Assembly (NCBI GenBank): GCA_947589005.1
Contig: CANPZO010000004.1
Coordinates: 21,330 to 85,329 of the forward strand
Direction of reading: 5' to 3'
Source of the DNA: an uncultured Clostridia bacterium
GTDB lineage: Bacteria; Bacillota; Clostridia; UMGS1883
DNA: 64,000 nt
The number at the start of each line of letters is the position of its first letter. The stretch's first letter is position 1. Positions 1 to 64,000 of this stretch are shown here, piece by piece. The notes under the pieces are model-generated. The model did not search any database, was not told the DNA's origin, and saw only the letters and a list, made by a program, of their open reading frames with translations. Made by a program: the position numbers and the translations under genes.

Positions 1-6
1 AGTGAG

Positions 7-225
7 ATGGGCACGGAGCCAAGGGTGCTGGCCCTTCCCTACGGCTATCCCTCGGAGCTTGGAGAGGCGATAATGGCGGAGGAGGGCATCCGCTCCACCC
101 TCACCACCGAGCCCGTGACCAACGAGCTGATAAAAGGGCTGCCCCAATGCCTGTACGATATGGGCCGCTACGGAATAACCTCCCCCATCTCGCCGGAGGA
201 GCTCATCAATATGATAGAAGGGTAG
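7..225 (+). CDS. C-terminal fragment of a hypothetical protein; the gene starts upstream of the window
   Basis: The ORF runs in from the window edge and ends ...ELINMIEG. It is followed by a strong hairpin plus T-run at 246-290. No family assignment is possible. Confidence 0.3.
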   Translation: MGTEPRVLALPYGYPSELGEAIMAEEGIRSTLTTEPVTNELIKGLPQCLYDMGRYGITSPISPEELINMIEG

Positions 226-245
226 CCCCCTTAAGTACGGACGAA

Positions 246-290
246 AGGCGTCGCCGCAAGCCTCACCGCTTGCGGCGACTTTTTTTAATT
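246..290 (+). terminator. Rho-independent terminator
   Basis: GC-rich inverted repeat gtcgccgcaagc...gcttgcggcgac followed by ctttttttaatttttt. Confidence 0.6.
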
Positions 291-351
291 TTTTCGGCGG
301 CTTGAGGGCAAGCCGCCCTACACGGGATACGCGAGGCAGTAAAAATGAAAT

Positions 352-524
352 GTAGGGCGGGATGCCCTCATCCCGCCGTTTTGCGCGGGGGTCATTGGCC
401 GCCGGCCATCAAACGTTTACGTTGGCAATGATAAATAATATTACAATCAAATATATCTACAAATCCGCGTATTTATTACCGTAAACGTGTGAACGCGGGA
501 GCGCAATGCGCTCCCCTACAACGG
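352..524 (+). repeat. Copy A of a ~140-bp hairpin-ended repeat, with an extra 5' hairpin
   Basis: It has a ggccattggccgcc near-palindrome, an AT-rich core (ccatcaaacgttta..ttgacaatgataaat..attaccgtaaacgtgtg), and a terminal perfect hairpin gggagcgcaatgcgctccc. It matches copy B (588-724) with only a few mismatches. Confidence 0.7.
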
Positions 525-587
525 TAGTGGCCCAAATTTCGTTCATAAAGTAAAATACACACGGCGCACCACCGTAACAAAATGGCG

Positions 588-724
588 TAGGGGCGGCCAT
601 TGGCCGCCCGCCATCAAACGTTTATGTTGACAATGATAAATGATATTGCAATCAAATATATCTACAAACCCGCGTATTTATTACCGTAAACGTGTGTAAG
701 CGGGAGCGCAATGCGCTCCCCTAA
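588..724 (+). repeat. Copy B of the same ~140-bp repeat, in tandem with copy A
   Basis: Same architecture: tgtaggggcggccattggccgcc ... gcgggagcgcaatgcgctcccctaa. It lies directly downstream of copy A in the same orientation. Confidence 0.7.
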
Positions 725-763
725 GGAATTCGGCGAAGAAATCGACTTTATCGACAGACTGAG

Positions 764-793
764 AAAACCTCCCCAGAGGGGAGGTTTTCTGTT
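764..793 (-). terminator. Hairpin terminator, probably bidirectional, 3' of the CBM-repeat gene
   Basis: aaaacctcccc-aga-ggggaggtttt perfect stem. T-runs follow on both strands. It sits 18 nt past the stop at 811. Confidence 0.6.
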
Positions 794-810
794 TGCTGTG
801 TTATTGTGAT

Positions 811-3800
811 TTACTCGATAGGCTCGGCCTTAAAGTCGTATACATAGAACGGTACGCTTGAGCCGTTGTTTTCAACAAGGGCGAGAGTATCGATTGACGT
901 GGCGGGTTCACGGAAATGAACGCCGGTCGCCACTACATTGCCATTAACCGTAAGGTCATAGGTGTTCGCCTCAATATCGGCGTCAATGGAAATACTAACT
1001 CTTTCGCCAACATTATAGGTCGTCACCTGTTTTTTGCTTTCATTATCACGGGTGTGAAGTTTACCCTCGGCAAAGAGGATAACTATAGAGCCCTCAAAGT
1101 AGTTTCCACTGGAGGAATTTACCTTGCCGCTGTTGCCAAGAACAACGCCGCTGTCTCTTTCACCGTTGTCCACAAAATCAAAGGTGTAACGAACCTTGCC
1201 GGTCTGAGCGTCGATGGGGTGGAAAGCGTCAGCGTTCTGGCCCACGGACGACTCAAGAGGCGCGCCGGGCGCCTTGCCCTCGGCCGCGTTGGTGAGAGGA
1301 GCAAGGGTTCTAAGGCTGTCAATAACAAATACCTTCACGTCGGTGGTGCCCTCGACAAACGTGATGTCGATATCCGTGCTCGCGCCGGCCTCAAGCTCAA
1401 CGGTCTTGAGCTCGGCCTTTACGAGGTTGCCGTCAGCGTCGTACTGAGCCACAACAGCCTCGCCGTTAACCGCCGCGTTGGCCTTAACGGTGGCCTTATT
1501 GTCGGCTATGGTCACGGTGGAGGGAGCGGGAGCGAACACAAGGGTCGCCTCCACGGTGGAGCCCTCGACCACATTGACGGAAAGCGTGGACTTGGACGCT
1601 ACAAGCCTGTAAACTATGCCGTCCTCGCCGGTGATATCGGCCTTGTACTCGGCGGACACGCTATAGCTGTTGCCGGCGGTGAGCTCGTCAACCGTAACGG
1701 GAGCCTTAAGCTCGGTGCCGTTCTCGTCAACAAACTTGATTCGGACGCTGCCAGTGGTCTTGTCGCCCATCTCGGTAAGAACAAAGTCGTCGAAGCACCA
1801 GTTGCCGTCCAGCCACTTGCCGCCGATAAGCAGCGTCTTATAGGTATCATCGGGGGTAAAGGTGCGCTCTATGGTTACCCACCCGTCATCGGGACCGATG
1901 AGGAGTTCATTCATATCGGCTCCGCCGTTCGCTACCCTTTCGGGTATCATGGAACCGTATTTGCTGCGAAGGTCAACTATCGTGTCATGATTTGTATTGT
2001 TTTCGCCTATTTCAGCGTGGTCGTCCTTTACAAGAGGAGCCTCGATCCACGCCTCGGCCAGCTTATCGCCGCCCGCGCGCTTTACACGGAAGGAGAACTT
2101 ATACTGCTTGCCGGGGGTGAGATCAACAAATCTCTTGAGAGAGCCCGGCAGGGCAAGCTGCTGGCTGCTCTTGGACTGGATATAGTGGTTGCCGTCATCT
2201 TCCTCGACATAGGTAAAGTGGTCGGTGGTCATCTGGGCAATGCCGTTGGGATTGTCAGAGCCCGCGCCGGTGCCCCAGTCGGGAATATTCACGCCGTCAA
2301 GCGGGGTTTCAAAGTCGCCGTTGGTGATAAGATTGCTTGTCTCGGCGAAGTAGAGAGTTATCTTGTTCTGGTCGGGGTCAGCGTTTACGGTAAGCTCGGC
2401 GGGGTCGCTGCCGGTGTAAACGTACATCTTGCCGTCCTTGCTGATAGTGGCCTTAAGGGCGGCCGTTATCTCAAACGCCTTGCCGATTTCGCCGGAAACG
2501 GTTTCATCAGCTTTAAGAGTATTGCCGGAGGCGTCCTTAAAGCTTACGGTAACGTCGGCCACAGAAAGCTTTTCGAACGTAAGTGTTATGTCAACGGTGG
2601 AGTTGGCCACTACCTTAGCACTCTTAACGCTGGTCTCGTCAAATTTGTAGACAAAGCCGTCCTGTTCAAAATCAGCGGTCATCGTCTCGGGAACCGTATA
2701 GGTAGAATTAGCGAGAAGCCCTTCTATAATCTGGGGCTGCTTTATTTGATTGCCTTCCTTATCGACAAATTTCACCTGTACACTGCCGTACTCGACCTTG
2801 CCGACGGGACGGAGCACGAAGTTGGCAAATTTTATACCGTTTGTCCAGCTGCTCTGGATATAAAGAGTGTCTGTGCTGGCGGTAAATTTCATTTCCATAT
2901 GGTTCCATGTGCCGTTCGTCATGATTTCGCCAAACTGTATCAACTCATTGCCTGCAACCTCGCGAATACCGGCGTTGTTATTGAACGCATCAGAAACCTT
3001 GTTGTACTGATAGTTGCCCGACTCGGGCTTGCTACCGCCTACGTCGAAGGAGAACACATACTCCATGCCCACCTGAAGCCCTGTCCACGCCGTACCGATA
3101 GCGGTGTCGGAATCTCTGCCGCCGGTATTAATGGTAAGGGCGTTGGTGCCAAATTCGGGGTCAATGGCAATGGTACCGCCGGAAAGAGCCGTGCCCTTAC
3201 GGTTGGTCCAACCGGTATATCCGTTTGAGAAGTCGCCGTTGGTTATAATATTGCCGCGAACCGGCTCATAGTAAAGATTTATGACATTGTCGTTCTTGTT
3301 CTCGGATACGGTAATGGTGTATTCAGTATCCTCGTCAAGAGCATAGGTAACGCCGTCGGTCGTCATGTTAAGCTGGAGAGTAGAGCTGTCGGCTGTGTAC
3401 TCAAAGCCCACAAAACCGTTTGTCTTATCAACAACCGTGTCCTTCAGCTTCTTGCCGGACTCTTTGTCCAAAACATTGACAGTAACGTCAGCCTGAACAA
3501 GCTCCTTGAACACAAGGTTTATCACATTGGGTTCATTTTCCTTTACAAGAACATGATCCACACTGCTGGGCAGATATCTGTAGGTCTTTTTTCTGTTGCC
3601 GGTGCCGGTGGTTATATCCTCTTTCTCCGCATCGGAAACCTTGTACTCGAAGTTACCGTTCTGGTCCTTAACGGTCTTGGACTTCTTGAGTGTGTTGCCA
3701 TTCTCGTCAACATAGTTTATGGTGACGTCGGCATAGAAAGGTATGTCTACCTCCTCAAGAATGAAGTCGTCGAAAGCCCAGCGGCCGTCATTGTGGCCGG

Positions 3801-5535
3801 CCTCTTTCTTATTGAGCCATCTGGAGGTGATGAGCAGGGTATTGTAAGTCTTGTCGGGACTGAGTATGCCGCAGTCGATGGTACGCCAGTGATCCGAGTA
3901 CGTAAGCTCACCCTTATACGAGCCTCTGGGGAGCTCAAAGCCGCCGTAGGTGGCAACGGGGGCAAAGTTGCCGCCGCCGCTGTCCTCTACCATGCCGTCG
4001 TGGTTCGCAACGAGAACGGCCGCAGTATAGCTCTCCTCGCAGCTTCCGTCGCCGTTGTACCACATCTTGAAGGAAAGATGGTACATCTTTCCAGGCTCAA
4101 GGTCATAGTACATTCTGATTGAGCCGTCGCCGTAAGCGTCATGATGCAATTTGGAGAGGATATAGTGGTTGCCGTTGGACTCTAACATATAGTCAAAGCT
4201 ATCGGTAGTCATGGGAGCAAGGCTGCCCACTGTCCAGCCGGGGATGGACGTGCCATCGTGCACCTCAAAGGCGCCGTTGGGGATAAGGGTAGTGGTCAGG
4301 CCCTGACCGGTGTAAACGGTTACGTCCTGTTCTACCTCGATATCGTTATAGGTAACATGGGCGGTAAGGGTAACGGCGTCAACGCCCTCGCCGGGGTTGT
4401 AGCTGCCGTCGCCGCCAAGTACGTCGGGGTCGCTGCTCTCCCACTCAACGGTGCTGCCCGCGTAACCGGGAACGGTGGAGGGAAGCTCTACCTTGCTGTC
4501 CTTGGGATTTATAAACTTGGGAACATAGCCGTCAGCCTGAACAGCCGCTTTGATACCGGCCTGGAGACCCTCGATGGTAAGGTTGTACTTCAGGGTCGTG
4601 GACATGGTGCTGTAGGTGATGGTCACGCTAAGCTCGATGGGAGTATCGTCCTTAACCATGGTGACCTTACCGGTGTTAACGTCAAGTATGTCCGGATTGG
4701 AGCACACATAGGTCACACGGGCGTCGGCAACCTTTGCGGGCAGGGTCATGTCGCCCCTTACGATGTCGCCGTTCTTGTAAAGGAAGGTGGACTCCCACTT
4801 GGCGAGAGCGGCGGCGAACTTCTTCGACTCACCGGTCTGGCTTACCTCGCAAGCCTCGAAATCGTCGAGAGCAACCGCGTTGGCGTCCATATCAAAAACA
4901 TTTATTATCAGATAGTCGCCGCCTTTTACATCCGCAACGGCGTCTATATGCGTCCACTCGGAGGAAAGATTGACCTTTTTCGAAGAGGGCAGTATATCGT
5001 CGGCGCCCACAGGCCCTATGTAGTAGCTGAGGGAAGCGTCGTCGTCGACAGCCTTGGCCCAAAAGCTGGCATAGTAAGTCTTCTTGGAGCCGGAGGTGTT
5101 ATGTATATAATGCTTTATAGAGGTGGGGCCGTTCTCATCGTTGGTATACCTGGGTATGGTGGTGCCGGGTGAGAAAGCCTCGAAAGCGGGCGAAATGGCA
5201 TAGCCGCCCTCACGCCCGTCAACGCGCTCGAAAGCGGTGGCGCCAACGGCCGCCATGTTTTTGTCGGTGTTCATCTTGATAACGGCGTCAACACCGGGGT
5301 TACCGCCGCCGGGACCGGCATACGCGCCGGTGGTAAGGGCGTCTTCCCACGCGTCGGTCTCGAAAGCGCCGTCGGTTATAAAATCATCACTGGCGGCGGC
5401 GTAAGGCTGGTCGTCGCTGGTAACGATACCCTGACCCTCGCTAATGGCAGCCGAAGCGGTGAGCCCAAAGGCGGGCATCACAGTCGCTATCATGGCGAAT
5501 ACCGTCACGAGAGCCAGAAGTTTCCGAATTTTCAT
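811..5535 (-). CDS. Large secreted multidomain protein, 1574 aa, with at least three CBM4/9 (CenC-type) carbohydrate-binding-like modules and Ig-like spacer domains
   Basis: GGAGG sits 8 nt upstream of the ATG at 5535. The N-terminal signal peptide is MKIRKLLALVTVFAMIATVMPAFGLTASAA. The ITNGDFE/IPNGAFE...W motif recurs, typical of CBM_4_9 beta-sandwiches. No catalytic domain or sortase motif was recognised. Confidence 0.6.
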   Translation of the reverse strand: MKIRKLLALVTVFAMIATVMPAFGLTASAAISEGQGIVTSDDQPYAAASDDFITDGAFETDAWEDALTTGAYAGPGGGNPGVDAVIKMNTDKNMAAVGATAFERVDGREGGYAISPAFEAFSPGTTIPRYTNDENGPTSIKHYIHNTSGSKKTYYASFWAKAVDDDASLSYYIGPVGADDILPSSKKVNLSSEWTHIDAVADVKGGDYLIINVFDMDANAVALDDFEACEVSQTGESKKFAAALAKWESTFLYKNGDIVRGDMTLPAKVADARVTYVCSNPDILDVNTGKVTMVKDDTPIELSVTITYSTMSTTLKYNLTIEGLQAGIKAAVQADGYVPKFINPKDSKVELPSTVPGYAGSTVEWESSDPDVLGGDGSYNPGEGVDAVTLTAHVTYNDIEVEQDVTVYTGQGLTTTLIPNGAFEVHDGTSIPGWTVGSLAPMTTDSFDYMLESNGNHYILSKLHHDAYGDGSIRMYYDLEPGKMYHLSFKMWYNGDGSCEESYTAAVLVANHDGMVEDSGGGNFAPVATYGGFELPRGSYKGELTYSDHWRTIDCGILSPDKTYNTLLITSRWLNKKEAGHNDGRWAFDDFILEEVDIPFYADVTINYVDENGNTLKKSKTVKDQNGNFEYKVSDAEKEDITTGTGNRKKTYRYLPSSVDHVLVKENEPNVINLVFKELVQADVTVNVLDKESGKKLKDTVVDKTNGFVGFEYTADSSTLQLNMTTDGVTYALDEDTEYTITVSENKNDNVINLYYEPVRGNIITNGDFSNGYTGWTNRKGTALSGGTIAIDPEFGTNALTINTGGRDSDTAIGTAWTGLQVGMEYVFSFDVGGSKPESGNYQYNKVSDAFNNNAGIREVAGNELIQFGEIMTNGTWNHMEMKFTASTDTLYIQSSWTNGIKFANFVLRPVGKVEYGSVQVKFVDKEGNQIKQPQIIEGLLANSTYTVPETMTADFEQDGFVYKFDETSVKSAKVVANSTVDITLTFEKLSVADVTVSFKDASGNTLKADETVSGEIGKAFEITAALKATISKDGKMYVYTGSDPAELTVNADPDQNKITLYFAETSNLITNGDFETPLDGVNIPDWGTGAGSDNPNGIAQMTTDHFTYVEEDDGNHYIQSKSSQQLALPGSLKRFVDLTPGKQYKFSFRVKRAGGDKLAEAWIEAPLVKDDHAEIGENNTNHDTIVDLRSKYGSMIPERVANGGADMNELLIGPDDGWVTIERTFTPDDTYKTLLIGGKWLDGNWCFDDFVLTEMGDKTTGSVRIKFVDENGTELKAPVTVDELTAGNSYSVSAEYKADITGEDGIVYRLVASKSTLSVNVVEGSTVEATLVFAPAPSTVTIADNKATVKANAAVNGEAVVAQYDADGNLVKAELKTVELEAGASTDIDITFVEGTTDVKVFVIDSLRTLAPLTNAAEGKAPGAPLESSVGQNADAFHPIDAQTGKVRYTFDFVDNGERDSGVVLGNSGKVNSSSGNYFEGSIVILFAEGKLHTRDNESKKQVTTYNVGERVSISIDADIEANTYDLTVNGNVVATGVHFREPATSIDTLALVENNGSSVPFYVYDFKAEPIE

Positions 5536-5727
5536 CTGAAATTCCTCCTCGTAATGAATGTTTTGCTATTTTGTACAATCAAAAGCATAGATTGCACTCA
5601 TATTATTACACATATATACTATACCACATTCCGCCTTAAAAGTACAGCAATTTTCGCTCGTCAAAACACATAAATTTTATTTGTATTTTTTGTGCAAATT
5701 GTCAGTTTTGTTTTCTTTGACGTTAAA

Positions 5728-5768
5728 AAGGAAAGCCGAACCCAGTGCGGGGTTCGACTTTCCTTTCA
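5728..5768 (-). terminator. Rho-independent terminator upstream of the CBM-repeat gene, isolating it from the preceding gene
   Basis: ggaaagccgaaccc-agtgc-ggggttcgactttcc stem. On the minus strand it is followed by a TTTTT run. Confidence 0.5.
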
Positions 5769-5804
5769 GACCGTCGGTAAAGTCTTTCTTTGCCGGATAC
5801 CGTA

Positions 5805-5945
5805 TGGGAGCGCATCGCGCTCCCGCTTACACAGATTTACGGTGACAAATATACGATTTTATGAATATATTGGATTGTAATATCATTTATCATTGTCAAC
5901 GTATACGTTTGATGGCGGGCGGCCAATGGCCGCCCCTACAATATC
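5805..5945 (-). repeat. Copy C of the ~140-bp repeat, inverted relative to copies A and B
   Basis: Its reverse complement reads tgtaggggcggccattggccgcccgccatcaaacgtatacgttgacaatgataaatgatatt...gtgtaagcgggagcgcgatgcgctccc. It aligns to copies A and B with roughly 10% divergence. Confidence 0.7.
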
Positions 5946-5963
5946 AAGGCTACATTTTTGTTA

Positions 5964-6617
5964 TCAAAGACCGTCGTCGCTTAGCTGAACGTCGCCCTCG
6001 GAGCCGCCGCCATTGCCCGCGCCGCCGTCATTGCCGGAGGCGGAGGAACCACCGCGGTCGCCGCCGTCGCCGCCGGACGCGCTGCCGGAGCCTGAAGAGC
6101 CGGTGGTTTTGCCGCCTGAGCCGCTGTCGTCGTCATCATCGTCGTCGGAGCCGGTGTTCTTACTGCCGGAGCCAGTGGAGCCCGTACTGTTGCCGCCGGA
6201 GTTCGTAATCTTGTTGCCGGAGCTGACGCGGTCATAGTCGCCGTCATCGTCGTCGGAACCGGTGCTCTTACTGCCGGAGCCAGTGGAGCCCGTACCGCTG
6301 CCGCCGGTATTGCCCGAGGACGAGACCTTTCCGCCGTCCTCGTCCTTATCCTCGTCCCCGTTTTCCGTCTCCTCGTCCTCCTTGTCAAGCTCGTTGTCCG
6401 CGCCGGAGGCGGGAATGGGACTCAAATTTTGAGAGGCGCTGGGCAAATCGGCGCCGTATGTATCCTCGCCGGAGCTGGTCTGCTTTTCCCCATGCGAGAA
6501 AACGCTGAAAGATATGATAAACGCAAGCAGGAATACCAGCATAAACCCAAGCACGGTCAGCAGGATCACCAGGCCGGTACCCTTCTTCTTCTTTTTGCGT
6601 TTGCGGTTTGTAGCCAT
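5964..6617 (-). CDS. Membrane-anchored, intrinsically disordered G/S/D-rich protein
   Basis: It has a basic N-terminus (NRKRKKKKKG), one transmembrane helix, and a long acidic Gly/Ser/Asp low-complexity tail with internal repeats (GSTGSGSK.TGSDDDD). The start was chosen at the second Met. No homology call is possible. Confidence 0.45.
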   Translation of the reverse strand: MATNRKRKKKKKGTGLVILLTVLGFMLVFLLAFIISFSVFSHGEKQTSSGEDTYGADLPSASQNLSPIPASGADNELDKEDEETENGDEDKDEDGGKVSSSGNTGGSGTGSTGSGSKSTGSDDDDGDYDRVSSGNKITNSGGNSTGSTGSGSKNTGSDDDDDDDSGSGGKTTGSSGSGSASGGDGGDRGGSSASGNDGGAGNGGGSEGDVQLSDDGL

Positions 6618-6638
6618 TTTTTTATCTCCTTTCACCCA

Positions 6639-9600
6639 TTATACCTCTATTATATCACCTTTATGAAATAAGTAAAGATATTTTTGAATTTTTTTGTCGG
6701 AAAATTTCATTTTCAATGCTTTTTCGTAATAATTGAGCTGAGCTTTATATTTTTCGGCAATTTCAGAGGGGGCGGTGTAGCTGTCGGTCTTGTAATCCAC
6801 AAGGACAACGCGGTCGTCCTCCTCGAAAAAGCAGTCAATTATTCCCTGAACGGCCACTCTTTCCCCCGACGGGACGCCGGGGCCGAGCGCCTCCTCCGCC
6901 GGAACGCTTATCATGAAAGGGGCCTCGCGCCACAGCCGCCGCGCCGAGCGCATCCTCCGTCCCAAGGGGCCGTCCAGCAGGGCGGTTATCCGCTCGTCCC
7001 TGATAAGTTTACGCAGCGCGGGAGAGATTATGCCGCTTTTTTCCAACATATCTATCTGAGGCGTGACCGGAGCGTCCAAGTCGAGGCTCTCCATGACGGT
7101 GTGGTAAGCGGTGCCCAGCTCCGCGCCGGATACCCTTTCCTCCCCGTCAAGGAACGCGGGCGTCTTGAGCCTGCGCGCGGGCGGGGAGATAAGCTCCGCG
7201 GGCGGAGCGTCCTCGTCGTAATCGCCGGCCTTAAGAGCGGAAACGCTGACCTTGGCCGGAAGCTCGGACGCCCGTGAAAACTCGTAATTAAAGCCCAGCA
7301 GACCGCCGGCGGTCTCAAGCACATCCTCGCTGAAGGCCGGGGCCGAGGGCATCAGCCTCGAGGGACGGGGTCCCGTCACATCGGCGGCGGCAACGGTCTC
7401 CATACGCCAGAACCGCCCGTCGGTGATACTCGCGCCCAGCAGCTTGGCATAGGAGTCCGCAAGGAAGGTCACGTCCCCCAGCGTCAGCTCCGATTTAAAG
7501 GCCAGCGCCCTGTCGAGGGCGGTCTGATTGGGGAAATAGCCGGTACATACGAGAATTTCCCTGGCCCGCGTCATGGCCACGTAGAGCAGACGTATCTCCT
7601 CGGCCCTTTCGCGGCCGCGGCTTTCCAGCTCTATCAGCGGCGAAAGCGGCGATTTGTAGCGGTAACCCTTTTCCTCATTAATATAGTCCGCCGAAAATCC
7701 CAGCTCGCGGCTCAGGGCCAGCACCCCGCGGCCTCCGCCGAAGGGGGCCGGACAGCGGAACAGGAACACCGCCGGGGCCTCAAGTCCCTTGGACTTGTGC
7801 ACCGTCATGAGGCGCACCACGTCCATGGCGTCGGAAAGTGTCTTGGCCTCGGTCTGCTCCCCTCCGCCGGAAAGCTCCTGTCTTTCAATGTGGTTGATGA
7901 AGCTGTAAAGTCCACGGCTTCCGCCGGCCTCAAACTCCGCCGCTGCGTCGATAAGGAGCTCCAGATTGGCCCGCCGCGCCGCGCCGGAGGGCAGCGCCCC
8001 CACGGAGGCGTAGTAACCGGTGTCGTTGATTATGGCCTCTATCACATCGGTGACCGGACGGAAGGCCGCCATCAGCCGCCACTTTTTCAAAAGCGCACCC
8101 ACGTCCATGCAGCGGCCGAGCAGTTCGCCGTCGTTAAGCCTCGCGGCATACTCGCCGTGCCTCGTGGCCTCGGGGTCGCAGAGAACCGCGAACACGCGCG
8201 AGAACTCATGGTTCGCGCTGACCGAACGGATACGGAGGAGGTCGTTGTCGCCGAAACCGAACATCAGCCCCCGCAGCGTCGCGGTCAGGGGCATATCCCT
8301 GAACGGGTCGTCAATGAGCCTCAGCACGTCGGCCACGGCGGTTATCTCCTCCCTCAAATACAGGCCCCGTCCCCCGTCCAGATAGCAGGGGATGCCGTTT
8401 TCGCTCAGGATCCGTTCAAGCACGGGGCCGTCACGGTTGGCCCGAAAAAGCACCATTATGTCACGGTATCGGATAGGCCGCCGGTCGCCGGCCTCCCCGT
8501 CATAGACCGGACGGCGGGAATCTATCAGCTCGATTATACGGTCGGCGACGGCCTGGGCCTCCGCCTCCGCCTTATAGGTAAGATGGGATTTTTCCTCGTC
8601 CACAACGGCCAGGAACTCCGCCCTCGTCGGCTCCGGGAGCCAGCTTTCCCCCCGCTCCATCCGATGGTCGGCGTAATCCAGCCCCATGGTGCCGTCGTTC
8701 ATAAGGCGGCCAAACACCTGATTTACCGCGCCTATCACCGCCCCGGAGGAGCGGTAGTTCACGTTCATGCTGACGAGGCGGCTGTCTCCGCCGTCACGAC
8801 AGCGGCTGCCGAAGATTTCCGGCTCCGCCTGGCGAAAGCCGTAAATGCTCTGCTTTACGTCGCCGACCATGAAAAGGTTGTTACGGGATATGGCTTCGAA
8901 AATGGCGAGCTGGCGGGGGTCGATGTCCTGTGCCTCGTCCACGTATATCTCGTCGTAATACTCCCGCAGCTCGGCGGCAGTTTCGGAATTTTCCTCCGTC
9001 AGCAGCTCCAGCGCGAGACCCACGCAGGCGGAAAAGCTGAGGCGCTTTTTTTCCAGCATTTTCTCCCGCTCAAGGCTTAGGGTCAGCCTTGTCAGCCCCA
9101 GCAGGGCAAGGGCGGCGGGCCGAAACCTTTCGCGGAATATCTCGATTTTTTCCGTGGGCGCCGCGTACAGGGCGGCGGCTTTTTTCCATATGCTCTTCGC
9201 GTCGTCCATGACCTTGGCCGCCCCCGGGTCGCCCCGAACATTTTTTGTGTCCTTGGACTGGACCCTGCCGCCGGACGGGAAGGGCCGCGAAAACAGCTCC
9301 GCAGCCTCGGTGTAGGTGCGGGGCTTTGGCAAGGCCCCGATATTCCCAAGAGTACTCGAAAAGGTGGCGGCATTGTTGGGATTAAGGCCGCCTTTCAGCT
9401 CGTCGGAGAGCTTTTTGCTTATGTCCTCAACGAGCCCCGCCGCTCTTTCGGCGGCGTACCGGCCCAGCGCCGTGCGGTCAAAGGGCACGGACGTGTCGTA
9501 GTCCGCCGCCCTGTCCCGCAGCCACTTTTCGGGGTCGGCCACCGAGGACAGCACGCGCTTGACGCCGCGGACAAATTCTATGTAATCCTCACCCCGACGG

Positions 9601-10235
9601 CTTTTGTCGTCGGTTACAAAGTCATTGGTGCGTTTGGCGGAGCCGTAGTTCTCGGAAAGGAGAGCGTAGCCCTCCAACAGAAGAGCCCTTTCCTCCTCCG
9701 GAAAAAAGCCCCGGAACTCATCGGCCCGCTTCCGATAGTGGGCCGCAAGCTCACCGCCCCGGCTCTCCTCAAGGGCGGAGCTGAACATTTCCACCGCCTG
9801 ACGCAGGGCCTCCGAGGAAATATCCCTGACCGACGCCTCGGCCCCAACCGAAAAATCCGGAGCCAGGCCGGGCACGCGGAAGAAGTTTTGCTTTAAAAGC
9901 CGGAAACAGAAGGAATCTATTGTGCATATGTCGGCCCCGCCCAGCAGGGAGAGCTGACGTTCCAGATTTTTCCGGCGCTTTTGGTCGGTTTCTTTTTTGA
10001 GCCCGTCGGTTATGTAACGGTTTATGCGCGAACGCATCTCCGCCGCCGCCGCTCTGGTAAAGGTGACTATCAGCAGACGGTTCACATCCACGGGGTCGTC
10101 ACCGGAGATGCGCCTAAGTACCCTGGCCCCGAGGACCTGAGTCTTGCCGCTGCCCGCCGCCGCGCTGACGGTTATGTTTTTCGGCGGCTCGTTGACCGCC
10201 GCCCGCTGCTGTTCGTTAAGCTGCATTTTTGTCAC
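6639..10235 (-). CDS. addA: AddA/RexA-like ATP-dependent helicase-nuclease: UvrD-family helicase with a C-terminal PD-(D/E)XK nuclease
   Basis: Walker A motif VSAAAGSGKTQVL and UvrD/PcrA helicase motifs throughout. The C-terminus GIIDCFFEEDDRVVLVDYKTD matches the RecB/AddA nuclease motif. Length is 1198 aa. No addB gene is adjacent. Confidence 0.7.
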   Translation of the reverse strand: MTKMQLNEQQRAAVNEPPKNITVSAAAGSGKTQVLGARVLRRISGDDPVDVNRLLIVTFTRAAAAEMRSRINRYITDGLKKETDQKRRKNLERQLSLLGGADICTIDSFCFRLLKQNFFRVPGLAPDFSVGAEASVRDISSEALRQAVEMFSSALEESRGGELAAHYRKRADEFRGFFPEEERALLLEGYALLSENYGSAKRTNDFVTDDKSRRGEDYIEFVRGVKRVLSSVADPEKWLRDRAADYDTSVPFDRTALGRYAAERAAGLVEDISKKLSDELKGGLNPNNAATFSSTLGNIGALPKPRTYTEAAELFSRPFPSGGRVQSKDTKNVRGDPGAAKVMDDAKSIWKKAAALYAAPTEKIEIFRERFRPAALALLGLTRLTLSLEREKMLEKKRLSFSACVGLALELLTEENSETAAELREYYDEIYVDEAQDIDPRQLAIFEAISRNNLFMVGDVKQSIYGFRQAEPEIFGSRCRDGGDSRLVSMNVNYRSSGAVIGAVNQVFGRLMNDGTMGLDYADHRMERGESWLPEPTRAEFLAVVDEEKSHLTYKAEAEAQAVADRIIELIDSRRPVYDGEAGDRRPIRYRDIMVLFRANRDGPVLERILSENGIPCYLDGGRGLYLREEITAVADVLRLIDDPFRDMPLTATLRGLMFGFGDNDLLRIRSVSANHEFSRVFAVLCDPEATRHGEYAARLNDGELLGRCMDVGALLKKWRLMAAFRPVTDVIEAIINDTGYYASVGALPSGAARRANLELLIDAAAEFEAGGSRGLYSFINHIERQELSGGGEQTEAKTLSDAMDVVRLMTVHKSKGLEAPAVFLFRCPAPFGGGRGVLALSRELGFSADYINEEKGYRYKSPLSPLIELESRGRERAEEIRLLYVAMTRAREILVCTGYFPNQTALDRALAFKSELTLGDVTFLADSYAKLLGASITDGRFWRMETVAAADVTGPRPSRLMPSAPAFSEDVLETAGGLLGFNYEFSRASELPAKVSVSALKAGDYDEDAPPAELISPPARRLKTPAFLDGEERVSGAELGTAYHTVMESLDLDAPVTPQIDMLEKSGIISPALRKLIRDERITALLDGPLGRRMRSARRLWREAPFMISVPAEEALGPGVPSGERVAVQGIIDCFFEEDDRVVLVDYKTDSYTAPSEIAEKYKAQLNYYEKALKMKFSDKKIQKYLYLFHKGDIIEV

Positions 10236-10286
10236 CTCTTTTTATCGGCCGTAAATCGGCAATGGCCCGTCGCGCCTGACGTCAAC

Positions 10287-10312
10287 TGTAAAAGTCCGGG
10301 AGGACCCGGACT
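10287..10312 (-). terminator. Hairpin terminator between ftsZ and the helicase gene
   Basis: agtccggg-agga-cccggact perfect stem with T-runs on both sides. Confidence 0.55.
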
Positions 10313-10334
10313 TTTATTTATGTACTTATTATGC

Positions 10335-11393
<1,059 letters not shown>

Positions 11394-11508
11394 TGGAAAT
11401 TCCTCCTCAGACGTATTTTTTCCGCACACGCTTTTAAATATATATTATTATACTATAAAAGTAAAATATATTCAATAGAAAATTTTAAATTTTCTATAAA
11501 TTTTTTTA

Positions 11509-12423
11509 TTATTTTTTTGGATTGTATGTGTGACGCTGCAAATCGACGGTACCGGTCAGGTTGCCGCCCAAATATTCTACGATTTTTTGGAAAAGCTTCA
11601 TTTTATATTCCAATTCTTCAACGGTGCCCAGACGCACGTCCAGCGTCCCGCGGTAAACCATGGTAACATTGTCATATACCGACATATCAACCTCGGTGAA
11701 GTCACGGTCCGCGCTGAGGAACTTGTCCATCAGCTCCATCAGTTTCGAGGCCCTTTTTTCGTCCTCGAACTTGACGGTATCTCCCACGGAGTATGTCATT
11801 TCTCCCATGCCGTACACCACGGTGATGGCGTTTTCGGAGGTCTGCGGCTCCGGGGCCTCGGCGGAGGGCTCCTCCGCGTCCCCGTCCGCGCCGCCGTCCT
11901 CATCTTCATTTTCCTCTCCGCCGCCGTCACCGGCGTCGGGAGGAGCTTCCTCCTTCGGCGAGGTTATCCCCAACGAAGCGGCCGATATTACCCCCGTCAC
12001 CTTACCGGCGGCGGTAATGCCCACCAGACTGCCGTTGTTCTCGACATACACCAAAGGCACGCTCTCGGTAACGGTTATTCTTATGGTGGTGGGCAGTCTG
12101 CGCTTTACCTTGACCGTATCTATGCCGCCGAGCCGACTTAGCCTGTCGCGCACGGACCGGAGGCTGACGCTGAAAATGTTGCTGCCGGGAGTTATGCCGC
12201 TGGCCTTCACTATTTCTTCGGTCGAGACGACGGTGTTGCCGTCCACGCTCACCGTTTTAACGTCAAATATGGGCGTAAGCAGCAGCGCCAGACAGCAGGC
12301 GGCTATTATACACAGCATGGATATGCCTATGGACGCTTTTTTGCCCAGTCTCGGCCCCCGCCGTTTTTTGCGCCGCGGCCTAAGTCTATCCTCGCCGTTT
12401 TTTTCAATTTTCACGGCCCTCAT
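11509..12423 (-). CDS. ftsQ: Cell division protein FtsQ/DivIB (POTRA domain)
   Basis: Basic N-terminus, one transmembrane helix, and a POTRA-like region (VKTVSVDGNTVVSTEEI...). Its position between murA and ftsZ fits the dcw cluster. The C-terminus is an acidic low-complexity insert. Confidence 0.75.
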   Translation of the reverse strand: MRAVKIEKNGEDRLRPRRKKRRGPRLGKKASIGISMLCIIAACCLALLLTPIFDVKTVSVDGNTVVSTEEIVKASGITPGSNIFSVSLRSVRDRLSRLGGIDTVKVKRRLPTTIRITVTESVPLVYVENNGSLVGITAAGKVTGVISAASLGITSPKEEAPPDAGDGGGEENEDEDGGADGDAEEPSAEAPEPQTSENAITVVYGMGEMTYSVGDTVKFEDEKRASKLMELMDKFLSADRDFTEVDMSVYDNVTMVYRGTLDVRLGTVEELEYKMKLFQKIVEYLGGNLTGTVDLQRHTYNPKK

Positions 12424-13673
12424 CCTTTCGTAGGTACGGTTTCTATCCTCGCCCCGGCCTGACGGAGTTCCCCCGCCAGGTCACGGTAGCCCCGGGCAAT
12501 ATATTCAATCCCGCTCACGCGGCTTTCGCCTTCGGCGCCGAGAGCGGCCACTACCAGCGCCGCTCCGCCCCGAAGGTCGGCCGCCCTCAGCTCCGCGCCG
12601 TGGAGATTGCCTCCCCTGACCACGGCCTCGCGGCCGGAGATACGTATGTCGGCGCCCATGCGCCGCAGCTCCGGGACGATGTTAAATCTGCTTTCGAAAA
12701 TGTTTTCTATCATAACCGAGGGGCCCGGCCCGCATGCCATCACCGCCATGACCTGAGACTGGCAGTCGGTGGGGAAGCCCGGATATACCCCTGTGCGGAC
12801 GGTGCCGCAGGGCACGATAAGTCCGGGCGCACGGACGGTGACCCTGTCCGGAGCCCAGCTTATTTCCCCTCCGCAGCGACTCAAAACGGCGGCGGTCTCC
12901 TCAAGGTGGGGACGGACGGCGTTCTCTATCTCCAGCCGCCCTCCGGCGGTCATTACCGCGCACATATATGTGGCGGCCACTATCCGGTCGGGCATGACGG
13001 TATACTCGCAGCCGTCAAGACGCTCCACGCCCTCTATTCGTATCATGTCCCCGCCCTCGCCGCGTATTTTTGCGCCCATGGCGCGGAGAAAACGGCACAG
13101 GTCGCCTATCTCGGGCTCTCGGGCGGCGTTGTTGAGGACGGTGATGCCGGGCGCGGTAACCGCGGCCAGTATCACGTTTTCGGTGGCGCCGACGCTCGGG
13201 AAGTCCAGATACACGTCGGCGGCCTTGGGCCAGCCTTTGGCGTATATCATTCCTCCGGCAGTCTCCACCTTCACTCCCATGGTCCGGAGGGCCCGAACAT
13301 GGATATCTATCGGCCGCCGTCCCAGGCGGCAGCCGCCCGGCATGGGGAGCTCGGCCTCGCCGAAACGCCCCAGCAGCGCGCCCAGAAAGTTCACCGAGCT
13401 GCGCATATCCCCGCCGCCGGCGGCCACCGGACGGGAGCACACTCCGGCGGGGTTGATGATGATTTCGTCGCCGTCGAAGGCCGTTTTGCAGCCCAGACGG
13501 TCAAGAATATCCAAAGTATAGCTGACGTCGCTGAGGCGGGGACAGTTTTTCAGCAGTACGACCCCGCCGCTCAGAACGCTGCCTGCAAGTATGGGCAGGA
13601 CGGCGTTTTTCGCGCCGTACACCTTCAATTTTCCGTCAAGGGGATGTTTGCCGAAAACTATGTAGTCCTCCAT
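12420..13673 (-). CDS. murA: UDP-N-acetylglucosamine 1-carboxyvinyltransferase MurA
   Basis: The EPSP-synthase-fold MurA signature (KLKVYGAKNAVLPILAGSVL..) is present. GGAGGTG precedes the ATG at 13673. Confidence 0.9.
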   Translation of the reverse strand: MEDYIVFGKHPLDGKLKVYGAKNAVLPILAGSVLSGGVVLLKNCPRLSDVSYTLDILDRLGCKTAFDGDEIIINPAGVCSRPVAAGGGDMRSSVNFLGALLGRFGEAELPMPGGCRLGRRPIDIHVRALRTMGVKVETAGGMIYAKGWPKAADVYLDFPSVGATENVILAAVTAPGITVLNNAAREPEIGDLCRFLRAMGAKIRGEGGDMIRIEGVERLDGCEYTVMPDRIVAATYMCAVMTAGGRLEIENAVRPHLEETAAVLSRCGGEISWAPDRVTVRAPGLIVPCGTVRTGVYPGFPTDCQSQVMAVMACGPGPSVMIENIFESRFNIVPELRRMGADIRISGREAVVRGGNLHGAELRAADLRGGAALVVAALGAEGESRVSGIEYIARGYRDLAGELRQAGARIETVPTKG

Positions 13674-13785
13674 CCCTGCACCTCCAAGCACACTAACTAT
13701 ATTTTATAGTATGTGTGCTTGGGGGAATTTGTTCAATAAGGGCAGAAAGCACGGGGCGCTCGCGGGAAAGCCGGGCCGCCCTGTC

Positions 13786-14880
13786 TCACTTATTGCCAAT
13801 CAGCTTGCGCAGCTCCCTGTAAATCGTCTCCCCGCCGTCGGATATGCCTATCTTTTTGCTGGCGAGGCGCATTTTTTCCAGACTGTCGGGGCTGCCGACG
13901 CCGTCCTCTATCGCCTTTCGGAGGGCGGCACCGCTGAGCTCGTTCTCAAGCAGCACCTTCGCCGCGCCGTTTTTTTCCAGATATCGGGCGTTGTACTCCT
14001 GATGGTTGTGGGCCACGTAGGGGCTTGGCACCAGCACGGCGGCCTTGCCTAGGGCGCACAGCTCGCTGACGGTTATGGCGCCCGCCCGGGAAATTACAAG
14101 GTCCGACATTGCGAACATTTCCTTCATGTTATAAATATATGGGAATATTTTCACATTTGGCCCAAGCTTCACGTCCTTGACGGACTCCATGAAGCCCTCA
14201 TAGTGCTTTTCTCCGGTGGCGGCCACCAGATTGAAGCTCACCGGTCCGGAGCGCAGCATATCGGCCAAAGCGTCGTTCATCCGCTCGGCGCCCAGGCTGC
14301 CGCCGAACATCAGCGCCACCGGTCCCTCGGGCAGACCCAGCTCACGCCGGACGCCGGCGGCGTCCACCGGGTCAAAAAGGTCGGGACGCAGGGGATTGCC
14401 GGTAAGAACCATGTTTTTCGCCTTCATCATGCTCCTTGTCTCGTCAAAGCTTATGGCGGTGACGTCGGCCTTTTCGGCCAGCATTTTTATGGCCAGACCG
14501 GGGAAAACATTCTGCTCGTGAATGAGGGTGGGTATCTTACGCTTAAAGGCGGCCTTTATCACCGGAGCGCACACATAGCCGCCGGTGCCGGCCACCGCGT
14601 CGGGCTTGAACTCGTCGATTATTTTTCCCGCGTCGCGAATGGAGGTGAAATAGTTCACGGCAACCTTAATGTTCTCGAGGGTCAGTCTGCGTCTCAGGCC
14701 CATGACCTCCACCGATTTTATCGGGAAGCCCTCCTTGGGCACAAGACGCTGCTCCATGCCGTTGGGCGTGCCCACAAAAAGTATCTCGCTGTCGGGCTCG
14801 TGGGCACGGACGGTTTTGGCAATCGCCACCGCCGGATTGATATGACCGGCGGTGCCTCCGCCGGAAAGCAACAGTCTCAT
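13786..14880 (-). CDS. murG: MurG (UDP-GlcNAc:lipid I GlcNAc transferase)
   Basis: N-terminus LLSGGGTAGHINPAVAIA and GT28 family motifs. Confidence 0.9.
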   Translation of the reverse strand: MRLLLSGGGTAGHINPAVAIAKTVRAHEPDSEILFVGTPNGMEQRLVPKEGFPIKSVEVMGLRRRLTLENIKVAVNYFTSIRDAGKIIDEFKPDAVAGTGGYVCAPVIKAAFKRKIPTLIHEQNVFPGLAIKMLAEKADVTAISFDETRSMMKAKNMVLTGNPLRPDLFDPVDAAGVRRELGLPEGPVALMFGGSLGAERMNDALADMLRSGPVSFNLVAATGEKHYEGFMESVKDVKLGPNVKIFPYIYNMKEMFAMSDLVISRAGAITVSELCALGKAAVLVPSPYVAHNHQEYNARYLEKNGAAKVLLENELSGAALRKAIEDGVGSPDSLEKMRLASKKIGISDGGETIYRELRKLIGNK

Positions 14881-14931
14881 ACTAACGCCACCTTTGATGA
14901 GGAGTAATTTTGTCGAATATAAAAGGCCGGT

Positions 14932-16086
14932 TTATATCTTGTTCTGCGTGCTGTAGCGCGAAATGTTCATAAGTATCCCCAGTCCGGCCAGCATGATTAT
15001 CATCGAGGTGCCGCCGGAGCTGAAAAAGGGGAGCTGCATACCGGTGGAGGGCAGTACGGAAAGCACCACGCCCACGTTTACTATCACCTGAAGGGCCACA
15101 ATGGAAACTATGCCGAAGCCCAGAAGGGTGCCGAAATTGTCCTTCGCGGCAAAGGATATCTGAATTCCGCGGAATATCAGCAGGGCAAACAGGGCCAGCA
15201 CTATCACTCCGCCCACAAAGCCCAGCTCCTCGCACACAATGGCGTAAATATAGTCGTTCTGCGCCTCGGGGAGATAGTCGTATTTCTGCCGCGACTGGCC
15301 GAAGCCAAGGCCAAGCAGTCCGCCGCTGCCAACGGCGTAAAGGGAGTTTACTATCTGCCAGCCGTCGCCTCTGGTGTCGGAAAACGGGTCAAGGAAAATC
15401 AGCAGGCGGCGGAGACGGTAAGGCTCCAGAAAGGCCAGCAGGCCGATGCCGACCGCGCCAACTCCCCCAAGACCAGCCAGCCAGCCCCAGGGCAGACCCG
15501 CCGCCACCAGCATTACGAAGCCCACCGCCACGATGAGCACCAGCGCCGACAGGTGGCTTTGGAGCACGCAGGCCAGGGCCACAAGACCCAGTATTATGGC
15601 AAATCTCATCACGTTCCGCCAGTTTTTGAGGTCGCTGTGCCTCTTGCTGGACAGCAGAGAGGCAAAGTATATGACCAGCACGAACTTGCAGACCTCCGAG
15701 GGCTGGAAGCTTATGCCGCCCAGCGATATCTGACGGGTAGCTCCGTGGGAAGCGAAGCCGATGATAGGCACCACGTACATGACGACCATGGTCGCCCAGA
15801 ACAGCGGAGCCGAAATTTTCTTATAAAAATGGTAGTCTATACGCGAGGTCACAAACATTGCCGCCAGACCCAGGGCCGCGAAGCCCAGCTGACGGAGGAT
15901 TATGGAGTATATATTCTCACGGCTGGTATTCTGGCTGGCCGAAAACAGCATTACAAGGCCGAAGCACAGCAGCCCGAAGACCAGCATGAACAGCATGAAA
16001 TCCACTCTTTCGTTTCGTTTGGGCCGGGTAACGATGCCGGACAAAAGCTTTGCTTCGGCAGTTTTTTTATTCCTCGTCCCTCTCAT
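14932..16086 (-). CDS. ftsW: SEDS-family peptidoglycan glycosyltransferase FtsW/SpoVE
   Basis: A 10-TM SEDS protein. Its position between mraY and murG is conserved in dcw clusters. Confidence 0.8.
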   Translation of the reverse strand: MRGTRNKKTAEAKLLSGIVTRPKRNERVDFMLFMLVFGLLCFGLVMLFSASQNTSRENIYSIILRQLGFAALGLAAMFVTSRIDYHFYKKISAPLFWATMVVMYVVPIIGFASHGATRQISLGGISFQPSEVCKFVLVIYFASLLSSKRHSDLKNWRNVMRFAIILGLVALACVLQSHLSALVLIVAVGFVMLVAAGLPWGWLAGLGGVGAVGIGLLAFLEPYRLRRLLIFLDPFSDTRGDGWQIVNSLYAVGSGGLLGLGFGQSRQKYDYLPEAQNDYIYAIVCEELGFVGGVIVLALFALLIFRGIQISFAAKDNFGTLLGFGIVSIVALQVIVNVGVVLSVLPSTGMQLPFFSSGGTSMIIMLAGLGILMNISRYSTQNKI

Positions 16087-16099
16087 TGGGATTCCTCCT

Positions 16100-17050
16100 C
16101 TACAGTCCCAGATAGGACAGGATACACAGAGCGGCCGTCGCCGCGGAAAATACGAACACTATTTTTGTCTCGCTCCAGCCGCACATTTCAAAATGGTGAT
16201 GTACGGGGGTCATCTTAAACACACGCTTGCCGGTGGTTTTGAAGGATATTACCTGGATTATTACGCTCAGAGTCTCGAACAGGAACACAAAGCCGCTTAT
16301 TATGAGGAAAAGCTCCAGTCCGGCGGCCGCCGCCGCACAGCCGAGGGCGCCGCCCAGGAACAGGCTGCCGGTATCGCCCATAAAAATTTTCGCGGGGTAA
16401 AAATTGTAAATGAGGAAGCCGAGGCAGGCTCCTACCACCGCCATCATCACCGCCGCGCAGTCCGCCTCGCCCCTCTGGGCGCAGGCCACGGCAAAAAACA
16501 GGGCCGCCACTGTGGTCACCGACGCCGCCAAGCCGTCCAGACCGTCGGTAAGGTTGACACTGTTGGTGGTGGCGAGGAGCACCAGCATTACGAAAGGAAT
16601 GTAGAACACGCCCAAATCAAGCTCTGCGCCGACAAAGGGCACGAGGGTCGCGCTCCGCCTTTCCACAAAGTAAACGTACAGTGCGAAGATAAGGCTCACC
16701 AGCGCCTGACAGGAAAACTTCTGCAAAGGCGTAAAGCCCTGATTGTGCTTTTTTACCACCTTGATATAGTCATCCACAAAGCCGATAAGCCCGAACAGCA
16801 TCGCTCCCGCTGTCACCGCGAGGCCCCTTACGCTGCCGGCACAGATGACTGCGCCCAGTCCCACGGCCAAAAGCATTGCTATGCCGCCCATGGTGGGTGT
16901 GCCCTGCTTTTTGGCGTGCCAGGAGGGTCCGTCCTCCAATATGCTCTGCCCGAATTTAAGTCTGCGCAGAAAGGGTATCAGCAGCGGCACAACCGCCGCC
17001 GTCACCGCAAGACCTATGGCTCCGGCAATCAAAACCATGGTTTCCATCAT
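16100..17050 (-). CDS. mraY: Phospho-N-acetylmuramoyl-pentapeptide transferase MraY
   Basis: Polytopic membrane protein carrying MraY-family motifs (DD.DGLAAS.., VNLTDGLDGLA). Confidence 0.9.
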   Translation of the reverse strand: MMETMVLIAGAIGLAVTAAVVPLLIPFLRRLKFGQSILEDGPSWHAKKQGTPTMGGIAMLLAVGLGAVICAGSVRGLAVTAGAMLFGLIGFVDDYIKVVKKHNQGFTPLQKFSCQALVSLIFALYVYFVERRSATLVPFVGAELDLGVFYIPFVMLVLLATTNSVNLTDGLDGLAASVTTVAALFFAVACAQRGEADCAAVMMAVVGACLGFLIYNFYPAKIFMGDTGSLFLGGALGCAAAAAGLELFLIISGFVFLFETLSVIIQVISFKTTGKRVFKMTPVHHHFEMCGWSETKIVFVFSAATAALCILSYLGL

Positions 17051-17062
17051 CTGTGCCCCCTG

Positions 17063-18475
17063 TTATTTCAGATTTTTCTCGTCCTCTATCTCGCGGACCA
17101 GCTCCCGTTCGTCCATGTGGAGCTTTTTTGTGCCGACTATCTGGTATGTCTCGTGGCCCTTGCCCGCCAGAAGGACTATGTCTCCCTCGTTGGCGGCCTC
17201 GAGAGCCGTCTTTATGGCCTCACGCCGGTCTTTCACGGCGATATGCTCTCCCCTTACCCCCTTCAGCACGTCGGCGATGATGGCCGAGGGGTCCTCGGTG
17301 CGGGGGTTGTCGCTGGTCACGACGCAAAGGTCCGACAGAGACGAGGCTATCTCCCCCATAATGGGGCGCTTGGTCCTATCCCTGTCCCCGCCGCAGCCGA
17401 AAACCGTGATTATCCGCCCGGGGGCAAATTCCCGCAGGGCGGTAAGCACCTTTTCGAGGCCGTCGGGGGTGTGGGCGTAGTCTATGTACACCCTGTATTT
17501 TCCTCTCGTGGGCACAAGCTCCATCCGTCCCGGCACGCTCCGGAACAGGCTCATGCCTCTTAAAACGCTTTTTTCCGGTATGTTCAGGCCAAGCGCGGCG
17601 CAGATGGCCGCAAGGCCGTTATATACGCTGAACCTTCCTCCCGGCGGCAGCTCCACCCGTCCTATGGGGCAGGTAAAGCTCACTCCCTCGGGAGAGCACA
17701 CTATGTTTTCCGCCCGGAAGTCGCCGCCGTCCACGCCGTAGGTCACGGCTCCGTCCGCCCGGCCGAGAAAATACCCCGCCCGAGGGTCGTCGGCGTTTAT
17801 CACCGAAAGGCGGCTGTTTTCCATGAGCAGTCCCTTGGCGGCGGCGTAATTGTCCATCGTGCCGTGAAAGTCCAGATGGTCGCGGGTCAGGTTGGTAAAC
17901 ACGCCCACGTCGAAGCTCAGGCCGTAGACCCTGTCCTCGGCCAAAGCGTGGCTGGACACCTCCATGGCGCAGACCCTGTCGCCGCTGTCCGCCATTTCCC
18001 GAAGCAGGGCGTGCAGCTCCTCGGGGCCGGGAGTAGTGCGTTCGGCGGGGGACCTGTGCCCTCCGGCGATGGTCTCCACCGTGCCTATAAGTCCGCAGCC
18101 CAGTCCCGCCGCCACAGCGACGGAGCGCACCATGTTGGCGACGGTGGTCTTGCCGTTGGTGCCGGTAACCCCGCAGAGCCTGAGCTCCCGTCCGGGGAAG
18201 CCGTAAAAGGCCGCCGACGCCAGAGCATAGCTCCGGCGGGAATTTTCGACTCTAAAATAATTTTCCAGCGGCAGCTCTCTCTCGCCTATGACCGCCGCGG
18301 CCCCCGTTTCAAGGGCCTTGGCGGCGAAGCCGTGGCCGTCGGTCAGGCTGCCCTCAAGGGCGAAAAACACGCTGCCGTCCTTTACCTTATCTGTGGAGCA
18401 GGTCACGCCGGCGACCTCACGGTCGGGGAGGCCGGCTTTTATCTTAAGAATTCCGAATAACTCAGAAAGTCTCAA
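17063..18475 (-). CDS. murE: UDP-MurNAc-L-Ala-D-Glu:meso-DAP/L-Lys ligase MurE
   Basis: Mur-ligase P-loop GVTGTNGKTT and the MurE-specific DNPR motif near the C-terminus (VTSDNPRTEDP). Confidence 0.85.
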   Translation of the reverse strand: MRLSELFGILKIKAGLPDREVAGVTCSTDKVKDGSVFFALEGSLTDGHGFAAKALETGAAAVIGERELPLENYFRVENSRRSYALASAAFYGFPGRELRLCGVTGTNGKTTVANMVRSVAVAAGLGCGLIGTVETIAGGHRSPAERTTPGPEELHALLREMADSGDRVCAMEVSSHALAEDRVYGLSFDVGVFTNLTRDHLDFHGTMDNYAAAKGLLMENSRLSVINADDPRAGYFLGRADGAVTYGVDGGDFRAENIVCSPEGVSFTCPIGRVELPPGGRFSVYNGLAAICAALGLNIPEKSVLRGMSLFRSVPGRMELVPTRGKYRVYIDYAHTPDGLEKVLTALREFAPGRIITVFGCGGDRDRTKRPIMGEIASSLSDLCVVTSDNPRTEDPSAIIADVLKGVRGEHIAVKDRREAIKTALEAANEGDIVLLAGKGHETYQIVGTKKLHMDERELVREIEDEKNLK

Positions 18476-18502
18476 GCTCTTACTCCTTTTTATTAAGAAA
18501 CG

Positions 18503-20848
18503 CTAATCGTCATCTTCGAAGGTCACATATACCGTGGTGCCCTGAGACACCACCGCCCCCGCCATAGGGCTCTGTCCGGCGGCCGTGCTTTCGTCTCCGG
18601 GCGGCCCCTGGCCCGAGACCTCCAGCTTAAGTCCGGCGGCCTTCAAAGCCTCCGCCGCCTGCTCGTAGGTCTTGCCCGTCACGGACGGAACCTTTGTCTC
18701 CTCTCCGCCGCTTTCTTCGTCAGTGTAAAGTATCACAAGGCTGTCGCTGTGTATGCGGGTGCCGGAGGCGGGCACCTGTCTTACGACTTTGGCGCCGGAG
18801 CCGTTTACCGAGGCCCTCAGCCCCATATCCGCTATCTCCTCCGCCGCCGCTTCCACGTCCTTGCCGGTGACGTCGGGCACAACAATGCGGACGGCGTTTT
18901 CGTCCTCGTCGCTGTACTGGGGCTCATAGCCAAGGCACTGGAGGGTGTCGGCTATTATGGAGCCGGCCACGGGCGCGGCGATTGTGCCGCCGTAGTACAC
19001 GCCGTTGGTAGGCTCGTCAAGTATTACAAGGCAGACTATCTCCGGGTCGTCCGCCGGCGCGAAGCCGACAAAGGAGGCCACGTGCAGCCCCCGGCCCGTG
19101 GGGTGCTTTTCACTGGTGCCGGTCTTGCCGCCGATGCGGTAGCCCTGCACGTAGGCGGATTTGCCGCCGCCCTCGGAAACAACCTTCTCCAGCACCTCGC
19201 GCATGGTCTTGCTGGTCTCCTCGGAAATTACCTGACGGACTATGACCGGATCCACGTTTTCGATAGTCTTTCCCTCGCTGTCGGTGTAACGGCTTACTAT
19301 GTGGGGTTCCATCAGATAGCCGCCGTTTACCACGGCGCTTACCGCGCACACCATCTGAAGGGGAGTAACGGTGAAGGTCTGGCCGAAAGAGCTTGTAGCC
19401 AGCTCCACAGGGCCCAGTTCCTCAAGGCTGTGGTGCTGACCGGCGGTCTCGCCGGGGATAAGGAAGTTGGTCTTTTCCGTAAGGCCGAAGGCCTTAAAAT
19501 ATTTGTCGAATTTCTCCGCTCCCAGCCTTGCGCCCACCTCCATGAACACGGGGTTGCAGGAGTTCTTTATGCCGTCCACGAAGGTCTCGGCCCCGTGGCC
19601 GTCTCTGTTTGAGCAGTGAATTGTCGTGTCCGCCACGACTTTGGAGCCGGTGCAGTAAAACTGGTCGTCAAGACTTACCACTCCCTCCTCAAGGGCGGCG
19701 GAGGCCACCACCGTTTTAAAGGTAGAGCCGGGCTCGTAAGAGTCCACGACTGCCTTGTTCCGCCGCATTTTAAGGAGGACTTGGCTATACGCTTCTTCGT
19801 AGGAAAGCGCTTTTACGTTCTCGTCGCCGGGGTCGGGCTCGCCGGCCTCTATACGGCGCCGGGCCGCGTCGTACTCAGCCTCGCTGTCGGCCACCAGCTT
19901 ATCTACCTGCGCCAGGAGCGTGGGGTCGGTTATCTGACTGTAGTTCGACGGGTCATAGGAGGGCACGCAGGCCATGGCCAGAATTTCCCCGGTTTTGGGG
20001 TTCATGACTATGGAGGCCGCTCCGTTGTTCAGCTTGTTTTCCTCGTAAGCTATCTGAAGATAGTTTTCCACTATCTTTTGTATCCTGATGTCGATGGTGA
20101 GCACCACGTTGTTGCCGTCCTTGGCGGCCTCGTAGGTCTCGTTTTTGTAGGGCATATCGCCGTTGCCGGCGCTTTTGGCCGCCTGGACCCGTCCGGCGGT
20201 GCCGCTCAGCTCGTCGTCCAGTATGTTTTCCAGTCCCTCGAGGCCCTGCCCGTCCTTGCCGGTAAAGCCAAGGATATGAGCGGCAAGAGTGCCGTTGGGA
20301 TAGCTGCGCTTGGCGTCGCCCACGAACTCTATGCCCGCGAGATTTGCCTTGCGCACCTTATCCGCGAGGGATTTCTCCACATTGGCCTTTACCTCCACGG
20401 AGGTCCGTTCGGTCTTGGCCAGCTGGGTACGCAGCCATTCCTCCGAAACACCCAGCTCCGTGGTCAGCACCTCCACCACCTTTTCGGTCAGCTCGGTGTT
20501 CTCGTAATTGTCTATAAAGGTCTTACCGCTGCTCTTGGCCTTGGCCTCGGCCTCGTCACGGTCCTTGCGGGCCTTGGCCTCGGTCTCGCTGATGAGCTTG
20601 GGATTGATGTATATGCGCTCGGCGGTGCTGCTGCTGGCGAGGGTCTCGCCGTTTATGTCGTAAATCGTGCCTCTTTTCGAAGCTATTTTCTGATTTCTCG
20701 TCTGCAAAAGACGCGCCCCGGCCTTAAGCTCGGCCCCCTGGACAAACTGCCGCCAGACCAGCGCCCCGGTAAGAAAGACAAAGCAGGCCATAAAAGCGGC
20801 CATTATTATCCGTATTCGCTTTTTTATCGTTAATTTTCCCTTGTTCAT
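18503..20848 (-). CDS. Class B penicillin-binding protein (FtsI/SpoVD-like) with C-terminal PASTA domains
   Basis: Dimerisation and transpeptidase domains (SxxK, SxN, KTG(T/S)) and two PASTA repeats at the C-terminus. The start was chosen at MNKGK, with a GGGGTGAG RBS. Confidence 0.85.
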   Translation of the reverse strand: MNKGKLTIKKRIRIIMAAFMACFVFLTGALVWRQFVQGAELKAGARLLQTRNQKIASKRGTIYDINGETLASSSTAERIYINPKLISETEAKARKDRDEAEAKAKSSGKTFIDNYENTELTEKVVEVLTTELGVSEEWLRTQLAKTERTSVEVKANVEKSLADKVRKANLAGIEFVGDAKRSYPNGTLAAHILGFTGKDGQGLEGLENILDDELSGTAGRVQAAKSAGNGDMPYKNETYEAAKDGNNVVLTIDIRIQKIVENYLQIAYEENKLNNGAASIVMNPKTGEILAMACVPSYDPSNYSQITDPTLLAQVDKLVADSEAEYDAARRRIEAGEPDPGDENVKALSYEEAYSQVLLKMRRNKAVVDSYEPGSTFKTVVASAALEEGVVSLDDQFYCTGSKVVADTTIHCSNRDGHGAETFVDGIKNSCNPVFMEVGARLGAEKFDKYFKAFGLTEKTNFLIPGETAGQHHSLEELGPVELATSSFGQTFTVTPLQMVCAVSAVVNGGYLMEPHIVSRYTDSEGKTIENVDPVIVRQVISEETSKTMREVLEKVVSEGGGKSAYVQGYRIGGKTGTSEKHPTGRGLHVASFVGFAPADDPEIVCLVILDEPTNGVYYGGTIAAPVAGSIIADTLQCLGYEPQYSDEDENAVRIVVPDVTGKDVEAAAEEIADMGLRASVNGSGAKVVRQVPASGTRIHSDSLVILYTDEESGGEETKVPSVTGKTYEQAAEALKAAGLKLEVSGQGPPGDESTAAGQSPMAGAVVSQGTTVYVTFEDDD

Positions 20849-20987
20849 ATATCTCACCCCTATGCCCGAATAAAACAACAAACGGAGAGTGAAGCTTCAC
20901 TCTCCTCCCGGCGCGGTAAGCCGCCGTCGGCTGTTCCGCTTAGGGTGTCTGCGAAATTCGCATCGGCACTACAAACTTACTTCCGCA

Positions 20988-21494
20988 TCAATAAAAATAT
21001 TCCGCAATGGCCGCAATTTTATTGAAAAATGCGTTCATGCCAACATTGCTGTCGTCCTCGGCGAGTATCTCGCCGCTGTCCTCGTCGTCAAGAGAGATGT
21101 ATACCACCTGGTCCCGATTTACCTTGTAAAGCCCCATTTCCGCGGCTTTCTCCTCGGAGGCCGTCACCATGGACGCCCCTTCGGTCTCGGCGGCAAGCTG
21201 ATCCACCTGCGCCTCGAGGGCGGTGAGCTCGTCCTTCTTCTGGCCGAGAGTGCGGTAGCCGGTGTTGAGGCTGGCCATGAGCGTCAGCACAAAGGACGCC
21301 ATTACCGCAAGGGCGACGGTGGCGACAAATATCGCGGCCTTTCCCTGCCCCGTAAGGCCCCGTCTGTGGGGATGGCGGCGCGTCTGCGGCTTTCGGGCCG
21401 GACGCTCGGGCTCCGCATACGCCTCTTTGAGGGCGCTGGAGCCGTTCACGGGAAATTCTTCTTTTAATGCGTTGGAACCGTTGATTTTCTGCAT
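20988..21494 (-). CDS. ftsL: FtsL-like cell division protein
   Basis: Small bitopic protein with one transmembrane helix and a coiled-coil, in the conserved position between rsmH and the PBP gene. Confidence 0.55.
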   Translation of the reverse strand: MQKINGSNALKEEFPVNGSSALKEAYAEPERPARKPQTRRHPHRRGLTGQGKAAIFVATVALAVMASFVLTLMASLNTGYRTLGQKKDELTALEAQVDQLAAETEGASMVTASEEKAAEMGLYKVNRDQVVYISLDDEDSGEILAEDDSNVGMNAFFNKIAAIAEYFY

Positions 21495-21506
21495 CTCATC
21501 ATCCCA

Positions 21507-22442
21507 TTAATCTGTTATTTTTTCCGCCACCCGGAGCTTGCTGCTCCTGGCTCTGGGATTTGCCGCCAGCTCCTCCCTGCCGGGAGTAACGGGCTTGCGG
21601 GTAACGACTCGCACCTGGGGCTTTTTGCCGCATACGCAGACCGGAAAATCCTTCGGGCAGGTGCAGCCTCTTTCCAGCTGGGCAAAGGCCGTTTTCACTA
21701 TCCTGTCCTCAAGGCTGTGAAAAGTTATCACCGCCATTCTGCCGCCCTTTTTCAGGGCGCGGACGCCGCTTTTGACCGCGTCCTCCAGAATTTCCAGCTC
21801 TCCGTTTACTTCTATCCTTATGGCCTGAAAGGTCCTTTTCGCCGGATGGGGACCGTCGCGTCGGGCTCCGGCGGGCACCGCGGCCTTTATTATGTCAACC
21901 AATTCAAATGTGGTCTCAATGGGCTTTTTTCTGCGCCTTTCGTCTATGAAGCGGGCTATCCTCGAGGCCCATCGCTCCTCGCCGTATTCGCTGATGACCC
22001 GAAACAGCTCCTCCTCGCTGTAGCCGTTGACCACGTCGCGGGCGGTAACGCCGCCGCCGGTGTCCATCCTCATGTCCAAAGGCGCGTCGTGCATATAGGA
22101 AAACCCGCGCTCGGGCTTGTCCAGCTGAGGCGAGGACACTCCCAAATCGGCAACGATGCCGTCGGGTCTGCCGGCCCCGATTTTCTCAAGTATGGCCTCG
22201 ATATTTCTGAAATTGTCGTGTACCGGAATAAACCTGCCGCCCAAGTCCCCGAACCTTTCTTTACAGGCGGCGAGGGCGCTTTCGTCCCGGTCGATGCCTA
22301 TCACGGCGCCCCCTTTTTCCAAAATCAGGGCCGTGTGGCCTCCGCCCCCCAGGGTAAAGTCCACGTAAAGGCCCCCCGGCCGGACGCAAAGGCTGTCCAC
22401 CGTTTCATTGGCCAGCACCGTAACATGGCTGAACTCGCTCAT
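21507..22442 (-). CDS. rsmH: 16S rRNA m4C1402 methyltransferase RsmH (MraW)
   Basis: The N-terminus ([23 protein letters not shown]) is the RsmH SAM-binding signature. Confidence 0.9.
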
Positions 22443-22909
22443 TACAGACCTCTCTTGAGCCTGTCCATTTCCTCGGCGGACTTTTCAAGGCTCCTGTCGC
22501 CGCTGCCGCTGTAATTCTCCCAGCGTTCCCTGTCCCAAATTTCCAGATGGTCGCCCACGCCCATTATCATGACTTCTTTGGTAAGGCCGGCGTATTCCCG
22601 GTGATAGGCCGGAAGCAGTATCTTGCCCTGCTTGTCCGGCTCGGGCATCTCGGCGCTGGAAAGAATGGTACGTATGGAATAGCGGACGTCGCTGTTGGTA
22701 TATGAAAGGACGGTCAGCTCCTCGCTGTACCTGTCCCACTGCTCGCTGTCGTAAACGCTGAGGCAGGCGTCGTAGCCCATGGCTACGCAGAAGCCCTCGC
22801 CCAGCAAATCGCGGTATTTCGCGGGCATGGTAATGCGGCCCTTGGTGTCCATGGACACGTAGGCCCTGCCGATGTAACGCTTTTTCCTGATCGGAGCCGT
22901 ATTTTCCAC
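22442..22909 (-). CDS. mraZ: Transcriptional regulator MraZ
   Basis: Tandem MraZ/SpoVT-AbrB-like halves ([13 protein letters not shown].. and [11 protein letters not shown]..). Uses a GTG start. Confidence 0.85.
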
Positions 22910-22963
22910 CCGCGCTCACCGCCCTTTCCGCAGCAGCATTTGACGCTCGGCCTGTACATATTT

Positions 22964-22999
22964 TTTGCACTCTGTTGCATAAATTTGCACAAACTTGCA
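22964..22999 (-). promoter_or_regulatory. Putative MraZ operator: four TTGCA(C/T) direct repeats at exact 10-bp spacing
   Basis: Plus-strand TTGCAC/TTGCAT units begin at 22964, 22974, 22984 and 22994. On the minus strand they read GTGCAA and lie immediately downstream of the predicted mraZ promoter. Confidence 0.5.
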
Positions 23000-23008
23000 C
23001 CTTAGCTA

Positions 23009-23037
23009 TATTCTACACCCTTTCTCACAAAATTGCA
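23009..23037 (-). promoter_or_regulatory. Putative sigma-A promoter of the mraZ/dcw operon
   Basis: Minus strand TTGCAA-N17-TAGAAT. Confidence 0.45.
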
Positions 23038-23080
23038 AGCCCTTTTTATAAATTTTTTTAAATTCTTAAAAATTTTTTTA

Positions 23081-23109
23081 TTTGACAAAAACGGGCCGCG
23101 GTGTTATCA
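23081..23109 (+). promoter_or_regulatory. Putative sigma-A promoter for the small membrane protein gene, divergent from mraZ
   Basis: TTGACA-N17-TATCAT. Confidence 0.45.
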
Positions 23110-23157
23110 TAAAATTAATCCGTGATGCGTTGTCCGGATGAAAGGGGACGGTTTTTC

Positions 23158-23523
23158 ATGGCGAAAAAAACCATGCGGGCCGAAAAGGCCATGGATATTT
23201 TGCGGGTGATAATGTGGATATGCGGCGCGCTCAACCTTGCGGCGGCGGCCGCCTTGGGGATTTTTGCCCTTGACGCCTTCGGCTTCAGGGCGGCGCTCCG
23301 CGGCTCGGGGCTGCCCTTTGTGCTGGCTCTGCTGGACTGGGTTTTCGTGATGCCGCCGGTGGGCGGCTTCGGCCTTGGGCTGTCGGTGTTTTTCCTTCGG
23401 GATCAGCTGCGTATAGGCCGCTTTATGAAAAGCTATGTTTTTCTCATAATACTTTATTCCCTGAGCCTTGTGCCGGGACTTCTGGTACTGGGGTCGCTTT
23501 TTGTCAGTATGTTCACAAGATAA
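23158..23523 (+). CDS. Hypothetical small polytopic membrane protein
   Basis: Four hydrophobic segments. The start was chosen at MAKKT, downstream of the predicted promoter. No family was recognised. Confidence 0.4.
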   Translation: MAKKTMRAEKAMDILRVIMWICGALNLAAAAALGIFALDAFGFRAALRGSGLPFVLALLDWVFVMPPVGGFGLGLSVFFLRDQLRIGRFMKSYVFLIILYSLSLVPGLLVLGSLFVSMFTR

Positions 23524-23613
23524 AAGCCGGGCGGGGCGTGCCGATTTTTCGGCACGCCTCGCCCGTTTCTTTTTTATGAGCCGGAGCCCGCGCTCCGTTA
23601 AGAACCTCTGTGC

Positions 23614-25434
23614 TTAATCTTCGCTTATTTTAAAGTACGCGTGATAGGGCCCGCTGTCGGCGGTGTACATCGGCACAAAGGTATGCTCGCCGTCGGTGAG
23701 GGCCGGCACGTCCTCCTCGCTCAGCGGCCGCAGCCGGTCGAGTATGTCGCCGCTCAGTGTCAGCCACTCCTTCGAGGGGTTCCGGACCACCATCACAAAG
23801 GGGCCGTAAAGCAGCGCCGCCACCGCCGAGCCGTCCAGCCGGTCGGGAGTGAACTCCAGCCGCGGCGAGTAATCGAAGCGGCCCTTGACGGATTTTTCCT
23901 CCCCGACTTTCCCCCGCAGGACCGCATAGCTCCCCTCCATCTCAAGCCCCGGGAAGGGCCGCTCGCACCAGCGCGGAACCCTGAGCCTGACGGTGAAATC
24001 CCGTCGGAACACCAGCCTTATCTCCGCCTCGCCGAAAGGGAAGCCGCCGCGTATGCTCACGCTCAGAGGGGCGCTTTCCATGGAGGCGCCGATGTACTGA
24101 TTGATATACAGGGCGCCGTCGGTCATGAAAAAGGACGCGTCCTGATACTTCACATGGTTCTCCATGCCCGTGCCGTGGCAGCAGGTAAAGGAATTGTAAT
24201 TGTCGCTGTACTGCCGCTCCGCCCCGGGGCCGATGGGCAGCATATAGGTGACGCCGCCGGTACGCTCCGGAGTCTGTACCGGCGACTGGGAGGCCAGTAT
24301 CTGATTTACCAGCGCCCGCTCGTAATACTCCATATACACGGAGTTGTCGGGGTCAAAAGCGTACAGCTCCTTGGCGAGCTTGAGCAGGTTGTAGGCGGCG
24401 CAGGTCTCACAGTTGGTGTCGTCCTTTATGTTGGCGGCCAAGGCATAGGCGTCCCTAAAGGACTCGCCCTGCCCCACCCCGCCGATGGCGTACATATGCC
24501 GGCCGGTAACGATGTCGAAAAAGTTTTTAGCCGCGTTTTCATAGAATTCGTCCCCGGTGGCCATGTACTCCCGATGAGCGCCGATGAGCTGGGGTATGTG
24601 CTGATTGGCGTGGAGATTGGCTATGGTGTCCCGTCCCTCGGCGAGGCCGGGGAAGATGTTGTCGTTGTCGAACATTTTCGCGGTCTCGAGGAACCTTTCG
24701 TCGCCGGTTATATCGTACAGGCGGGACATGGACTCGTTCATGCCGCCGAACTCACCGGCGATGTAGAGGCTCCACATCTTCCTGCGATGCTCGGCGCTAA
24801 GGGGCGAAAGCCGCCGGTATATCCAGCCGCCTATGCCCTTCGCCACGTCGAGAGCCTCCTCAAGGCCCACACGCTTGTGGCACTCCAGCAGACCGGCGGC
24901 TATCTTGTGCAGAGTATAGTAGGGCGCCCATATCTCCCTGTATTTTGTGAATTTTTCCAGCAGCGCGAACTGGTCGGGAGAATAGGCCGAAATAAAGCCC
25001 TCGCCCCAGCAGCCGGGGTCCCGGCTCCACTTTTCCTGGGCCGCGTCCTCGGGCGTGCAGGCCGTCTCAAAGGCGGCGGGGTCGCCCTTTGACATGAGCT
25101 GCAATTTGCGCAGCTCGTGGACGACATAGCGGAGCTTGTCGCCGTATACCTCCTCCATTGTGGCGGCGTAGGCCAGCGAAAGGGCCGAAATGAAATGGCC
25201 GGTGCTGTGGCCCCGAAGGAGGCCGTCGGGGGCCTCCCAGCCGCCAAGGGGCTCGGCGCCGAGGGTGTCAATGCCAAAGGCCGCACGGAAGTTATACAGC
25301 ATACGGTCGGGGTCCAGCTCGCGAAGATATTTCAGAGTGCGGCCGCGGTTTTCAAAAAAGCGGCTGCCCTCGGACAAAGCCGTTCTGTTAAGGGGCACGT
25401 AACGCCCCGCGGGGTTTATCTTAAAATGTTCCAT
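23614..25434 (-). CDS. Glycoside hydrolase family 127-like (DUF1680, beta-L-arabinofuranosidase HypBA1-like)
   Basis: The N-terminal region (LRELDPDRMLYNFRAAFG...GGWE..GHSTGHF) and overall length match GH127/DUF1680 proteins. Confidence 0.6.
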   Translation of the reverse strand: MEHFKINPAGRYVPLNRTALSEGSRFFENRGRTLKYLRELDPDRMLYNFRAAFGIDTLGAEPLGGWEAPDGLLRGHSTGHFISALSLAYAATMEEVYGDKLRYVVHELRKLQLMSKGDPAAFETACTPEDAAQEKWSRDPGCWGEGFISAYSPDQFALLEKFTKYREIWAPYYTLHKIAAGLLECHKRVGLEEALDVAKGIGGWIYRRLSPLSAEHRRKMWSLYIAGEFGGMNESMSRLYDITGDERFLETAKMFDNDNIFPGLAEGRDTIANLHANQHIPQLIGAHREYMATGDEFYENAAKNFFDIVTGRHMYAIGGVGQGESFRDAYALAANIKDDTNCETCAAYNLLKLAKELYAFDPDNSVYMEYYERALVNQILASQSPVQTPERTGGVTYMLPIGPGAERQYSDNYNSFTCCHGTGMENHVKYQDASFFMTDGALYINQYIGASMESAPLSVSIRGGFPFGEAEIRLVFRRDFTVRLRVPRWCERPFPGLEMEGSYAVLRGKVGEEKSVKGRFDYSPRLEFTPDRLDGSAVAALLYGPFVMVVRNPSKEWLTLSGDILDRLRPLSEEDVPALTDGEHTFVPMYTADSGPYHAYFKISED

Positions 25435-25549
25435 CGTTCTTTCTCCCATTAAATATTCCCAATGATTATATCACCGCGGCCGCCAAATGTCAACAAAAAA
25501 ATAACGCCGGAGGGACCAAAACCGTCCCTCCGGCAAAAAGAGCAAAATT

Positions 25550-25804
25550 TTATTCGGCCGTTTCGGGCTCCGCTTCGGGCGCGGGCTCAGCCGGGGCTTC
25601 CTCGGCCTCGGCGGTCTCTTCCGCCGCCGGCTCGGTCAGCTCCTGAACCTCCGTCTCCTCCGCGGCCTTACGCGCCCGGCCGCGAAGCACAAGGCAAACC
25701 GTCACAACGGCGGCGGCCACCGCCAGCAACGCGGATATCGCCACTATCAAAGTGATGAGCGCGTTGTTCTCGCCGTCGGACTTCTCATAGCTTATGTACT
25801 TCAT
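25550..25804 (-). CDS. Small membrane protein with an acidic Ala/Glu/Pro-rich tail
   Basis: One transmembrane helix, then a PAEEA-type low-complexity tail. It overlaps the amidase stop by 4 nt, which suggests translational coupling. Confidence 0.4.
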   Translation of the reverse strand: MKYISYEKSDGENNALITLIVAISALLAVAAAVVTVCLVLRGRARKAAEETEVQELTEPAAEETAEAEEAPAEPAPEAEPETAE

Positions 25805-26643
25805 TTTGCCGCCTCCTCTTCTTCAAAATACATTTCAAGACCGTTGACTATGCCGTCAACTATTTTATCCTGGTATTCCTCCGTGGACAGCGCCGCGTCC
25901 TCCTCGGGATTGGTCATAAAGCCCATTTCCAGCAGCACTACCGGCACGGTGGACCAGTTGAAGCCTGTCATGTCGGAACGGGGCGAAAGGCCCCTGTTCT
26001 GCGCGCCGGTGCTAAGCGCCGCCTGCTCGAGTATGAGTTCTCCGGCCCTGTGGCTCTTATCCAGAAGCTCCCGGTCGGAAATGTGGTCGCCGGTGGGTAT
26101 GAGCATGGACATACCGCTGACGCCGGAATTTTCGCTGCCGTCGGCGTGGAGCCTGACCACCAGCGCGGCCCCGGCCTTGTTTGCGAATTCCGCACGGCCC
26201 ACGTTGCTCAGCTCGCACTCGGCGGTGCGGCGGGTCATCAGCACCTCGGCCCCCAGCTCCGCCAGTCTCTGCTCAAGCTTCAGTCCCACAATGAGATTGA
26301 GCTGTTCCTCGGTGTAGACCGCGCCGGAGGTTCCGCTGACAAAGGCGGGCTTGGTGACCGTGCTGCCGGGGGCCACGGGCTCCTGATAGTTGGAGCCGAA
26401 AACACAGTGGCCCGGGTCAATGCAGATGATTTTCCCGCTGAGCGCCGAGGTCTCCTCGGCCACGGGGACCTCCTCAGCGGGGAGCTCGTCCCCGGCGGCC
26501 CCGACGTCCTCAACGGGCGTTTCGGCAGAGGTATCCTCACGGCGTTCACCGGCGGAGTCGTCATTCTTCTGAGGGCCGCAGCCGCACATCATCAGCAGTG
26601 CGGCCACGAGCACCGAAATCAGTTTTTTGAGTGCTACTTCCAC
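25801..26643 (-). CDS. N-acetylmuramoyl-L-alanine amidase (Amidase_3, CwlD/AmiC type) lipoprotein
   Basis: Lipobox LMMCGC. Amidase_3 motifs are present (ICIDPGH, LHADGSENS.., metal-binding E/H). Confidence 0.75.
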   Translation of the reverse strand: MEVALKKLISVLVAALLMMCGCGPQKNDDSAGERREDTSAETPVEDVGAAGDELPAEEVPVAEETSALSGKIICIDPGHCVFGSNYQEPVAPGSTVTKPAFVSGTSGAVYTEEQLNLIVGLKLEQRLAELGAEVLMTRRTAECELSNVGRAEFANKAGAALVVRLHADGSENSGVSGMSMLIPTGDHISDRELLDKSHRAGELILEQAALSTGAQNRGLSPRSDMTGFNWSTVPVVLLEMGFMTNPEEDAALSTEEYQDKIVDGIVNGLEMYFEEEEAAK

Positions 26644-28478
26644 CCTTTATCCTCCTCATACGACATCAGGGTGTTCAGGTTGGCCCTCTCTATATCCGAA
26701 AACATCGACACAACCGTATTCTGGTCGGAATACATGGGAACGTACCAGGACTTCGAGCCGAAGTAGTTCTTGTACTCGTCCTTATTAAATATATAGCCGT
26801 GACGGGCGTAAAGCTCGTTGCGCATAAGGGCCACCGTGTCACGGTCAAGGCCGTCCAGATCCCCGTAGGTTATATACTGGGTGTCGCTGGGATAGAGATA
26901 GTCGCCGTCTCCGCTGTCATAATCATCATAACCGTAATCATCGTAATCATAATCATCGAAATCGTAGTCGCCGAAGTCACCGTAATAGTCATAGTAGTCA
27001 TCGTCGCCGCTGTTATTGCTGTTTACGGCCGCGTCTATTATTTCGCTCAGCTTGTTCTTGTCGATGTTCGGATTGCCCTGATTGCTCAAGGTGAGGTCAA
27101 AGCTCATCTTCTGGCCGCCCATGTCAACGGATAAGTTTATGCCGTCCAGATATCCGTCGTCCAAGGTCACGGAGCCGTTGACGCTTCCCTGGCTGTCGGC
27201 GTCAAGCTTAATGCTGAAGCTCTCAAGATATTTTTCGCTTCTTTCAATCGTGACGGAAATGCCGACGTTCTCTCCCTCGACTTCCATGGAGAATTCCAGT
27301 TCCATTGTTTTGGGAGTGTCGCCGTCATAGGTGATGGTGCAGACGGGGCCCTCGAGCTTGTACTCGTCTGCCATATCCGCCACCTGCTCCTTGATCTCGT
27401 CGAGATCCACTTCCTCTTCATTCATGCCGTCGAGGATACCCTGCGCCGTCTCCTGGAATTCGCCGGTGCCGTTTTCGGCGGCGTATTCAATGAACTCGAA
27501 GAACAGCTCCGCGCTGCCCGCAAGGTCCAGCGAATACTCGATGGAGCTGTCGGTCTTGCTTATTTTTACGGCCTTTTTGGCGGCATCCTCGTTGTCGCTG
27601 CTGAAATCCTCAAGGAGCTTTTGCAACTCCTTGAACTCCTCATTGTTCTCGACGGCGCTCATGGGGTCTCTGAGGTCGATGGGTATGCCGGCATTGTCAT
27701 AATACTGCTGGGCAAAGTCTATCAGCGCGTCCATGTCTATGCCGCCGTCTTTGATCAGATCTCTGATGTCTAAGCCGATTTCCCGCTCAAGCTCGTCCAA
27801 AGCATCGGTCATAAGCCCATATTGGCCGCCGTTGTAAGCGGCAAGGTCTCCGTCGTAAAGCGCCACTTCTCCGGTTTCGCCGCCGGCCGAGACCTTCACG
27901 TAAGCGGCGGAATCGTCAAAATCGTCGCCAAGGGAATAATAGCCGGATATCCCGACGGTTTCGCCGGAAACGGACACCTTCGCGTCAAAGTTGGCGCCGG
28001 ACATGGAGGGGCTCTTATCAAGATTTTCGAAGAAGCCGGCGATGGCCTCTATGTCCTCCGCCCAGGTGTCGCCGCCCTTATTGTTCGCTTTGCCGCCGAT
28101 GCTCTTTCTTTCGCCGTTCTCGTCGTGGAACAGGTTGAACACGTCCGCCGCCGGAACAAAATACATGGCGAGGGCGCTGCCGCCGCAGAGCACCAACAGT
28201 GCCGCCGCGACAATGGCCGCCACAATGGGCCAGCGTTTTTTGGCCTTGGGCGTAACCGGCGCCTCATAGGGCGCGGGCTCGGGGGTGGGAACATTCGCGG
28301 GGGCCTGCGGCTGATAGCCGGCGGCGTTCTGCGCGTTCCACTGCTGATTTTGCTGTAAATCCTGCTGAGCTTGGTTCTGCTGAGTCTGGGGCTGCTGCAC
28401 GGGCGAGCCGCATTCGTTGCAGAAATTTACTCCTTCGGGCAGCTGGGCCCCGCACTTTTTACAAAACATAATTTTCAA
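26634..28478 (-). CDS. Zinc-ribbon / TM / extracellular region / D-Y-rich linker / C-terminal YARHG domain protein
   Basis: N-terminus MFCKKCGAQLPEGVNFCNECG (CxxC-N9-CxxC), a Q-rich linker, one transmembrane helix, and an acidic Asp/Tyr run (DDYDYDDYGYDDYD). The C-terminus LYARHGYIF is the name-giving YARHG motif. Confidence 0.6.
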   Translation of the reverse strand: MKIMFCKKCGAQLPEGVNFCNECGSPVQQPQTQQNQAQQDLQQNQQWNAQNAAGYQPQAPANVPTPEPAPYEAPVTPKAKKRWPIVAAIVAAALLVLCGGSALAMYFVPAADVFNLFHDENGERKSIGGKANNKGGDTWAEDIEAIAGFFENLDKSPSMSGANFDAKVSVSGETVGISGYYSLGDDFDDSAAYVKVSAGGETGEVALYDGDLAAYNGGQYGLMTDALDELEREIGLDIRDLIKDGGIDMDALIDFAQQYYDNAGIPIDLRDPMSAVENNEEFKELQKLLEDFSSDNEDAAKKAVKISKTDSSIEYSLDLAGSAELFFEFIEYAAENGTGEFQETAQGILDGMNEEEVDLDEIKEQVADMADEYKLEGPVCTITYDGDTPKTMELEFSMEVEGENVGISVTIERSEKYLESFSIKLDADSQGSVNGSVTLDDGYLDGINLSVDMGGQKMSFDLTLSNQGNPNIDKNKLSEIIDAAVNSNNSGDDDYYDYYGDFGDYDFDDYDYDDYGYDDYDSGDGDYLYPSDTQYITYGDLDGLDRDTVALMRNELYARHGYIFNKDEYKNYFGSKSWYVPMYSDQNTVVSMFSDIERANLNTLMSYEEDKGWK

Positions 28479-28484
28479 CTCCTA

Positions 28485-29291
28485 TCAATAAACTTCTATT
28501 TCGCTGATGCACGTATCGCTCCACGTGTCGCCGGGATATACCTCGTCGACAGTTATCTTAATGTAGTTTGTCCTGACCGTCCTGCTGAATGACACGTCCT
28601 GATACAGGGCGTCCTCGCCCTCGCTGAACACGTCCGCCAGCTCGGCCTCGACCGAGCTGCCGTCAGAAAACGAAACCGTTATCCTCTTGGGTCGGCTGTT
28701 CGGATAATACTGCCACTTGCCGGTTTTGGCGTTGAACTTGTTGTAGCCGTTCAGTATCTTAAGGCCCGAAACGTACTGGTCGTCGGAGGCGGAAAGCATT
28801 ATCCACTCGCCCTCTCCTCCGCTGACGGCCCAGGCCGTATCCGTATACCCGTCCACAGCCAGCTTTGGGGAGTGGTCATAGCCCTCCTCGATGAGGGTGT
28901 CGGAGGCGCTCACCGAGCTGAACACCGGCAGGGCGTGGACTTCATCCTCCCGCGCCTCTTCCGGTTCCTCGGTTTTTTCCGGCTCTCCGGTCCTTTCGGA
29001 GGGTTCCGTCTCCTCCTCGGCGGGCGGTTCCTCCCCGTCGGCGGTAGCGGCCTCCTCCGTCTTTTCCTCCGTCTTTTCGGAGCCGTCCGACGTCAGCTTG
29101 ATGGCCGTCACCGTCACGGCCGCCGCTATCACCAGCAGCGACACCGTTATCAGCACCGCGGGCCAGACGCGCCTTTTACGGGGCGGGGAGGCCGGCACCG
29201 GCGCCCCGCCCGTAGGGGCGCCGCAGACGGTGCAGAACTGTGAGTCGTCCGGCAGACGCGCTCCGCAGCTTTCGCAAAACATAACCGTCAC
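28485..29291 (-). CDS. Zinc-ribbon / TM / discoidin (F5/8 type C)-like ectodomain protein
   Basis: N-terminus MFCESCGARLPDDSQFCTVCG, one transmembrane helix, and an E/T/P-rich linker. The C-terminal ~130 aa (AVDGYTDTAWAVSGGEGEWIMLS..) matches the discoidin domain pattern. Confidence 0.5.
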   Translation of the reverse strand: MTVMFCESCGARLPDDSQFCTVCGAPTGGAPVPASPPRKRRVWPAVLITVSLLVIAAAVTVTAIKLTSDGSEKTEEKTEEAATADGEEPPAEEETEPSERTGEPEKTEEPEEAREDEVHALPVFSSVSASDTLIEEGYDHSPKLAVDGYTDTAWAVSGGEGEWIMLSASDDQYVSGLKILNGYNKFNAKTGKWQYYPNSRPKRITVSFSDGSSVEAELADVFSEGEDALYQDVSFSRTVRTNYIKITVDEVYPGDTWSDTCISEIEVY

Positions 29292-29292
29292 C

Positions 29293-30099
29293 TCAGGCCG
29301 CTTTCCTGTTGTACCATTTCTTTTTGAAAACCGTTATAAGTATGAACACAAGTATGCTGAGACCTATGGCCACGGCAACCGATATTCCGTTGCCCACATA
29401 TATCTCGACACCCTTGGGCGCGTCCTCAAGGGCCGACTGCGCGGCGTTATTGATAAAGAGCATTACCGCGCCGAAAACCGCCGAGCACAGGAACGCCAGC
29501 GCCGAGCCTATCTGTCCGAGCACCGCGCCAAACCGCGGCGCGACATGGGTGAGGGCGGCAAAGAGGATTAGCAGGGCGATGACAAGAATAAGCACGCCCG
29601 AGAAAATCAGGAATATTATATCCATAACATTGAACAGGTTCTTTACGTCCTCGGCGTCCTCGGTCGATTCGGCGTCAATGGCGGCGGTGAAGAGGTCGGA
29701 GTTGTAAAGGTGCATAAATCTGGAAATGCCAAAGATGGAAACGGACACGCCGAGCTCAAACTCTTCCACATTGTTTTCCTCAAAGGCTTCCGTCGTTTTC
29801 TCGTCAAAGTCCATTTCGTCAATGGGGGCCTTCATTTTGAAAGAAAACCAGCCGAGCATAAGCGACACCGCCAAAAGCATGGCCAGCACGGTGCAAAGGG
29901 CCTTTGTTCCGCCGCCCTTTACCGGAGCGGCCGCCGGAGCCGGAGCGGGCTGGGGCTGAACGGGCTGAAGGGGCTGAGGCCGAACGTTCTGAACGGGCTG
30001 AGGCTGAGGAACGGTCTGTTCCTGCTGCACGACGGCTCCGCAGAGGTTGCAGAACCGGGCGTCGTCGGCTATTTCGCCGCCGCAGTTTTTACAAATCAT
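29293..30099 (-). CDS. Zinc-ribbon / polytopic membrane protein
   Basis: N-terminus ICKNCGGEIADDARFCNLCG, a Pro/Gln-rich linker, then 3-4 transmembrane helices. Confidence 0.5.
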   Translation of the reverse strand: MICKNCGGEIADDARFCNLCGAVVQQEQTVPQPQPVQNVRPQPLQPVQPQPAPAPAAAPVKGGGTKALCTVLAMLLAVSLMLGWFSFKMKAPIDEMDFDEKTTEAFEENNVEEFELGVSVSIFGISRFMHLYNSDLFTAAIDAESTEDAEDVKNLFNVMDIIFLIFSGVLILVIALLILFAALTHVAPRFGAVLGQIGSALAFLCSAVFGAVMLFINNAAQSALEDAPKGVEIYVGNGISVAVAIGLSILVFILITVFKKKWYNRKAA

Positions 30100-30133
30100 T
30101 TTCTATTCCTCCCTTAAAATTTATATTTGAAAA

Positions 30134-31303
30134 TCAATAATCCCAGTAGTCGTCGTAATAGTCGTAGTCGTCCTGCCCGTCCTCGCACTCGTCCAGGAAG
30201 TCCTTGATGTCGTCCTCGTCTATGTCGGGCTTGTTGTAATTTTCTATTTCAAGAGAAACCTTTCCCTCGTCGTAGCTCATCTCCAGCGAGGCCAAACGTC
30301 CGCCCTTGGTGCTGTACTCGACGTCGATGACTATCTCGCCCTTTCCTTCCCTGAGCGCGGACTTGACTTCCTTAAGGTTGTCATCAAACACGTTTTCCTC
30401 TAAGAACTTGGCCGCTTCCTTCACCTTTTTGTTGCCGCTGTCCTTGCAGTCCTCAATATAGTCGATGAAGGCCAGTCCCAGCTTCGCCACGTCCACGGAA
30501 TAGCTGTACTTTCCGCCGGACTTTTCATAATCGTCGATGAAGCTCTTCCAAACCTTGGACTTGTTGCACTCTTTGAAAATGAAATCATTGATCATCTTCG
30601 CCATGCCCTCGACCATATCCTCGTCGTAGTCCTCGGGCTTCGCGTCCTCGGCGAGTTCCTTTATGTACTTTTCGTTGAGCTTTCCGTTCTTTACAAGCTT
30701 GTTGATGTCCACCTTGATGCCGAGTTCCTCAAGGGACCCGTTTAGCTCATCCTCAACTTCGTCAAGGAAGTCCTTGTAAAATCCATAATATTCCCCGTCC
30801 TCTGTCATACCGAGGTCGCCGTCGGCAAAGGCCACGCGAACGGTATCGCCGTCCATTCTACCCTCAAGCTCCATCAAGCTGTGCTCGGTGTCCTTGCCCA
30901 GCTTGAAGCTGAGGTCTACGTCGAAATTATCATACCCCGCATCCAACGAAGCACTGATGTCGGCGCCCTTCATTCCCTTAAGGTTGGCGGCGGCCTTGAT
31001 GGTCCTGGCCAGGGGATTTGAGCGGGTGAACAGCACGGCCAGCACGACGGCAATCACCGCCAAAACTCCGACCGCGGCCAGTATCGGGGTTTTGCTCTTC
31101 TTATTTGCCGGCGGCATATAGACCCCGTCGGCGGAATACTGTGCGGCCGATTGAGCGTTTACCTGCTGATAGTTCGACTGTTGAGCATTCGACTGTTGAG
31201 CGTTCGACTGCTGAGCGTTCCCCGCCCCTGTCGAATCCCAGCCGCATTTGGGGCAGAACCTCGACCCCTCATTGATGGCCGTCCCGCAGTTTTTACAAAA
31301 CAT
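30134..31303 (-). CDS. Zinc-ribbon / TM / acidic ectodomain protein, paralogous to the middle of the YARHG gene
   Basis: N-terminus MFCKNCGTAINEGSRFCPKCG, a (QQSNA)n linker, and one transmembrane helix. The K/E/D-rich ectodomain ends in DDYDYYDDYWDY. Confidence 0.5.
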   Translation of the reverse strand: MFCKNCGTAINEGSRFCPKCGWDSTGAGNAQQSNAQQSNAQQSNYQQVNAQSAAQYSADGVYMPPANKKSKTPILAAVGVLAVIAVVLAVLFTRSNPLARTIKAAANLKGMKGADISASLDAGYDNFDVDLSFKLGKDTEHSLMELEGRMDGDTVRVAFADGDLGMTEDGEYYGFYKDFLDEVEDELNGSLEELGIKVDINKLVKNGKLNEKYIKELAEDAKPEDYDEDMVEGMAKMINDFIFKECNKSKVWKSFIDDYEKSGGKYSYSVDVAKLGLAFIDYIEDCKDSGNKKVKEAAKFLEENVFDDNLKEVKSALREGKGEIVIDVEYSTKGGRLASLEMSYDEGKVSLEIENYNKPDIDEDDIKDFLDECEDGQDDYDYYDDYWDY

Positions 31304-31499
31304 TTACATTCCTCCTTTAAAATCCGGCAACGCGCAAAGGACGCAAAGGAGCCTCGCGCGTTATTGACCCGTTAACTGTAATTACATTATAACACTTTTT
31401 AGAAAAATGTCAAGAAATATGTTACTTTTTTACTTGACAAATTCGTGGGTTTGTGGCATGATAATAAATTGAGAGTTTATGGTTACAGGAGGTATCCCC

Positions 31500-33674
31500 A
31501 TGCCGGAGCAAAAGGCCAGGCCCGAAGGAATAACACACACGCTGGAATCCAACTTTATGCAGTACGCCATGAGCGTAATTCTTTCCCGGGCCATACCGGA
31601 GATAGACGGCTTTAAGCCCTCTCATCGGAAACTTTTATACATGATGTACAAGCGCGGCCTGCTCAAGGGCAAGCGCACCAAAAGCGCCACCGTCGTGGGC
31701 GAGGCAATGAAGCTCAACCCCCACGGCGACGCCGCCATATACGAGACCATGGTCCGCCTTACCGAGGGGAACGAGGCCCTGCTCCACCCCTTTGTGGACT
31801 CGAAGGGCAACTTCGGCAAGCAGTACAGCCGCGACATGGCCTACGCCGCGCCCCGGTACACCGAGGTGAAGCTGACGCCCATATGCGAGGAGATTTTTCG
31901 GGACATAGACAAAAACACCGTGGACTTTATCGACAACTACGACGGCACCATGACCGAGCCGGTGCTGCTGCCGACGGCGTTCCCGAATATTTTGGTGAAC
32001 CCCAACATGGGCATAGCCGTAGGCATGGCCAGCCGCATCGCCTCCTACAACCTCAAGGAGGTATGCGACGCCACCGTCGCCTATCTTAAGGACCAAAAGG
32101 CCGATTTGCGGGAATATATTCCGGGGCCGGACTTTTCCACCGGAGGGTATCTTGTTTACGACAAGGACGCCCTTGACCAGATATACGAGACCGGTACCGG
32201 CAGCATAAAGCTGCGGGGGAAATATATTTACAATCCCAAGACCAACACCCTGGAGATAACCGAGATACCCTACTCCACCTGCGTGGAGGTCATAATCGAG
32301 AAGATAGCCGAGCTGATGAAGGCCGGCAAGATAAAGGAAATCAACGACGTCCGGGACGAGACCGACATTAACGGCCTGCGTCTGACCATCGACCTTAAGC
32401 GCGGGGCCGACCCGGAAAAGCTCATGCAGAAGCTTTACGACAAGACCACGCTGGAGGACAGCTTCGGCTGCAACTACAACATACTCACCGGCGGCGAGCC
32501 GAAGGTGCTGGGCATAAAAGAGATAATCGCCGAGTGGACGGACTTCCGCACGGAGAGCCTGCGGCGGATGTGCGTATACGACGCGGAGAACAAGGAGGCC
32601 CGGCTCCACCTTTTGCAGGGTCTGGAAAAGATACTCCTCGACATCGACAAGGCCATTTACATCGTCCGCCACACCGAGGAGGATTCCATGGTGGTGCCCA
32701 ACCTTATGGCGGGCTTCGGCATAGACAAAATCCAGGCGGAGTTCGTGGCGGAGATAAAGCTGCGCAACCTGAACAAGGACTACATTTTGAAGCGTACCGC
32801 CGAGATAGAGAGCCTCACCGCCGAGATAGCCGACCTGCGCAAGACCGCCGGCAGCGAAAAGCTTATACACAAGCTGATAATAAAGCAGCTCACCGAGATA
32901 GAAAAAAAATACGCCAAGCCCCGCAAGACGCAGATAATCACCGTGGAGGACGTTCCCGTCCCCGACGAGGAGGACGACACCGGCGACTACAGGGTAAGGG
33001 TTTTCATGACCCGTGACAACTACTTCAAAAAGGTGACTCTGGTCTCCCTCCGCAGCAGCGGCGAGCATAAGCTGAAGGAGGGCGACGAGATTATCTGCAC
33101 CGCCGAAGCCTCAAACAAGCAGGATATGCTCTTCTTCTCCGACCGGCAGAACTGCTACAAGCTGAAATTAAAGGACATCGGCGACACCCGCGTCAGCTCC
33201 ATGGGCGACTATCTGCCAAATATCCTTGACATGGAGGACGGCGAACGGATAGTCTACTCCACTCCCGCCTTCGATTATAAGGGCTTTATGCTCTTTGCCT
33301 TCTCCAGCGGCAAGATAGCGAAGATAGACATGAACAGCTACGCCACCAAGACCAACCGCCGGCGTCTGACCGGGGCCTACGGCAAGGGCGACCTCATCGG
33401 AGCGATGTACATTCCCGCCGACCGCGATATCGCGCTGCTCAGCAGCATCGACAAGTGTCTGGTGTTTAACACTGCCGCCATACTCACCAAGACCAGCCGC
33501 ACGGCTCAGGGCGTGCAGGTCATGACCCTCAGGCGAAAGAGCCTGCTTAAGACAATGGCTCTGCCCGAGGACTGCCTTAAATCGTCCGACGGCTACCGCT
33601 CGCGGAGCCTTCCCTCCGCCGGCTGTTACCTGAAGGACGAGGACAGCGCCAGCGTGCAGATAAAGCTGGAATAA
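31500..33674 (+). CDS. parC: Type IIA topoisomerase A subunit (ParC/GyrA-like), short 725-aa form
   Basis: AGGAGG sits 8 nt upstream of the ATG. Motifs YAMSVI..R.IP...DG.KP.HR, HPHGD-like NPHGD, and the catalytic Tyr context AAPRYTE are present. No B subunit is adjacent. Confidence 0.7.
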   Translation: MPEQKARPEGITHTLESNFMQYAMSVILSRAIPEIDGFKPSHRKLLYMMYKRGLLKGKRTKSATVVGEAMKLNPHGDAAIYETMVRLTEGNEALLHPFVDSKGNFGKQYSRDMAYAAPRYTEVKLTPICEEIFRDIDKNTVDFIDNYDGTMTEPVLLPTAFPNILVNPNMGIAVGMASRIASYNLKEVCDATVAYLKDQKADLREYIPGPDFSTGGYLVYDKDALDQIYETGTGSIKLRGKYIYNPKTNTLEITEIPYSTCVEVIIEKIAELMKAGKIKEINDVRDETDINGLRLTIDLKRGADPEKLMQKLYDKTTLEDSFGCNYNILTGGEPKVLGIKEIIAEWTDFRTESLRRMCVYDAENKEARLHLLQGLEKILLDIDKAIYIVRHTEEDSMVVPNLMAGFGIDKIQAEFVAEIKLRNLNKDYILKRTAEIESLTAEIADLRKTAGSEKLIHKLIIKQLTEIEKKYAKPRKTQIITVEDVPVPDEEDDTGDYRVRVFMTRDNYFKKVTLVSLRSSGEHKLKEGDEIICTAEASNKQDMLFFSDRQNCYKLKLKDIGDTRVSSMGDYLPNILDMEDGERIVYSTPAFDYKGFMLFAFSSGKIAKIDMNSYATKTNRRRLTGAYGKGDLIGAMYIPADRDIALLSSIDKCLVFNTAAILTKTSRTAQGVQVMTLRRKSLLKTMALPEDCLKSSDGYRSRSLPSAGCYLKDEDSASVQIKLE

Positions 33675-33688
33675 AAGGAGGTCATATT

Positions 33689-34027
33689 ATGTGTACGGAG
33701 CCGAAAGCTCAAGAGCTTTCGCGAATTGTGGCGAAATATTTCCGCAGTGTTTACGGCGAAAGCGTTGACTGCGTGTTTCTCTACGGTTCGTATGCAAGGA
33801 GAAATTTTGACGAAAATTCCGACATAGATATAGCCGCCATTGTTGACGGCGACCGAGCCGAGCTGCAAAACAAGCTTAAGTCAGTCTGGGATATGGCCGC
33901 CGAGCTGGGGCTGGAAAACGACGTCATCATATCACCCACCGTTATCCCCCGCAGCGAATTTGAGGAATATAAGAACGTGCTGCCCTACTACCGCAATATT
34001 GCAAGGGAGGGAAAGAAAATTGGTTGA
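33689..34027 (+). CDS. Minimal nucleotidyltransferase (MNT, Pol-beta superfamily), one half of a HEPN/MNT toxin-antitoxin-like pair
   Basis: GS..(D/E)..D(I/V)D motif: LYGSYARRNFDENSDIDIAAIV. Confidence 0.7.
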   Translation: MCTEPKAQELSRIVAKYFRSVYGESVDCVFLYGSYARRNFDENSDIDIAAIVDGDRAELQNKLKSVWDMAAELGLENDVIISPTVIPRSEFEEYKNVLPYYRNIAREGKKIG

Positions 34028-34415
34028 TTTGAGCAAATACAGGCTTGACAGCGCCAGAGAAAGACTTAACTCCGCCAAGCTACTCATGGAAGCCGGTCAA
34101 TATCGCGACTCGATAAGTCGTTCGTATTACGCCATTTTTACGGCTGTCCGCGCTGTGCTGGCAAAAGACAGCGTTGACTTTTCCAAGCATACCGGAGTAA
34201 TATCCTATTTTCAAAGGGAATATGTAAAAACCGGAATTTTTGACAAAAAATTTTCAAATTATCTTCAAGCGGCATTTCAAATAAGAAACAATTGCGACTA
34301 CGACGACTTTTTTATCGCATCAAAGGACGATGCCGCCGAGCAATACGAAAGGGCCGAGGAATTTTACAATACCGTAAGCGCCTATCTTAACAATCCCAAC
34401 GCATCACTTCATTGA
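34020..34415 (+). CDS. HEPN domain protein, partner of the MNT
   Basis: A probable TTG start overlaps the MNT stop by 8 nt, with a GGGAGGG RBS. Helical HEPN-like sequence (R.SYYAIFTAV...R....DY). This is the typical HEPN/MNT bicistron. Confidence 0.55.
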   Translation: MVDLSKYRLDSARERLNSAKLLMEAGQYRDSISRSYYAIFTAVRAVLAKDSVDFSKHTGVISYFQREYVKTGIFDKKFSNYLQAAFQIRNNCDYDDFFIASKDDAAEQYERAEEFYNTVSAYLNNPNASLH

Positions 34416-34455
34416 CGGGCCGCAATCACTACAATTCAAAGGACTTGATTTTCCC

Positions 34456-36210
34456 ATGAAAACCCTTAAATGGCTCTTTTCCGTGTACATCCGCCCCTAC
34501 GCCGGCCGGATGATATTCGCGCTGTGCCTGACCATGCTCAACACGGTATTGAGCAACATCCGCCCCTACCTGTCGGGCCGGATAATCGACGACGTGTTTT
34601 ACAACGGTATGCAAAACCGTCTTGTCACGCTGGTCATACTGATGTTTTTGTCCATAGTTTTAAAGGACATATTCCGCATCATCGACCACTATATCCTTGA
34701 GGGCACCAGCCAAAAGGTGGTCTACAATATCCGCGTCGCCCTCTACAAGTCGCTGCACAAGCTGGATTTCGACTTTTTCGACCACAACCGCACCGGCGAC
34801 ATAATGAACCGGCTGAGCGGCGATATCGACAGCGTCCGCCACTTTGTGGCCTGGGTGCTGAACGGCATACTTGAAAACTCCTGCCTGTTTTTGTCGGCGC
34901 TGTTCATACTCGGCTTTATCAACTGGCAGCTGACCCTTTGTCTGCTGGCGGTGACGCCGGTCATCGCGTTTTTCGCCGTCGCCATGGGCAAGCGCGTGGG
35001 CCCGGCCTTCCGCAACGCCAGGCAGAAGCTCAGCGGCCTTAACACCGTGGTGCAGGAGAACATCTCCGGCAACCGCGTGGTGAGGGCCTTTGCCCGCGAG
35101 GACTACGAGCTGGAAAAATTTGACAGGGCCAACCTGGAGTACCGGGACGCCAACATCGCCTCCAACCGCATCGGTCAGCGATACATACCCATACTTGACA
35201 CCCTGGCCAACTCTCTGAACGTGGTGGTAATGGTGGTGGGCGGCATAATGGTCATCACAAAGCAGATGTCGCCCGGCGAGTTCGTCACCTTCAACACCAT
35301 GAGCTGGGCCCTGAACACCCCCATGCGCAACGTGGGCTGGCTCATAAACGACAGCTTGAACGCCGTCGCAAGCGGCGAAAAAATAATGGAATTCACCCTT
35401 GAGCGTCCCCGCATCCACACCGAGAAGGAGCACGTGGAAAAGGAGAGCTTCGAGGGCAGGGTAGAGTTCAGGGACGTGAGCTTTTCCTACGGCGAGGAGC
35501 CGGTCCTCGACCGCGTGAGCTTCACCGCCGTGCCCGGTCAGACCGTGGCTATCATCGGCGAGACCGGCAGCGGCAAATCCACCCTCACAAACCTTATCTG
35601 CCGGTTCTACGACGCCACCGAGGGGCAGGTGCTCGTGGACGGGATAGACGTGCGCCAGCTTAACCTTCGGGCGCTTCGCCGGAGCATTTCCATAGCGATG
35701 CAGGACATTTTCCTGTTTTCGGACACCATCGAGGGCAACATCGCCTACGGCGTGCCCGACGCCCCCTTTGAGCGGGTTGTCGAGGCGGCCAAAATGGCCG
35801 ACGCCGACGGCTTTATCCGCGGCCTGCCCGAGGGGTACGACACCATAATCGGCGAGCGGGGAGTGGGTCTCAGCGGCGGCCAGAAGCAGCGCATCGCCCT
35901 GGCCCGCGCCATACTGAAAAACCCCTCCATACTCATTCTCGACGACACCACCAGCAGCGTGGACATGGAGACCGAGCATTACATACAGCAGACGCTGAAA
36001 AAATTTTCCGCCGGACGGACGACCTTTATTATCGCCCACCGGATAAGCGCCGTAAAGGACGCCGACCAGATACTGGTAATGGAAAAGGGCCGCATAGCCG
36101 AGCGCGGTACACACGATGAGCTTTTGGCCCTGGGCGGAAGATACAAAGAGGTCTACGACACCCAGTACGGCAACTTTGACGCCGAGCCGGTGAAAGGGGG
36201 CGTTCGCTGA
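34456..36210 (+). CDS. ABC transporter permease/ATPase fusion (type I exporter half-transporter)
   Basis: Six transmembrane helices plus an NBD with Walker A GETGSGKST, signature LSGGQKQR and Walker B ILILDD. Confidence 0.85.
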   Translation: MKTLKWLFSVYIRPYAGRMIFALCLTMLNTVLSNIRPYLSGRIIDDVFYNGMQNRLVTLVILMFLSIVLKDIFRIIDHYILEGTSQKVVYNIRVALYKSLHKLDFDFFDHNRTGDIMNRLSGDIDSVRHFVAWVLNGILENSCLFLSALFILGFINWQLTLCLLAVTPVIAFFAVAMGKRVGPAFRNARQKLSGLNTVVQENISGNRVVRAFAREDYELEKFDRANLEYRDANIASNRIGQRYIPILDTLANSLNVVVMVVGGIMVITKQMSPGEFVTFNTMSWALNTPMRNVGWLINDSLNAVASGEKIMEFTLERPRIHTEKEHVEKESFEGRVEFRDVSFSYGEEPVLDRVSFTAVPGQTVAIIGETGSGKSTLTNLICRFYDATEGQVLVDGIDVRQLNLRALRRSISIAMQDIFLFSDTIEGNIAYGVPDAPFERVVEAAKMADADGFIRGLPEGYDTIIGERGVGLSGGQKQRIALARAILKNPSILILDDTTSSVDMETEHYIQQTLKKFSAGRTTFIIAHRISAVKDADQILVMEKGRIAERGTHDELLALGGRYKEVYDTQYGNFDAEPVKGGVR

Positions 36211-37991
36211 TGGCAAGGAACAAATTCGACGTGGACGAGAAGCTGGAAAGCAGCTTCAGCTTCGACCACATAAAGCGCCTGGCCCGCTATCTTATCCCCT
36301 TCAAGTGGCTGATGTTCGCGACCATAGGGCTGATGCTCCTGACAAGCGTGCTGAATATGCTGGCCCCCATGATAACCCGCGAGGCCATCGACGTTCGCCT
36401 GCCGGCCGGAGACAAAAAGGGCATCCTTGTGCTGGGCGGCATAATGGTGGCCATATATCTCATCAACGCCGTCATCGTTAAGTTCCGCATGGTGACCCTC
36501 GTCAAGGTGGGCCAGAGCCTGGTGGCGAACCTGCGGCGGGACATCTTCAAGCATTTGCAGATACTGCCCTTTGATTTTTACGACAGCCGCCCCCACGGTA
36601 AAATACTTGTGCGGGTAATAAATTATGTAAACTCAATCAACAACCTGCTCACCGGCGGCCTTATAAACCTGATAACGGATTTGTTCACGGTAGTGATAAT
36701 ACTTGTGCTGATGTTCACTCTCAGCCTTAAGCTGAGTCTTATTACCCTCGGGGGCGTGTTCGTTTTCGGCGGCATAATCTTTGCCATGAAGAACAAGCAG
36801 CGCCGCGTGTGGCAGGATTACAGCGCCAAGCAGAGCAACCTCAACGCCTATATCCACGAGAGCATCTGCGGCATAAAGGTGACCCAGTCCTTCAGCCGTG
36901 AAAAGGAAAACCAGCGCATTTTCGAGACCCAGTGCGAAAACGTCCGCACCAGCTTTATGCGGGCGAAGATAATCGACATCTGCAACTGGCCAATGGTGGA
37001 GACCATCTCCACAATCACCACCTGTATAGTTTTCCTCGTTGGCGGGGCAGACCTGCTCTCGGGCAGCGGCGCCATCACCACCGGCACGCTGGTGGCCTTT
37101 GTAGGCTATGTAAATATGTTCTGGACGCCGGTGCTGTCCCTGTGCAACTATTACAACCAGCTTATCAACACCGCCGCGTATCTTGAGCGCATCTTCGAGG
37201 TGATGGACACCCCCGCCACGGTGGAGGACCTGCCCGGCGCGGTGGAAATGCCTCCCATCAAGGGCGACGTGGACTTCAGGGACGTGACCTTCGCCTACGA
37301 GGAGGGCGTAAACATACTTAAGGGCCTGAGCTTTTCCGTGGACAGGGGCAAGACAATAGCCGTTGTCGGTCCCACCGGCGCGGGCAAGACCACCATCATC
37401 AACCTGCTGAGCCGGTTTTACGACATTCAGGGGGGCGAAATTCTCATCGACGGTGAAAACATCACCCGCTACACCCTCCGCTCCCTGCGCTCTCAGGTGG
37501 GCGTCATGCTTCAGGACACCTTTATTTTCAGCGGCACGGTAATGGACAACATACGCTACGGCCGCCTGGACGCCACCGACGAGGAGGTCATTTCCGCGGC
37601 AAAGACCGTCTGCGCCCACGACTTCATCACCACCCTTGAAAACGGCTACTATACCGAGGTCAACGAGCGCGGCTCCCGTCTGAGCGTGGGTCAGCGGCAG
37701 CTAATCTCCTTTGCGAGGGCGCTGCTCGCGGACCCGAGGATACTCATACTCGACGAGGCCACGGCCTCCATCGACACCCGCACCGAGCAGGCTCTCCAAA
37801 CCGGCCTGGCGCGGCTGCTCAAGGGCCGCACCAGCTTTGTCATCGCCCACCGGCTGTCCACAATCCGCGGCGCGGACAACATAATGTTCATCGACGGCGG
37901 CCAAATCGTGGAAAGCGGCACCCATGAACAGCTCATGGCCCAAAAGGGCAGATACTATTCACTTTGCACCAGTCAGTACGAATTGGGATAA
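36210..37991 (+). CDS. ABC transporter permease/ATPase fusion, heterodimer partner of the previous gene
   Basis: Its start overlaps the upstream stop. Walker A GPTGAGKTT, signature LSVGQRQ and Walker B ILILDEAT. Confidence 0.85.
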   Translation: MARNKFDVDEKLESSFSFDHIKRLARYLIPFKWLMFATIGLMLLTSVLNMLAPMITREAIDVRLPAGDKKGILVLGGIMVAIYLINAVIVKFRMVTLVKVGQSLVANLRRDIFKHLQILPFDFYDSRPHGKILVRVINYVNSINNLLTGGLINLITDLFTVVIILVLMFTLSLKLSLITLGGVFVFGGIIFAMKNKQRRVWQDYSAKQSNLNAYIHESICGIKVTQSFSREKENQRIFETQCENVRTSFMRAKIIDICNWPMVETISTITTCIVFLVGGADLLSGSGAITTGTLVAFVGYVNMFWTPVLSLCNYYNQLINTAAYLERIFEVMDTPATVEDLPGAVEMPPIKGDVDFRDVTFAYEEGVNILKGLSFSVDRGKTIAVVGPTGAGKTTIINLLSRFYDIQGGEILIDGENITRYTLRSLRSQVGVMLQDTFIFSGTVMDNIRYGRLDATDEEVISAAKTVCAHDFITTLENGYYTEVNERGSRLSVGQRQLISFARALLADPRILILDEATASIDTRTEQALQTGLARLLKGRTSFVIAHRLSTIRGADNIMFIDGGQIVESGTHEQLMAQKGRYYSLCTSQYELG

Positions 37992-38007
37992 AAGAGGTGA
38001 AAATACA

Positions 38008-38421
38008 ATGTGGTTCATATTCGCTTTGCTTTCCTCGATATTCGCCGCCCTGACGTCAATTTTGGCGAAGGTGGGCATCGACGGGGTCAACTCCAACCTT
38101 GCCACGGCCATACGCACGGTGGTCGTGGTGGTCATGGCCTGGGTCATGGTGGCCGTCACCGGCGCCCATGGCGGCATAGGTGAGATAAGCCGCAAAAGCT
38201 GGATATTCCTCATCTTGTCCGGCCTGGCCACCGGCGCCTCATGGCTCTGTTATTACAGGGCTTTGCAGATAGGCGAAGCCTCAAAGGTGGTCCCCGTTGA
38301 CAAGCTCAGCGTGGTAATAACCCTCGTGCTGGCCTTTATCTTCCTCCACGAACAGCTCACATGGAAGTCCGTGGTGGGCTGCGCGCTCATCGCGGCGGGA
38401 ACACTGTTTATGGTACTGTAA
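38008..38421 (+). CDS. Small EamA/DMT-superfamily 4-TM transporter
   Basis: A GAGGTG RBS precedes MWFIF.. About 137 aa with four hydrophobic helices. Confidence 0.55.
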   Translation: MWFIFALLSSIFAALTSILAKVGIDGVNSNLATAIRTVVVVVMAWVMVAVTGAHGGIGEISRKSWIFLILSGLATGASWLCYYRALQIGEASKVVPVDKLSVVITLVLAFIFLHEQLTWKSVVGCALIAAGTLFMVL

Positions 38422-38445
38422 ATGAAACTGAAAGGAGCAACATCA

Positions 38446-39548
38446 TGATTTATCTTGACAACAGCGCGACATCCTTCCCCGCGCCGGAGGTGATACGTTC
38501 GGCGGCGGACGCCATGATAAAATTCCCCGGCAACCCCTCCAGCCGCCACACGCTGGGGCTTGAGGCGGAAAAAGAGCTGGAAAGCTGCCGCAAAAGGGCG
38601 GCGAAGGTCCTCGGGGTCGAGTCCAAGGAGGTATACTTTACCTCCGGCGGCACCGAAAGCGACAACATCGCCATTCTCGGCGGCGCAAACATAAAAAAGG
38701 GCCGGCGGGTGGTAACCACCGCCGTCGAGCACCCCGCCGTAATGGAGTCCATGAAGCGTCTTGAGGAGCTGGGCTTCGAGGTGATATACCTTCCTCCGGA
38801 AAAGGACGGCGGCGTTACCATCGACGCCATTCGGGAGGCCATTACCCCCGACACCTGCCTTGTGTCAATAATGGCGGTCAACAACGAGACCGGCGCCGTT
38901 ATGCCCGTTGACAAAATCAAGCCCATACTCGAAAAAACCGCTCCCCGGGCCCTGCTCCACACCGACGCGGTCCAGGCCCTCGGACATATACCCATGTCCC
39001 TGAAAAAGTGGGACGTGGACATGGCCAGCTTCAGCGGCCACAAAATACACGGTCCCCGCGGCATCGGCGCTCTCTATGTAAAAAGCGGCGTTACTATACA
39101 CACCCCGTCCCTCGGCGGCGGTCAGGAAAGGGGCCTGCGCAGCGGCACCGAAAACCTGCCCTGCATCGCCGGAATGACCACGGCTCTCGAGCTGCTCAAG
39201 CCCGAGGACTTTGAGCTGATGGCGGGGCTGCGGAGCCGTCTGAGAGACGGACTTTTGTCCATTCCCGGAGCCGTGCAGAACGGCGGCGAGGGCTCGCCCC
39301 ACATACTTAACATATCCTTCCCAGGCATCAGGAGCGAGGTAATGCTGAACGCCCTGAGTCTGCGGAGAATTTACGTTTCCAGCGGCAGCGCCTGCGCCAG
39401 AGGCGCGGGCAGCCACGTACTGAAAGCCATGGGCGCGCCTTTGGCGGACAACGCCGTCCGCTTCAGCCTCAGCCGCTACACCGACAAGACCGAGATAGAC
39501 AAAACGGTGGAAGCGGTGAAGGAGACGGTAACCGAACTCAGGAGATAA
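38446..39548 (+). CDS. nifS: Cysteine desulfurase (NifS/IscS family)
   Basis: Aminotransferase class V fold. PLP-lysine context SFSGHKIHGPRGIGALY and active-site Cys SSGSAC. Confidence 0.85.
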
Positions 39549-39550
39549 TC

Positions 39551-40732
39551 ATGAAGGAAATTTTACTTGTAAAATACGGAGAAATAATACTTAAGGGCCT
39601 CAACCGCCGCCGCTTTGAGGAGCTGCTCATAAGCAACATAAAAAAGGCCCTGCCGCCGGACAGCTACGCCGACGTCCGCACCTCTCAGGCCATAACCTAT
39701 GTGGAGCCGGCCGAGGGCGCGGACGTGGACGGAATGGTGGAGCGCCTGAAAAAAGTTTTCGGCATAGTGTTCATCGCCCGGGCCGGAGTTTTCCCCAAGG
39801 ACATGGACGTCATCTTAAGGGAGGGGGCCGAGTACCTTGTCCCCTCCATGGAAAGGGTGGCGACCTTCAAAGTAGAGGCCAAGCGCAGCGACAAAAAGTT
39901 CCCCTTTGACTCCCCCGCCATCAGCCGTGAAATGGGCGGCGCGGTGCTGCGCCGGTGCCGTCACCTGAAGGTGAACGTCACCGCCCCGGACACGGTTGTG
40001 CGAGTGGAGATACGCGACAAAGAAGCCTATGTCTATGCCGACGTGGCGAGGGTCAGCGGCCCTGGCGGTATGCCCACCGGCAGCAACGGCCGCGCTACCC
40101 TGCTGCTCAGCGGCGGCATAGACAGCCCTGTGGCGGGCTATATGATGGCCAAGCGCGGGGTGGAAATCAACGCCGTACACTTCGCCTCTCCCCCCTACAC
40201 CAGCGAGCGAGCCAAGGAAAAGGTGATAGATTTGGCGAAGATATTGGCCGGCTACACCGGAAAATACAGCCTGTACGTCGTGCCCTTTACCGAGCAGCAG
40301 CTTGCCATCCGCGACAACTGTCCCGAGGAGCATCTCACCCTTATCATGCGCCGCATGATGATGATGATAGCCGCCCGCCTTGCCAAAAGGAGCGGCAGCC
40401 TTGCCCTGATAACCGGCGAAAGTCTGGGGCAGGTGGCAAGCCAGACCACCCACGCCCTGGCCGTGACCGACGAGGCCGCCGGGGACGTGCCGGTGTTCCG
40501 TCCCCTGATAGGCATGGACAAGGACGAGATAGTGACCGTGGCGCGAAGGATAGGCACCTTTGAGACCTCTATCCTGCCGTATGAGGACTGCTGTACGGTG
40601 TTCGTGCCCAAGCACCCCACCACCAAGCCCACCATGGACAAAATACTCAAAAGCCAAAGCAAAATAGATATGGAATACTGGGTCGCCAAGGCCGTCGAAG
40701 AAACCGAATGGGTAGTGATAGAAAATGAATGA
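39551..40732 (+). CDS. thiI: tRNA 4-thiouridine synthase ThiI
   Basis: THUMP domain and PP-loop SGGIDSPVAGY. It is immediately downstream of nifS, as in many Firmicutes. Confidence 0.85.
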   Translation: MKEILLVKYGEIILKGLNRRRFEELLISNIKKALPPDSYADVRTSQAITYVEPAEGADVDGMVERLKKVFGIVFIARAGVFPKDMDVILREGAEYLVPSMERVATFKVEAKRSDKKFPFDSPAISREMGGAVLRRCRHLKVNVTAPDTVVRVEIRDKEAYVYADVARVSGPGGMPTGSNGRATLLLSGGIDSPVAGYMMAKRGVEINAVHFASPPYTSERAKEKVIDLAKILAGYTGKYSLYVVPFTEQQLAIRDNCPEEHLTLIMRRMMMMIAARLAKRSGSLALITGESLGQVASQTTHALAVTDEAAGDVPVFRPLIGMDKDEIVTVARRIGTFETSILPYEDCCTVFVPKHPTTKPTMDKILKSQSKIDMEYWVAKAVEETEWVVIENE

Positions 40733-41195
40733 GGCTCGGATTTTAGTCGAACTTCTGCGCAAAAAAAATAAGACCCTGGCCACGGCGGAAAGCTGTACCG
40801 GCGGTCTGATAGGCGGAGCGATAACCTCCGTGCCGGGGGCCAGCGAGGTCTACGGCTTCGGCTTTATAACCTATGCCAACGAAGCCAAGGAGCGGATTTT
40901 GGGCGTCAGGCACGAAACCCTGGCCGCCCACGGGGCCGTCAGTCCCGAAACCGCCGCTGAGATGGCGGCCGGGGCGCGCAAGGCCGGCGGAGCCGACATC
41001 GCCGTGGCGGTGACCGGAATAGCCGGTCCCGGCGGCGGAACGCCGGAAAAGCCCGTGGGACTGGTATATGTGGGCGTCGCGTCCGAAAGGGGCGTCCGCA
41101 CGGTAAAGCTGAACTTATCCGGCGACAGGGACGCCGTGCGCCGCCGGACGGTGGAAAGGGCCCTGGACGAGGCCCGGCTGGAGCTGGAACGGTAG
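40725..41195 (+). CDS. CinA C-terminal domain protein (PncC-like nicotinamide-nucleotide amidohydrolase)
   Basis: TAESCTGGL...YGFGFITYANEAK...VAVTGIAGPGG are CinA_C signatures. Confidence 0.8.
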   Translation: MNEARILVELLRKKNKTLATAESCTGGLIGGAITSVPGASEVYGFGFITYANEAKERILGVRHETLAAHGAVSPETAAEMAAGARKAGGADIAVAVTGIAGPGGGTPEKPVGLVYVGVASERGVRTVKLNLSGDRDAVRRRTVERALDEARLELER

Positions 41196-41439
41196 CTTAA
41201 ACCCCTCCGACGGAAATAAATATGCCCCACAGACGACCGGGTGTCGTCCGCAGGGCAAAGGAGGAGGGGGATTACGGTTATATAATACAAGACGATTATT
41301 ACCCCAATGTGAAGGATAATCACTTTTTATAAAAACTTACTGTGAACATTTTGTGAACCCACGAAATTGCGTTTATCACCTGAAATTTTTTTCGACAGTA
41401 AATGAACCGTAAAAAAACTCACTACGTAATCTGGAGGCA

Positions 41440-41620
41440 CTGGGGCCGGTCGAAAAAATCGTGCAGAACGGACGAAAATCAGCCCGCGCAGGCGGCCCAA
41501 GCCGCCGAGCAGGCCCTCCCGACGGCGTACACAGGTACGCCGAGGGTGATTTTCGTTCGTAGTTCAAGGGCATAAGATAAAAAGAAAAACCGTCTTTTTT
41601 GTAAAAAGGCGGTTTTTCCA
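41440..41620 (+). ncRNA. Candidate structured RNA of unknown class, ending in an intrinsic terminator
   Basis: A long-range stem cgaaaatca/tgattttcg encloses nested GC hairpins (ggcggc-ccaa-gccgcc; cggcgtac-acag-gtacgccg; ccctc/gaggg). A terminator aaaaccgtc..ggcggttttt follows at 41583-41617. Confidence 0.3.
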
Positions 41621-41699
41621 CATTAATTCATAGTTTTGATTATATCACAGGGTTTTCATTACATAAATTTGGCTTAAATAAAGCCTTTATGCTAAAATG

Positions 41700-41832
41700 G
41701 GGGCCCCCGCAAAACGGCGAAGCCGATTTTGTGGGGAAAAGGAGTCACAGCGAGGTAAGCCGAGTTTCGATTTTAAATCGAAACTTGCGATACCGAGCTT
41801 GTGGCGACGCAGGTCTGCGCCATTTTTTTACG
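41700..41832 (+). ncRNA. Candidate small RNA or transcribed element with its own promoter-like sequence and terminator
   Basis: An extended -10 (TGCTAAAAT) lies at about 41686-41694. A perfect palindrome gtttcgatttt/aaatcgaaac is at 41776-41796. A GC hairpin plus a T8 run is at 41803-41830. There is no plus-strand ORF downstream. Confidence 0.3.
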
Positions 41833-41841
41833 GCCCCTGTT

Positions 41842-41994
41842 TTACCAAACGGCCTCATCACTGGCGGCGGGATCGGTCACGACCTTTTCATTGTCTATGC
41901 CGGGTATCTCCCCGCTGGCGGTGATGTCGTCCATGACCGAATTAACGGGAGAAAGGTCGCGGACGTCTATTTCAGGCTCGAAAAACTTTTTCAT
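41842..41994 (-). CDS. Unannotated 50-aa acidic peptide gene immediately downstream of the giant protein gene
   Basis: GGAGGA sits 7 nt upstream of the ATG. It encodes MKKFFEPEIDVRDLSPVNSVMDDITASGEIPGIDNEKVVTDPAASDEAVW and starts 19 nt after the upstream stop. It is below the ORF-track cutoff. Confidence 0.4.
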   Translation of the reverse strand: MKKFFEPEIDVRDLSPVNSVMDDITASGEIPGIDNEKVVTDPAASDEAVW

Positions 41995-42012
41995 CGTTAT
42001 TTCCTCCTTTTA

Positions 42013-45000
42013 TCAGAGTTCGGGAACAAAGCCCATATCGGCGGTTATATCGCCGGTAACTCCGCCGTCCGTAATCTCGGTATCCGCAAACTCTATCTCT
42101 ACCGCGTCCAGAGACAGCGGCGCGGCGAGCTCGATAATGGCGGACTCGGCATCGGATATTCCGAGGTCGGCTGCCTTCTTTATCATCTTGCCGTCGGCGT
42201 CATAGAGCTTGGCGGAGGCTTCCTTAAGGCCGGGGAATTTGGCCTCGGAGTCGTCCTTGCGGTTCTTCTTTACAAAGGCGATGACGCTGTTGGCGGCGGC
42301 CAGACGCTCGGGCAGGATGCTTGCGCCCTTGGCGTTCACGATGCTGTCGATGAGCACGTCGTACAGGCTGGCCTTAACGGTCTCGCCGTAAATCTTCTGG
42401 CCGTTCACAACGATATAGGGCTGAGCGGTGTAGGTGCGGGCGCTGTTGGCATTGGAGATGCCGGTTATCGACAGGGCGAAGGTGTCGGCCACCTTGTCGA
42501 GCTTAACCTCGGCGGTCGCGCCGGCCTTGGTGTAGGTGCCGTCGTCCGCCTTGGCGTTCGCGGCGTATACAAAGCCTACCTCGCTTACGGAGTCAAGGGT
42601 GCCGGTAACGTTGGCGGTGAAGGTTATGCCCAGACCAACGGTGCCGTCCTCGCCCTTGGTGATGCGCAGAGCGGCCTCGGCGCTGACCTTGGCGGTGGTG
42701 ATGGCCTTTATCTCGTCCTCGGTGAGGGCGGTGTTAAAGAACATGAAGTTGTCGATGGTGCCGTTGAAGTCCTGATTGTTACCCCTCTGGCCGCTGTCGG
42801 CGGACCACTGGGTGCGGCCGATGTAGTTGCGGTCGGTGGAGCCGGAAATCTCATAGGGCTCGTGAACAACATTATTGCCCTGAGCGACGGTCGCGATGCC
42901 GTCGGCGGTGACGGTGTAAACCTTGGTCTCCTTAGTCTTTGCGCTGTAGGTCGTCACCAGCCAGTACTCGCCGGTGGCAAAGGGCTTGCCGGCAACCATC
43001 TGGGTGCTTTCGTTGTTGTACTTAAGACCGGCCTGATACTGATTGGCGCCGCCAACCGTGTTCAGTCTGGTGAATACGCTGTTACCGGTATTCTTGCCGA
43101 AGTCGTAAAGTCTGGGATCATTTCTGTCGGTACCGCCGGAAATCTGCTCCACAACGGAGTAGCTGCGGACGTCCTTCATGAAGTCATAGGGTACGTTCAG
43201 ATAGCCGTTAGTATCCCAACCGCTCGCAGTGTTCGCGGTGAGGTCCAGCTTGCCGTTGTCGAACTTGGCGGCCGTGCCCTTAACCTCGGCGTCATAGCCG
43301 TTGGCGGACAGGTCGGGAACAACATCGCCGGTCACGTCGTTGAAGTCATAGTGGAGAACCATGTTCTCTTTCGTTACGTCCACCTTGGCGGGCACGGTAA
43401 CGGTGAAGTCCTTAGTCTGGTCGCCGGCGGCGGCGGTGAGAACTACCTGATGCTCCTCGCCGTCACGGGTAACAATGCCGTCGTCAATGATGACGTTGGC
43501 ATCATCGCTGGTCCAAGTGATGGTCTTTCCGTCGGCGGTTGTCTTGGGAAGAACAAGGTCGGCAGCCGTCTCGGTGGGTATCTCTATGGATTCAAGAGTG
43601 TTCACGCTGTCGGGGTCGAACTCTTCCATCGCCGCGCGCACCTCGGCCTGAGTGAGGGCCTTGTCAGTGCTGCGGAAATTGGTAATGATACCGTCGATGC
43701 CGCCTATCTTTGCGGTGGCGTCAAGGGTCAGGCCGTCAACGCCCTGAATGGTGGCGTCGATGAGACCGTTCACATATGTAACGACCTCGCTGCCATCATA
43801 GGTGACGGTGTAGTTTATCCAGCCCATGGGCGAAACGCCCTTATCACCATTGGTGCCGCTGAGAGACAGGTACCAGTCGGCGTCGCTGAACAGGTTTTGG
43901 CTCTTTTCGGTCTTACCGGCGGCGGTTATCTTCGGAGCGACAGCCGCGTAATCATACTTATCATATTTGCCGGTAGCAAGGTCATTCGTTATCTTTTCAA
44001 GCTCGACCTTAAGATCGCCGCTCTCAAAGAGTACTCCGCCCTTGGAAATGTCGTCCTGGAGCAGGTTCATGGAAACGGTGAACTCCTCGCCGGAGGTCAC
44101 ATCAACGGTATTGTCCGCGTCGGCGGCGTATACCTTCGAATTTACATCGCCCAGATTGTTCGTCACGTCAAGGGGCTTGAGCTCGGTGTCGGTCATCATC
44201 TGAACGGGATAACCCTTGCCGCCGTTCTGACTGCTGTGTATCCAGTAATAGTAATCGCCGTTAAACCAGGTCAGGCGCAGGTCGCCCTCCTCGCTGCCGT
44301 TGGCAACATAGGGACGGGCGTTGTCCTTGAGAGAATTTTCGGTAACGGCCTCGGTGGTTACATTGCCGTAGTCGTCGCTTACGGTGTACTTGACTATCTC
44401 AAATACCCGGCCGAATACGCCGTCCACGGGAACGGAGGCGTAAATCACATGGGGATCGGCCTTGTCGATGGACATACCGCCGCTGTAGCATCTTTCAACA
44501 CCGTTATTCGCGTTTTCATGGAAGGTGGTGTTGAATTCGGGGTCGGGAAGGTCGGTCTTTTTCCACTCCGTACCGTCAAAGTGGGCCAGCCAGTAGTCGT
44601 GCTTCGTCTTGCTGGAATCGATCTTAACCATGGCGATGACGGGATTGCCGTCATCGGCAAGGGCTATTTCCCAAACCCAGCCGCGGACGTTGTCCTCACG
44701 GTAAACTACCTGCGTTTCGCTCTCGGTCTCGCTTCCGCTGACAACATATCTGTCTTTGGTAAGATCCTGAAGCAGTTTGCCGGCGGCGTCATGGAGAGTA
44801 AGGTCGCTTATGTCAATGTAATTGCAGTAAATGGGATTGGTGGGCACGTTGTCGGGATGGGTGCCGGTATAGGTAAGCCATATCTTATTCTCGCCGTCGG
44901 AGGCGTACTTGGCATAAGGACGGCAGCCGCTGCTCTGTATATTCGACCTTACAATCTGCTGAGGTCCCCATACAAAGCTGAGGGTGTAGTCGTTTGCTTC

Positions 45001-46497
45001 GGTGGGCATATCAAGCTTGGCAAGGGTGGGATGCCAGTCGATGCCTCTCCAACCCATATAGATGTGGTCGGGGTCGCCCTTAAGAATAAAGGGGTTGGGA
45101 TAGGTGGTGGCGTCGTTTGTGGCGATAGCCTTTTCCTCAGCCAGTGTTGTAATGTCGTAGGGTTCCTTGGAAACTCTGTAGTAGAAGCCGCGCTCGTCGG
45201 TATGACGGCTGTAGATTATCATGATGTGATGGTCGGGCAGCTCAAGGAAGGCCGGATTGTTGTGGTCGTCCGGCTGAAGATTGCTGCGGACGAGAACCTC
45301 CTCATAGTCGCCGGTCTCGTTGTCGTACTGAGTGGCACGCACGTTACCGCTGTTGTCTATGTAGCCGATATAGGTGAAGTTTTCGCCGTCCTCACCCTTA
45401 ACGGTAAGGGTGCGGGGGTCGGCGAACCAGCAGGTGGCGCCGTCGGCGATAACGCTGCCGGTGATGCCGTCACCGTCGAATTTTTCGTAATAAAGCTCGA
45501 TCACATTCTCACCTTCGGCTTTGGGTGTAATAGTAAGGGTGGATTTGTCCGCCTTGTAAACGTAGTAGGTGCCGTCCACAACGATGGGGGCGGTGGACTT
45601 GGGAGTGTAGGTGTACTCCTGACCGGCGGAAGCGAGAACCGTTATGTCCTCAACGCCGGAGTCCTTACCGTCGGAGAGCACCGTCCTGACGGTAACCTCG
45701 GCGATGCTGGAGGCGTCAACGTCGGCGGTTATCTTAAGGCCCTGAAGAGCCATGGCCGCGTACTGCTTATTCCACTGGGGAATGTTGGCGGTTATGCTCT
45801 TAAAGCCGTTGAACTTGGGAGCCGTCTCGGTGGCTATCTCTTCATAGGTGCCGTCCTTGTCCTCGTCGTAGCTGTAAACGACGGTGGCGCCCTCGCCGGC
45901 CTTTGTAATCTCAATGCGGAAGGGAACGCCGCGAAGGGCCAGCACCTCCGCACGGTTGTGACTTACAAGGGAAGTGACGGCCGCACCGTTAAGGCCGCCG
46001 ATTTCTACAACGGCGTTGTCAACATTGTTTGTCTGGGCGCTTCCGGCGTCGGTATAGACGGTGGCAAGCTCGTTGTCGTCAACGTCGAGGAAATGCCATC
46101 TCTGGTAGTTGTCGCTTTCTTCCTGGGTGGCATAGATATAGTCAATGGTGACCTTTTCAGCGCCCACGGTCATGCCGTAGTCGTCAAAGGTAGCGACCTT
46201 AGTCTCGTCCGTACCGTTCGATCTTGCTCCGGAACGGAAGAACATAAGGCCCGCGTCGCCCCAAGGCTGGGCGTTCCAAGTGCCGGTGTCGCTCCACTGG
46301 GAGCTGAACACCGCGCCGCCCTCGTTGCCGGTCCAGCCGTAATCGGTCAGCTGGATGTCGCCGTGGGTCGAGGTGTCTATGTCCGCCGCGTCAAACAAAA
46401 CGGTCGTTTCCGTCGCCGCAGCAGCCGTAAGGCCGAACATGGGCACAACGGAAACTATCATTGCCAACGCGACAGCCAATGATAGAATTTTTTTCAT
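42013..46497 (-). CDS. Giant secreted multidomain protein, about 1490 aa: sialidase/BNR-like beta-propeller, concanavalin-A-like (LamG) lectin domains and Ig-like domains
   Basis: True start MKKILSL, with AGGAG 9 nt upstream; the 46530 start lies in the RBS. Signal peptide VVPMFGLTAAAA. A BNR-4-like region is present (HIMIIYSRHTDERGFYYRVS...). LamG-like segments and Big-like repeats follow. Confidence 0.55.
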   Translation of the reverse strand: MKKILSLAVALAMIVSVVPMFGLTAAAATETTVLFDAADIDTSTHGDIQLTDYGWTGNEGGAVFSSQWSDTGTWNAQPWGDAGLMFFRSGARSNGTDETKVATFDDYGMTVGAEKVTIDYIYATQEESDNYQRWHFLDVDDNELATVYTDAGSAQTNNVDNAVVEIGGLNGAAVTSLVSHNRAEVLALRGVPFRIEITKAGEGATVVYSYDEDKDGTYEEIATETAPKFNGFKSITANIPQWNKQYAAMALQGLKITADVDASSIAEVTVRTVLSDGKDSGVEDITVLASAGQEYTYTPKSTAPIVVDGTYYVYKADKSTLTITPKAEGENVIELYYEKFDGDGITGSVIADGATCWFADPRTLTVKGEDGENFTYIGYIDNSGNVRATQYDNETGDYEEVLVRSNLQPDDHNNPAFLELPDHHIMIIYSRHTDERGFYYRVSKEPYDITTLAEEKAIATNDATTYPNPFILKGDPDHIYMGWRGIDWHPTLAKLDMPTEANDYTLSFVWGPQQIVRSNIQSSGCRPYAKYASDGENKIWLTYTGTHPDNVPTNPIYCNYIDISDLTLHDAAGKLLQDLTKDRYVVSGSETESETQVVYREDNVRGWVWEIALADDGNPVIAMVKIDSSKTKHDYWLAHFDGTEWKKTDLPDPEFNTTFHENANNGVERCYSGGMSIDKADPHVIYASVPVDGVFGRVFEIVKYTVSDDYGNVTTEAVTENSLKDNARPYVANGSEEGDLRLTWFNGDYYYWIHSSQNGGKGYPVQMMTDTELKPLDVTNNLGDVNSKVYAADADNTVDVTSGEEFTVSMNLLQDDISKGGVLFESGDLKVELEKITNDLATGKYDKYDYAAVAPKITAAGKTEKSQNLFSDADWYLSLSGTNGDKGVSPMGWINYTVTYDGSEVVTYVNGLIDATIQGVDGLTLDATAKIGGIDGIITNFRSTDKALTQAEVRAAMEEFDPDSVNTLESIEIPTETAADLVLPKTTADGKTITWTSDDANVIIDDGIVTRDGEEHQVVLTAAAGDQTKDFTVTVPAKVDVTKENMVLHYDFNDVTGDVVPDLSANGYDAEVKGTAAKFDNGKLDLTANTASGWDTNGYLNVPYDFMKDVRSYSVVEQISGGTDRNDPRLYDFGKNTGNSVFTRLNTVGGANQYQAGLKYNNESTQMVAGKPFATGEYWLVTTYSAKTKETKVYTVTADGIATVAQGNNVVHEPYEISGSTDRNYIGRTQWSADSGQRGNNQDFNGTIDNFMFFNTALTEDEIKAITTAKVSAEAALRITKGEDGTVGLGITFTANVTGTLDSVSEVGFVYAANAKADDGTYTKAGATAEVKLDKVADTFALSITGISNANSARTYTAQPYIVVNGQKIYGETVKASLYDVLIDSIVNAKGASILPERLAAANSVIAFVKKNRKDDSEAKFPGLKEASAKLYDADGKMIKKAADLGISDAESAIIELAAPLSLDAVEIEFADTEITDGGVTGDITADMGFVPEL

Positions 46498-46621
46498 GTA
46501 TCTCTCTCCTTTTTTAATAGTTATTTTCATTATATACTAATTGCACATATTTGTCAAGGGGAAAAGAGGGTGTTTTTTCGCAATATGCACATTTCAAACG
46601 AAATGTCGCAGCGTCCCCGCG

Positions 46622-47854
46622 TCAGCGCCCCACCGCCTCCGGCACCGTTTCATACAAATACAGCGACCCGCAGATGACGGTCAAATTTCCGATATCCCGG
46701 GCCATTTTTACGGCGGCGGTCAGGTCCGGGGCCACCGCTCCCTCTATCCCCGCCTCCCGAGCCTTGGCCCGAAGTGTCTCGGCGGCCATGGCGCGCGGAT
46801 TGCCGTTCACCTGAGTGAAGATAAAGCTCCGCCGGGGAGAGCCGAGCATCTTAAGGGAGGGCAGTATTTCCTTGTCGCCCATGCAGGCAAAGACGACCGT
46901 CTGCTCTCCCTCGGGGAAATAGCGGTCGAGGGCCCTGACCAGCGCCCCGACGCCGTTGGGATTGTGTGCGCCGTCAAAGATAAGCCCGGGGGCAAGCATC
47001 TCAAGCCGGGCCGGATGGCGGGCGGTTTCTATACCGCGGCATATGTCCGCGGAGTCCAGTCCAAGCGCCTCCGCCGTTTTGACGGCGAGGGCCGCGTTTT
47101 CAAGCTGGTGAGGGCCGCCAAGTCCCAGCCGCAGCCGCCGTCCCTTGCAGCGCATAAACTCGTATATTCCCTCAAATTCCGTCGGCTCCGGTATCTCCGC
47201 CACGGTAAGCGCGCCGCCCTTTTCGGCGGCCGTTTCCGCTATGACACGGTTGACGCCCGGGGCCTGACGGACGGTCACCACCGGACAGCCGGGCTTTATT
47301 ATGCCGGATTTGGTGCGGGCTATCTCCTCCACCGTATTGCCAAGATAAGCGCAGTGGTCGAGGTCTATACGGGTCAGCACCGCCGCCAGATTGGACTTTA
47401 TCACATTTGTGGCGTCGAACTCGCCGCCCATGCCGACCTCGAGCAACACAACGTCGCAGGCTTTCGCCGCGAAGTACTCGAAGGCCGCCGCCGTCCACAC
47501 CTCGAACTGTGATGGCATTTCGCCCAGGGTCTCCCGCACTTTGAGGCATCGCTCCCCTATTTTTTCGAGGAGAGGGGCCAGCTCCGCGTCGGATATTGGC
47601 TCGCCGTCAACGGCTATGCGCTCGTTGACCCTTATCAAATTGGGCGAGGTATATTTCCCCACCCTGTACCCCGCCGCCCTGAGCATCGCCTCCAGAAAGG
47701 CGCATACCGAGCCCTTGCCGTTGGTGCCGCCAACATGGACGCAGCGGCAGCGGTCCTGGGGGTTGCCGGACATATCCAGAAGGGCGGATATTCTCCCCAG
47801 GCTCAGGTTTATAACGGTCTGAAAGCTGTTGGCGTAAGAGGTAAATTCACTCAT
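46622..47854 (-). CDS. folC: Folylpolyglutamate synthase / dihydrofolate synthase FolC
   Basis: Mur-ligase family P-loop VHVGGTNGKGS and FolC-type layout. It is co-oriented with folT. Confidence 0.85.
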   Translation of the reverse strand: MSEFTSYANSFQTVINLSLGRISALLDMSGNPQDRCRCVHVGGTNGKGSVCAFLEAMLRAAGYRVGKYTSPNLIRVNERIAVDGEPISDAELAPLLEKIGERCLKVRETLGEMPSQFEVWTAAAFEYFAAKACDVVLLEVGMGGEFDATNVIKSNLAAVLTRIDLDHCAYLGNTVEEIARTKSGIIKPGCPVVTVRQAPGVNRVIAETAAEKGGALTVAEIPEPTEFEGIYEFMRCKGRRLRLGLGGPHQLENAALAVKTAEALGLDSADICRGIETARHPARLEMLAPGLIFDGAHNPNGVGALVRALDRYFPEGEQTVVFACMGDKEILPSLKMLGSPRRSFIFTQVNGNPRAMAAETLRAKAREAGIEGAVAPDLTAAVKMARDIGNLTVICGSLYLYETVPEAVGR

Positions 47855-47873
47855 ATGATGTCACGTCCGTTTT

Positions 47874-48395
47874 TCAATTTATCCTGTATTTTTCGATTTG
47901 CGACCCAAGGTAGCGTTGCATGAGCCATATCGTGACGACCCGCACGGGCAGCATCACCGCCGCCTGCACCAAGCGGTCAGCCAGCACCGCCCAAACGCCG
48001 TTATGATATATCGGCACCAGCGCCAGCGGCATGGCGACCAAATCCACCGCCACGGTTATGGTGAGGACGCAAATTATTATCCTTGGCAGCGTCACCGTTT
48101 TTTTATAGAAATACAGGCCGAAAATCATGCCGAAGATGAACTTGCACACCGTTATCGGCGGAAAAGGGGCCTGCCCGGCGGCCAATGTGCCGATCAGGTC
48201 GGCCACCACATAGGTGGCCCCGCCCCATATGGGGCCCATGAGCATACCCGCGGCGCACACGGGCAGAAAGCCCAAATCGTAGCGTGTGTTACCCGTCTGC
48301 GGATAGCCCATCAGCCTGAGAACCACGCTCAGGGCCGACATCGCGGCCACCAGTACGATGATGTGGGTGAGGTTTTTTTTCATAAACAAAAACAT
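47874..48395 (-). CDS. folT: Folate-family ECF transporter S component (FolT)
   Basis: About 170-aa, 5-6 TM S-component. It is adjacent to folC and preceded by a THF riboswitch. Confidence 0.7.
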   Translation of the reverse strand: MFLFMKKNLTHIIVLVAAMSALSVVLRLMGYPQTGNTRYDLGFLPVCAAGMLMGPIWGGATYVVADLIGTLAAGQAPFPPITVCKFIFGMIFGLYFYKKTVTLPRIIICVLTITVAVDLVAMPLALVPIYHNGVWAVLADRLVQAAVMLPVRVVTIWLMQRYLGSQIEKYRIN

Positions 48396-48489
48396 CCTTT
48401 CTGTAAGCGATTACTACAAAAAGGATGTCCGGCACGGGCCCGCTCAAGCTCCTCGTTAAAGCGAGTCGCGGCAAAGCGGCCCTTATTCT

Positions 48490-48600
48490 TTTCGTAGCAA
48501 CGGAATGCGGGCCGCGCACCGCGAAAGCTCGGGGCTCTCTTCGTAGAAAGGACAACTTCCCGTTCCTCTCTCACTTTACGCGCGCGGTCCTACTTTGCAC
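48490..48600 (-). ncRNA. THF (tetrahydrofolate) riboswitch
   Basis: The minus-strand RNA reads AGUAGG-ACCGCG-CGCGUAAAGUG-...-GGGAAG-...-ACGAAGAGAG-...-CGCGG-...-GCUAC. This matches the conserved blocks GAGUAG / CGCGUUAAGUG / GGGAUG / ACGAAGCGAGAG / CGCGG of known THF aptamers. It sits in a folT leader. Confidence 0.65.
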
Positions 48601-48605
48601 GATTG

Positions 48606-48634
48606 ATGATACCACAAATTTTTCCCCTTGTCAA
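48606..48634 (-). promoter_or_regulatory. Sigma-A promoter driving the riboswitch-folT-folC transcript
   Basis: Minus strand TTGACA-N17-TATCAT, ending about 7 nt upstream of the riboswitch 5' end. Confidence 0.55.
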
Positions 48635-48768
48635 GAGGTGACGGAAAAAAATGCTGAAGGCAATAAATTCTCCCCGCCGGTGTTGATTTTTGTAAAAGAT
48701 GTATCAGAATAAATAGCAACCTTAGAAAACCGCGCTGTTATCGCCTTTCTCGTGCTATGCAAAAAGTC

Positions 48769-48790
48769 TTGACACCAATTTGACACCAAT
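48769..48790. repeat. Tandem 11-bp direct repeat TTGACACCAAT x2 abutting the integrase gene
   Basis: Perfect tandem copies at 48769-48779 and 48780-48790, 6 bp from the integrase stop. Candidate att or recombinase arm sites. Confidence 0.4.
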
Positions 48791-48795
48791 ATTCA

Positions 48796-50013
48796 CTAAA
48801 ACATATTGTTGAGCTTTTTGATTTCATCCTGCAATTTATTTTGGTTGAGGTGCGTGTACCGGTCCATGGTCATAGTAATAGTCGCATGCCCCATACAACC
48901 TTGTACCACCTTGGGGCTGATGTCGCTTTCAAAGCATTGCGTTGCAAACGTATGGCGCAATGCGTGCATTCTATTTGTCGGCAATAATTGCGGTTGCCGT
49001 TTCTCGCGTTCCGAAAGCCGCACCTCATCCTCGTTGTAATGCTCAATCAATTTTCGAAGGCTTGAACTGGGCGAAGCCGTCCGATAAGGTTGTGAATTTT
49101 TTTTAGTGAATATAAAAGTCTTGCTTGTGTAGCCGGTGTTCCTTTGCTCATCAAGTGCTCGTTTTGCGGCGTCGCACAATGGTACGGCCCGTATAGACGA
49201 CTGCGTTTTTGGCGGTTGCGTATATGAAACGAGTTTAGTAGACATGCCGGAGACGCGCACAAATGTTTTTGTAACATGGATGATATTGTTGTCGTAGTCG
49301 ATGTCTTGCCAAGTCAAGGCCAGACCCTCGCCTATTCTTAATCCCGTACTCAAGAGGAACTTCATAAGGGCCAAGTGTATATAATTGCAGTCTTGAGCAT
49401 AAGAAATGAGCCGTCGGATTTGTTCGCCACTAAAATAGTGGCTGTTTCTTTTTTGCACTGCTTGCGCTTTTTCGGCGGAGGTCTGTCTAATTTCTATGCC
49501 CACACACGGATTGGTTGCGACAAAATACCTTCGGACCCCATACTCGAACATATTGTGTATCTTGTTCAAGTGGTCTCTTGTCGTAGCCGCCATACAATTT
49601 TCCCTTATATTATCGGCCAGTAACTGTATAGTTTCTCGTCTAACGCTCTTGGCCAACTGCTCTCCTATCACTGGCAAAACATATTTGTGCATAGTAAGCT
49701 CGTACCCATTCTGCGTTGATGGCTTGAGCGCCGTTACTCTTTCCTCAAACCACAACTGGTACAGTTCGTTTACAGTAATTTGTTTAGTTGGTAGATCGCC
49801 GGCATACATGTCTCTCATATATATCGCTTTATTGTATCTTTCCTTCACCTCTTTCAGTTTGTGACCGTAGATTGATTTTCTGTTCCCATATCTGTCAGTG
49901 TAGCGGCCCACATAGCGGCCGTCTTTAATTTGGCAGAGGCCCTCGCCGAGCTCTTTGCCCTTTAAGTCTTTGCCCATGTGCTTACCTCCTGTATAATAAC
50001 GTAAATAAGCCAT
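48796..50013 (-). CDS. int: Tyrosine-type site-specific integrase (phage integrase family)
   Basis: C-terminal catalytic region (...ALRHTFATQCFE...GHATITMTMDRYTHL) has the R..H..R..Y pattern. An N-terminal SAM-like domain is present. Confidence 0.85.
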   Translation of the reverse strand: MAYLRYYTGGKHMGKDLKGKELGEGLCQIKDGRYVGRYTDRYGNRKSIYGHKLKEVKERYNKAIYMRDMYAGDLPTKQITVNELYQLWFEERVTALKPSTQNGYELTMHKYVLPVIGEQLAKSVRRETIQLLADNIRENCMAATTRDHLNKIHNMFEYGVRRYFVATNPCVGIEIRQTSAEKAQAVQKRNSHYFSGEQIRRLISYAQDCNYIHLALMKFLLSTGLRIGEGLALTWQDIDYDNNIIHVTKTFVRVSGMSTKLVSYTQPPKTQSSIRAVPLCDAAKRALDEQRNTGYTSKTFIFTKKNSQPYRTASPSSSLRKLIEHYNEDEVRLSEREKRQPQLLPTNRMHALRHTFATQCFESDISPKVVQGCMGHATITMTMDRYTHLNQNKLQDEIKKLNNMF

Positions 50014-50080
50014 GGCGTCTGCTTTTATTATAGCACGCCATGGCCCGATTCACAAGAACGATTTTTTGTGTTTTAAATGG

Positions 50081-50275
50081 TCATATGCCCGTGTTTTGGT
50101 CAATCCACTTGTCGAGCTTGACCTTGTCGGCAAACATACGCCCTCCCACTCGGCAGGCGTAAGGACAGTTGGGCGCCTTGAGAAGACGGCGACCAACTGT
50201 CTCGCCGATGCTCATGTATTCACAATAGTCCTTGACAGTCAAAAGTCTTTTGCCAATGGCCTGTTCGGTTTTCAT
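50081..50275 (-). CDS. xis: Excisionase / AlpA-type HTH DNA-binding protein
   Basis: A 64-aa protein (LLTVKDYCEYMSIGETVGRRLL) typical of Xis/MerR-like HTH, directly upstream of int. Confidence 0.6.
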   Translation of the reverse strand: MKTEQAIGKRLLTVKDYCEYMSIGETVGRRLLKAPNCPYACRVGGRMFADKVKLDKWIDQNTGI

Positions 50276-50847
50276 CTTCCGCTGCTCCCAAAGCCGCCTT
50301 CTCCCCGCTCGGTGGCCGACAGAGCGTCAACCTCCTTAAGGGCGACGGAGAGATAGGGTAGAACGACGAGCTGGGCAATGCGGTCGCCGTGGGATACGGT
50401 GCGCTCCTCGGAGCTGTCGTTGTGGAGGGGGACGATGTACTCCCCTCTGTAGCCCGAGTCGCACACGGCCACGCAGTTGGCGGGACGCAGGCCGTAGCGT
50501 GAGGCAAGACCGCTGCGGGCAAAGATGCCGCCGAAGAAACCCAAGGGCAGCTCAAAGCCCCAGCCCGTGGGTATCATAACGGTCTCGCCGGGACGGACGG
50601 TCACTTTGCCGTCGCCGAACGGGATGCAGGCGTACAGGTCGAGGCCCGCGTCACCGGGATGGGCCCGAGTCGGGGTGCGTGCCTGTTTGCAAAAACGCTT
50701 GGCCTTGACCGTGCAGCGGTGCTGATGGGCCTCACGCCACATCAGGACGAAACCGCAAAGTTCGTATATTATTGTAATTACAAGAACCGCCACCAAAAGG
50801 CACCCTACTACCAGACCCGCATTATTTGTCAGTGTTGCTTTGCTCAT
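50272..50847 (-). CDS. dut: dUTP diphosphatase (Dut) with an unusual ~35-aa hydrophobic N-terminal extension
   Basis: Five dUTPase motifs are present: AGLDLYA, RSGLA, GYRGE, GDRIAQL, GGFGSSG. The extension may be leader; an alternative start is the Met at about 50742. Confidence 0.8.
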   Translation of the reverse strand: MSKATLTNNAGLVVGCLLVAVLVITIIYELCGFVLMWREAHQHRCTVKAKRFCKQARTPTRAHPGDAGLDLYACIPFGDGKVTVRPGETVMIPTGWGFELPLGFFGGIFARSGLASRYGLRPANCVAVCDSGYRGEYIVPLHNDSSEERTVSHGDRIAQLVVLPYLSVALKEVDALSATERGEGGFGSSGR

Positions 50848-51089
50848 GTTATATCCTCCTGTACCGGTAAATTGCCAATATGTACCGTCGCTCCAAGGCG
50901 AAGAGGGAGCGGCTCGGTTTTCGCGGCGGCGTCATAGCGTCTTTGGCGACGGGATATGCCCGTCGGGACAATGTGGCCGCCCCCGTCAAGCGTCCATGGG
51001 TTGCCCGGAATGACCGGTACATTTTTCGCCGCAAAAATCTCTCTGCTTGTCAAAATATCATCTCCGTTTCAGTGCTTATCTTATATGTC

Positions 51090-51686
51090 TTAATTTATCC
51101 ACTTGACCACCGTGTCGCCCCGCCAGCCCTTTTGCCACACGAACCACGCGTAGCACACGGCGCTGGACCCTATCGACGCAAAGTCGCCATTGAGGGCGCA
51201 GCGGAGACGGTGGGTCGCCACGTAAACCGTTTTGGGCGGCCACTTGTTAAACAGGCTCCGCCGCTTTTGCGTCTCCAAAAACTGTATCTTGAGAAACATG
51301 GCGACCTTGTGGCCGGGCTGTATAATTTCCATGGCTCGGCCCACGAACTCGGTTGCCTTGGAATAGGGCGGGTTGGTGATTATGTCACAGTCGGAGCAGG
51401 GCATGTCTGCGGTAAAAAAGTCCCGGACCTCTCCGTAGCCCCTGTCAATCAGATCTGAGGAGTAAACGTTGTAGCCCGCCGCCTCAAATTCCTTGGACAG
51501 ATGCCCCTCGCCGCAGGCACACTCCCAAATGTTAGGAGCGAAGTTCTCCACTCCCATCAGGAGTCGCGCGGCCTTGGGCTCGGTGGCGTAGTAGTCGTTG
51601 GCCTCGCGCTCATTTTTGGCAAAGTTGCGGGCGGCGAGAGTGGAGTATACCGATACTCTGTCGCCACTCCAGTCTTCGTGTTTCAT
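51090..51686 (-). CDS. Small DNA amino-methyltransferase (NPPY motif), N6-adenine or N4-cytosine specific
   Basis: A motif I-like ECACGEGHL and a motif IV DIITNPPY. About 198 aa, typical of phage orphan methyltransferases. Confidence 0.6.
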   Translation of the reverse strand: MKHEDWSGDRVSVYSTLAARNFAKNEREANDYYATEPKAARLLMGVENFAPNIWECACGEGHLSKEFEAAGYNVYSSDLIDRGYGEVRDFFTADMPCSDCDIITNPPYSKATEFVGRAMEIIQPGHKVAMFLKIQFLETQKRRSLFNKWPPKTVYVATHRLRCALNGDFASIGSSAVCYAWFVWQKGWRGDTVVKWIN

Positions 51687-54115
51687 AAGGACGTCGCCTC
51701 CTTGCTTGGTAAATGTTTATTTGATACCATCTTAATTCCTCTCATGATTTTTTCGGCACAGGGAATTGCAAGACTGTTGCCGATAGCCCTGTACTTTGCA
51801 GTGTCGGAGCTTTCCTTATGCAGCTTCCCGCTGTCGTCCGTCCATGGGCCAATGTCCGTCCATCCGTCAGGGAAACCCTGCAAACGCTCGCACTCTAACG
51901 GCGTTAGGCGGCGCACTATATATTCCGCGGCTTTGGGCAGCATTGCCGCTCCGTAAAAATTCAAAGATGTTCCGCCGCCGTTGTGCGCCTGTAAGGTCGG
52001 ATACAGTTCTTGATTGACCATGTTTCTGCAATCGACGCCATAGCACGGAGACTGATACATGACCGCCTGTTGGTCGTGCATACAGTTGAGCGTTCGGGCT
52101 ACATCCGACAATCCAATCTGGTCGGCCTGTCCGTTGCCGAAAGAGTACGCAATTATCGGTTGATTGCCGTGACTTTGTGCTCGCAGGGTGGGAGCTATGT
52201 CGTTTTTCTCAACCGATATACTATCTCCGCCTTGGTCGTTAAGTAGAACCAGCGGCATATAATCGTTTACGCGGTTTGCGTGGTCGCCGGTTATGGTGGC
52301 CGTTACGTCTCCTCCGCCGTTTCCTCTGGCGTCGAAGCAATGACAGCCGCCAACGCCTCGCGTAAAATCTTCGGCAGCTCCTTTCCTCGCCTCTCGGCCC
52401 TGCGGAGTATTCCCCGGCAGGCCGTCGGGCTTAAATAATATTTCCTCGGCGCGTCTGCTTCCAAAACTTCCGACAGCGTAGATACGTTTTCTACGTTGGG
52501 GCACTCCCCAATATTGGGCGTCGAGCACCCGCCAAGCGAAAGTAATTCCGCGCCCTCGAACCACTCCGGCGTTTGCCCACCGTCCGCTTCGAGGTATTGG
52601 AATATCGGTCTTTGTGATTTCCGCGAGCACGGTCTGAAAGTCGCGCCCGTGATTACTGCTGAAGGCTCCGGGGACGTTTTCCCAGACAATGTAAGTCGGA
52701 GCTGCTCCATTTGTCGCTTCCCTCATTTCGTAAATTATTCTGACGGCCTCGTGAAAAAGGCCGCTCCTTTCACCGACAAGGCCGGCACGTGAGCCAGCAA
52801 CACTCAGGTCCTGGCAATTATGCACGACTATCCCGTCTGCGACGTAACTGTTGTCCTCATCGACGCTGAGGTTGTAAACCGTTTTGCGTTCTCCCGTCGG
52901 TGTTACGGATTTTACCCTATACCAGGAATGATTGTCGTCGGTCCAATGGGACTTGATGCGCAACGGCGAATCTCCACAAAACACCACGATATAGATCGGG
53001 CGTTGACGCACAGTACGCCCCTCTAATATCTTTGTTGGGCTCGGTGTGTGGCGGTGGACAGTTGTAGAAAAGCCTTCCAATTCACCCAGAATACGCAAAC
53101 CTTCGGCGAGCTTCTTGCTCACCGTCGACACCCTCCAAACATTCTCCTTGCCCTTGACAGGGCTGCCATCTGTGTCAAATATTCCGCGAAGCAGGGCTGC
53201 TCTATTTTGTGGGTCCATGGAATAGACCCATGAGGGAATATATTTTCCGCAGGAGTATTGCCCAAAATTCTCCACCAGCCATGAACACAGTACCTGACTG
53301 ACAAATTTGACTTTTACTGCTGTGCGACAATGTTCTACATTGTATCTCTCCGAGACCTTGGAGACGACCCTTCGGAGCGTTTCTTCTTGGGATACGCCGT
53401 CACAAAGGATGATTTGGCCCCATTTCTGCCCCGCCGGGCGACCGCTACACTGCTTGTTACGCACCCACCCGTCGCCAAGCCACCGTCCGACAAAATAAAA
53501 GAAGTCGGCATCCATTGTTGGCATTGGCTTCCGCCCGTTGTCTGCGTGTTGCGGTTCGCCGATAGGTAGCGGGGCCACGCTTCGCGGCACAGCCCAAAGA
53601 CGTTTTGTCATCTCTCCGGCAGGCACCCATTTTTTCTCGTCGGTAATAACAACTCGGCTTGTCCGCTTGCCGTTCGGGAGATGAGGATATACCGTTTTTT
53701 CGGATGTCGAATAGATTGGGTGATTGGGCGTACACTCCAAACCGTAGTGATTTCCGCGCAGCACGACCGTTTCGGCCACTTTTGAACCTGTGGCAGTGAC
53801 TGTGCGCCATCGTCCTTTGTGAGTCAAAACCCGCATACCCGTCTTGACAGACTCTATTTCTATATACCCTCTGTCTGTTAAAACAAGTGTTCCGGCAGGA
53901 AAACACGGGCTGCCGAAGGTTATAATGTCCACCGGCGGTATCTTTCCGCCGTCGATTTTCGTTATGTCGCCAAGGTGTATCATGTCCGGGAACCGCCTCC
54001 GCGTGACCGCCACGCAGAACGGCTCGATTTCCGACGCCCATACCGGCGTTATGCCGTGCCTTGACGCGGCCAAGGGGAAGCCCCCTATGCCGTCAAATAA
54101 GCTGCCAAGGGTCAT
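51683..54115 (-). CDS. DNA (cytosine-5)-methyltransferase interrupted by a 363-aa intein carrying a LAGLIDADG homing endonuclease
   Basis: Motif I is LFDGIGG. The motif IV extein context is ..ITFGSP|C(FPAGTLVLTDRG...IVVHN)|CQDLSVAGSRAG; splicing out the insert restores GSPCQDLSVAG. Downstream ENV-type motifs (WENVPG) follow. Confidence 0.75.
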   Translation of the reverse strand: MTLGSLFDGIGGFPLAASRHGITPVWASEIEPFCVAVTRRRFPDMIHLGDITKIDGGKIPPVDIITFGSPCFPAGTLVLTDRGYIEIESVKTGMRVLTHKGRWRTVTATGSKVAETVVLRGNHYGLECTPNHPIYSTSEKTVYPHLPNGKRTSRVVITDEKKWVPAGEMTKRLWAVPRSVAPLPIGEPQHADNGRKPMPTMDADFFYFVGRWLGDGWVRNKQCSGRPAGQKWGQIILCDGVSQEETLRRVVSKVSERYNVEHCRTAVKVKFVSQVLCSWLVENFGQYSCGKYIPSWVYSMDPQNRAALLRGIFDTDGSPVKGKENVWRVSTVSKKLAEGLRILGELEGFSTTVHRHTPSPTKILEGRTVRQRPIYIVVFCGDSPLRIKSHWTDDNHSWYRVKSVTPTGERKTVYNLSVDEDNSYVADGIVVHNCQDLSVAGSRAGLVGERSGLFHEAVRIIYEMREATNGAAPTYIVWENVPGAFSSNHGRDFQTVLAEITKTDIPIPRSGRWANAGVVRGRGITFAWRVLDAQYWGVPQRRKRIYAVGSFGSRRAEEILFKPDGLPGNTPQGREARKGAAEDFTRGVGGCHCFDARGNGGGDVTATITGDHANRVNDYMPLVLLNDQGGDSISVEKNDIAPTLRAQSHGNQPIIAYSFGNGQADQIGLSDVARTLNCMHDQQAVMYQSPCYGVDCRNMVNQELYPTLQAHNGGGTSLNFYGAAMLPKAAEYIVRRLTPLECERLQGFPDGWTDIGPWTDDSGKLHKESSDTAKYRAIGNSLAIPCAEKIMRGIKMVSNKHLPSKEATSL
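52817..53905 (-). other. Intein with a LAGLIDADG homing endonuclease domain, inside the C5-methyltransferase gene
   Basis: Block A is CFPAGTLVLTDRGYIEI. The LAGLIDADG motifs are FVGRWLGDGW and LLRGIFDTDGS. Block G is VYNLSVDEDNSYVADGIVVHN, followed by a +1 Cys. Confidence 0.7.
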
Positions 54116-54118
54116 GAT

Positions 54119-54794
54119 CTACCTCCCGACTACCCGCAGCGGGCAAAAATCTTGACGCCTTTCTTTCCAGCTTTCATCCTCAAACTCGAGCAATGTCAAC
54201 CTGCAAAATCGCTTGATAAGATAACTGTAGGCGCACATGCGACAGCTCGTGGGCATATCGTCCCATTTCGTCACCACTACCACCTTGCCCATCAGCTCCG
54301 CGCTGGTAACTATGTCATCCATTGCTGTTAGCCCTCCTGTTCCAAACGTCTATTGCTTGCCATGCGCCATTTGCCTCGGCCAAGATATCACCATTGTTCC
54401 CGTGATAAATATTGTCCTCATAGTCCTTGGTTGTGCAGTACTTTGCCGCCGTTTCCTTCACGTGATCTTTAATTGCCTTCATCTCTAACCCAGTGTTGAA
54501 AAATACGTATTTAACAGGCGGGAGCTGACCGTCAAACATCGCCCTTGTCCGTTCGACCAAATCAATCATTATATCACTGTCCGACCCGCCCGAGTAGGAG
54601 CATATCGCCTTGGGATGCTGACGCAGCCGGGTGGCAATTATGCCCATAATAGCCTGAAATTTCGCCGGGGCGTCAAAGTCCGCATACGGTGGGCGGTCTG
54701 TATATACCCGGCTGTGATATGTATCACTCATCGCACATCCTCCCTCTCCGGCAGATCTGCAATCTGGCGGGCTATGTCGGCGGCCTTGCGCCAA
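54119..54794 (-). pseudogene. PAPS-reductase-like (PP-loop) gene split across two overlapping frames: a frameshift, programmed slip or error
   Basis: ORF 54315-54794 has the PP-loop SYSGGSDSDIMIDL and ends just after a W..DVW block. ORF 54119-54322, in another frame, carries the expected downstream CxxC (TSCRMC). The two overlap by 8 nt. Confidence 0.4.
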
Positions 54795-55078
54795 TTATAG
54801 CACTCGTGGTCAAGAACGCATGTCCATTTGAGATATAGACCGCCACCGTTATTGCAGCGACCAGTTGGCCATTTTATAGGACATGAAATGCAGCAAATGT
54901 TTTTGTTGTAGCCAGCATACTGACAGCAGTAGCAGTAGACGAGCGGCCTTTCATTTCTGGGAATACCCATGGCGTCAAAGTACATTGCTTTTCCTACCGC
55001 GATTTTCCGTCGCTCCGTCTCATCCGCTATCCACCGCCACATTTTGCGATGGGCAGCTATTGCATCTTGCTTAGTCAT
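54728..55078 (-). CDS. Cys-rich small phage protein, tandem paralog 1
   Basis: MTKQ..IAA..MW.WIADE...ARQIADLPEREDV frame with a CYCCQ..CCISC cluster. Paralogous to the adjacent gene. Confidence 0.4.
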   Translation of the reverse strand: MTKQDAIAAHRKMWRWIADETERRKIAVGKAMYFDAMGIPRNERPLVYCYCCQYAGYNKNICCISCPIKWPTGRCNNGGGLYLKWTCVLDHECYNWRKAADIARQIADLPEREDVR

Positions 55079-55383
55079 ACAACATCCTCCCTTTCCGGCA
55101 GTTGAGCGATTTGGCGAGCTGTTAGCTCAGCGTCTGCAACATCGTCGTTATAACACGCCCATATAAAATTTGAGTTCAACCTCTTAAAGTCCGCAGAAAG
55201 GGCCGCGCAACGCCCACAGAAATCAGTGTACGCTGCAAAACTGTTCTTTGTTGGGATGCCATTCTTGCGACAGTATTTATACCAATACTCGCCATCGGAC
55301 ACGCATTCCTGCCGCGTCTTAATTTCATCCGCAATCCAGGTCCACATTTCGTGACGGGCGGCGATTACTTCTTGTTTGGTCAT
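55075..55383 (-). CDS. Cys-rich small phage protein, tandem paralog 2
   Basis: Shares the N- and C-terminal blocks with the 54728-55078 product. Confidence 0.4.
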   Translation of the reverse strand: MTKQEVIAARHEMWTWIADEIKTRQECVSDGEYWYKYCRKNGIPTKNSFAAYTDFCGRCAALSADFKRLNSNFIWACYNDDVADAELTARQIAQLPEREDVV

Positions 55384-55790
55384 TCTTCCACCATCTTTCT
55401 TACATCCTCGTAAAATTTCACTATATCCGGCGCGGCGGCCTCGGCAGCCTCTCGTGTGGGAAAGCAGTTACCCATTAAAATGCGGTCGATATCAGCCATA
55501 CTGCCGTTGCAATAACTGTCCTCGACGGTATACAACCCAACACAAAATACGTTTACAAACCAATAATCAGCACCGTGCTTCGGCCTCCACGGTCGGCGGA
55601 CGATTTGCTCTGTGCCGTTGAGCAGTTGATAAAGCGTCTTCTCCGCCTCTTCTTCAATGCAACCAAGGTACTTTATACGCAGCCCCGACTTGTCAAACAT
55701 AAATTTTCCATTCCAGCCGGTCACTTCAAACTCCTCGCCCAACTTCACGCCCAGCATTTTGGCGACCTCGGACATATAATTTTTAGCCAT
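55380..55790 (-). CDS. Hypothetical phage protein
   Basis: A 136-aa ORF in the operon with coupled overlaps. No family was recognised. Confidence 0.35.
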   Translation of the reverse strand: MAKNYMSEVAKMLGVKLGEEFEVTGWNGKFMFDKSGLRIKYLGCIEEEAEKTLYQLLNGTEQIVRRPWRPKHGADYWFVNVFCVGLYTVEDSYCNGSMADIDRILMGNCFPTREAAEAAAPDIVKFYEDVRKMVEE

Positions 55791-56175
55791 TGTCCTTCAC
55801 CTCTAACATTTCGGGATTGTCGGTTATATTGCCAACCACAATCGCCCCCGTCTTACCGAACCAGTCGGCAAAGTCCGCATGACAAAGACGCGTCGCATCT
55901 GGGCTGACGATCCAATCAATGTAGAACCCTATGTGCTTATGGTTGTCCGCCGTTTTGTGCCGACCGAACTTCACTACGCCTATCGCAACATTGGTGCTGA
56001 TATTGCCGATGTCGTCGTACCGGATGATGTCGCCTTCGAAAACCAACTTGCCATTTTTATCAGTCAGTCCGGTCCACAGTCCTATACTCTCCGATTCAAC
56101 CTCATCTGTAGCGGGTTGCCAATATCCCCACTCTCCACAAGCGAGGACTTTTCCGCGTATCATGTATACATTCAT
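55783..56175 (-). CDS. YopX-family phage protein
   Basis: The W.GL.DKNGK.I.EGDI motif characteristic of YopX. Confidence 0.6.
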   Translation of the reverse strand: MNVYMIRGKVLACGEWGYWQPATDEVESESIGLWTGLTDKNGKLVFEGDIIRYDDIGNISTNVAIGVVKFGRHKTADNHKHIGFYIDWIVSPDATRLCHADFADWFGKTGAIVVGNITDNPEMLEVKDNG

Positions 56176-56732
56176 CAGTGCTTCCTCCTTCTAATCCCAC
56201 CATCTTGGTGGGCTTCGTCTCCCACCACCAAAGCCTCCCAAGCCTTTTCGTCGATGGCGGGACGGACGTCGTCTGTGACCCCTATGTCGTCAAAATATGT
56301 CGGACCCGAGACATTGCGGCCTACCCGAATAACAGGGGCGTAACGGTCGGCCGGGTTGGTGGGCCAACCCATGAGCTTGTCCGTTGTGAAAGACGGGTCC
56401 AGACCGACAGCCTTGGCCCACGTGTCCAGTGCCCTGGTCACTTCCTCAGCGGTTATGGTTACCCCGTCGAAGGCGTCGCCCCATCCGACAGACATGGAGC
56501 ACAGCTCGGGATGCTCCGTCACCTCAATTTCTGGCGACAGGTTTCGCATCCTAAACAGTATTTCTTTCCACATTGACATAATTGAGTTCAACCTCCTTGC
56601 TTGGTGATTGATTTGTCTGTAGTTTGTGGCCGCTCCTCGGAGTCGTAGGGGTACAGGACGGTCTTGTAGTTGTGCCTTTGATACGCGTAAAAATCTTTGG
56701 TCTGGGCGTAGAATATGGTGCCGTTGGTCCAC
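56175..56732 (-). CDS. Hypothetical phage protein
   Basis: ORF in the phage gene array; the true start is probably internal (MSMWKEILF..). No family was recognised. Confidence 0.3.
   Translation of the reverse strand: MDQRHHILRPDQRFLRVSKAQLQDRPVPLRLRGAATNYRQINHQARRLNSIMSMWKEILFRMRNLSPEIEVTEHPELCSMSVGWGDAFDGVTITAEEVTRALDTWAKAVGLDPSFTTDKLMGWPTNPADRYAPVIRVGRNVSGPTYFDDIGVTDDVRPAIDEKAWEALVVGDEAHQDGGIRRRKH

Positions 56733-64000: not shown

Follow-up and report, generated by a model that had tools for sequence, protein, structure and literature searches.

Three homologous copies of a hairpin-ended repeat, A (~380-521, plus strand), B (587-762, plus strand) and C (5939-5766, minus strand), were found around the gene for a giant surface protein in the window, the 64-kb stretch of DNA analysed here. 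On balance, we favour the view that they are members of a small family of non-autonomous REP-doublet elements (REPIN/BIME-like) and that their position on either side of the gene is incidental. The three-copy repeat which had been predicted around this gene was borne out, with C inverted and all copies close to where they had been placed. All copies lie within 6 kb of the window, and the remaining 58 kb contain no homologue. Copies A and B (387-518 and 592-723) are 92% identical over 132 nt, B and inverted C (587-762 and 5939-5766) are 85% identical over 176 nt and A and C are 83% identical over 133 nt. The divergence of C is thus 15-17% and not the ~10% originally estimated. Patterns for the 3' hairpin and the core were confined to A, B and C, where shuffled sequences lead one to expect 0.00-0.01 matches, while the pattern for the 5' palindrome found 1 additional match at 3 mismatches against 0.73 expected. 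The homology of B and C continues for ~38 nt beyond the 3' hairpin, as far as the edges of terminator hairpins (762-790 and 5737-5756).

Each unit runs from a GTAG-footed GC hairpin through an AT-rich core of ~95 nt with complementary ends to an inverted GTAG-footed hairpin, the two unit ends being ~37-nt inverted repeats of each other and ~70% alike. GTAG, or a one-base variant of it, stands at the outer foot of every hairpin. Six perfect GTAGGG-footed hairpins were found in the window, only within 296-724 and 5802-5939; the variant feet are TTAG at the 3' end of B and GTAT at the 3' end of C, the latter foot being intact in strain L033. The unit of copy B (585-724, plus strand) has inverted hairpins around its AT-rich core: the 5' part reads GTAGGGG-CGGCC-ATT-GGCCG-CCC followed by CGCCATCAAACGTTTATG, and the core is followed by CGTAAACGTGTG and then by GGGAGCGC-AAT-GCGCTCCC-CTAA. 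The 38-nt extension common to B and C only lies at 725-762 (plus strand), contains a small hairpin and stops at the terminator. Copy C (5766-5941, minus strand), inverted relative to A and B, comprises the unit at 5941-5802 and the shared extension at 5801-5766. A 5' near-palindrome had been expected in each unit, but in copy A (380-521, plus strand) it is degenerate (GGGGGTCATTGGCCGCC); here the degenerate hairpin occupies 387-403 and is followed by the AT-rich core, and the 3' end keeps an intact hairpin at 497-515 with CTAC as its foot at 516-519. The additional hairpin that had been assigned to copy A does exist, at 352-377 on the plus strand (GTAGGGCGG-GATG-CCCT-CATC-CCGCC), but it is a solo GTAG-footed element, R2, which abuts the degenerate 5' end of A and is not part of it. 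Its partner, overlooked in the original prediction, is a second solo GTAG-footed hairpin, R1, at 296-321 on the minus strand (GTAGGGCGG-CTTG-CCCT-CAAG-CCGCC, a 9-bp stem with 0 mismatches). R1 and R2 form a tail-to-tail pair with GTAG ends inward and a 30-nt spacer; their loops are identical and their stems differ by two compensatory pairs.

The features which border the repeats lie outside them. Upstream, a dlt-like operon (AMP-binding, acetyltransferase, carrier protein, MBOAT and polysaccharide deacetylase genes) ends in an intrinsic terminator at 250-279 on the plus strand, a 12-bp stem with a T run behind it. A bidirectional intrinsic terminator at 762-790 marks the 3' end of the giant gene (811-5535, minus strand), which encodes a secreted protein of 1574 aa with MucBP, CBM_4_9 and aBig_2 domains. 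A further terminator hairpin, at 5737-5756 and followed by TTTTT on the minus strand, lies between copy C and the giant-gene promoter, and a promoter-like site is found immediately 5' of copy C.

The arrangement of a 176-nt inverted repeat, 85% alike, around the gene, its promoter and both terminators raises the question of whether the inverted pair B and C bounds a mobilisable or invertible cassette of 5.4 kb carrying an adhesin gene, a ~5.5-kb cassette having been part of the original prediction. The locus was compared with its relatives. AddA, the small Pro-rich protein and the giant gene follow one another in this order in three other Oscillospiraceae species (L030, which is GCA_947624455.1, L031 and L034), so that the giant gene adjoins AddA in four species including the window, and the AddA proteins of the two relatives compared are 62-66% identical to that of the window. 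None of the three carries the flanking B/C pair. The site of copy C is empty in all three, although a conserved promoter block is common to all, and an element at the position of B, in equal orientation, is present in L030 and missing in L031 and L034. Judged from this gene order, the giant gene is ancestral at the locus and the repeats came later. On the deacetylase side the relatives carry different neighbours, and synteny from that side was uninformative. A foreign origin of the giant gene, towards which its somewhat low GC3 might point, was considered and dropped, its GC3 of 0.66 being only slightly under the 0.69-0.81 of core genes, a range that itself reaches down to ftsQ (0.685). Assemblies spanning the junctions, from four samples and the window, all have one orientation, and the promoter lies inside the segment so that inversion would switch nothing. 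No duplication flanks 587/5939, and there is no invertase or transposase nearby, the sole integrase of the window being 43 kb off (48796-50013). Two observations do speak for rearrangement: copy B of strain L033 is a mosaic of a C-like inner part and a B-like extension, showing that recombination between B and C has occurred, and SPAdes contigs from one sample branch within copy C. Taken together, these results make a cassette highly improbable. Logan and SPAdes contigs often stop at the hairpins, which was judged mostly an assembly effect, the exception being an exact 55-nt overlap inside copy C (5806-5860).

Two other genomes, L030 and L010 (a CANRJP01 MAG), have related elements in intergenic regions without homology to this one, and copies occupy differing sites in three genomes. 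In L030 one element precedes addA and another follows the giant gene, while L010 has two half-elements, one of them inside a perfect 27-nt inverted (head-to-head) GTAG pair. The homologous loci of L031, L034 and L035 have no element. These sites, the lack of copy C in the equivalent spacer of three species and the far stronger conservation of the hairpin ends than of the core support the MITE/REP-like family that had been suggested as one possibility. Both loci outside the synteny of the giant-gene family, which are those of L010, adjoin a secreted protein of >1100 aa. A shared cargo was considered and rejected since the large L010 protein is not homologous to the giant protein; a reading of its sequence suggests putative C-terminal SLH-like repeats.

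The hairpins and the core have evolved very differently. The window and L030 share the 23-mer GTAGGGGAGCGCATTGCGCTCCC without a single difference even though the AddA proteins are only 66% identical, and the core of the L030 element matches copy B of the window at 37 of 83 aligned positions. Throughout the species with related elements, the hairpin 23-mers are identical or nearly so and the cores divergent. When 13 hairpins from 4 sources were aligned, 99% of the stem cells were paired with 1 unpaired cell, compared with pairing in 43-51% of cells in controls where the structures were slid by 1-3 columns. Four of the eight stem pairs were changed on both sides, a count tempered by the fact that the two stem types may trace to one old event, and 5 wobbles of the G·U type fell on the GTAG strand, the only strand on which single changes gave G·T. 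The two ends of a unit differ precisely by compensatory stem changes, and this indicates that what is selected is probably how each hairpin folds and not a recognition sequence in double-stranded form.

This last point bears on the reading of the copies as independent insertions of a DDE-type MITE, in which the 37-nt ends, GGGG...ACGTTTAYG, would be bound by an IS630/Tc1-like or Tn3-like transposase. The unit is small and non-coding, its ends are inverted repeats ~70% alike over 37 nt, and TA flanks every end (G-TA|GGGG...CCCC|TA-C), making a TA-duplicating element conceivable. The hallmarks expected would be a TA duplication for an IS630/Tc1-like enzyme or a 38-bp GGGG inverted repeat for a Tn3-like one, and the unit length and GGGG start are, we assume, reminiscent of the inverted repeats of the Tn3 family. 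Tn3-like repeats were nevertheless dropped since the 5-bp duplication is absent (for B, GCGTA against TAAGG). Copies in the window, L030 and L033 were inspected for target-site duplications and no direct repeat of 2-9 bp was found, save the ambiguous TA within the conserved GTAG/CTAC foot. This TA is preceded by G in 11 of 12 hairpins, solo ones included, and the GTAG is thus part of the element and not of the target. Compensatory changes separate the two ends that one transposase would have to bind, solo hairpins and a tail-to-tail pair exist, and no DDE transposase of this kind is encoded in the window. An origin of this kind is unlikely. An integron attC site was also considered and dropped, there being neither attC core sites nor an integron integrase.

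An alternative of much the same low standing, perhaps a shade less unlikely, is that the unit functions as a structured element between genes (3'-UTR, small RNA or protein-binding site), was locally duplicated and has been retained by stabilising or insulating transcripts near strongly expressed surface-protein genes. RNA folding of the units is strong (z = -5.3, -5.7 and -4.3), a same-sense terminator follows both B and C, a promoter-like site lies directly 5' of C and, when B is compared with C, the small hairpin in the extension has G·U replaced by A-U and by G-C. The element at the B site has persisted in L030, and both non-syntenic loci, in L010, also lie beside a large secreted-protein gene. 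However, the structured RNA that had been proposed gained no positive support. Wide and narrow permissive searches of Rfam 15 gave nothing at gathering score; the best match reached 28.6 bits where the gathering score is 54 and lay on the terminator, as did most of the sub-threshold matches. Orientation relative to transcription varies by locus, the forward strand of the unit being antisense to both adjacent genes in L030, and copy B lies beyond the giant-gene terminator. In copy B of L033 the 3' hairpin has its wobble on the unit's reverse strand, and by our reading wobbles therefore track the GTAG strand of each hairpin and not one transcript strand. The core diverges fast, the window's other gene for a giant secreted protein (42013-46530) lacks an element and the homologous loci of L031, L034 and L035 manage without one. 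A 29-aa peptide frame through the core looked conserved, but it has no ribosome-binding site, and our own count of the differences between B and C came to ~8 non-synonymous against 2 synonymous; it was rejected.

The REP-doublet reading accommodates these observations. Canonical REPs are defined by a 5' GT[AG]G at the hairpin foot (PMC6006769), and such a foot on a GC-rich stem-loop was found in the window, L010 and L030. The fold is kept while the stem sequence varies, and inverted doublets and clusters are present, with A, B, C and the L010 pair head-to-head and R1/R2 tail-to-tail. Head-to-head dimers with conserved spacers of 20-100 nt and complementary ends are typical of GTAG REPs, as are heterodimers with different stems and clusters (PMC3733652). 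High copy number, a hallmark of REPs, is unsupported since there is a single cluster in 64 kb. The hairpin family is rare: an exact-pattern scan covering 185,579 species genomes picked out one contig only (L010), two metagenome-contig scans gave nothing or two chance matches inside coding sequence, and a viral-contig scan gave 12 chance matches, 0 with the hairpin. There was also no match to plasmids and phages by blastn.

In a REP-type mechanism selection would act on the way in which each GTAG-tagged strand, when single, folds into its hairpin, a form recognised by a structure-specific single-stranded DNA enzyme, possibly a HUH tyrosine transposase of the RAYT/TnpA-REP type encoded elsewhere, for which GTAGGGGCGGCCATTGGCCGCCC is a candidate single-stranded substrate. 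No RAYT or Y1 transposase was found among the annotated genes of the window. Copy B, just beyond the giant-gene terminator, would be old, since L030 has an element at the equivalent place with AddA only 66% identical. Copy C would be a later, lineage-specific arrival in the upstream spacer, bringing with it 38 nt outside the unit as defined by L030. These 38 nt common to B and C speak against clean transposition and fit a local inverted duplication better. Copy A may be a neighbour copy which exchanged sequence with B and received a solo hairpin at its 5' foot, and gene conversion between copies would lead to their homogenisation. A passive present effect, as additional hairpins beside terminators, seems more likely than a switch.

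It counts for the REP reading that Clostridia carry group 1 RAYTs (PMC5581495), and against it that PMC3733652 reports no GTAG REPs in Firmicutes. It is tempting, though we regard it as doubtful, to see here the first REPIN-type doublets in a Firmicute, kept by a conserved RAYT-like enzyme in several Oscillospiraceae genera. If so, such an enzyme would account for identical 23-nt GTAG hairpins at so low an AddA identity, and its activity or recombination between copies would help to reshape the flanks of surface-protein genes. Should the copies be true REP doublets, gut Clostridia, for which descriptions of REP/REPIN biology are so far scarce, would join its known hosts, and the locus would serve as a small, low-copy example that allows old, new and converted copies to be distinguished. 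The locus also carries a caution, that inverted repeats around a large adhesin gene need not mean a mobile or phase-variable cassette.

Several known systems resemble the units in part. PATEs and other IS200/IS605 derivatives are small non-coding elements with hairpin ends and no terminal duplication, which a Y1 HUH enzyme recognises in single-stranded form. The units share the size, the hairpin ends, the lack of coding sequence and the lack of duplication with PATEs, but the ends of IS200/IS605 elements are not mutual inverted repeats and have both hairpins on one strand, whereas the two ends here are symmetric. MITE-flanked composites such as integron mobilisation units move whole and carry a flanking duplication; they likewise have a gene between two inverted copies of a small repeat, while the gene enclosed here is in its ancestral position and no duplication is present. 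E. coli BIME-1/RIP is a converging REP pair around an IHF-binding site. Here too two inverted REP hairpins flank an AT-rich centre, a putative site for a nucleoid protein, although there is no sequence similarity and, to our knowledge, IHF is absent from Firmicutes. The closest comparison is with the head-to-head heterodimers of GTAG REPs known as REPINs or BIMEs in E. coli, Pseudomonas and Stenotrophomonas (PMC3733652, PMC3116915, PMC2817692). The differences are that the host is an Oscillospiraceae Firmicute, from a phylum outside the GTAG REP list in PMC3733652, that the AT-rich spacer, at ~95 nt, is close to the upper limit of what is usual, that a single cluster in 64 kb suggests a low copy number, that no RAYT was seen in the window and that copy C bears sequence outside the unit. 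The likeness lies in the GTAG at the unpaired foot of a GC-rich hairpin with compensatory stem variation, in inverted doublets whose GTAG ends point outward and whose conserved spacer is complementary at its two ends, in tail-to-tail pairs, solo units and local clusters, and in an intergenic position near terminators, free of target duplication and persisting at orthologous sites.

The three repeat copies around the giant gene, A (380-521, +), B (585-724, +) and C (5941-5766, −), were recovered by a repeat search and by blastn of the window. A and B are direct repeats (387-518 against 592-723, 92% over 132 nt), C is inverted relative to B (587-762 against 5939-5766, 85% over 176 nt) and A matches C at 83% over 133 nt. 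The divergence of C is therefore 15-17% and not the ~10% first proposed. No further copy was found by blastn in the other 58 kb of the window. Patterns for the 3' hairpin and for 35 nt of core matched in A, B and C only (0.01 and 0.00 matches expected in a shuffled window), and the 5' palindrome pattern (up to 3 mismatches) gave one extra, unrelated match at 8064 (0.73 expected). This palindrome, originally ascribed to every unit, is degenerate in A. The additional hairpin ascribed to A (352-377) exists but is a separate unit with a partner on the opposite strand at 296-321.

The organism is an Oscillospiraceae bacterium whose nearest named relative is Ca. Faecousia (56% identity, deacetylase). 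A dlt-like operon (genes for AMP-binding, acetyltransferase, carrier, MBOAT and polysaccharide deacetylase proteins) ends to the left of the repeats, where it has a terminator of its own at 250-279. The repeats enclose the giant gene (811-5535, −), encoding a 1574-aa secreted protein with MucBP, CBM_4_9 and aBig_2 domains, and to their right are a 217-aa Pro-rich protein, AddA and the dcw cell-division cluster. At 6048-6307 the 217-aa protein, which lies beside copy C, is of low complexity, Pro/Ala/Thr/Arg-rich at the DNA level, and includes 71-108-nt tandem repeats with 92% similarity. Elsewhere in the window, four successive minus-strand genes (26634-31303) each have a zinc-ribbon domain at the start, and in two there are YARHG or NADase_transloc/F5_F8 type C domains as well. 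Two giant ORFs overlap on opposite strands at 41689-46530: the minus-strand one (42013-46530; 1505 aa; BNR_4, aBig_2 and Laminin_G_3 domains) is the likely true gene; its plus-strand counterpart (1597 aa) has no Pfam match and an odd codon-position GC (GC1 0.73, GC3 0.55).

Each unit is laid out as GTAGGGG-CGGCC-ATT-GGCCG-CCC, CGCCATCAAACGTTTAYG, an AT-rich core, CGTAAACGTGTG and GGG-AGCGC-AAT-GCGCT-CCCCTAC. The unit ends are inverted repeats of one another over roughly 37 nt, with an identical loop and stems that differ by compensatory changes. Left of A are two solo hairpins of a second type, GTAGGGCGG-NNNN-CCCT-NNNN-CCGCC, R1 (296-321, −) and R2 (352-377, +), which are placed foot to foot and differ at two compensatory pairs. 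All of the hairpins carry GTAG or a one-base variant at the outer foot, and within the window perfect GTAGGG-footed hairpins occur only at 296-724 and 5802-5939. An alignment was made of 13 type-I hairpins, drawn from this window, from a second strain (SRR11585417, L033) and from two other species. Pairing was seen in 99% of stem cells, with 1 cell unpaired, against 43-51% when the structure was slid by 1-3 columns. Both-sided changes were found in 4 of the 8 stem pairs. Changes on one side only number five, each of them a G·U-type wobble on the strand that bears GTAG. These are few events, and some may be related by descent. One wobble, in the 3' hairpin of the second strain's copy B, falls on the unit's reverse strand, so the wobbles appear to follow the GTAG strand of each hairpin rather than a single transcript strand. 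The units may have a role as RNA, as they fold well (z about −5) and a terminator follows both B and C; however, they have no Rfam match, their orientation relative to transcription varies from site to site and the element is missing at several homologous loci.

The original prediction offered, besides structured RNA elements, two alternatives: a MITE/REP-like reading, which stands, and that of a mobilisable or invertible ~5.5-kb cassette, which is contradicted by a gene order fixed in relatives, a single orientation, an internal promoter and the lack of a nearby recombinase. Three other MAGs, L030 (GCA_947624455.1), L031 (GCA_947626145.1) and L034 (GCA_947630525.1), encode giant-protein homologues at 44-50% identity, and all share with the window the order AddA, small protein, giant gene; AddA is 62-66% identical among the window, L030 and L031. 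The orientation is that of the window in every junction-spanning assembly of the species (L001, L002/L005, L003, L006), and with the promoter inside the segment an inversion would switch nothing. The GC3 of the giant gene (0.66) is only slightly under that of core genes (0.69-0.81), and no such repeats accompany the other giant gene for a secreted protein in the window (42013-46530, −). Among the scanned window genes there is no transposase, Y1/RAYT or invertase, and the sole integrase (48796-50013, Tn916-type tyrosine integrase) lies in a prophage- or ICE-like region. This region (48796-64000) also holds a dUTPase, a C-5 cytosine methylase (51683-54115) split by a LAGLIDADG-containing intein and, at 61007-63985, a Pol III alpha-like protein that carries Hint/intein domains.

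Copy C is absent from the spacer upstream of the giant gene in L030, L031 and L034, where a highly conserved ~110-nt promoter/leader block is found. C is therefore a gain in the lineage of the window, as is the terminator, which two of these three also lack. The non-coding block itself (GACAATTTGCACAAAAAATACA...TTGACGAGCGAAAATTGCTGTACTTTTAAGG...TGGTATAGTATATATGT; window 5560-5700 (−), L030 5830-5960, L031 5880-6000, L034 5060-5190) is ~85-90% conserved across the four species, judged by eye from the alignment, with AddA at 62-66% where compared, and this is unusually strong for a promoter or leader.

Copy B is apparently old, since L030 has an element at the orthologous position, right after the terminator of the giant gene and oriented as B. 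It matches B at 23/25 positions in the 5' hairpin region and at 37/83 aligned positions in the core, with a 27-nt insertion in L030. Nothing was found at this site in L031, L034 or a further homologous locus, L035. A 1-kb non-coding stretch 3' of the giant gene in L030 (10776-11824) is dense in unrelated palindromes and short repeats, such as CAACGCCGAAG(T/G)CGTTTAC, which occurs twice. Copy C appears to be younger than B. Both continue for ~38 nt past the 3' hairpin to the edge of the terminator hairpin on either side (762-790; 5737-5756); this extension, which includes CGACAGAC beside the terminator, is not in L030. A local inverted duplication may have copied C from B with its flanking sequence; alternatively, the form of the element in this lineage may include the extension. 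The second strain, whose giant protein has 95% identity, shows a mosaic 3' half of B, with a C-like inner part and a B-like extension, whereas in the window the inner part is A-like, which points to gene conversion as a process that keeps the copies alike. If R2 is left out, A and B have similar 5' flanks, a faint suggestion that a solo hairpin was inserted at the GTAG foot of A. In sample ERZ27059539 two SPAdes contigs (end of L007, start of L003) overlap by exactly 55 nt inside C (window 5806-5860), indicating an assembly-graph branch that would stem from either another C-like copy or a structural variant.

Related elements at other sites in L010 and L030 bear out the MITE/REP-like reading: the repeats are a dispersed, though rare, family. 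A pattern scan of the genome collection found one other contig, L010, from a rabbit-gut Clostridia MAG; in the metagenome, viral, plasmid and phage collections the matches did not exceed chance. L010 has two half-elements, each a 5' hairpin, CGCCATCAAACGTTTACGG and a related core, flanking mscL and a protein of 1196 aa; this protein has no relation to the giant one and seems to end in SLH-like repeats. Around one half-element is a perfect 27-nt inverted pair, GTAGGGCGCGACGACCTCGGTGCGCCG (6115-6141 and 6341-6367, arms 199 nt apart), which has GTAG on its outer sides and represents a third kind of GTAG hairpin. A pyrimidine-rich motif, TTATTCCTCATTCCTAATTCCTAATT, occurs three times 3' of the L010 elements (~1440-1500, 6165-6200 and 6040-6090 [minus strand]), preceded in two cases by ACGACAAATAAATT...AATTTATT. 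In L030 a further piece upstream of addA has a hairpin, GTAGGGGAGCGCATTGCGCTCCC, identical to the 3' hairpin of the window but joined to sequence that in the window follows the 5' hairpin. Given near-identical ends and fast-diverging cores, with housekeeping proteins 62-66% identical between genera, comparison of these loci suggests that the ends are selected, perhaps for recognition by an enzyme, or that the element has moved between species of the same gut.

A MITE of the DDE type is less likely as the source of the family, as target duplications are absent, the solo hairpins also keep GTAG, and at the ends it is the fold rather than the sequence that is conserved. REPs have a 5' GT[AG]G at the hairpin foot (PMC6006769). 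GTAG REPs form head-to-head dimers with conserved spacers of 20-100 nt whose ends are often complementary, as well as heterodimers with unlike stems, tail-to-tail dimers and clusters (PMC3733652); a statement in that paper, citing E. coli work, is that RAYT cleaves single-stranded REP DNA at the GTAG motif. The same survey does not report GTAG REPs from Firmicutes; group 1 RAYTs occur in Clostridia (PMC5581495). In the published features of hairpin foot, dimer and cluster the window repeats match GTAG-tagged REPs and their doublets (REPINs, BIMEs); they work like a REP doublet and probably are one, a statement of likeness rather than a claim of membership.

Follow-up and report, generated by a model that had tools for sequence, protein, structure and literature searches.

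A clostridial envelope operon in which a YARHG membrane protein is encoded directly before a peptidoglycan amidase

Bacterial cell wall amidases can be controlled by separate envelope proteins, as is the case for AmiA/B/C with EnvC and NlpD in Gram-negative bacteria. These amidases carry an autoinhibitory helix and their activators have LytM domains. For the mycobacterial amidase Ami1 (Rv3717) we know of no partner. Among the Amidase_3 enzymes, LytH of S. aureus and CwlD of C. difficile need the partners ActH and GerS, respectively; in both systems a membrane-associated enzyme has a dedicated membrane or lipoprotein partner, the extracellular domain of which contacts the enzyme (PMC9245657, PMC8496864). 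For the YARHG domain, binding to peptidoglycan or to a moiety close to it was proposed earlier (PMC3355149, PMC3848476). Proteins combining a zinc ribbon, a transmembrane helix and a YARHG domain have been known since 2012 (Coggill and Bateman, example A5KMW1) and made up 73 of the 290 YARHG proteins surveyed then, all of them Gram-positive (PMC3355149). That work was restricted to fused domains and suggested a tethered transcription factor; neither gene neighbourhoods nor a link to Amidase_3 were reported (PMC3355149), and the word 'amidase' is absent from both YARHG papers (PMC3355149, PMC3848476). An N-terminal C-x2-C-x10-C-x2-C motif followed by a transmembrane helix and an extracellular chain is also found in Llmg_0524 and Llmg_0526 of L. 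lactis and in TcaA of S. aureus. The two L. lactis proteins are encoded in one operon and zinc binding has been shown; removal of the motif altered growth and lysozyme resistance, and the motif acts as a stable structural zinc site rather than as a sensor (PMC4628341).

In this study we describe a six-gene operon (G1 to G6, Table 1) in a 64-kb stretch of DNA (the window) from an uncultured Clostridia bacterium. At its core a membrane protein with a YARHG domain, predicted to face outwards, is encoded directly before a wall-cutting amidase. An earlier note on this DNA had proposed six closely packed, co-transcribed minus-strand genes, and the layout was confirmed by ORFs and spacing: the gaps are 34 nt (G1-G2), 10 nt (G2-G3) and 15 nt (G3-G4), and G5 overlaps G4 by 10 nt and G6 by 4 nt (ATGA). 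In a mechanical ORF list both G3 and G4 begin further upstream, at GTG/TTG codons; in both genes an ATG three codons inside the listed start is preceded by a Shine-Dalgarno sequence and yields MFC, and the lengths counted from this ATG equal those that were called independently on identical contigs. The promoter-like site upstream of G1 matches the vegetative sigma-70-type consensus perfectly, and the leader of ~82 nt ahead of the G1 ATG is not significantly structured (z 0.77). The hairpin behind G6 is the only strong terminator of the six-gene block, in which no comparable internal promoter or terminator signal was found. This bracketing fits a single transcript and supports the proposed operon, the co-transcription of which is a prediction from these signals. 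A second perfect promoter match (25493-25465) lies ahead of the next gene (GH127), and the flanks of the operon are housekeeping genes.

Table 1. Positions of the six genes and of the associated signals in the window
Feature	Position	Strand	Description
Promoter-like site 5' of G1	31386-31413	minus	TTGACA, 16 nt, TATAAT, extended TG; 12/12 consensus positions
G1	30134-31303	minus	389 aa ORF; zinc ribbon (residues 1-21), Q/N-rich linker, transmembrane helix (residues 73-93), acidic orphan ectodomain, D/Y-rich tail
G2	29293-30099	minus	268 aa ORF; zinc ribbon, P/Q-rich linker, polytopic membrane domain with three hydrophobic stretches
G3	28485-29282	minus	265 aa ORF; zinc ribbon, transmembrane helix, acidic linker, NADase-type discoidin (F5/8 type C) glycan-binding domain (28491-28919)
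G4	26634-28469	minus	611 aa ORF; zinc ribbon, Q/P-rich linker, transmembrane helix, G1-like module (27030-28139), D/Y-rich spacer (26898-27005), YARHG domain (26655-26888)
G4 stop/G5 GTG start overlap	26634-26643	minus	10 nt; G5 start within Gly-Trp codons of G4 C-terminus
G5	25801-26643	minus	280 aa ORF; signal peptide, Cys22 (26578-26580), acidic linker of ~45 aa, catalytic domain (25834-26427)
G6	25550-25804	minus	84 aa ORF; single-pass protein, acidic C-terminal tail
Intrinsic-terminator-like hairpin	25505-25535	minus	12 pairs, 9 G-C, then T-run; 15 nt past G6 stop

G1 to G4 all begin with M(F/I)C, share Cys 3, 6, 17 and 20 as C-x2-C ... C-x2-C and score above the gathering cut-off of 25 bits for Zn_Ribbon_1 (Pfam PF13240; 28.3, 26.7, 32.5 and 31.8 bits, respectively). 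Elsewhere in the 64-kb window no ORF starts with this motif, so that four in a row are not due to chance. The shared head that had been noticed in these genes is hence present, but it is less specific than suggested: it is the generic C-x2-C-x10-C-x2-C consensus of the family and so marks family membership rather than recent duplication. Hydropathy gives a single transmembrane segment each for G1, G3, G4 and G6, and because a basic cluster precedes the first transmembrane segment the zinc ribbons should face the cytoplasm. In this arrangement the proteins resemble Llmg_0524, Llmg_0526 and TcaA, which, unlike the G4 locus, have neither a YARHG domain nor an adjacent amidase.

The zinc-ribbon, discoidin, YARHG and Amidase_3 assignments of the earlier note all pass curated profile thresholds, the discoidin domain through NADase-type models: G3 scores 67.1 bits with NADase_transloc (Pfam PF25302, cut-off 27) and 97.8 bits with NADase_discoid (NCBIfam NF047619, cut-off 38), and 27.3, just under the cut-off of 28.2, with the generic F5_F8_type_C model. 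The further claim that the four membrane proteins carry four different extracytoplasmic modules does not hold. The ectodomain of G1, which has one non-self homologue in a word search and an unusable AlphaFold model (pLDDT 43), is homologous to the membrane-proximal part of G4 (residues ~111-480; BLASTP 3e-15). The middle region of G4 retrieves the G1 orthologue among 1.84 billion proteins (E 5.9e-5), and both modules terminate in N-x-N-K/P-P/N-D/I-I-D, so that G4 can be described as a G1-like module plus YARHG. The middle hydrophobic stretch of G2 fits two helices, which gives probably four helices in total. A basic cluster (RGRARK) after the helix of G6 suggests that its acidic tail is cytoplasmic.

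G4 has exactly the ribbon/transmembrane/YARHG architecture described in 2012. Its YARHG domain (PF13308) reaches 66.8 bits (cut-off 27), contains the 'LYARHGY' motif and the invariant C-terminal Glu seen in the YARHG alignment, and its profile matches 4g2a, the only solved YARHG structure in the PDB, at 5.4e-14. The basic PKAKKRW lies N-terminal of the lone transmembrane segment, which predicts an extracellular YARHG domain. The Shine-Dalgarno sequence of G5, GAGGAGGA, sits within the G4 codons for Y-E-E-D, and the same GGRTGG-stop junction between YARHG and amidase genes recurs across species.

G5 is an N-acetylmuramoyl-L-alanine amidase with an Ami1/Rv3717-type catalytic domain on a predicted lipoprotein tether. 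It scores 128.8 bits with Amidase_3 (PF01520; cut-off 27, 3e-37), and the three metal ligands and the catalytic Glu (H79, E112, H166, E239) are invariant in 34 homologues and in further alignments. The N-terminus consists of MEVALKK, a hydrophobic core and M-C-G-C22; positions -2/-3 are atypical compared to the family consensus L-x-G-C, and Cys22 is at least 90% conserved in the family. Mycobacterial Ami1/Rv3717 is the best sequence match and also the best PDB fold match of the G5 model (pLDDT 89; rmsd 1.9 A, target-normalised TM-score 0.85-0.88), and both enzymes have an insertion of ~30 residues after the first zinc-binding His, modelled as a beta-hairpin. With 94.7 bits against a whole-protein cut-off of 335 for the Rv3717 equivalog model (NCBIfam NF038140), G5 is rejected as an equivalog; given the common fold and hairpin it is Rv3717-like but outside that model. 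The G5 model also superposes on LytH and CwlD (target-normalised TM-score 0.84-0.90), to which G5 is less close than to Ami1/Rv3717, and more weakly on AmiA/B/C (0.48-0.77, rmsd 3.4-4.5 A). Profile searches and alignments detected neither a wall-binding domain nor an AmiA/B/C-type extra helix in G5. Rv3717 has no wall-binding domain either and reportedly binds the wall via its net positive charge (PMC3852659), whereas the predicted lipoprotein G5 is strongly acidic (net charge of the catalytic domain -16).

The YARHG-amidase pair is conserved well beyond this operon. In 20 of 80 amidase-found loci from genomes of different species the next gene upstream encodes a YARHG protein on the same strand, with a spacing of -13 to +18 nt. 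Of the 25 closest amidases, 15 are paired in this way. An N-terminal zinc ribbon together with a single transmembrane helix is present in about 17 of the 20 paired YARHG proteins. In the reverse search of 80 YARHG-found metagenome loci the amidase lies immediately downstream in 17 and immediately upstream in one, and 9 of the 13 closest loci with room downstream are paired. The gene order is identical in 37 of 38 pairs. The flanking genes of the window occur in none of the 20 paired genome loci, and the amidase and the zinc-ribbon/YARHG protein are the only families recurring across the 38 paired loci, so the pairing is not merely inherited synteny. Linkage to the amidase extends across species; the six-gene unit does not, and the broadly conserved unit consists of two genes. 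The full G1-G5 order, with the same overlap and 31-45% identity, was found in one divergent relative only (L170), which holds the sole detectable G2 orthologue (L170_b, 31% identity) and a G3 orthologue at the equivalent position (45% identity); the locus L007 has the order G3-G4-G5. G6 has no detectable homologue in related loci. No YARHG neighbour is present in 60 of the 80 amidase loci, which means that this enzyme type does not generally need one, and many YARHG proteins have no amidase neighbour. We found no report of the pairing in the literature; it links the uncharacterised YARHG domain, in a testable way, to an enzyme.

We tentatively favour, with a confidence falling just short of even, the reading that this is a vegetative operon for a peptidoglycan amidase acting near the membrane, with the YARHG protein as the partner that positions or regulates it. 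G5 would be an active Ami1/Rv3717-type amidase held by its lipoprotein tether on the outer face of the membrane. G4 would be its conserved partner, a bitopic protein with a predicted cytoplasmic Zn(Cys)4 ribbon and a four-helix YARHG domain at the far extracellular end; translational coupling of G4 and G5 implies that both proteins are made together. The YARHG domain may bind peptidoglycan, the amidase or both, and might so position or regulate the cleavage of stem peptides near the membrane. G1, G2 and G3 would be lineage-specific accessories on the same anchor, probably in the same envelope assembly, with G3 contributing its glycan-binding domain and G1 being a YARHG-less copy of the proximal module of G4. 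The ribbons most likely serve as stable knobs on the cytoplasmic side, by which the N-in topology is fixed, and they may mediate protein contacts. A likeness to the partner-activated systems LytH-ActH and CwlD-GerS is suggested by the pairing of two translationally coupled genes, which is conserved. The partners have unlike folds, namely TPR for ActH, a beta-sheet lipoprotein for GerS and the YARHG helices for G4, and profile searches of G1-G4 and G6 gave no TPR, rhomboid or GerS-like match, so the partner is not an ActH or GerS homologue; a LytM domain, as in the EnvC/NlpD systems, is absent from G1-G6. A more ambitious and doubtful version would see in YARHG domains a class of partners for peptidoglycan amidases that has so far gone unrecognised in Clostridia and their relatives: the bitopic protein would bind the Ami1-like lipoprotein outside the membrane and activate, restrain or localise it, while the ribbon of G4, with those of G1-G3, would couple this control to a cytoplasmic partner. 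If true, this would be transmembrane control of wall hydrolysis with a logic analogous to FtsEX-EnvC-amidase.

It is also possible, if unlikely, that the genes encode independent envelope proteins, the ribbon plus helix being a generic N-in display anchor of Firmicutes and the clustering reflecting shared timing without a complex. Zinc-ribbon membrane proteins are indeed common in other contexts, G1, G2 and G6 are restricted to the lineage, and the accessory zinc-ribbon genes vary widely among loci (TPR, VWA, beta-propeller-like, polytopic). However, the order and the overlapping or abutting junction of YARHG gene and amidase gene persist at 40-56% amidase identity although all flanks have changed, which is hard to explain without functional dependence of both products. 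Rather improbable, in our view, is transmembrane sensing, in which YARHG would detect a wall cue, for instance an amidase product (free stem peptides, denuded glycan), and the ribbon would signal inward; the amidase would then generate the ligand rather than being regulated, resembling membrane-tethered regulators or PASTA-type sensing. YARHG domains fused to Ser/Thr kinases, and their proposed roles as ligand sensor and tethered transcription factor (PMC3355149, PMC3848476), would fit, as would another zinc-ribbon/YARHG gene located beside an FHA-ABC, Pkinase and PP2C cluster. Against sensing, the cytoplasmic part of G4 is just a 21-aa ribbon and a low-complexity linker, of highly variable length among these proteins (16-55 aa), and curated profile searches recognised no DNA-binding or enzymatic output domain in G1-G4. 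Moreover, the 38 paired loci share no neighbouring gene for a regulator, sigma factor or kinase, at least three paired YARHG proteins (L029, L035, L081) have no ribbon, and the L. lactis motif showed no sensor behaviour (PMC4628341). Very improbable is a prophage lysis cassette, with G5 as endolysin and G6 as holin-like protein, or a CwlD-type sporulation or germination amidase. G5 does match endolysin PHROGs via its Amidase_3 domain, the small single-pass G6 follows directly, and G5 is weakly similar to CwlD (TIGR02883, 59.7 bits), but this score is far under the cut-off of 221.55 and the closest fold is Ami1/Rv3717. Furthermore, the operon holds no other phage-like product, its flanks are housekeeping, its promoter is vegetative, G5 has its own predicted lipoprotein signal peptide, and G6 is not conserved.

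Comparison of paired and unpaired amidases showed no difference at the catalytic and metal residues, although a metal site dependent on the partner might have been expected to show one. Of 58 unpaired amidases 7 have fused SLH or SH3_3 domains, compared to none of the 21 paired ones; a replacement of the fused wall-binding domain by YARHG is statistically unsupported (p ~0.1, hypergeometric estimate). The catalytic domains of all paired amidases are acidic (median net charge -11), a difference that is confounded by common ancestry. With regard to the accessory proteins, models of the TcaA extracellular domains (PF22819 and relatives) gave no reported match to G1-G4 at E up to 0.1; the only TcaA_5th match lay in a zinc-ribbon/VWA neighbour of the amidase in Paenibacillus.

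The minus strand of the contig carries six genes in head-to-tail order (G1 to G6 in transcription order), with gaps of 34 nt (G1-G2), 10 nt (G2-G3) and 15 nt (G3-G4), followed by overlaps of 10 nt (G4/G5) and 4 nt (G5/G6). For G3 and G4 the mechanical ORF list began at an upstream GTG/TTG; we preferred the ATG three codons further in, which is preceded by a Shine-Dalgarno sequence in both genes and gives a product opening with MFC. Both protein lengths agree with those in a gene call made independently on identical metagenome contigs. A promoter-like match and the sole strong hairpin with a T-run frame the genes (see table), and after the hairpin a second perfect promoter match belongs to the next gene. 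The arrangement fits a single predicted transcription unit, and the six-gene operon described in the earlier note is upheld by these features. The leader RNA of the operon had no significant fold, and Rfam and tRNA searches of the region gave no matches.

Coordinates of the operon genes, their predicted transcription signals, the neighbouring dcw cluster and a polytopic protein family at other loci
Feature	Sequence	Position	Strand	Description
G1	window	30134-31303	minus	ORF
G2	window	29293-30099	minus	ORF
G3	window	28485-29282	minus	ORF, 265 aa
G4	window	26634-28469	minus	ORF, 611 aa
G5	window	25801-26643	minus	ORF
G6	window	25550-25804	minus	ORF
Promoter-like match	window	31413-31386	minus	TTGACA-16-TATAAT, extended TG; 12/12 consensus positions
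Hairpin + T-run	window	25535-25505	minus	15 nt past G6
dcw cluster	window	13786-22909	minus	mraZ, rsmH, PBP with PASTA, murE, mraY, ftsW
TM7S3/TM198-like polytopic protein	L017	10884-13028
TM7S3/TM198-like polytopic protein	L019	5109-7328
TM7S3/TM198-like polytopic protein	L028	10794-12362
TM7S3/TM198-like polytopic protein	L029	10744-12375

Profile searches of the products supported the zinc-ribbon, discoidin, YARHG and Amidase_3 assignments that had been made from the sequence. G1-G4 pass Pfam Zn_Ribbon_1 with 26.7-32.5 bits (cut-off 25), and each has Cys 3, 6, 17 and 20. G3 carries an NADase-type discoidin domain (PF25302, 67.1 bits; NCBIfam NF047619, 97.8 bits, cut-off 38), G4 a YARHG domain (66.8 bits) and G5 an Amidase_3 domain (128.8 bits). 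Hydropathy analysis gives a single membrane segment each in G1, G3, G4 and G6, and three hydrophobic stretches in G2; since the middle one is long enough for two helices, G2 probably has four. Basic clusters (KKSK, KRR, KAKKR) precede the first membrane segment, and by the positive-inside rule the ribbons would be cytoplasmic and the C-terminal domains outside. No further ORF in the 64-kb window opens with a ribbon. The common head motif singled out by the earlier note is the Zn_Ribbon_1 consensus and nothing special to this operon; hence it indicates family membership and not recent duplication. In L170, a divergent relative, the order and the overlap are the same as in the window, running from G1 (44% identity) through G2 (31%), G3 (45%) and G4 (35%) to the start of G5. 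The four L170 genes pair one-to-one with their counterparts, which argues that G1-G4 were already distinct before the two lineages split.

The operon had also been credited with four different ectodomains, and this has to be corrected. BLASTP (3e-15) shows homology between the G1 ectodomain and G4 from about residue 111 to 480, and in a search of 1.84 billion library proteins the G4 middle region matches the G1 orthologue P0124 with an E value of 5.9e-5. G4 thus consists of a G1-like module plus YARHG. Both modules close with the motif N-x-N-K/P-P/N-D/I-I-D, followed by a D/Y-rich stretch. By sequence the module is an orphan: an exhaustive search with its G4 copy gave 8 matches among the 1.84 billion proteins, the G1 ectodomain gave one non-self match, and a word-indexed search with full-length G4 gave 2 matches, swamped by low-complexity Q-rich and D/Y-rich words. 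AlphaFold on G1 with 4 sequences reached a pLDDT of 43, too low to give the module a usable structure. The Asp/Tyr-rich acidic-aromatic stretches (e.g. DDYDYDDYGYDDYD) lie at 26898-27005, directly before YARHG in G4, and at 30137-30172, the C-terminus of G1, both on the minus strand; the one in G4 is conserved in the L170 orthologue.

Which part of this operon has been conserved in other genomes? Scanning one genome per species with the amidase alignment gave 80 loci, and in 20 of them the gene directly ahead of the amidase, on its strand and at a distance of -13 to +18 nt, encodes a YARHG protein; 15 of the 25 closest amidases are among these 20. An N-terminal ribbon and a single membrane segment are present in about 17 of the 20 YARHG proteins. 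Another 80 loci came from a scan of metagenome contigs with the YARHG alignment. Here an amidase gene follows immediately downstream in 17 and precedes immediately upstream in one, and among the closest YARHG domains with room downstream 9 of 13 are paired. Even the junction is kept at the DNA level: the YARHG protein terminates Y-E-x-x-x-G-W-R/K-stop, and the amidase start codon lies within the GGRTGG Gly-Trp codons or on the stop as TAATG. Among the genera that carry the pair are Agathobaculum, Intestinimonas, Butyricicoccus, Flavonifractor and Cellulosilyticum, and it also occurs in several MAGs of Clostridia and Bacillota. The surroundings of the pair are not shared. Genes flanking the operon in the window, the dcw cluster included, occur at none of the 20 paired genome loci, and in an all-against-all comparison of neighbours the only families recurring throughout 38 paired loci were the amidase (38) and zinc-ribbon/YARHG (37). 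Of the linkage proposed in the earlier note, the YARHG-amidase pair is found across species; the other members do not recur throughout. As judged from gene neighbourhoods, the conserved core is a gene pair of a YARHG anchor and an Ami1-like amidase. Three quarters of the related amidases stand without an adjacent YARHG gene, and many YARHG genes likewise are not next to an amidase.

Larger arrangements are found as well. At L007, a zinc-ribbon/discoidin gene, a zinc-ribbon/YARHG gene and the amidase gene follow each other, with three further ribbon genes upstream. Extra ribbon-anchored genes with TPR, beta-propeller-like or polytopic domains lie near roughly a quarter of the pairs, and in two Paenibacillus genomes the slot upstream of the amidase is held by a zinc-ribbon/VWA protein. 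Polytopic zinc-ribbon genes near other pairs resemble G2 in architecture, with no detectable homology, and no homologues of G6 were detected. In a six-locus sub-clade the gene after the amidase encodes a large, acidic polytopic protein bearing a TM7S3/TM198-like domain; this protein may be a third component there. In a separate cluster without an amidase (L167, 9928-18176), a different zinc-ribbon/YARHG protein of 610 aa is followed by a further membrane protein with a zinc ribbon, an ABC transporter with an FHA domain, a Ser/Thr kinase and a PP2C phosphatase; this cluster hints at a second, signalling-type setting for the architecture.

H79, E112, H166 and E239 are invariant in 34 G5 homologues, and the signal-peptide Cys22 is conserved in at least 90%. 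Among proteins of solved structure, mycobacterial Ami1/Rv3717 are nearest in sequence (7agl, 7e-15; 4m6g, 3e-13), and the alignment spans an insertion, about 30 residues long, that follows the first His. The AlphaFold model of G5, built with 34 sequences (mean pLDDT 89; catalytic domain >96), folds this insertion as a beta-hairpin, and its top Foldseek matches are again Rv3717/Ami1 (rmsd 1.9 Å, target-normalised TM-score 0.85-0.88), with CwlV, LytH, CwlD and AmiA/B/C ranked behind. G5 falls below the NCBIfam Rv3717 equivalog cut-off (94.7 vs 335 bits) and that for CwlD (59.7 vs 221.55 bits). The most fitting description is of an Ami1-like amidase, probably a lipoprotein, whose acidic tether of about 45 aa is predicted to be disordered and which lacks a wall-binding domain. 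A PHROGs search of the operon found nothing phage-like except the amidase domain and a generic zinc-ribbon family.

Rv3717 has been described as also lacking a wall-binding domain, binding substrate by its net positive charge and being autoregulated by its own hairpin (PMC3852659). The G5 catalytic domain has a net charge of -16, and those of paired amidases are acidic in 21 of 21 (median -11), compared with a median of -3.5 and a range reaching +20 in unpaired relatives (Mann-Whitney p = 2e-5, uncorrected for shared ancestry). This acidity suggests that Rv3717's electrostatic route to the wall is closed to G5. Catalytic and metal residues show no pair-specific changes between paired and unpaired amidases. 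We also considered YARHG as a substitute for a fused wall-binding domain; such domains are fused in 7 of 58 unpaired and 0 of 21 paired amidases, which is not significant, and the idea was dropped.

Tight translational coupling, a nearly fixed gene order and persistence of the pair amid changing surroundings point to joint action, and on our best reading G4 and G5 would cooperate at the outer face of the membrane. G4 might supply wall binding for G5 through YARHG; alternatively, it might bind and tune G5 directly. Support for a possible signalling role of the ribbons is poor: the cytoplasmic part lacks an output domain, the ribbon linkers are variable and low in complexity, no regulators are conserved near the pair, and a few paired YARHG proteins have no ribbon at all. 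Most simply, the ribbons would be stable cytoplasmic zinc knobs. Two membrane proteins encoded in one L. lactis operon share this C-x2-C-x10-C-x2-C motif; there it binds zinc stably, and its deletion impaired growth and raised lysozyme resistance (PMC4628341).

The individual parts of the operon are known families. The 2012 paper that defined YARHG described it as extracellular and proposed that it binds peptidoglycan; 73 of 290 YARHG proteins had N-terminal zinc ribbons and a membrane helix, and a tethered transcription factor was suggested (PMC3355149). Its sole solved structure is a four-helix bundle with unknown ligand (PMC3848476). Neither paper mentions amidases, a full-text search for 'YARHG' found no reported experimental function, and we found no earlier report of the pair in the literature. 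Amidase_3 enzymes with dedicated partners are established in LytH-ActH and CwlD-GerS (PMC9245657, PMC8496864), and from its gene arrangement we read the YARHG-amidase pair as a putative new variant of such systems. The widespread YARHG domain, since 2012 a 'domain in search of a function', gains a candidate partner enzyme open to assay, and that it is paired with a specific kind of peptidoglycan amidase lends support to the earlier guess of a role at the cell wall. Partner-protein control of wall hydrolases is an active topic with a possible antibiotic angle, and is scarcely known in gut Clostridia. The hypothesis is testable in two carriers that are in culture, Intestinimonas aquisgranensis CLA-AA-H199 and Agathobaculum sp. 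Marseille-P7918.

Just downstream of the operon, past a GH127 gene and a small membrane-protein gene, lies the dcw cluster, with a 168-aa gene without Pfam matches at the ftsL position. We rejected this adjacency as evidence on the operon, as it is absent at every YARHG-paired genome locus. Elsewhere in the window, 51683-54115 (minus) encodes an 810-aa C-5 cytosine DNA methylase, apparently split by an intein with a LAGLIDADG homing endonuclease (matches to DNA_methylase, Hint_2, Intein_splicing and LAGLIDADG_3), and a DNA polymerase III alpha ORF at 61007-63985 (minus), which runs to the window end, has Hint/intein domains between its polymerase domains. A candidate 1597-aa ORF at 41689-46482 (plus) has no Pfam matches at E 1e-5, and opposite to it a 1505-aa ORF is open on the minus strand (42013-46530). 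At 33689-34415 (plus), beside the gene for topoisomerase IV subunit A, a nucleotidyltransferase gene (NTP_transf_2/Polbeta) is paired with a HEPN gene; such pairs are typical of toxin-antitoxin-like modules. Finally, a THF riboswitch (48496-48599, minus; 81.9 bits, gathering score 36) lies directly upstream of an ECF-transporter S component gene (47874-48395).
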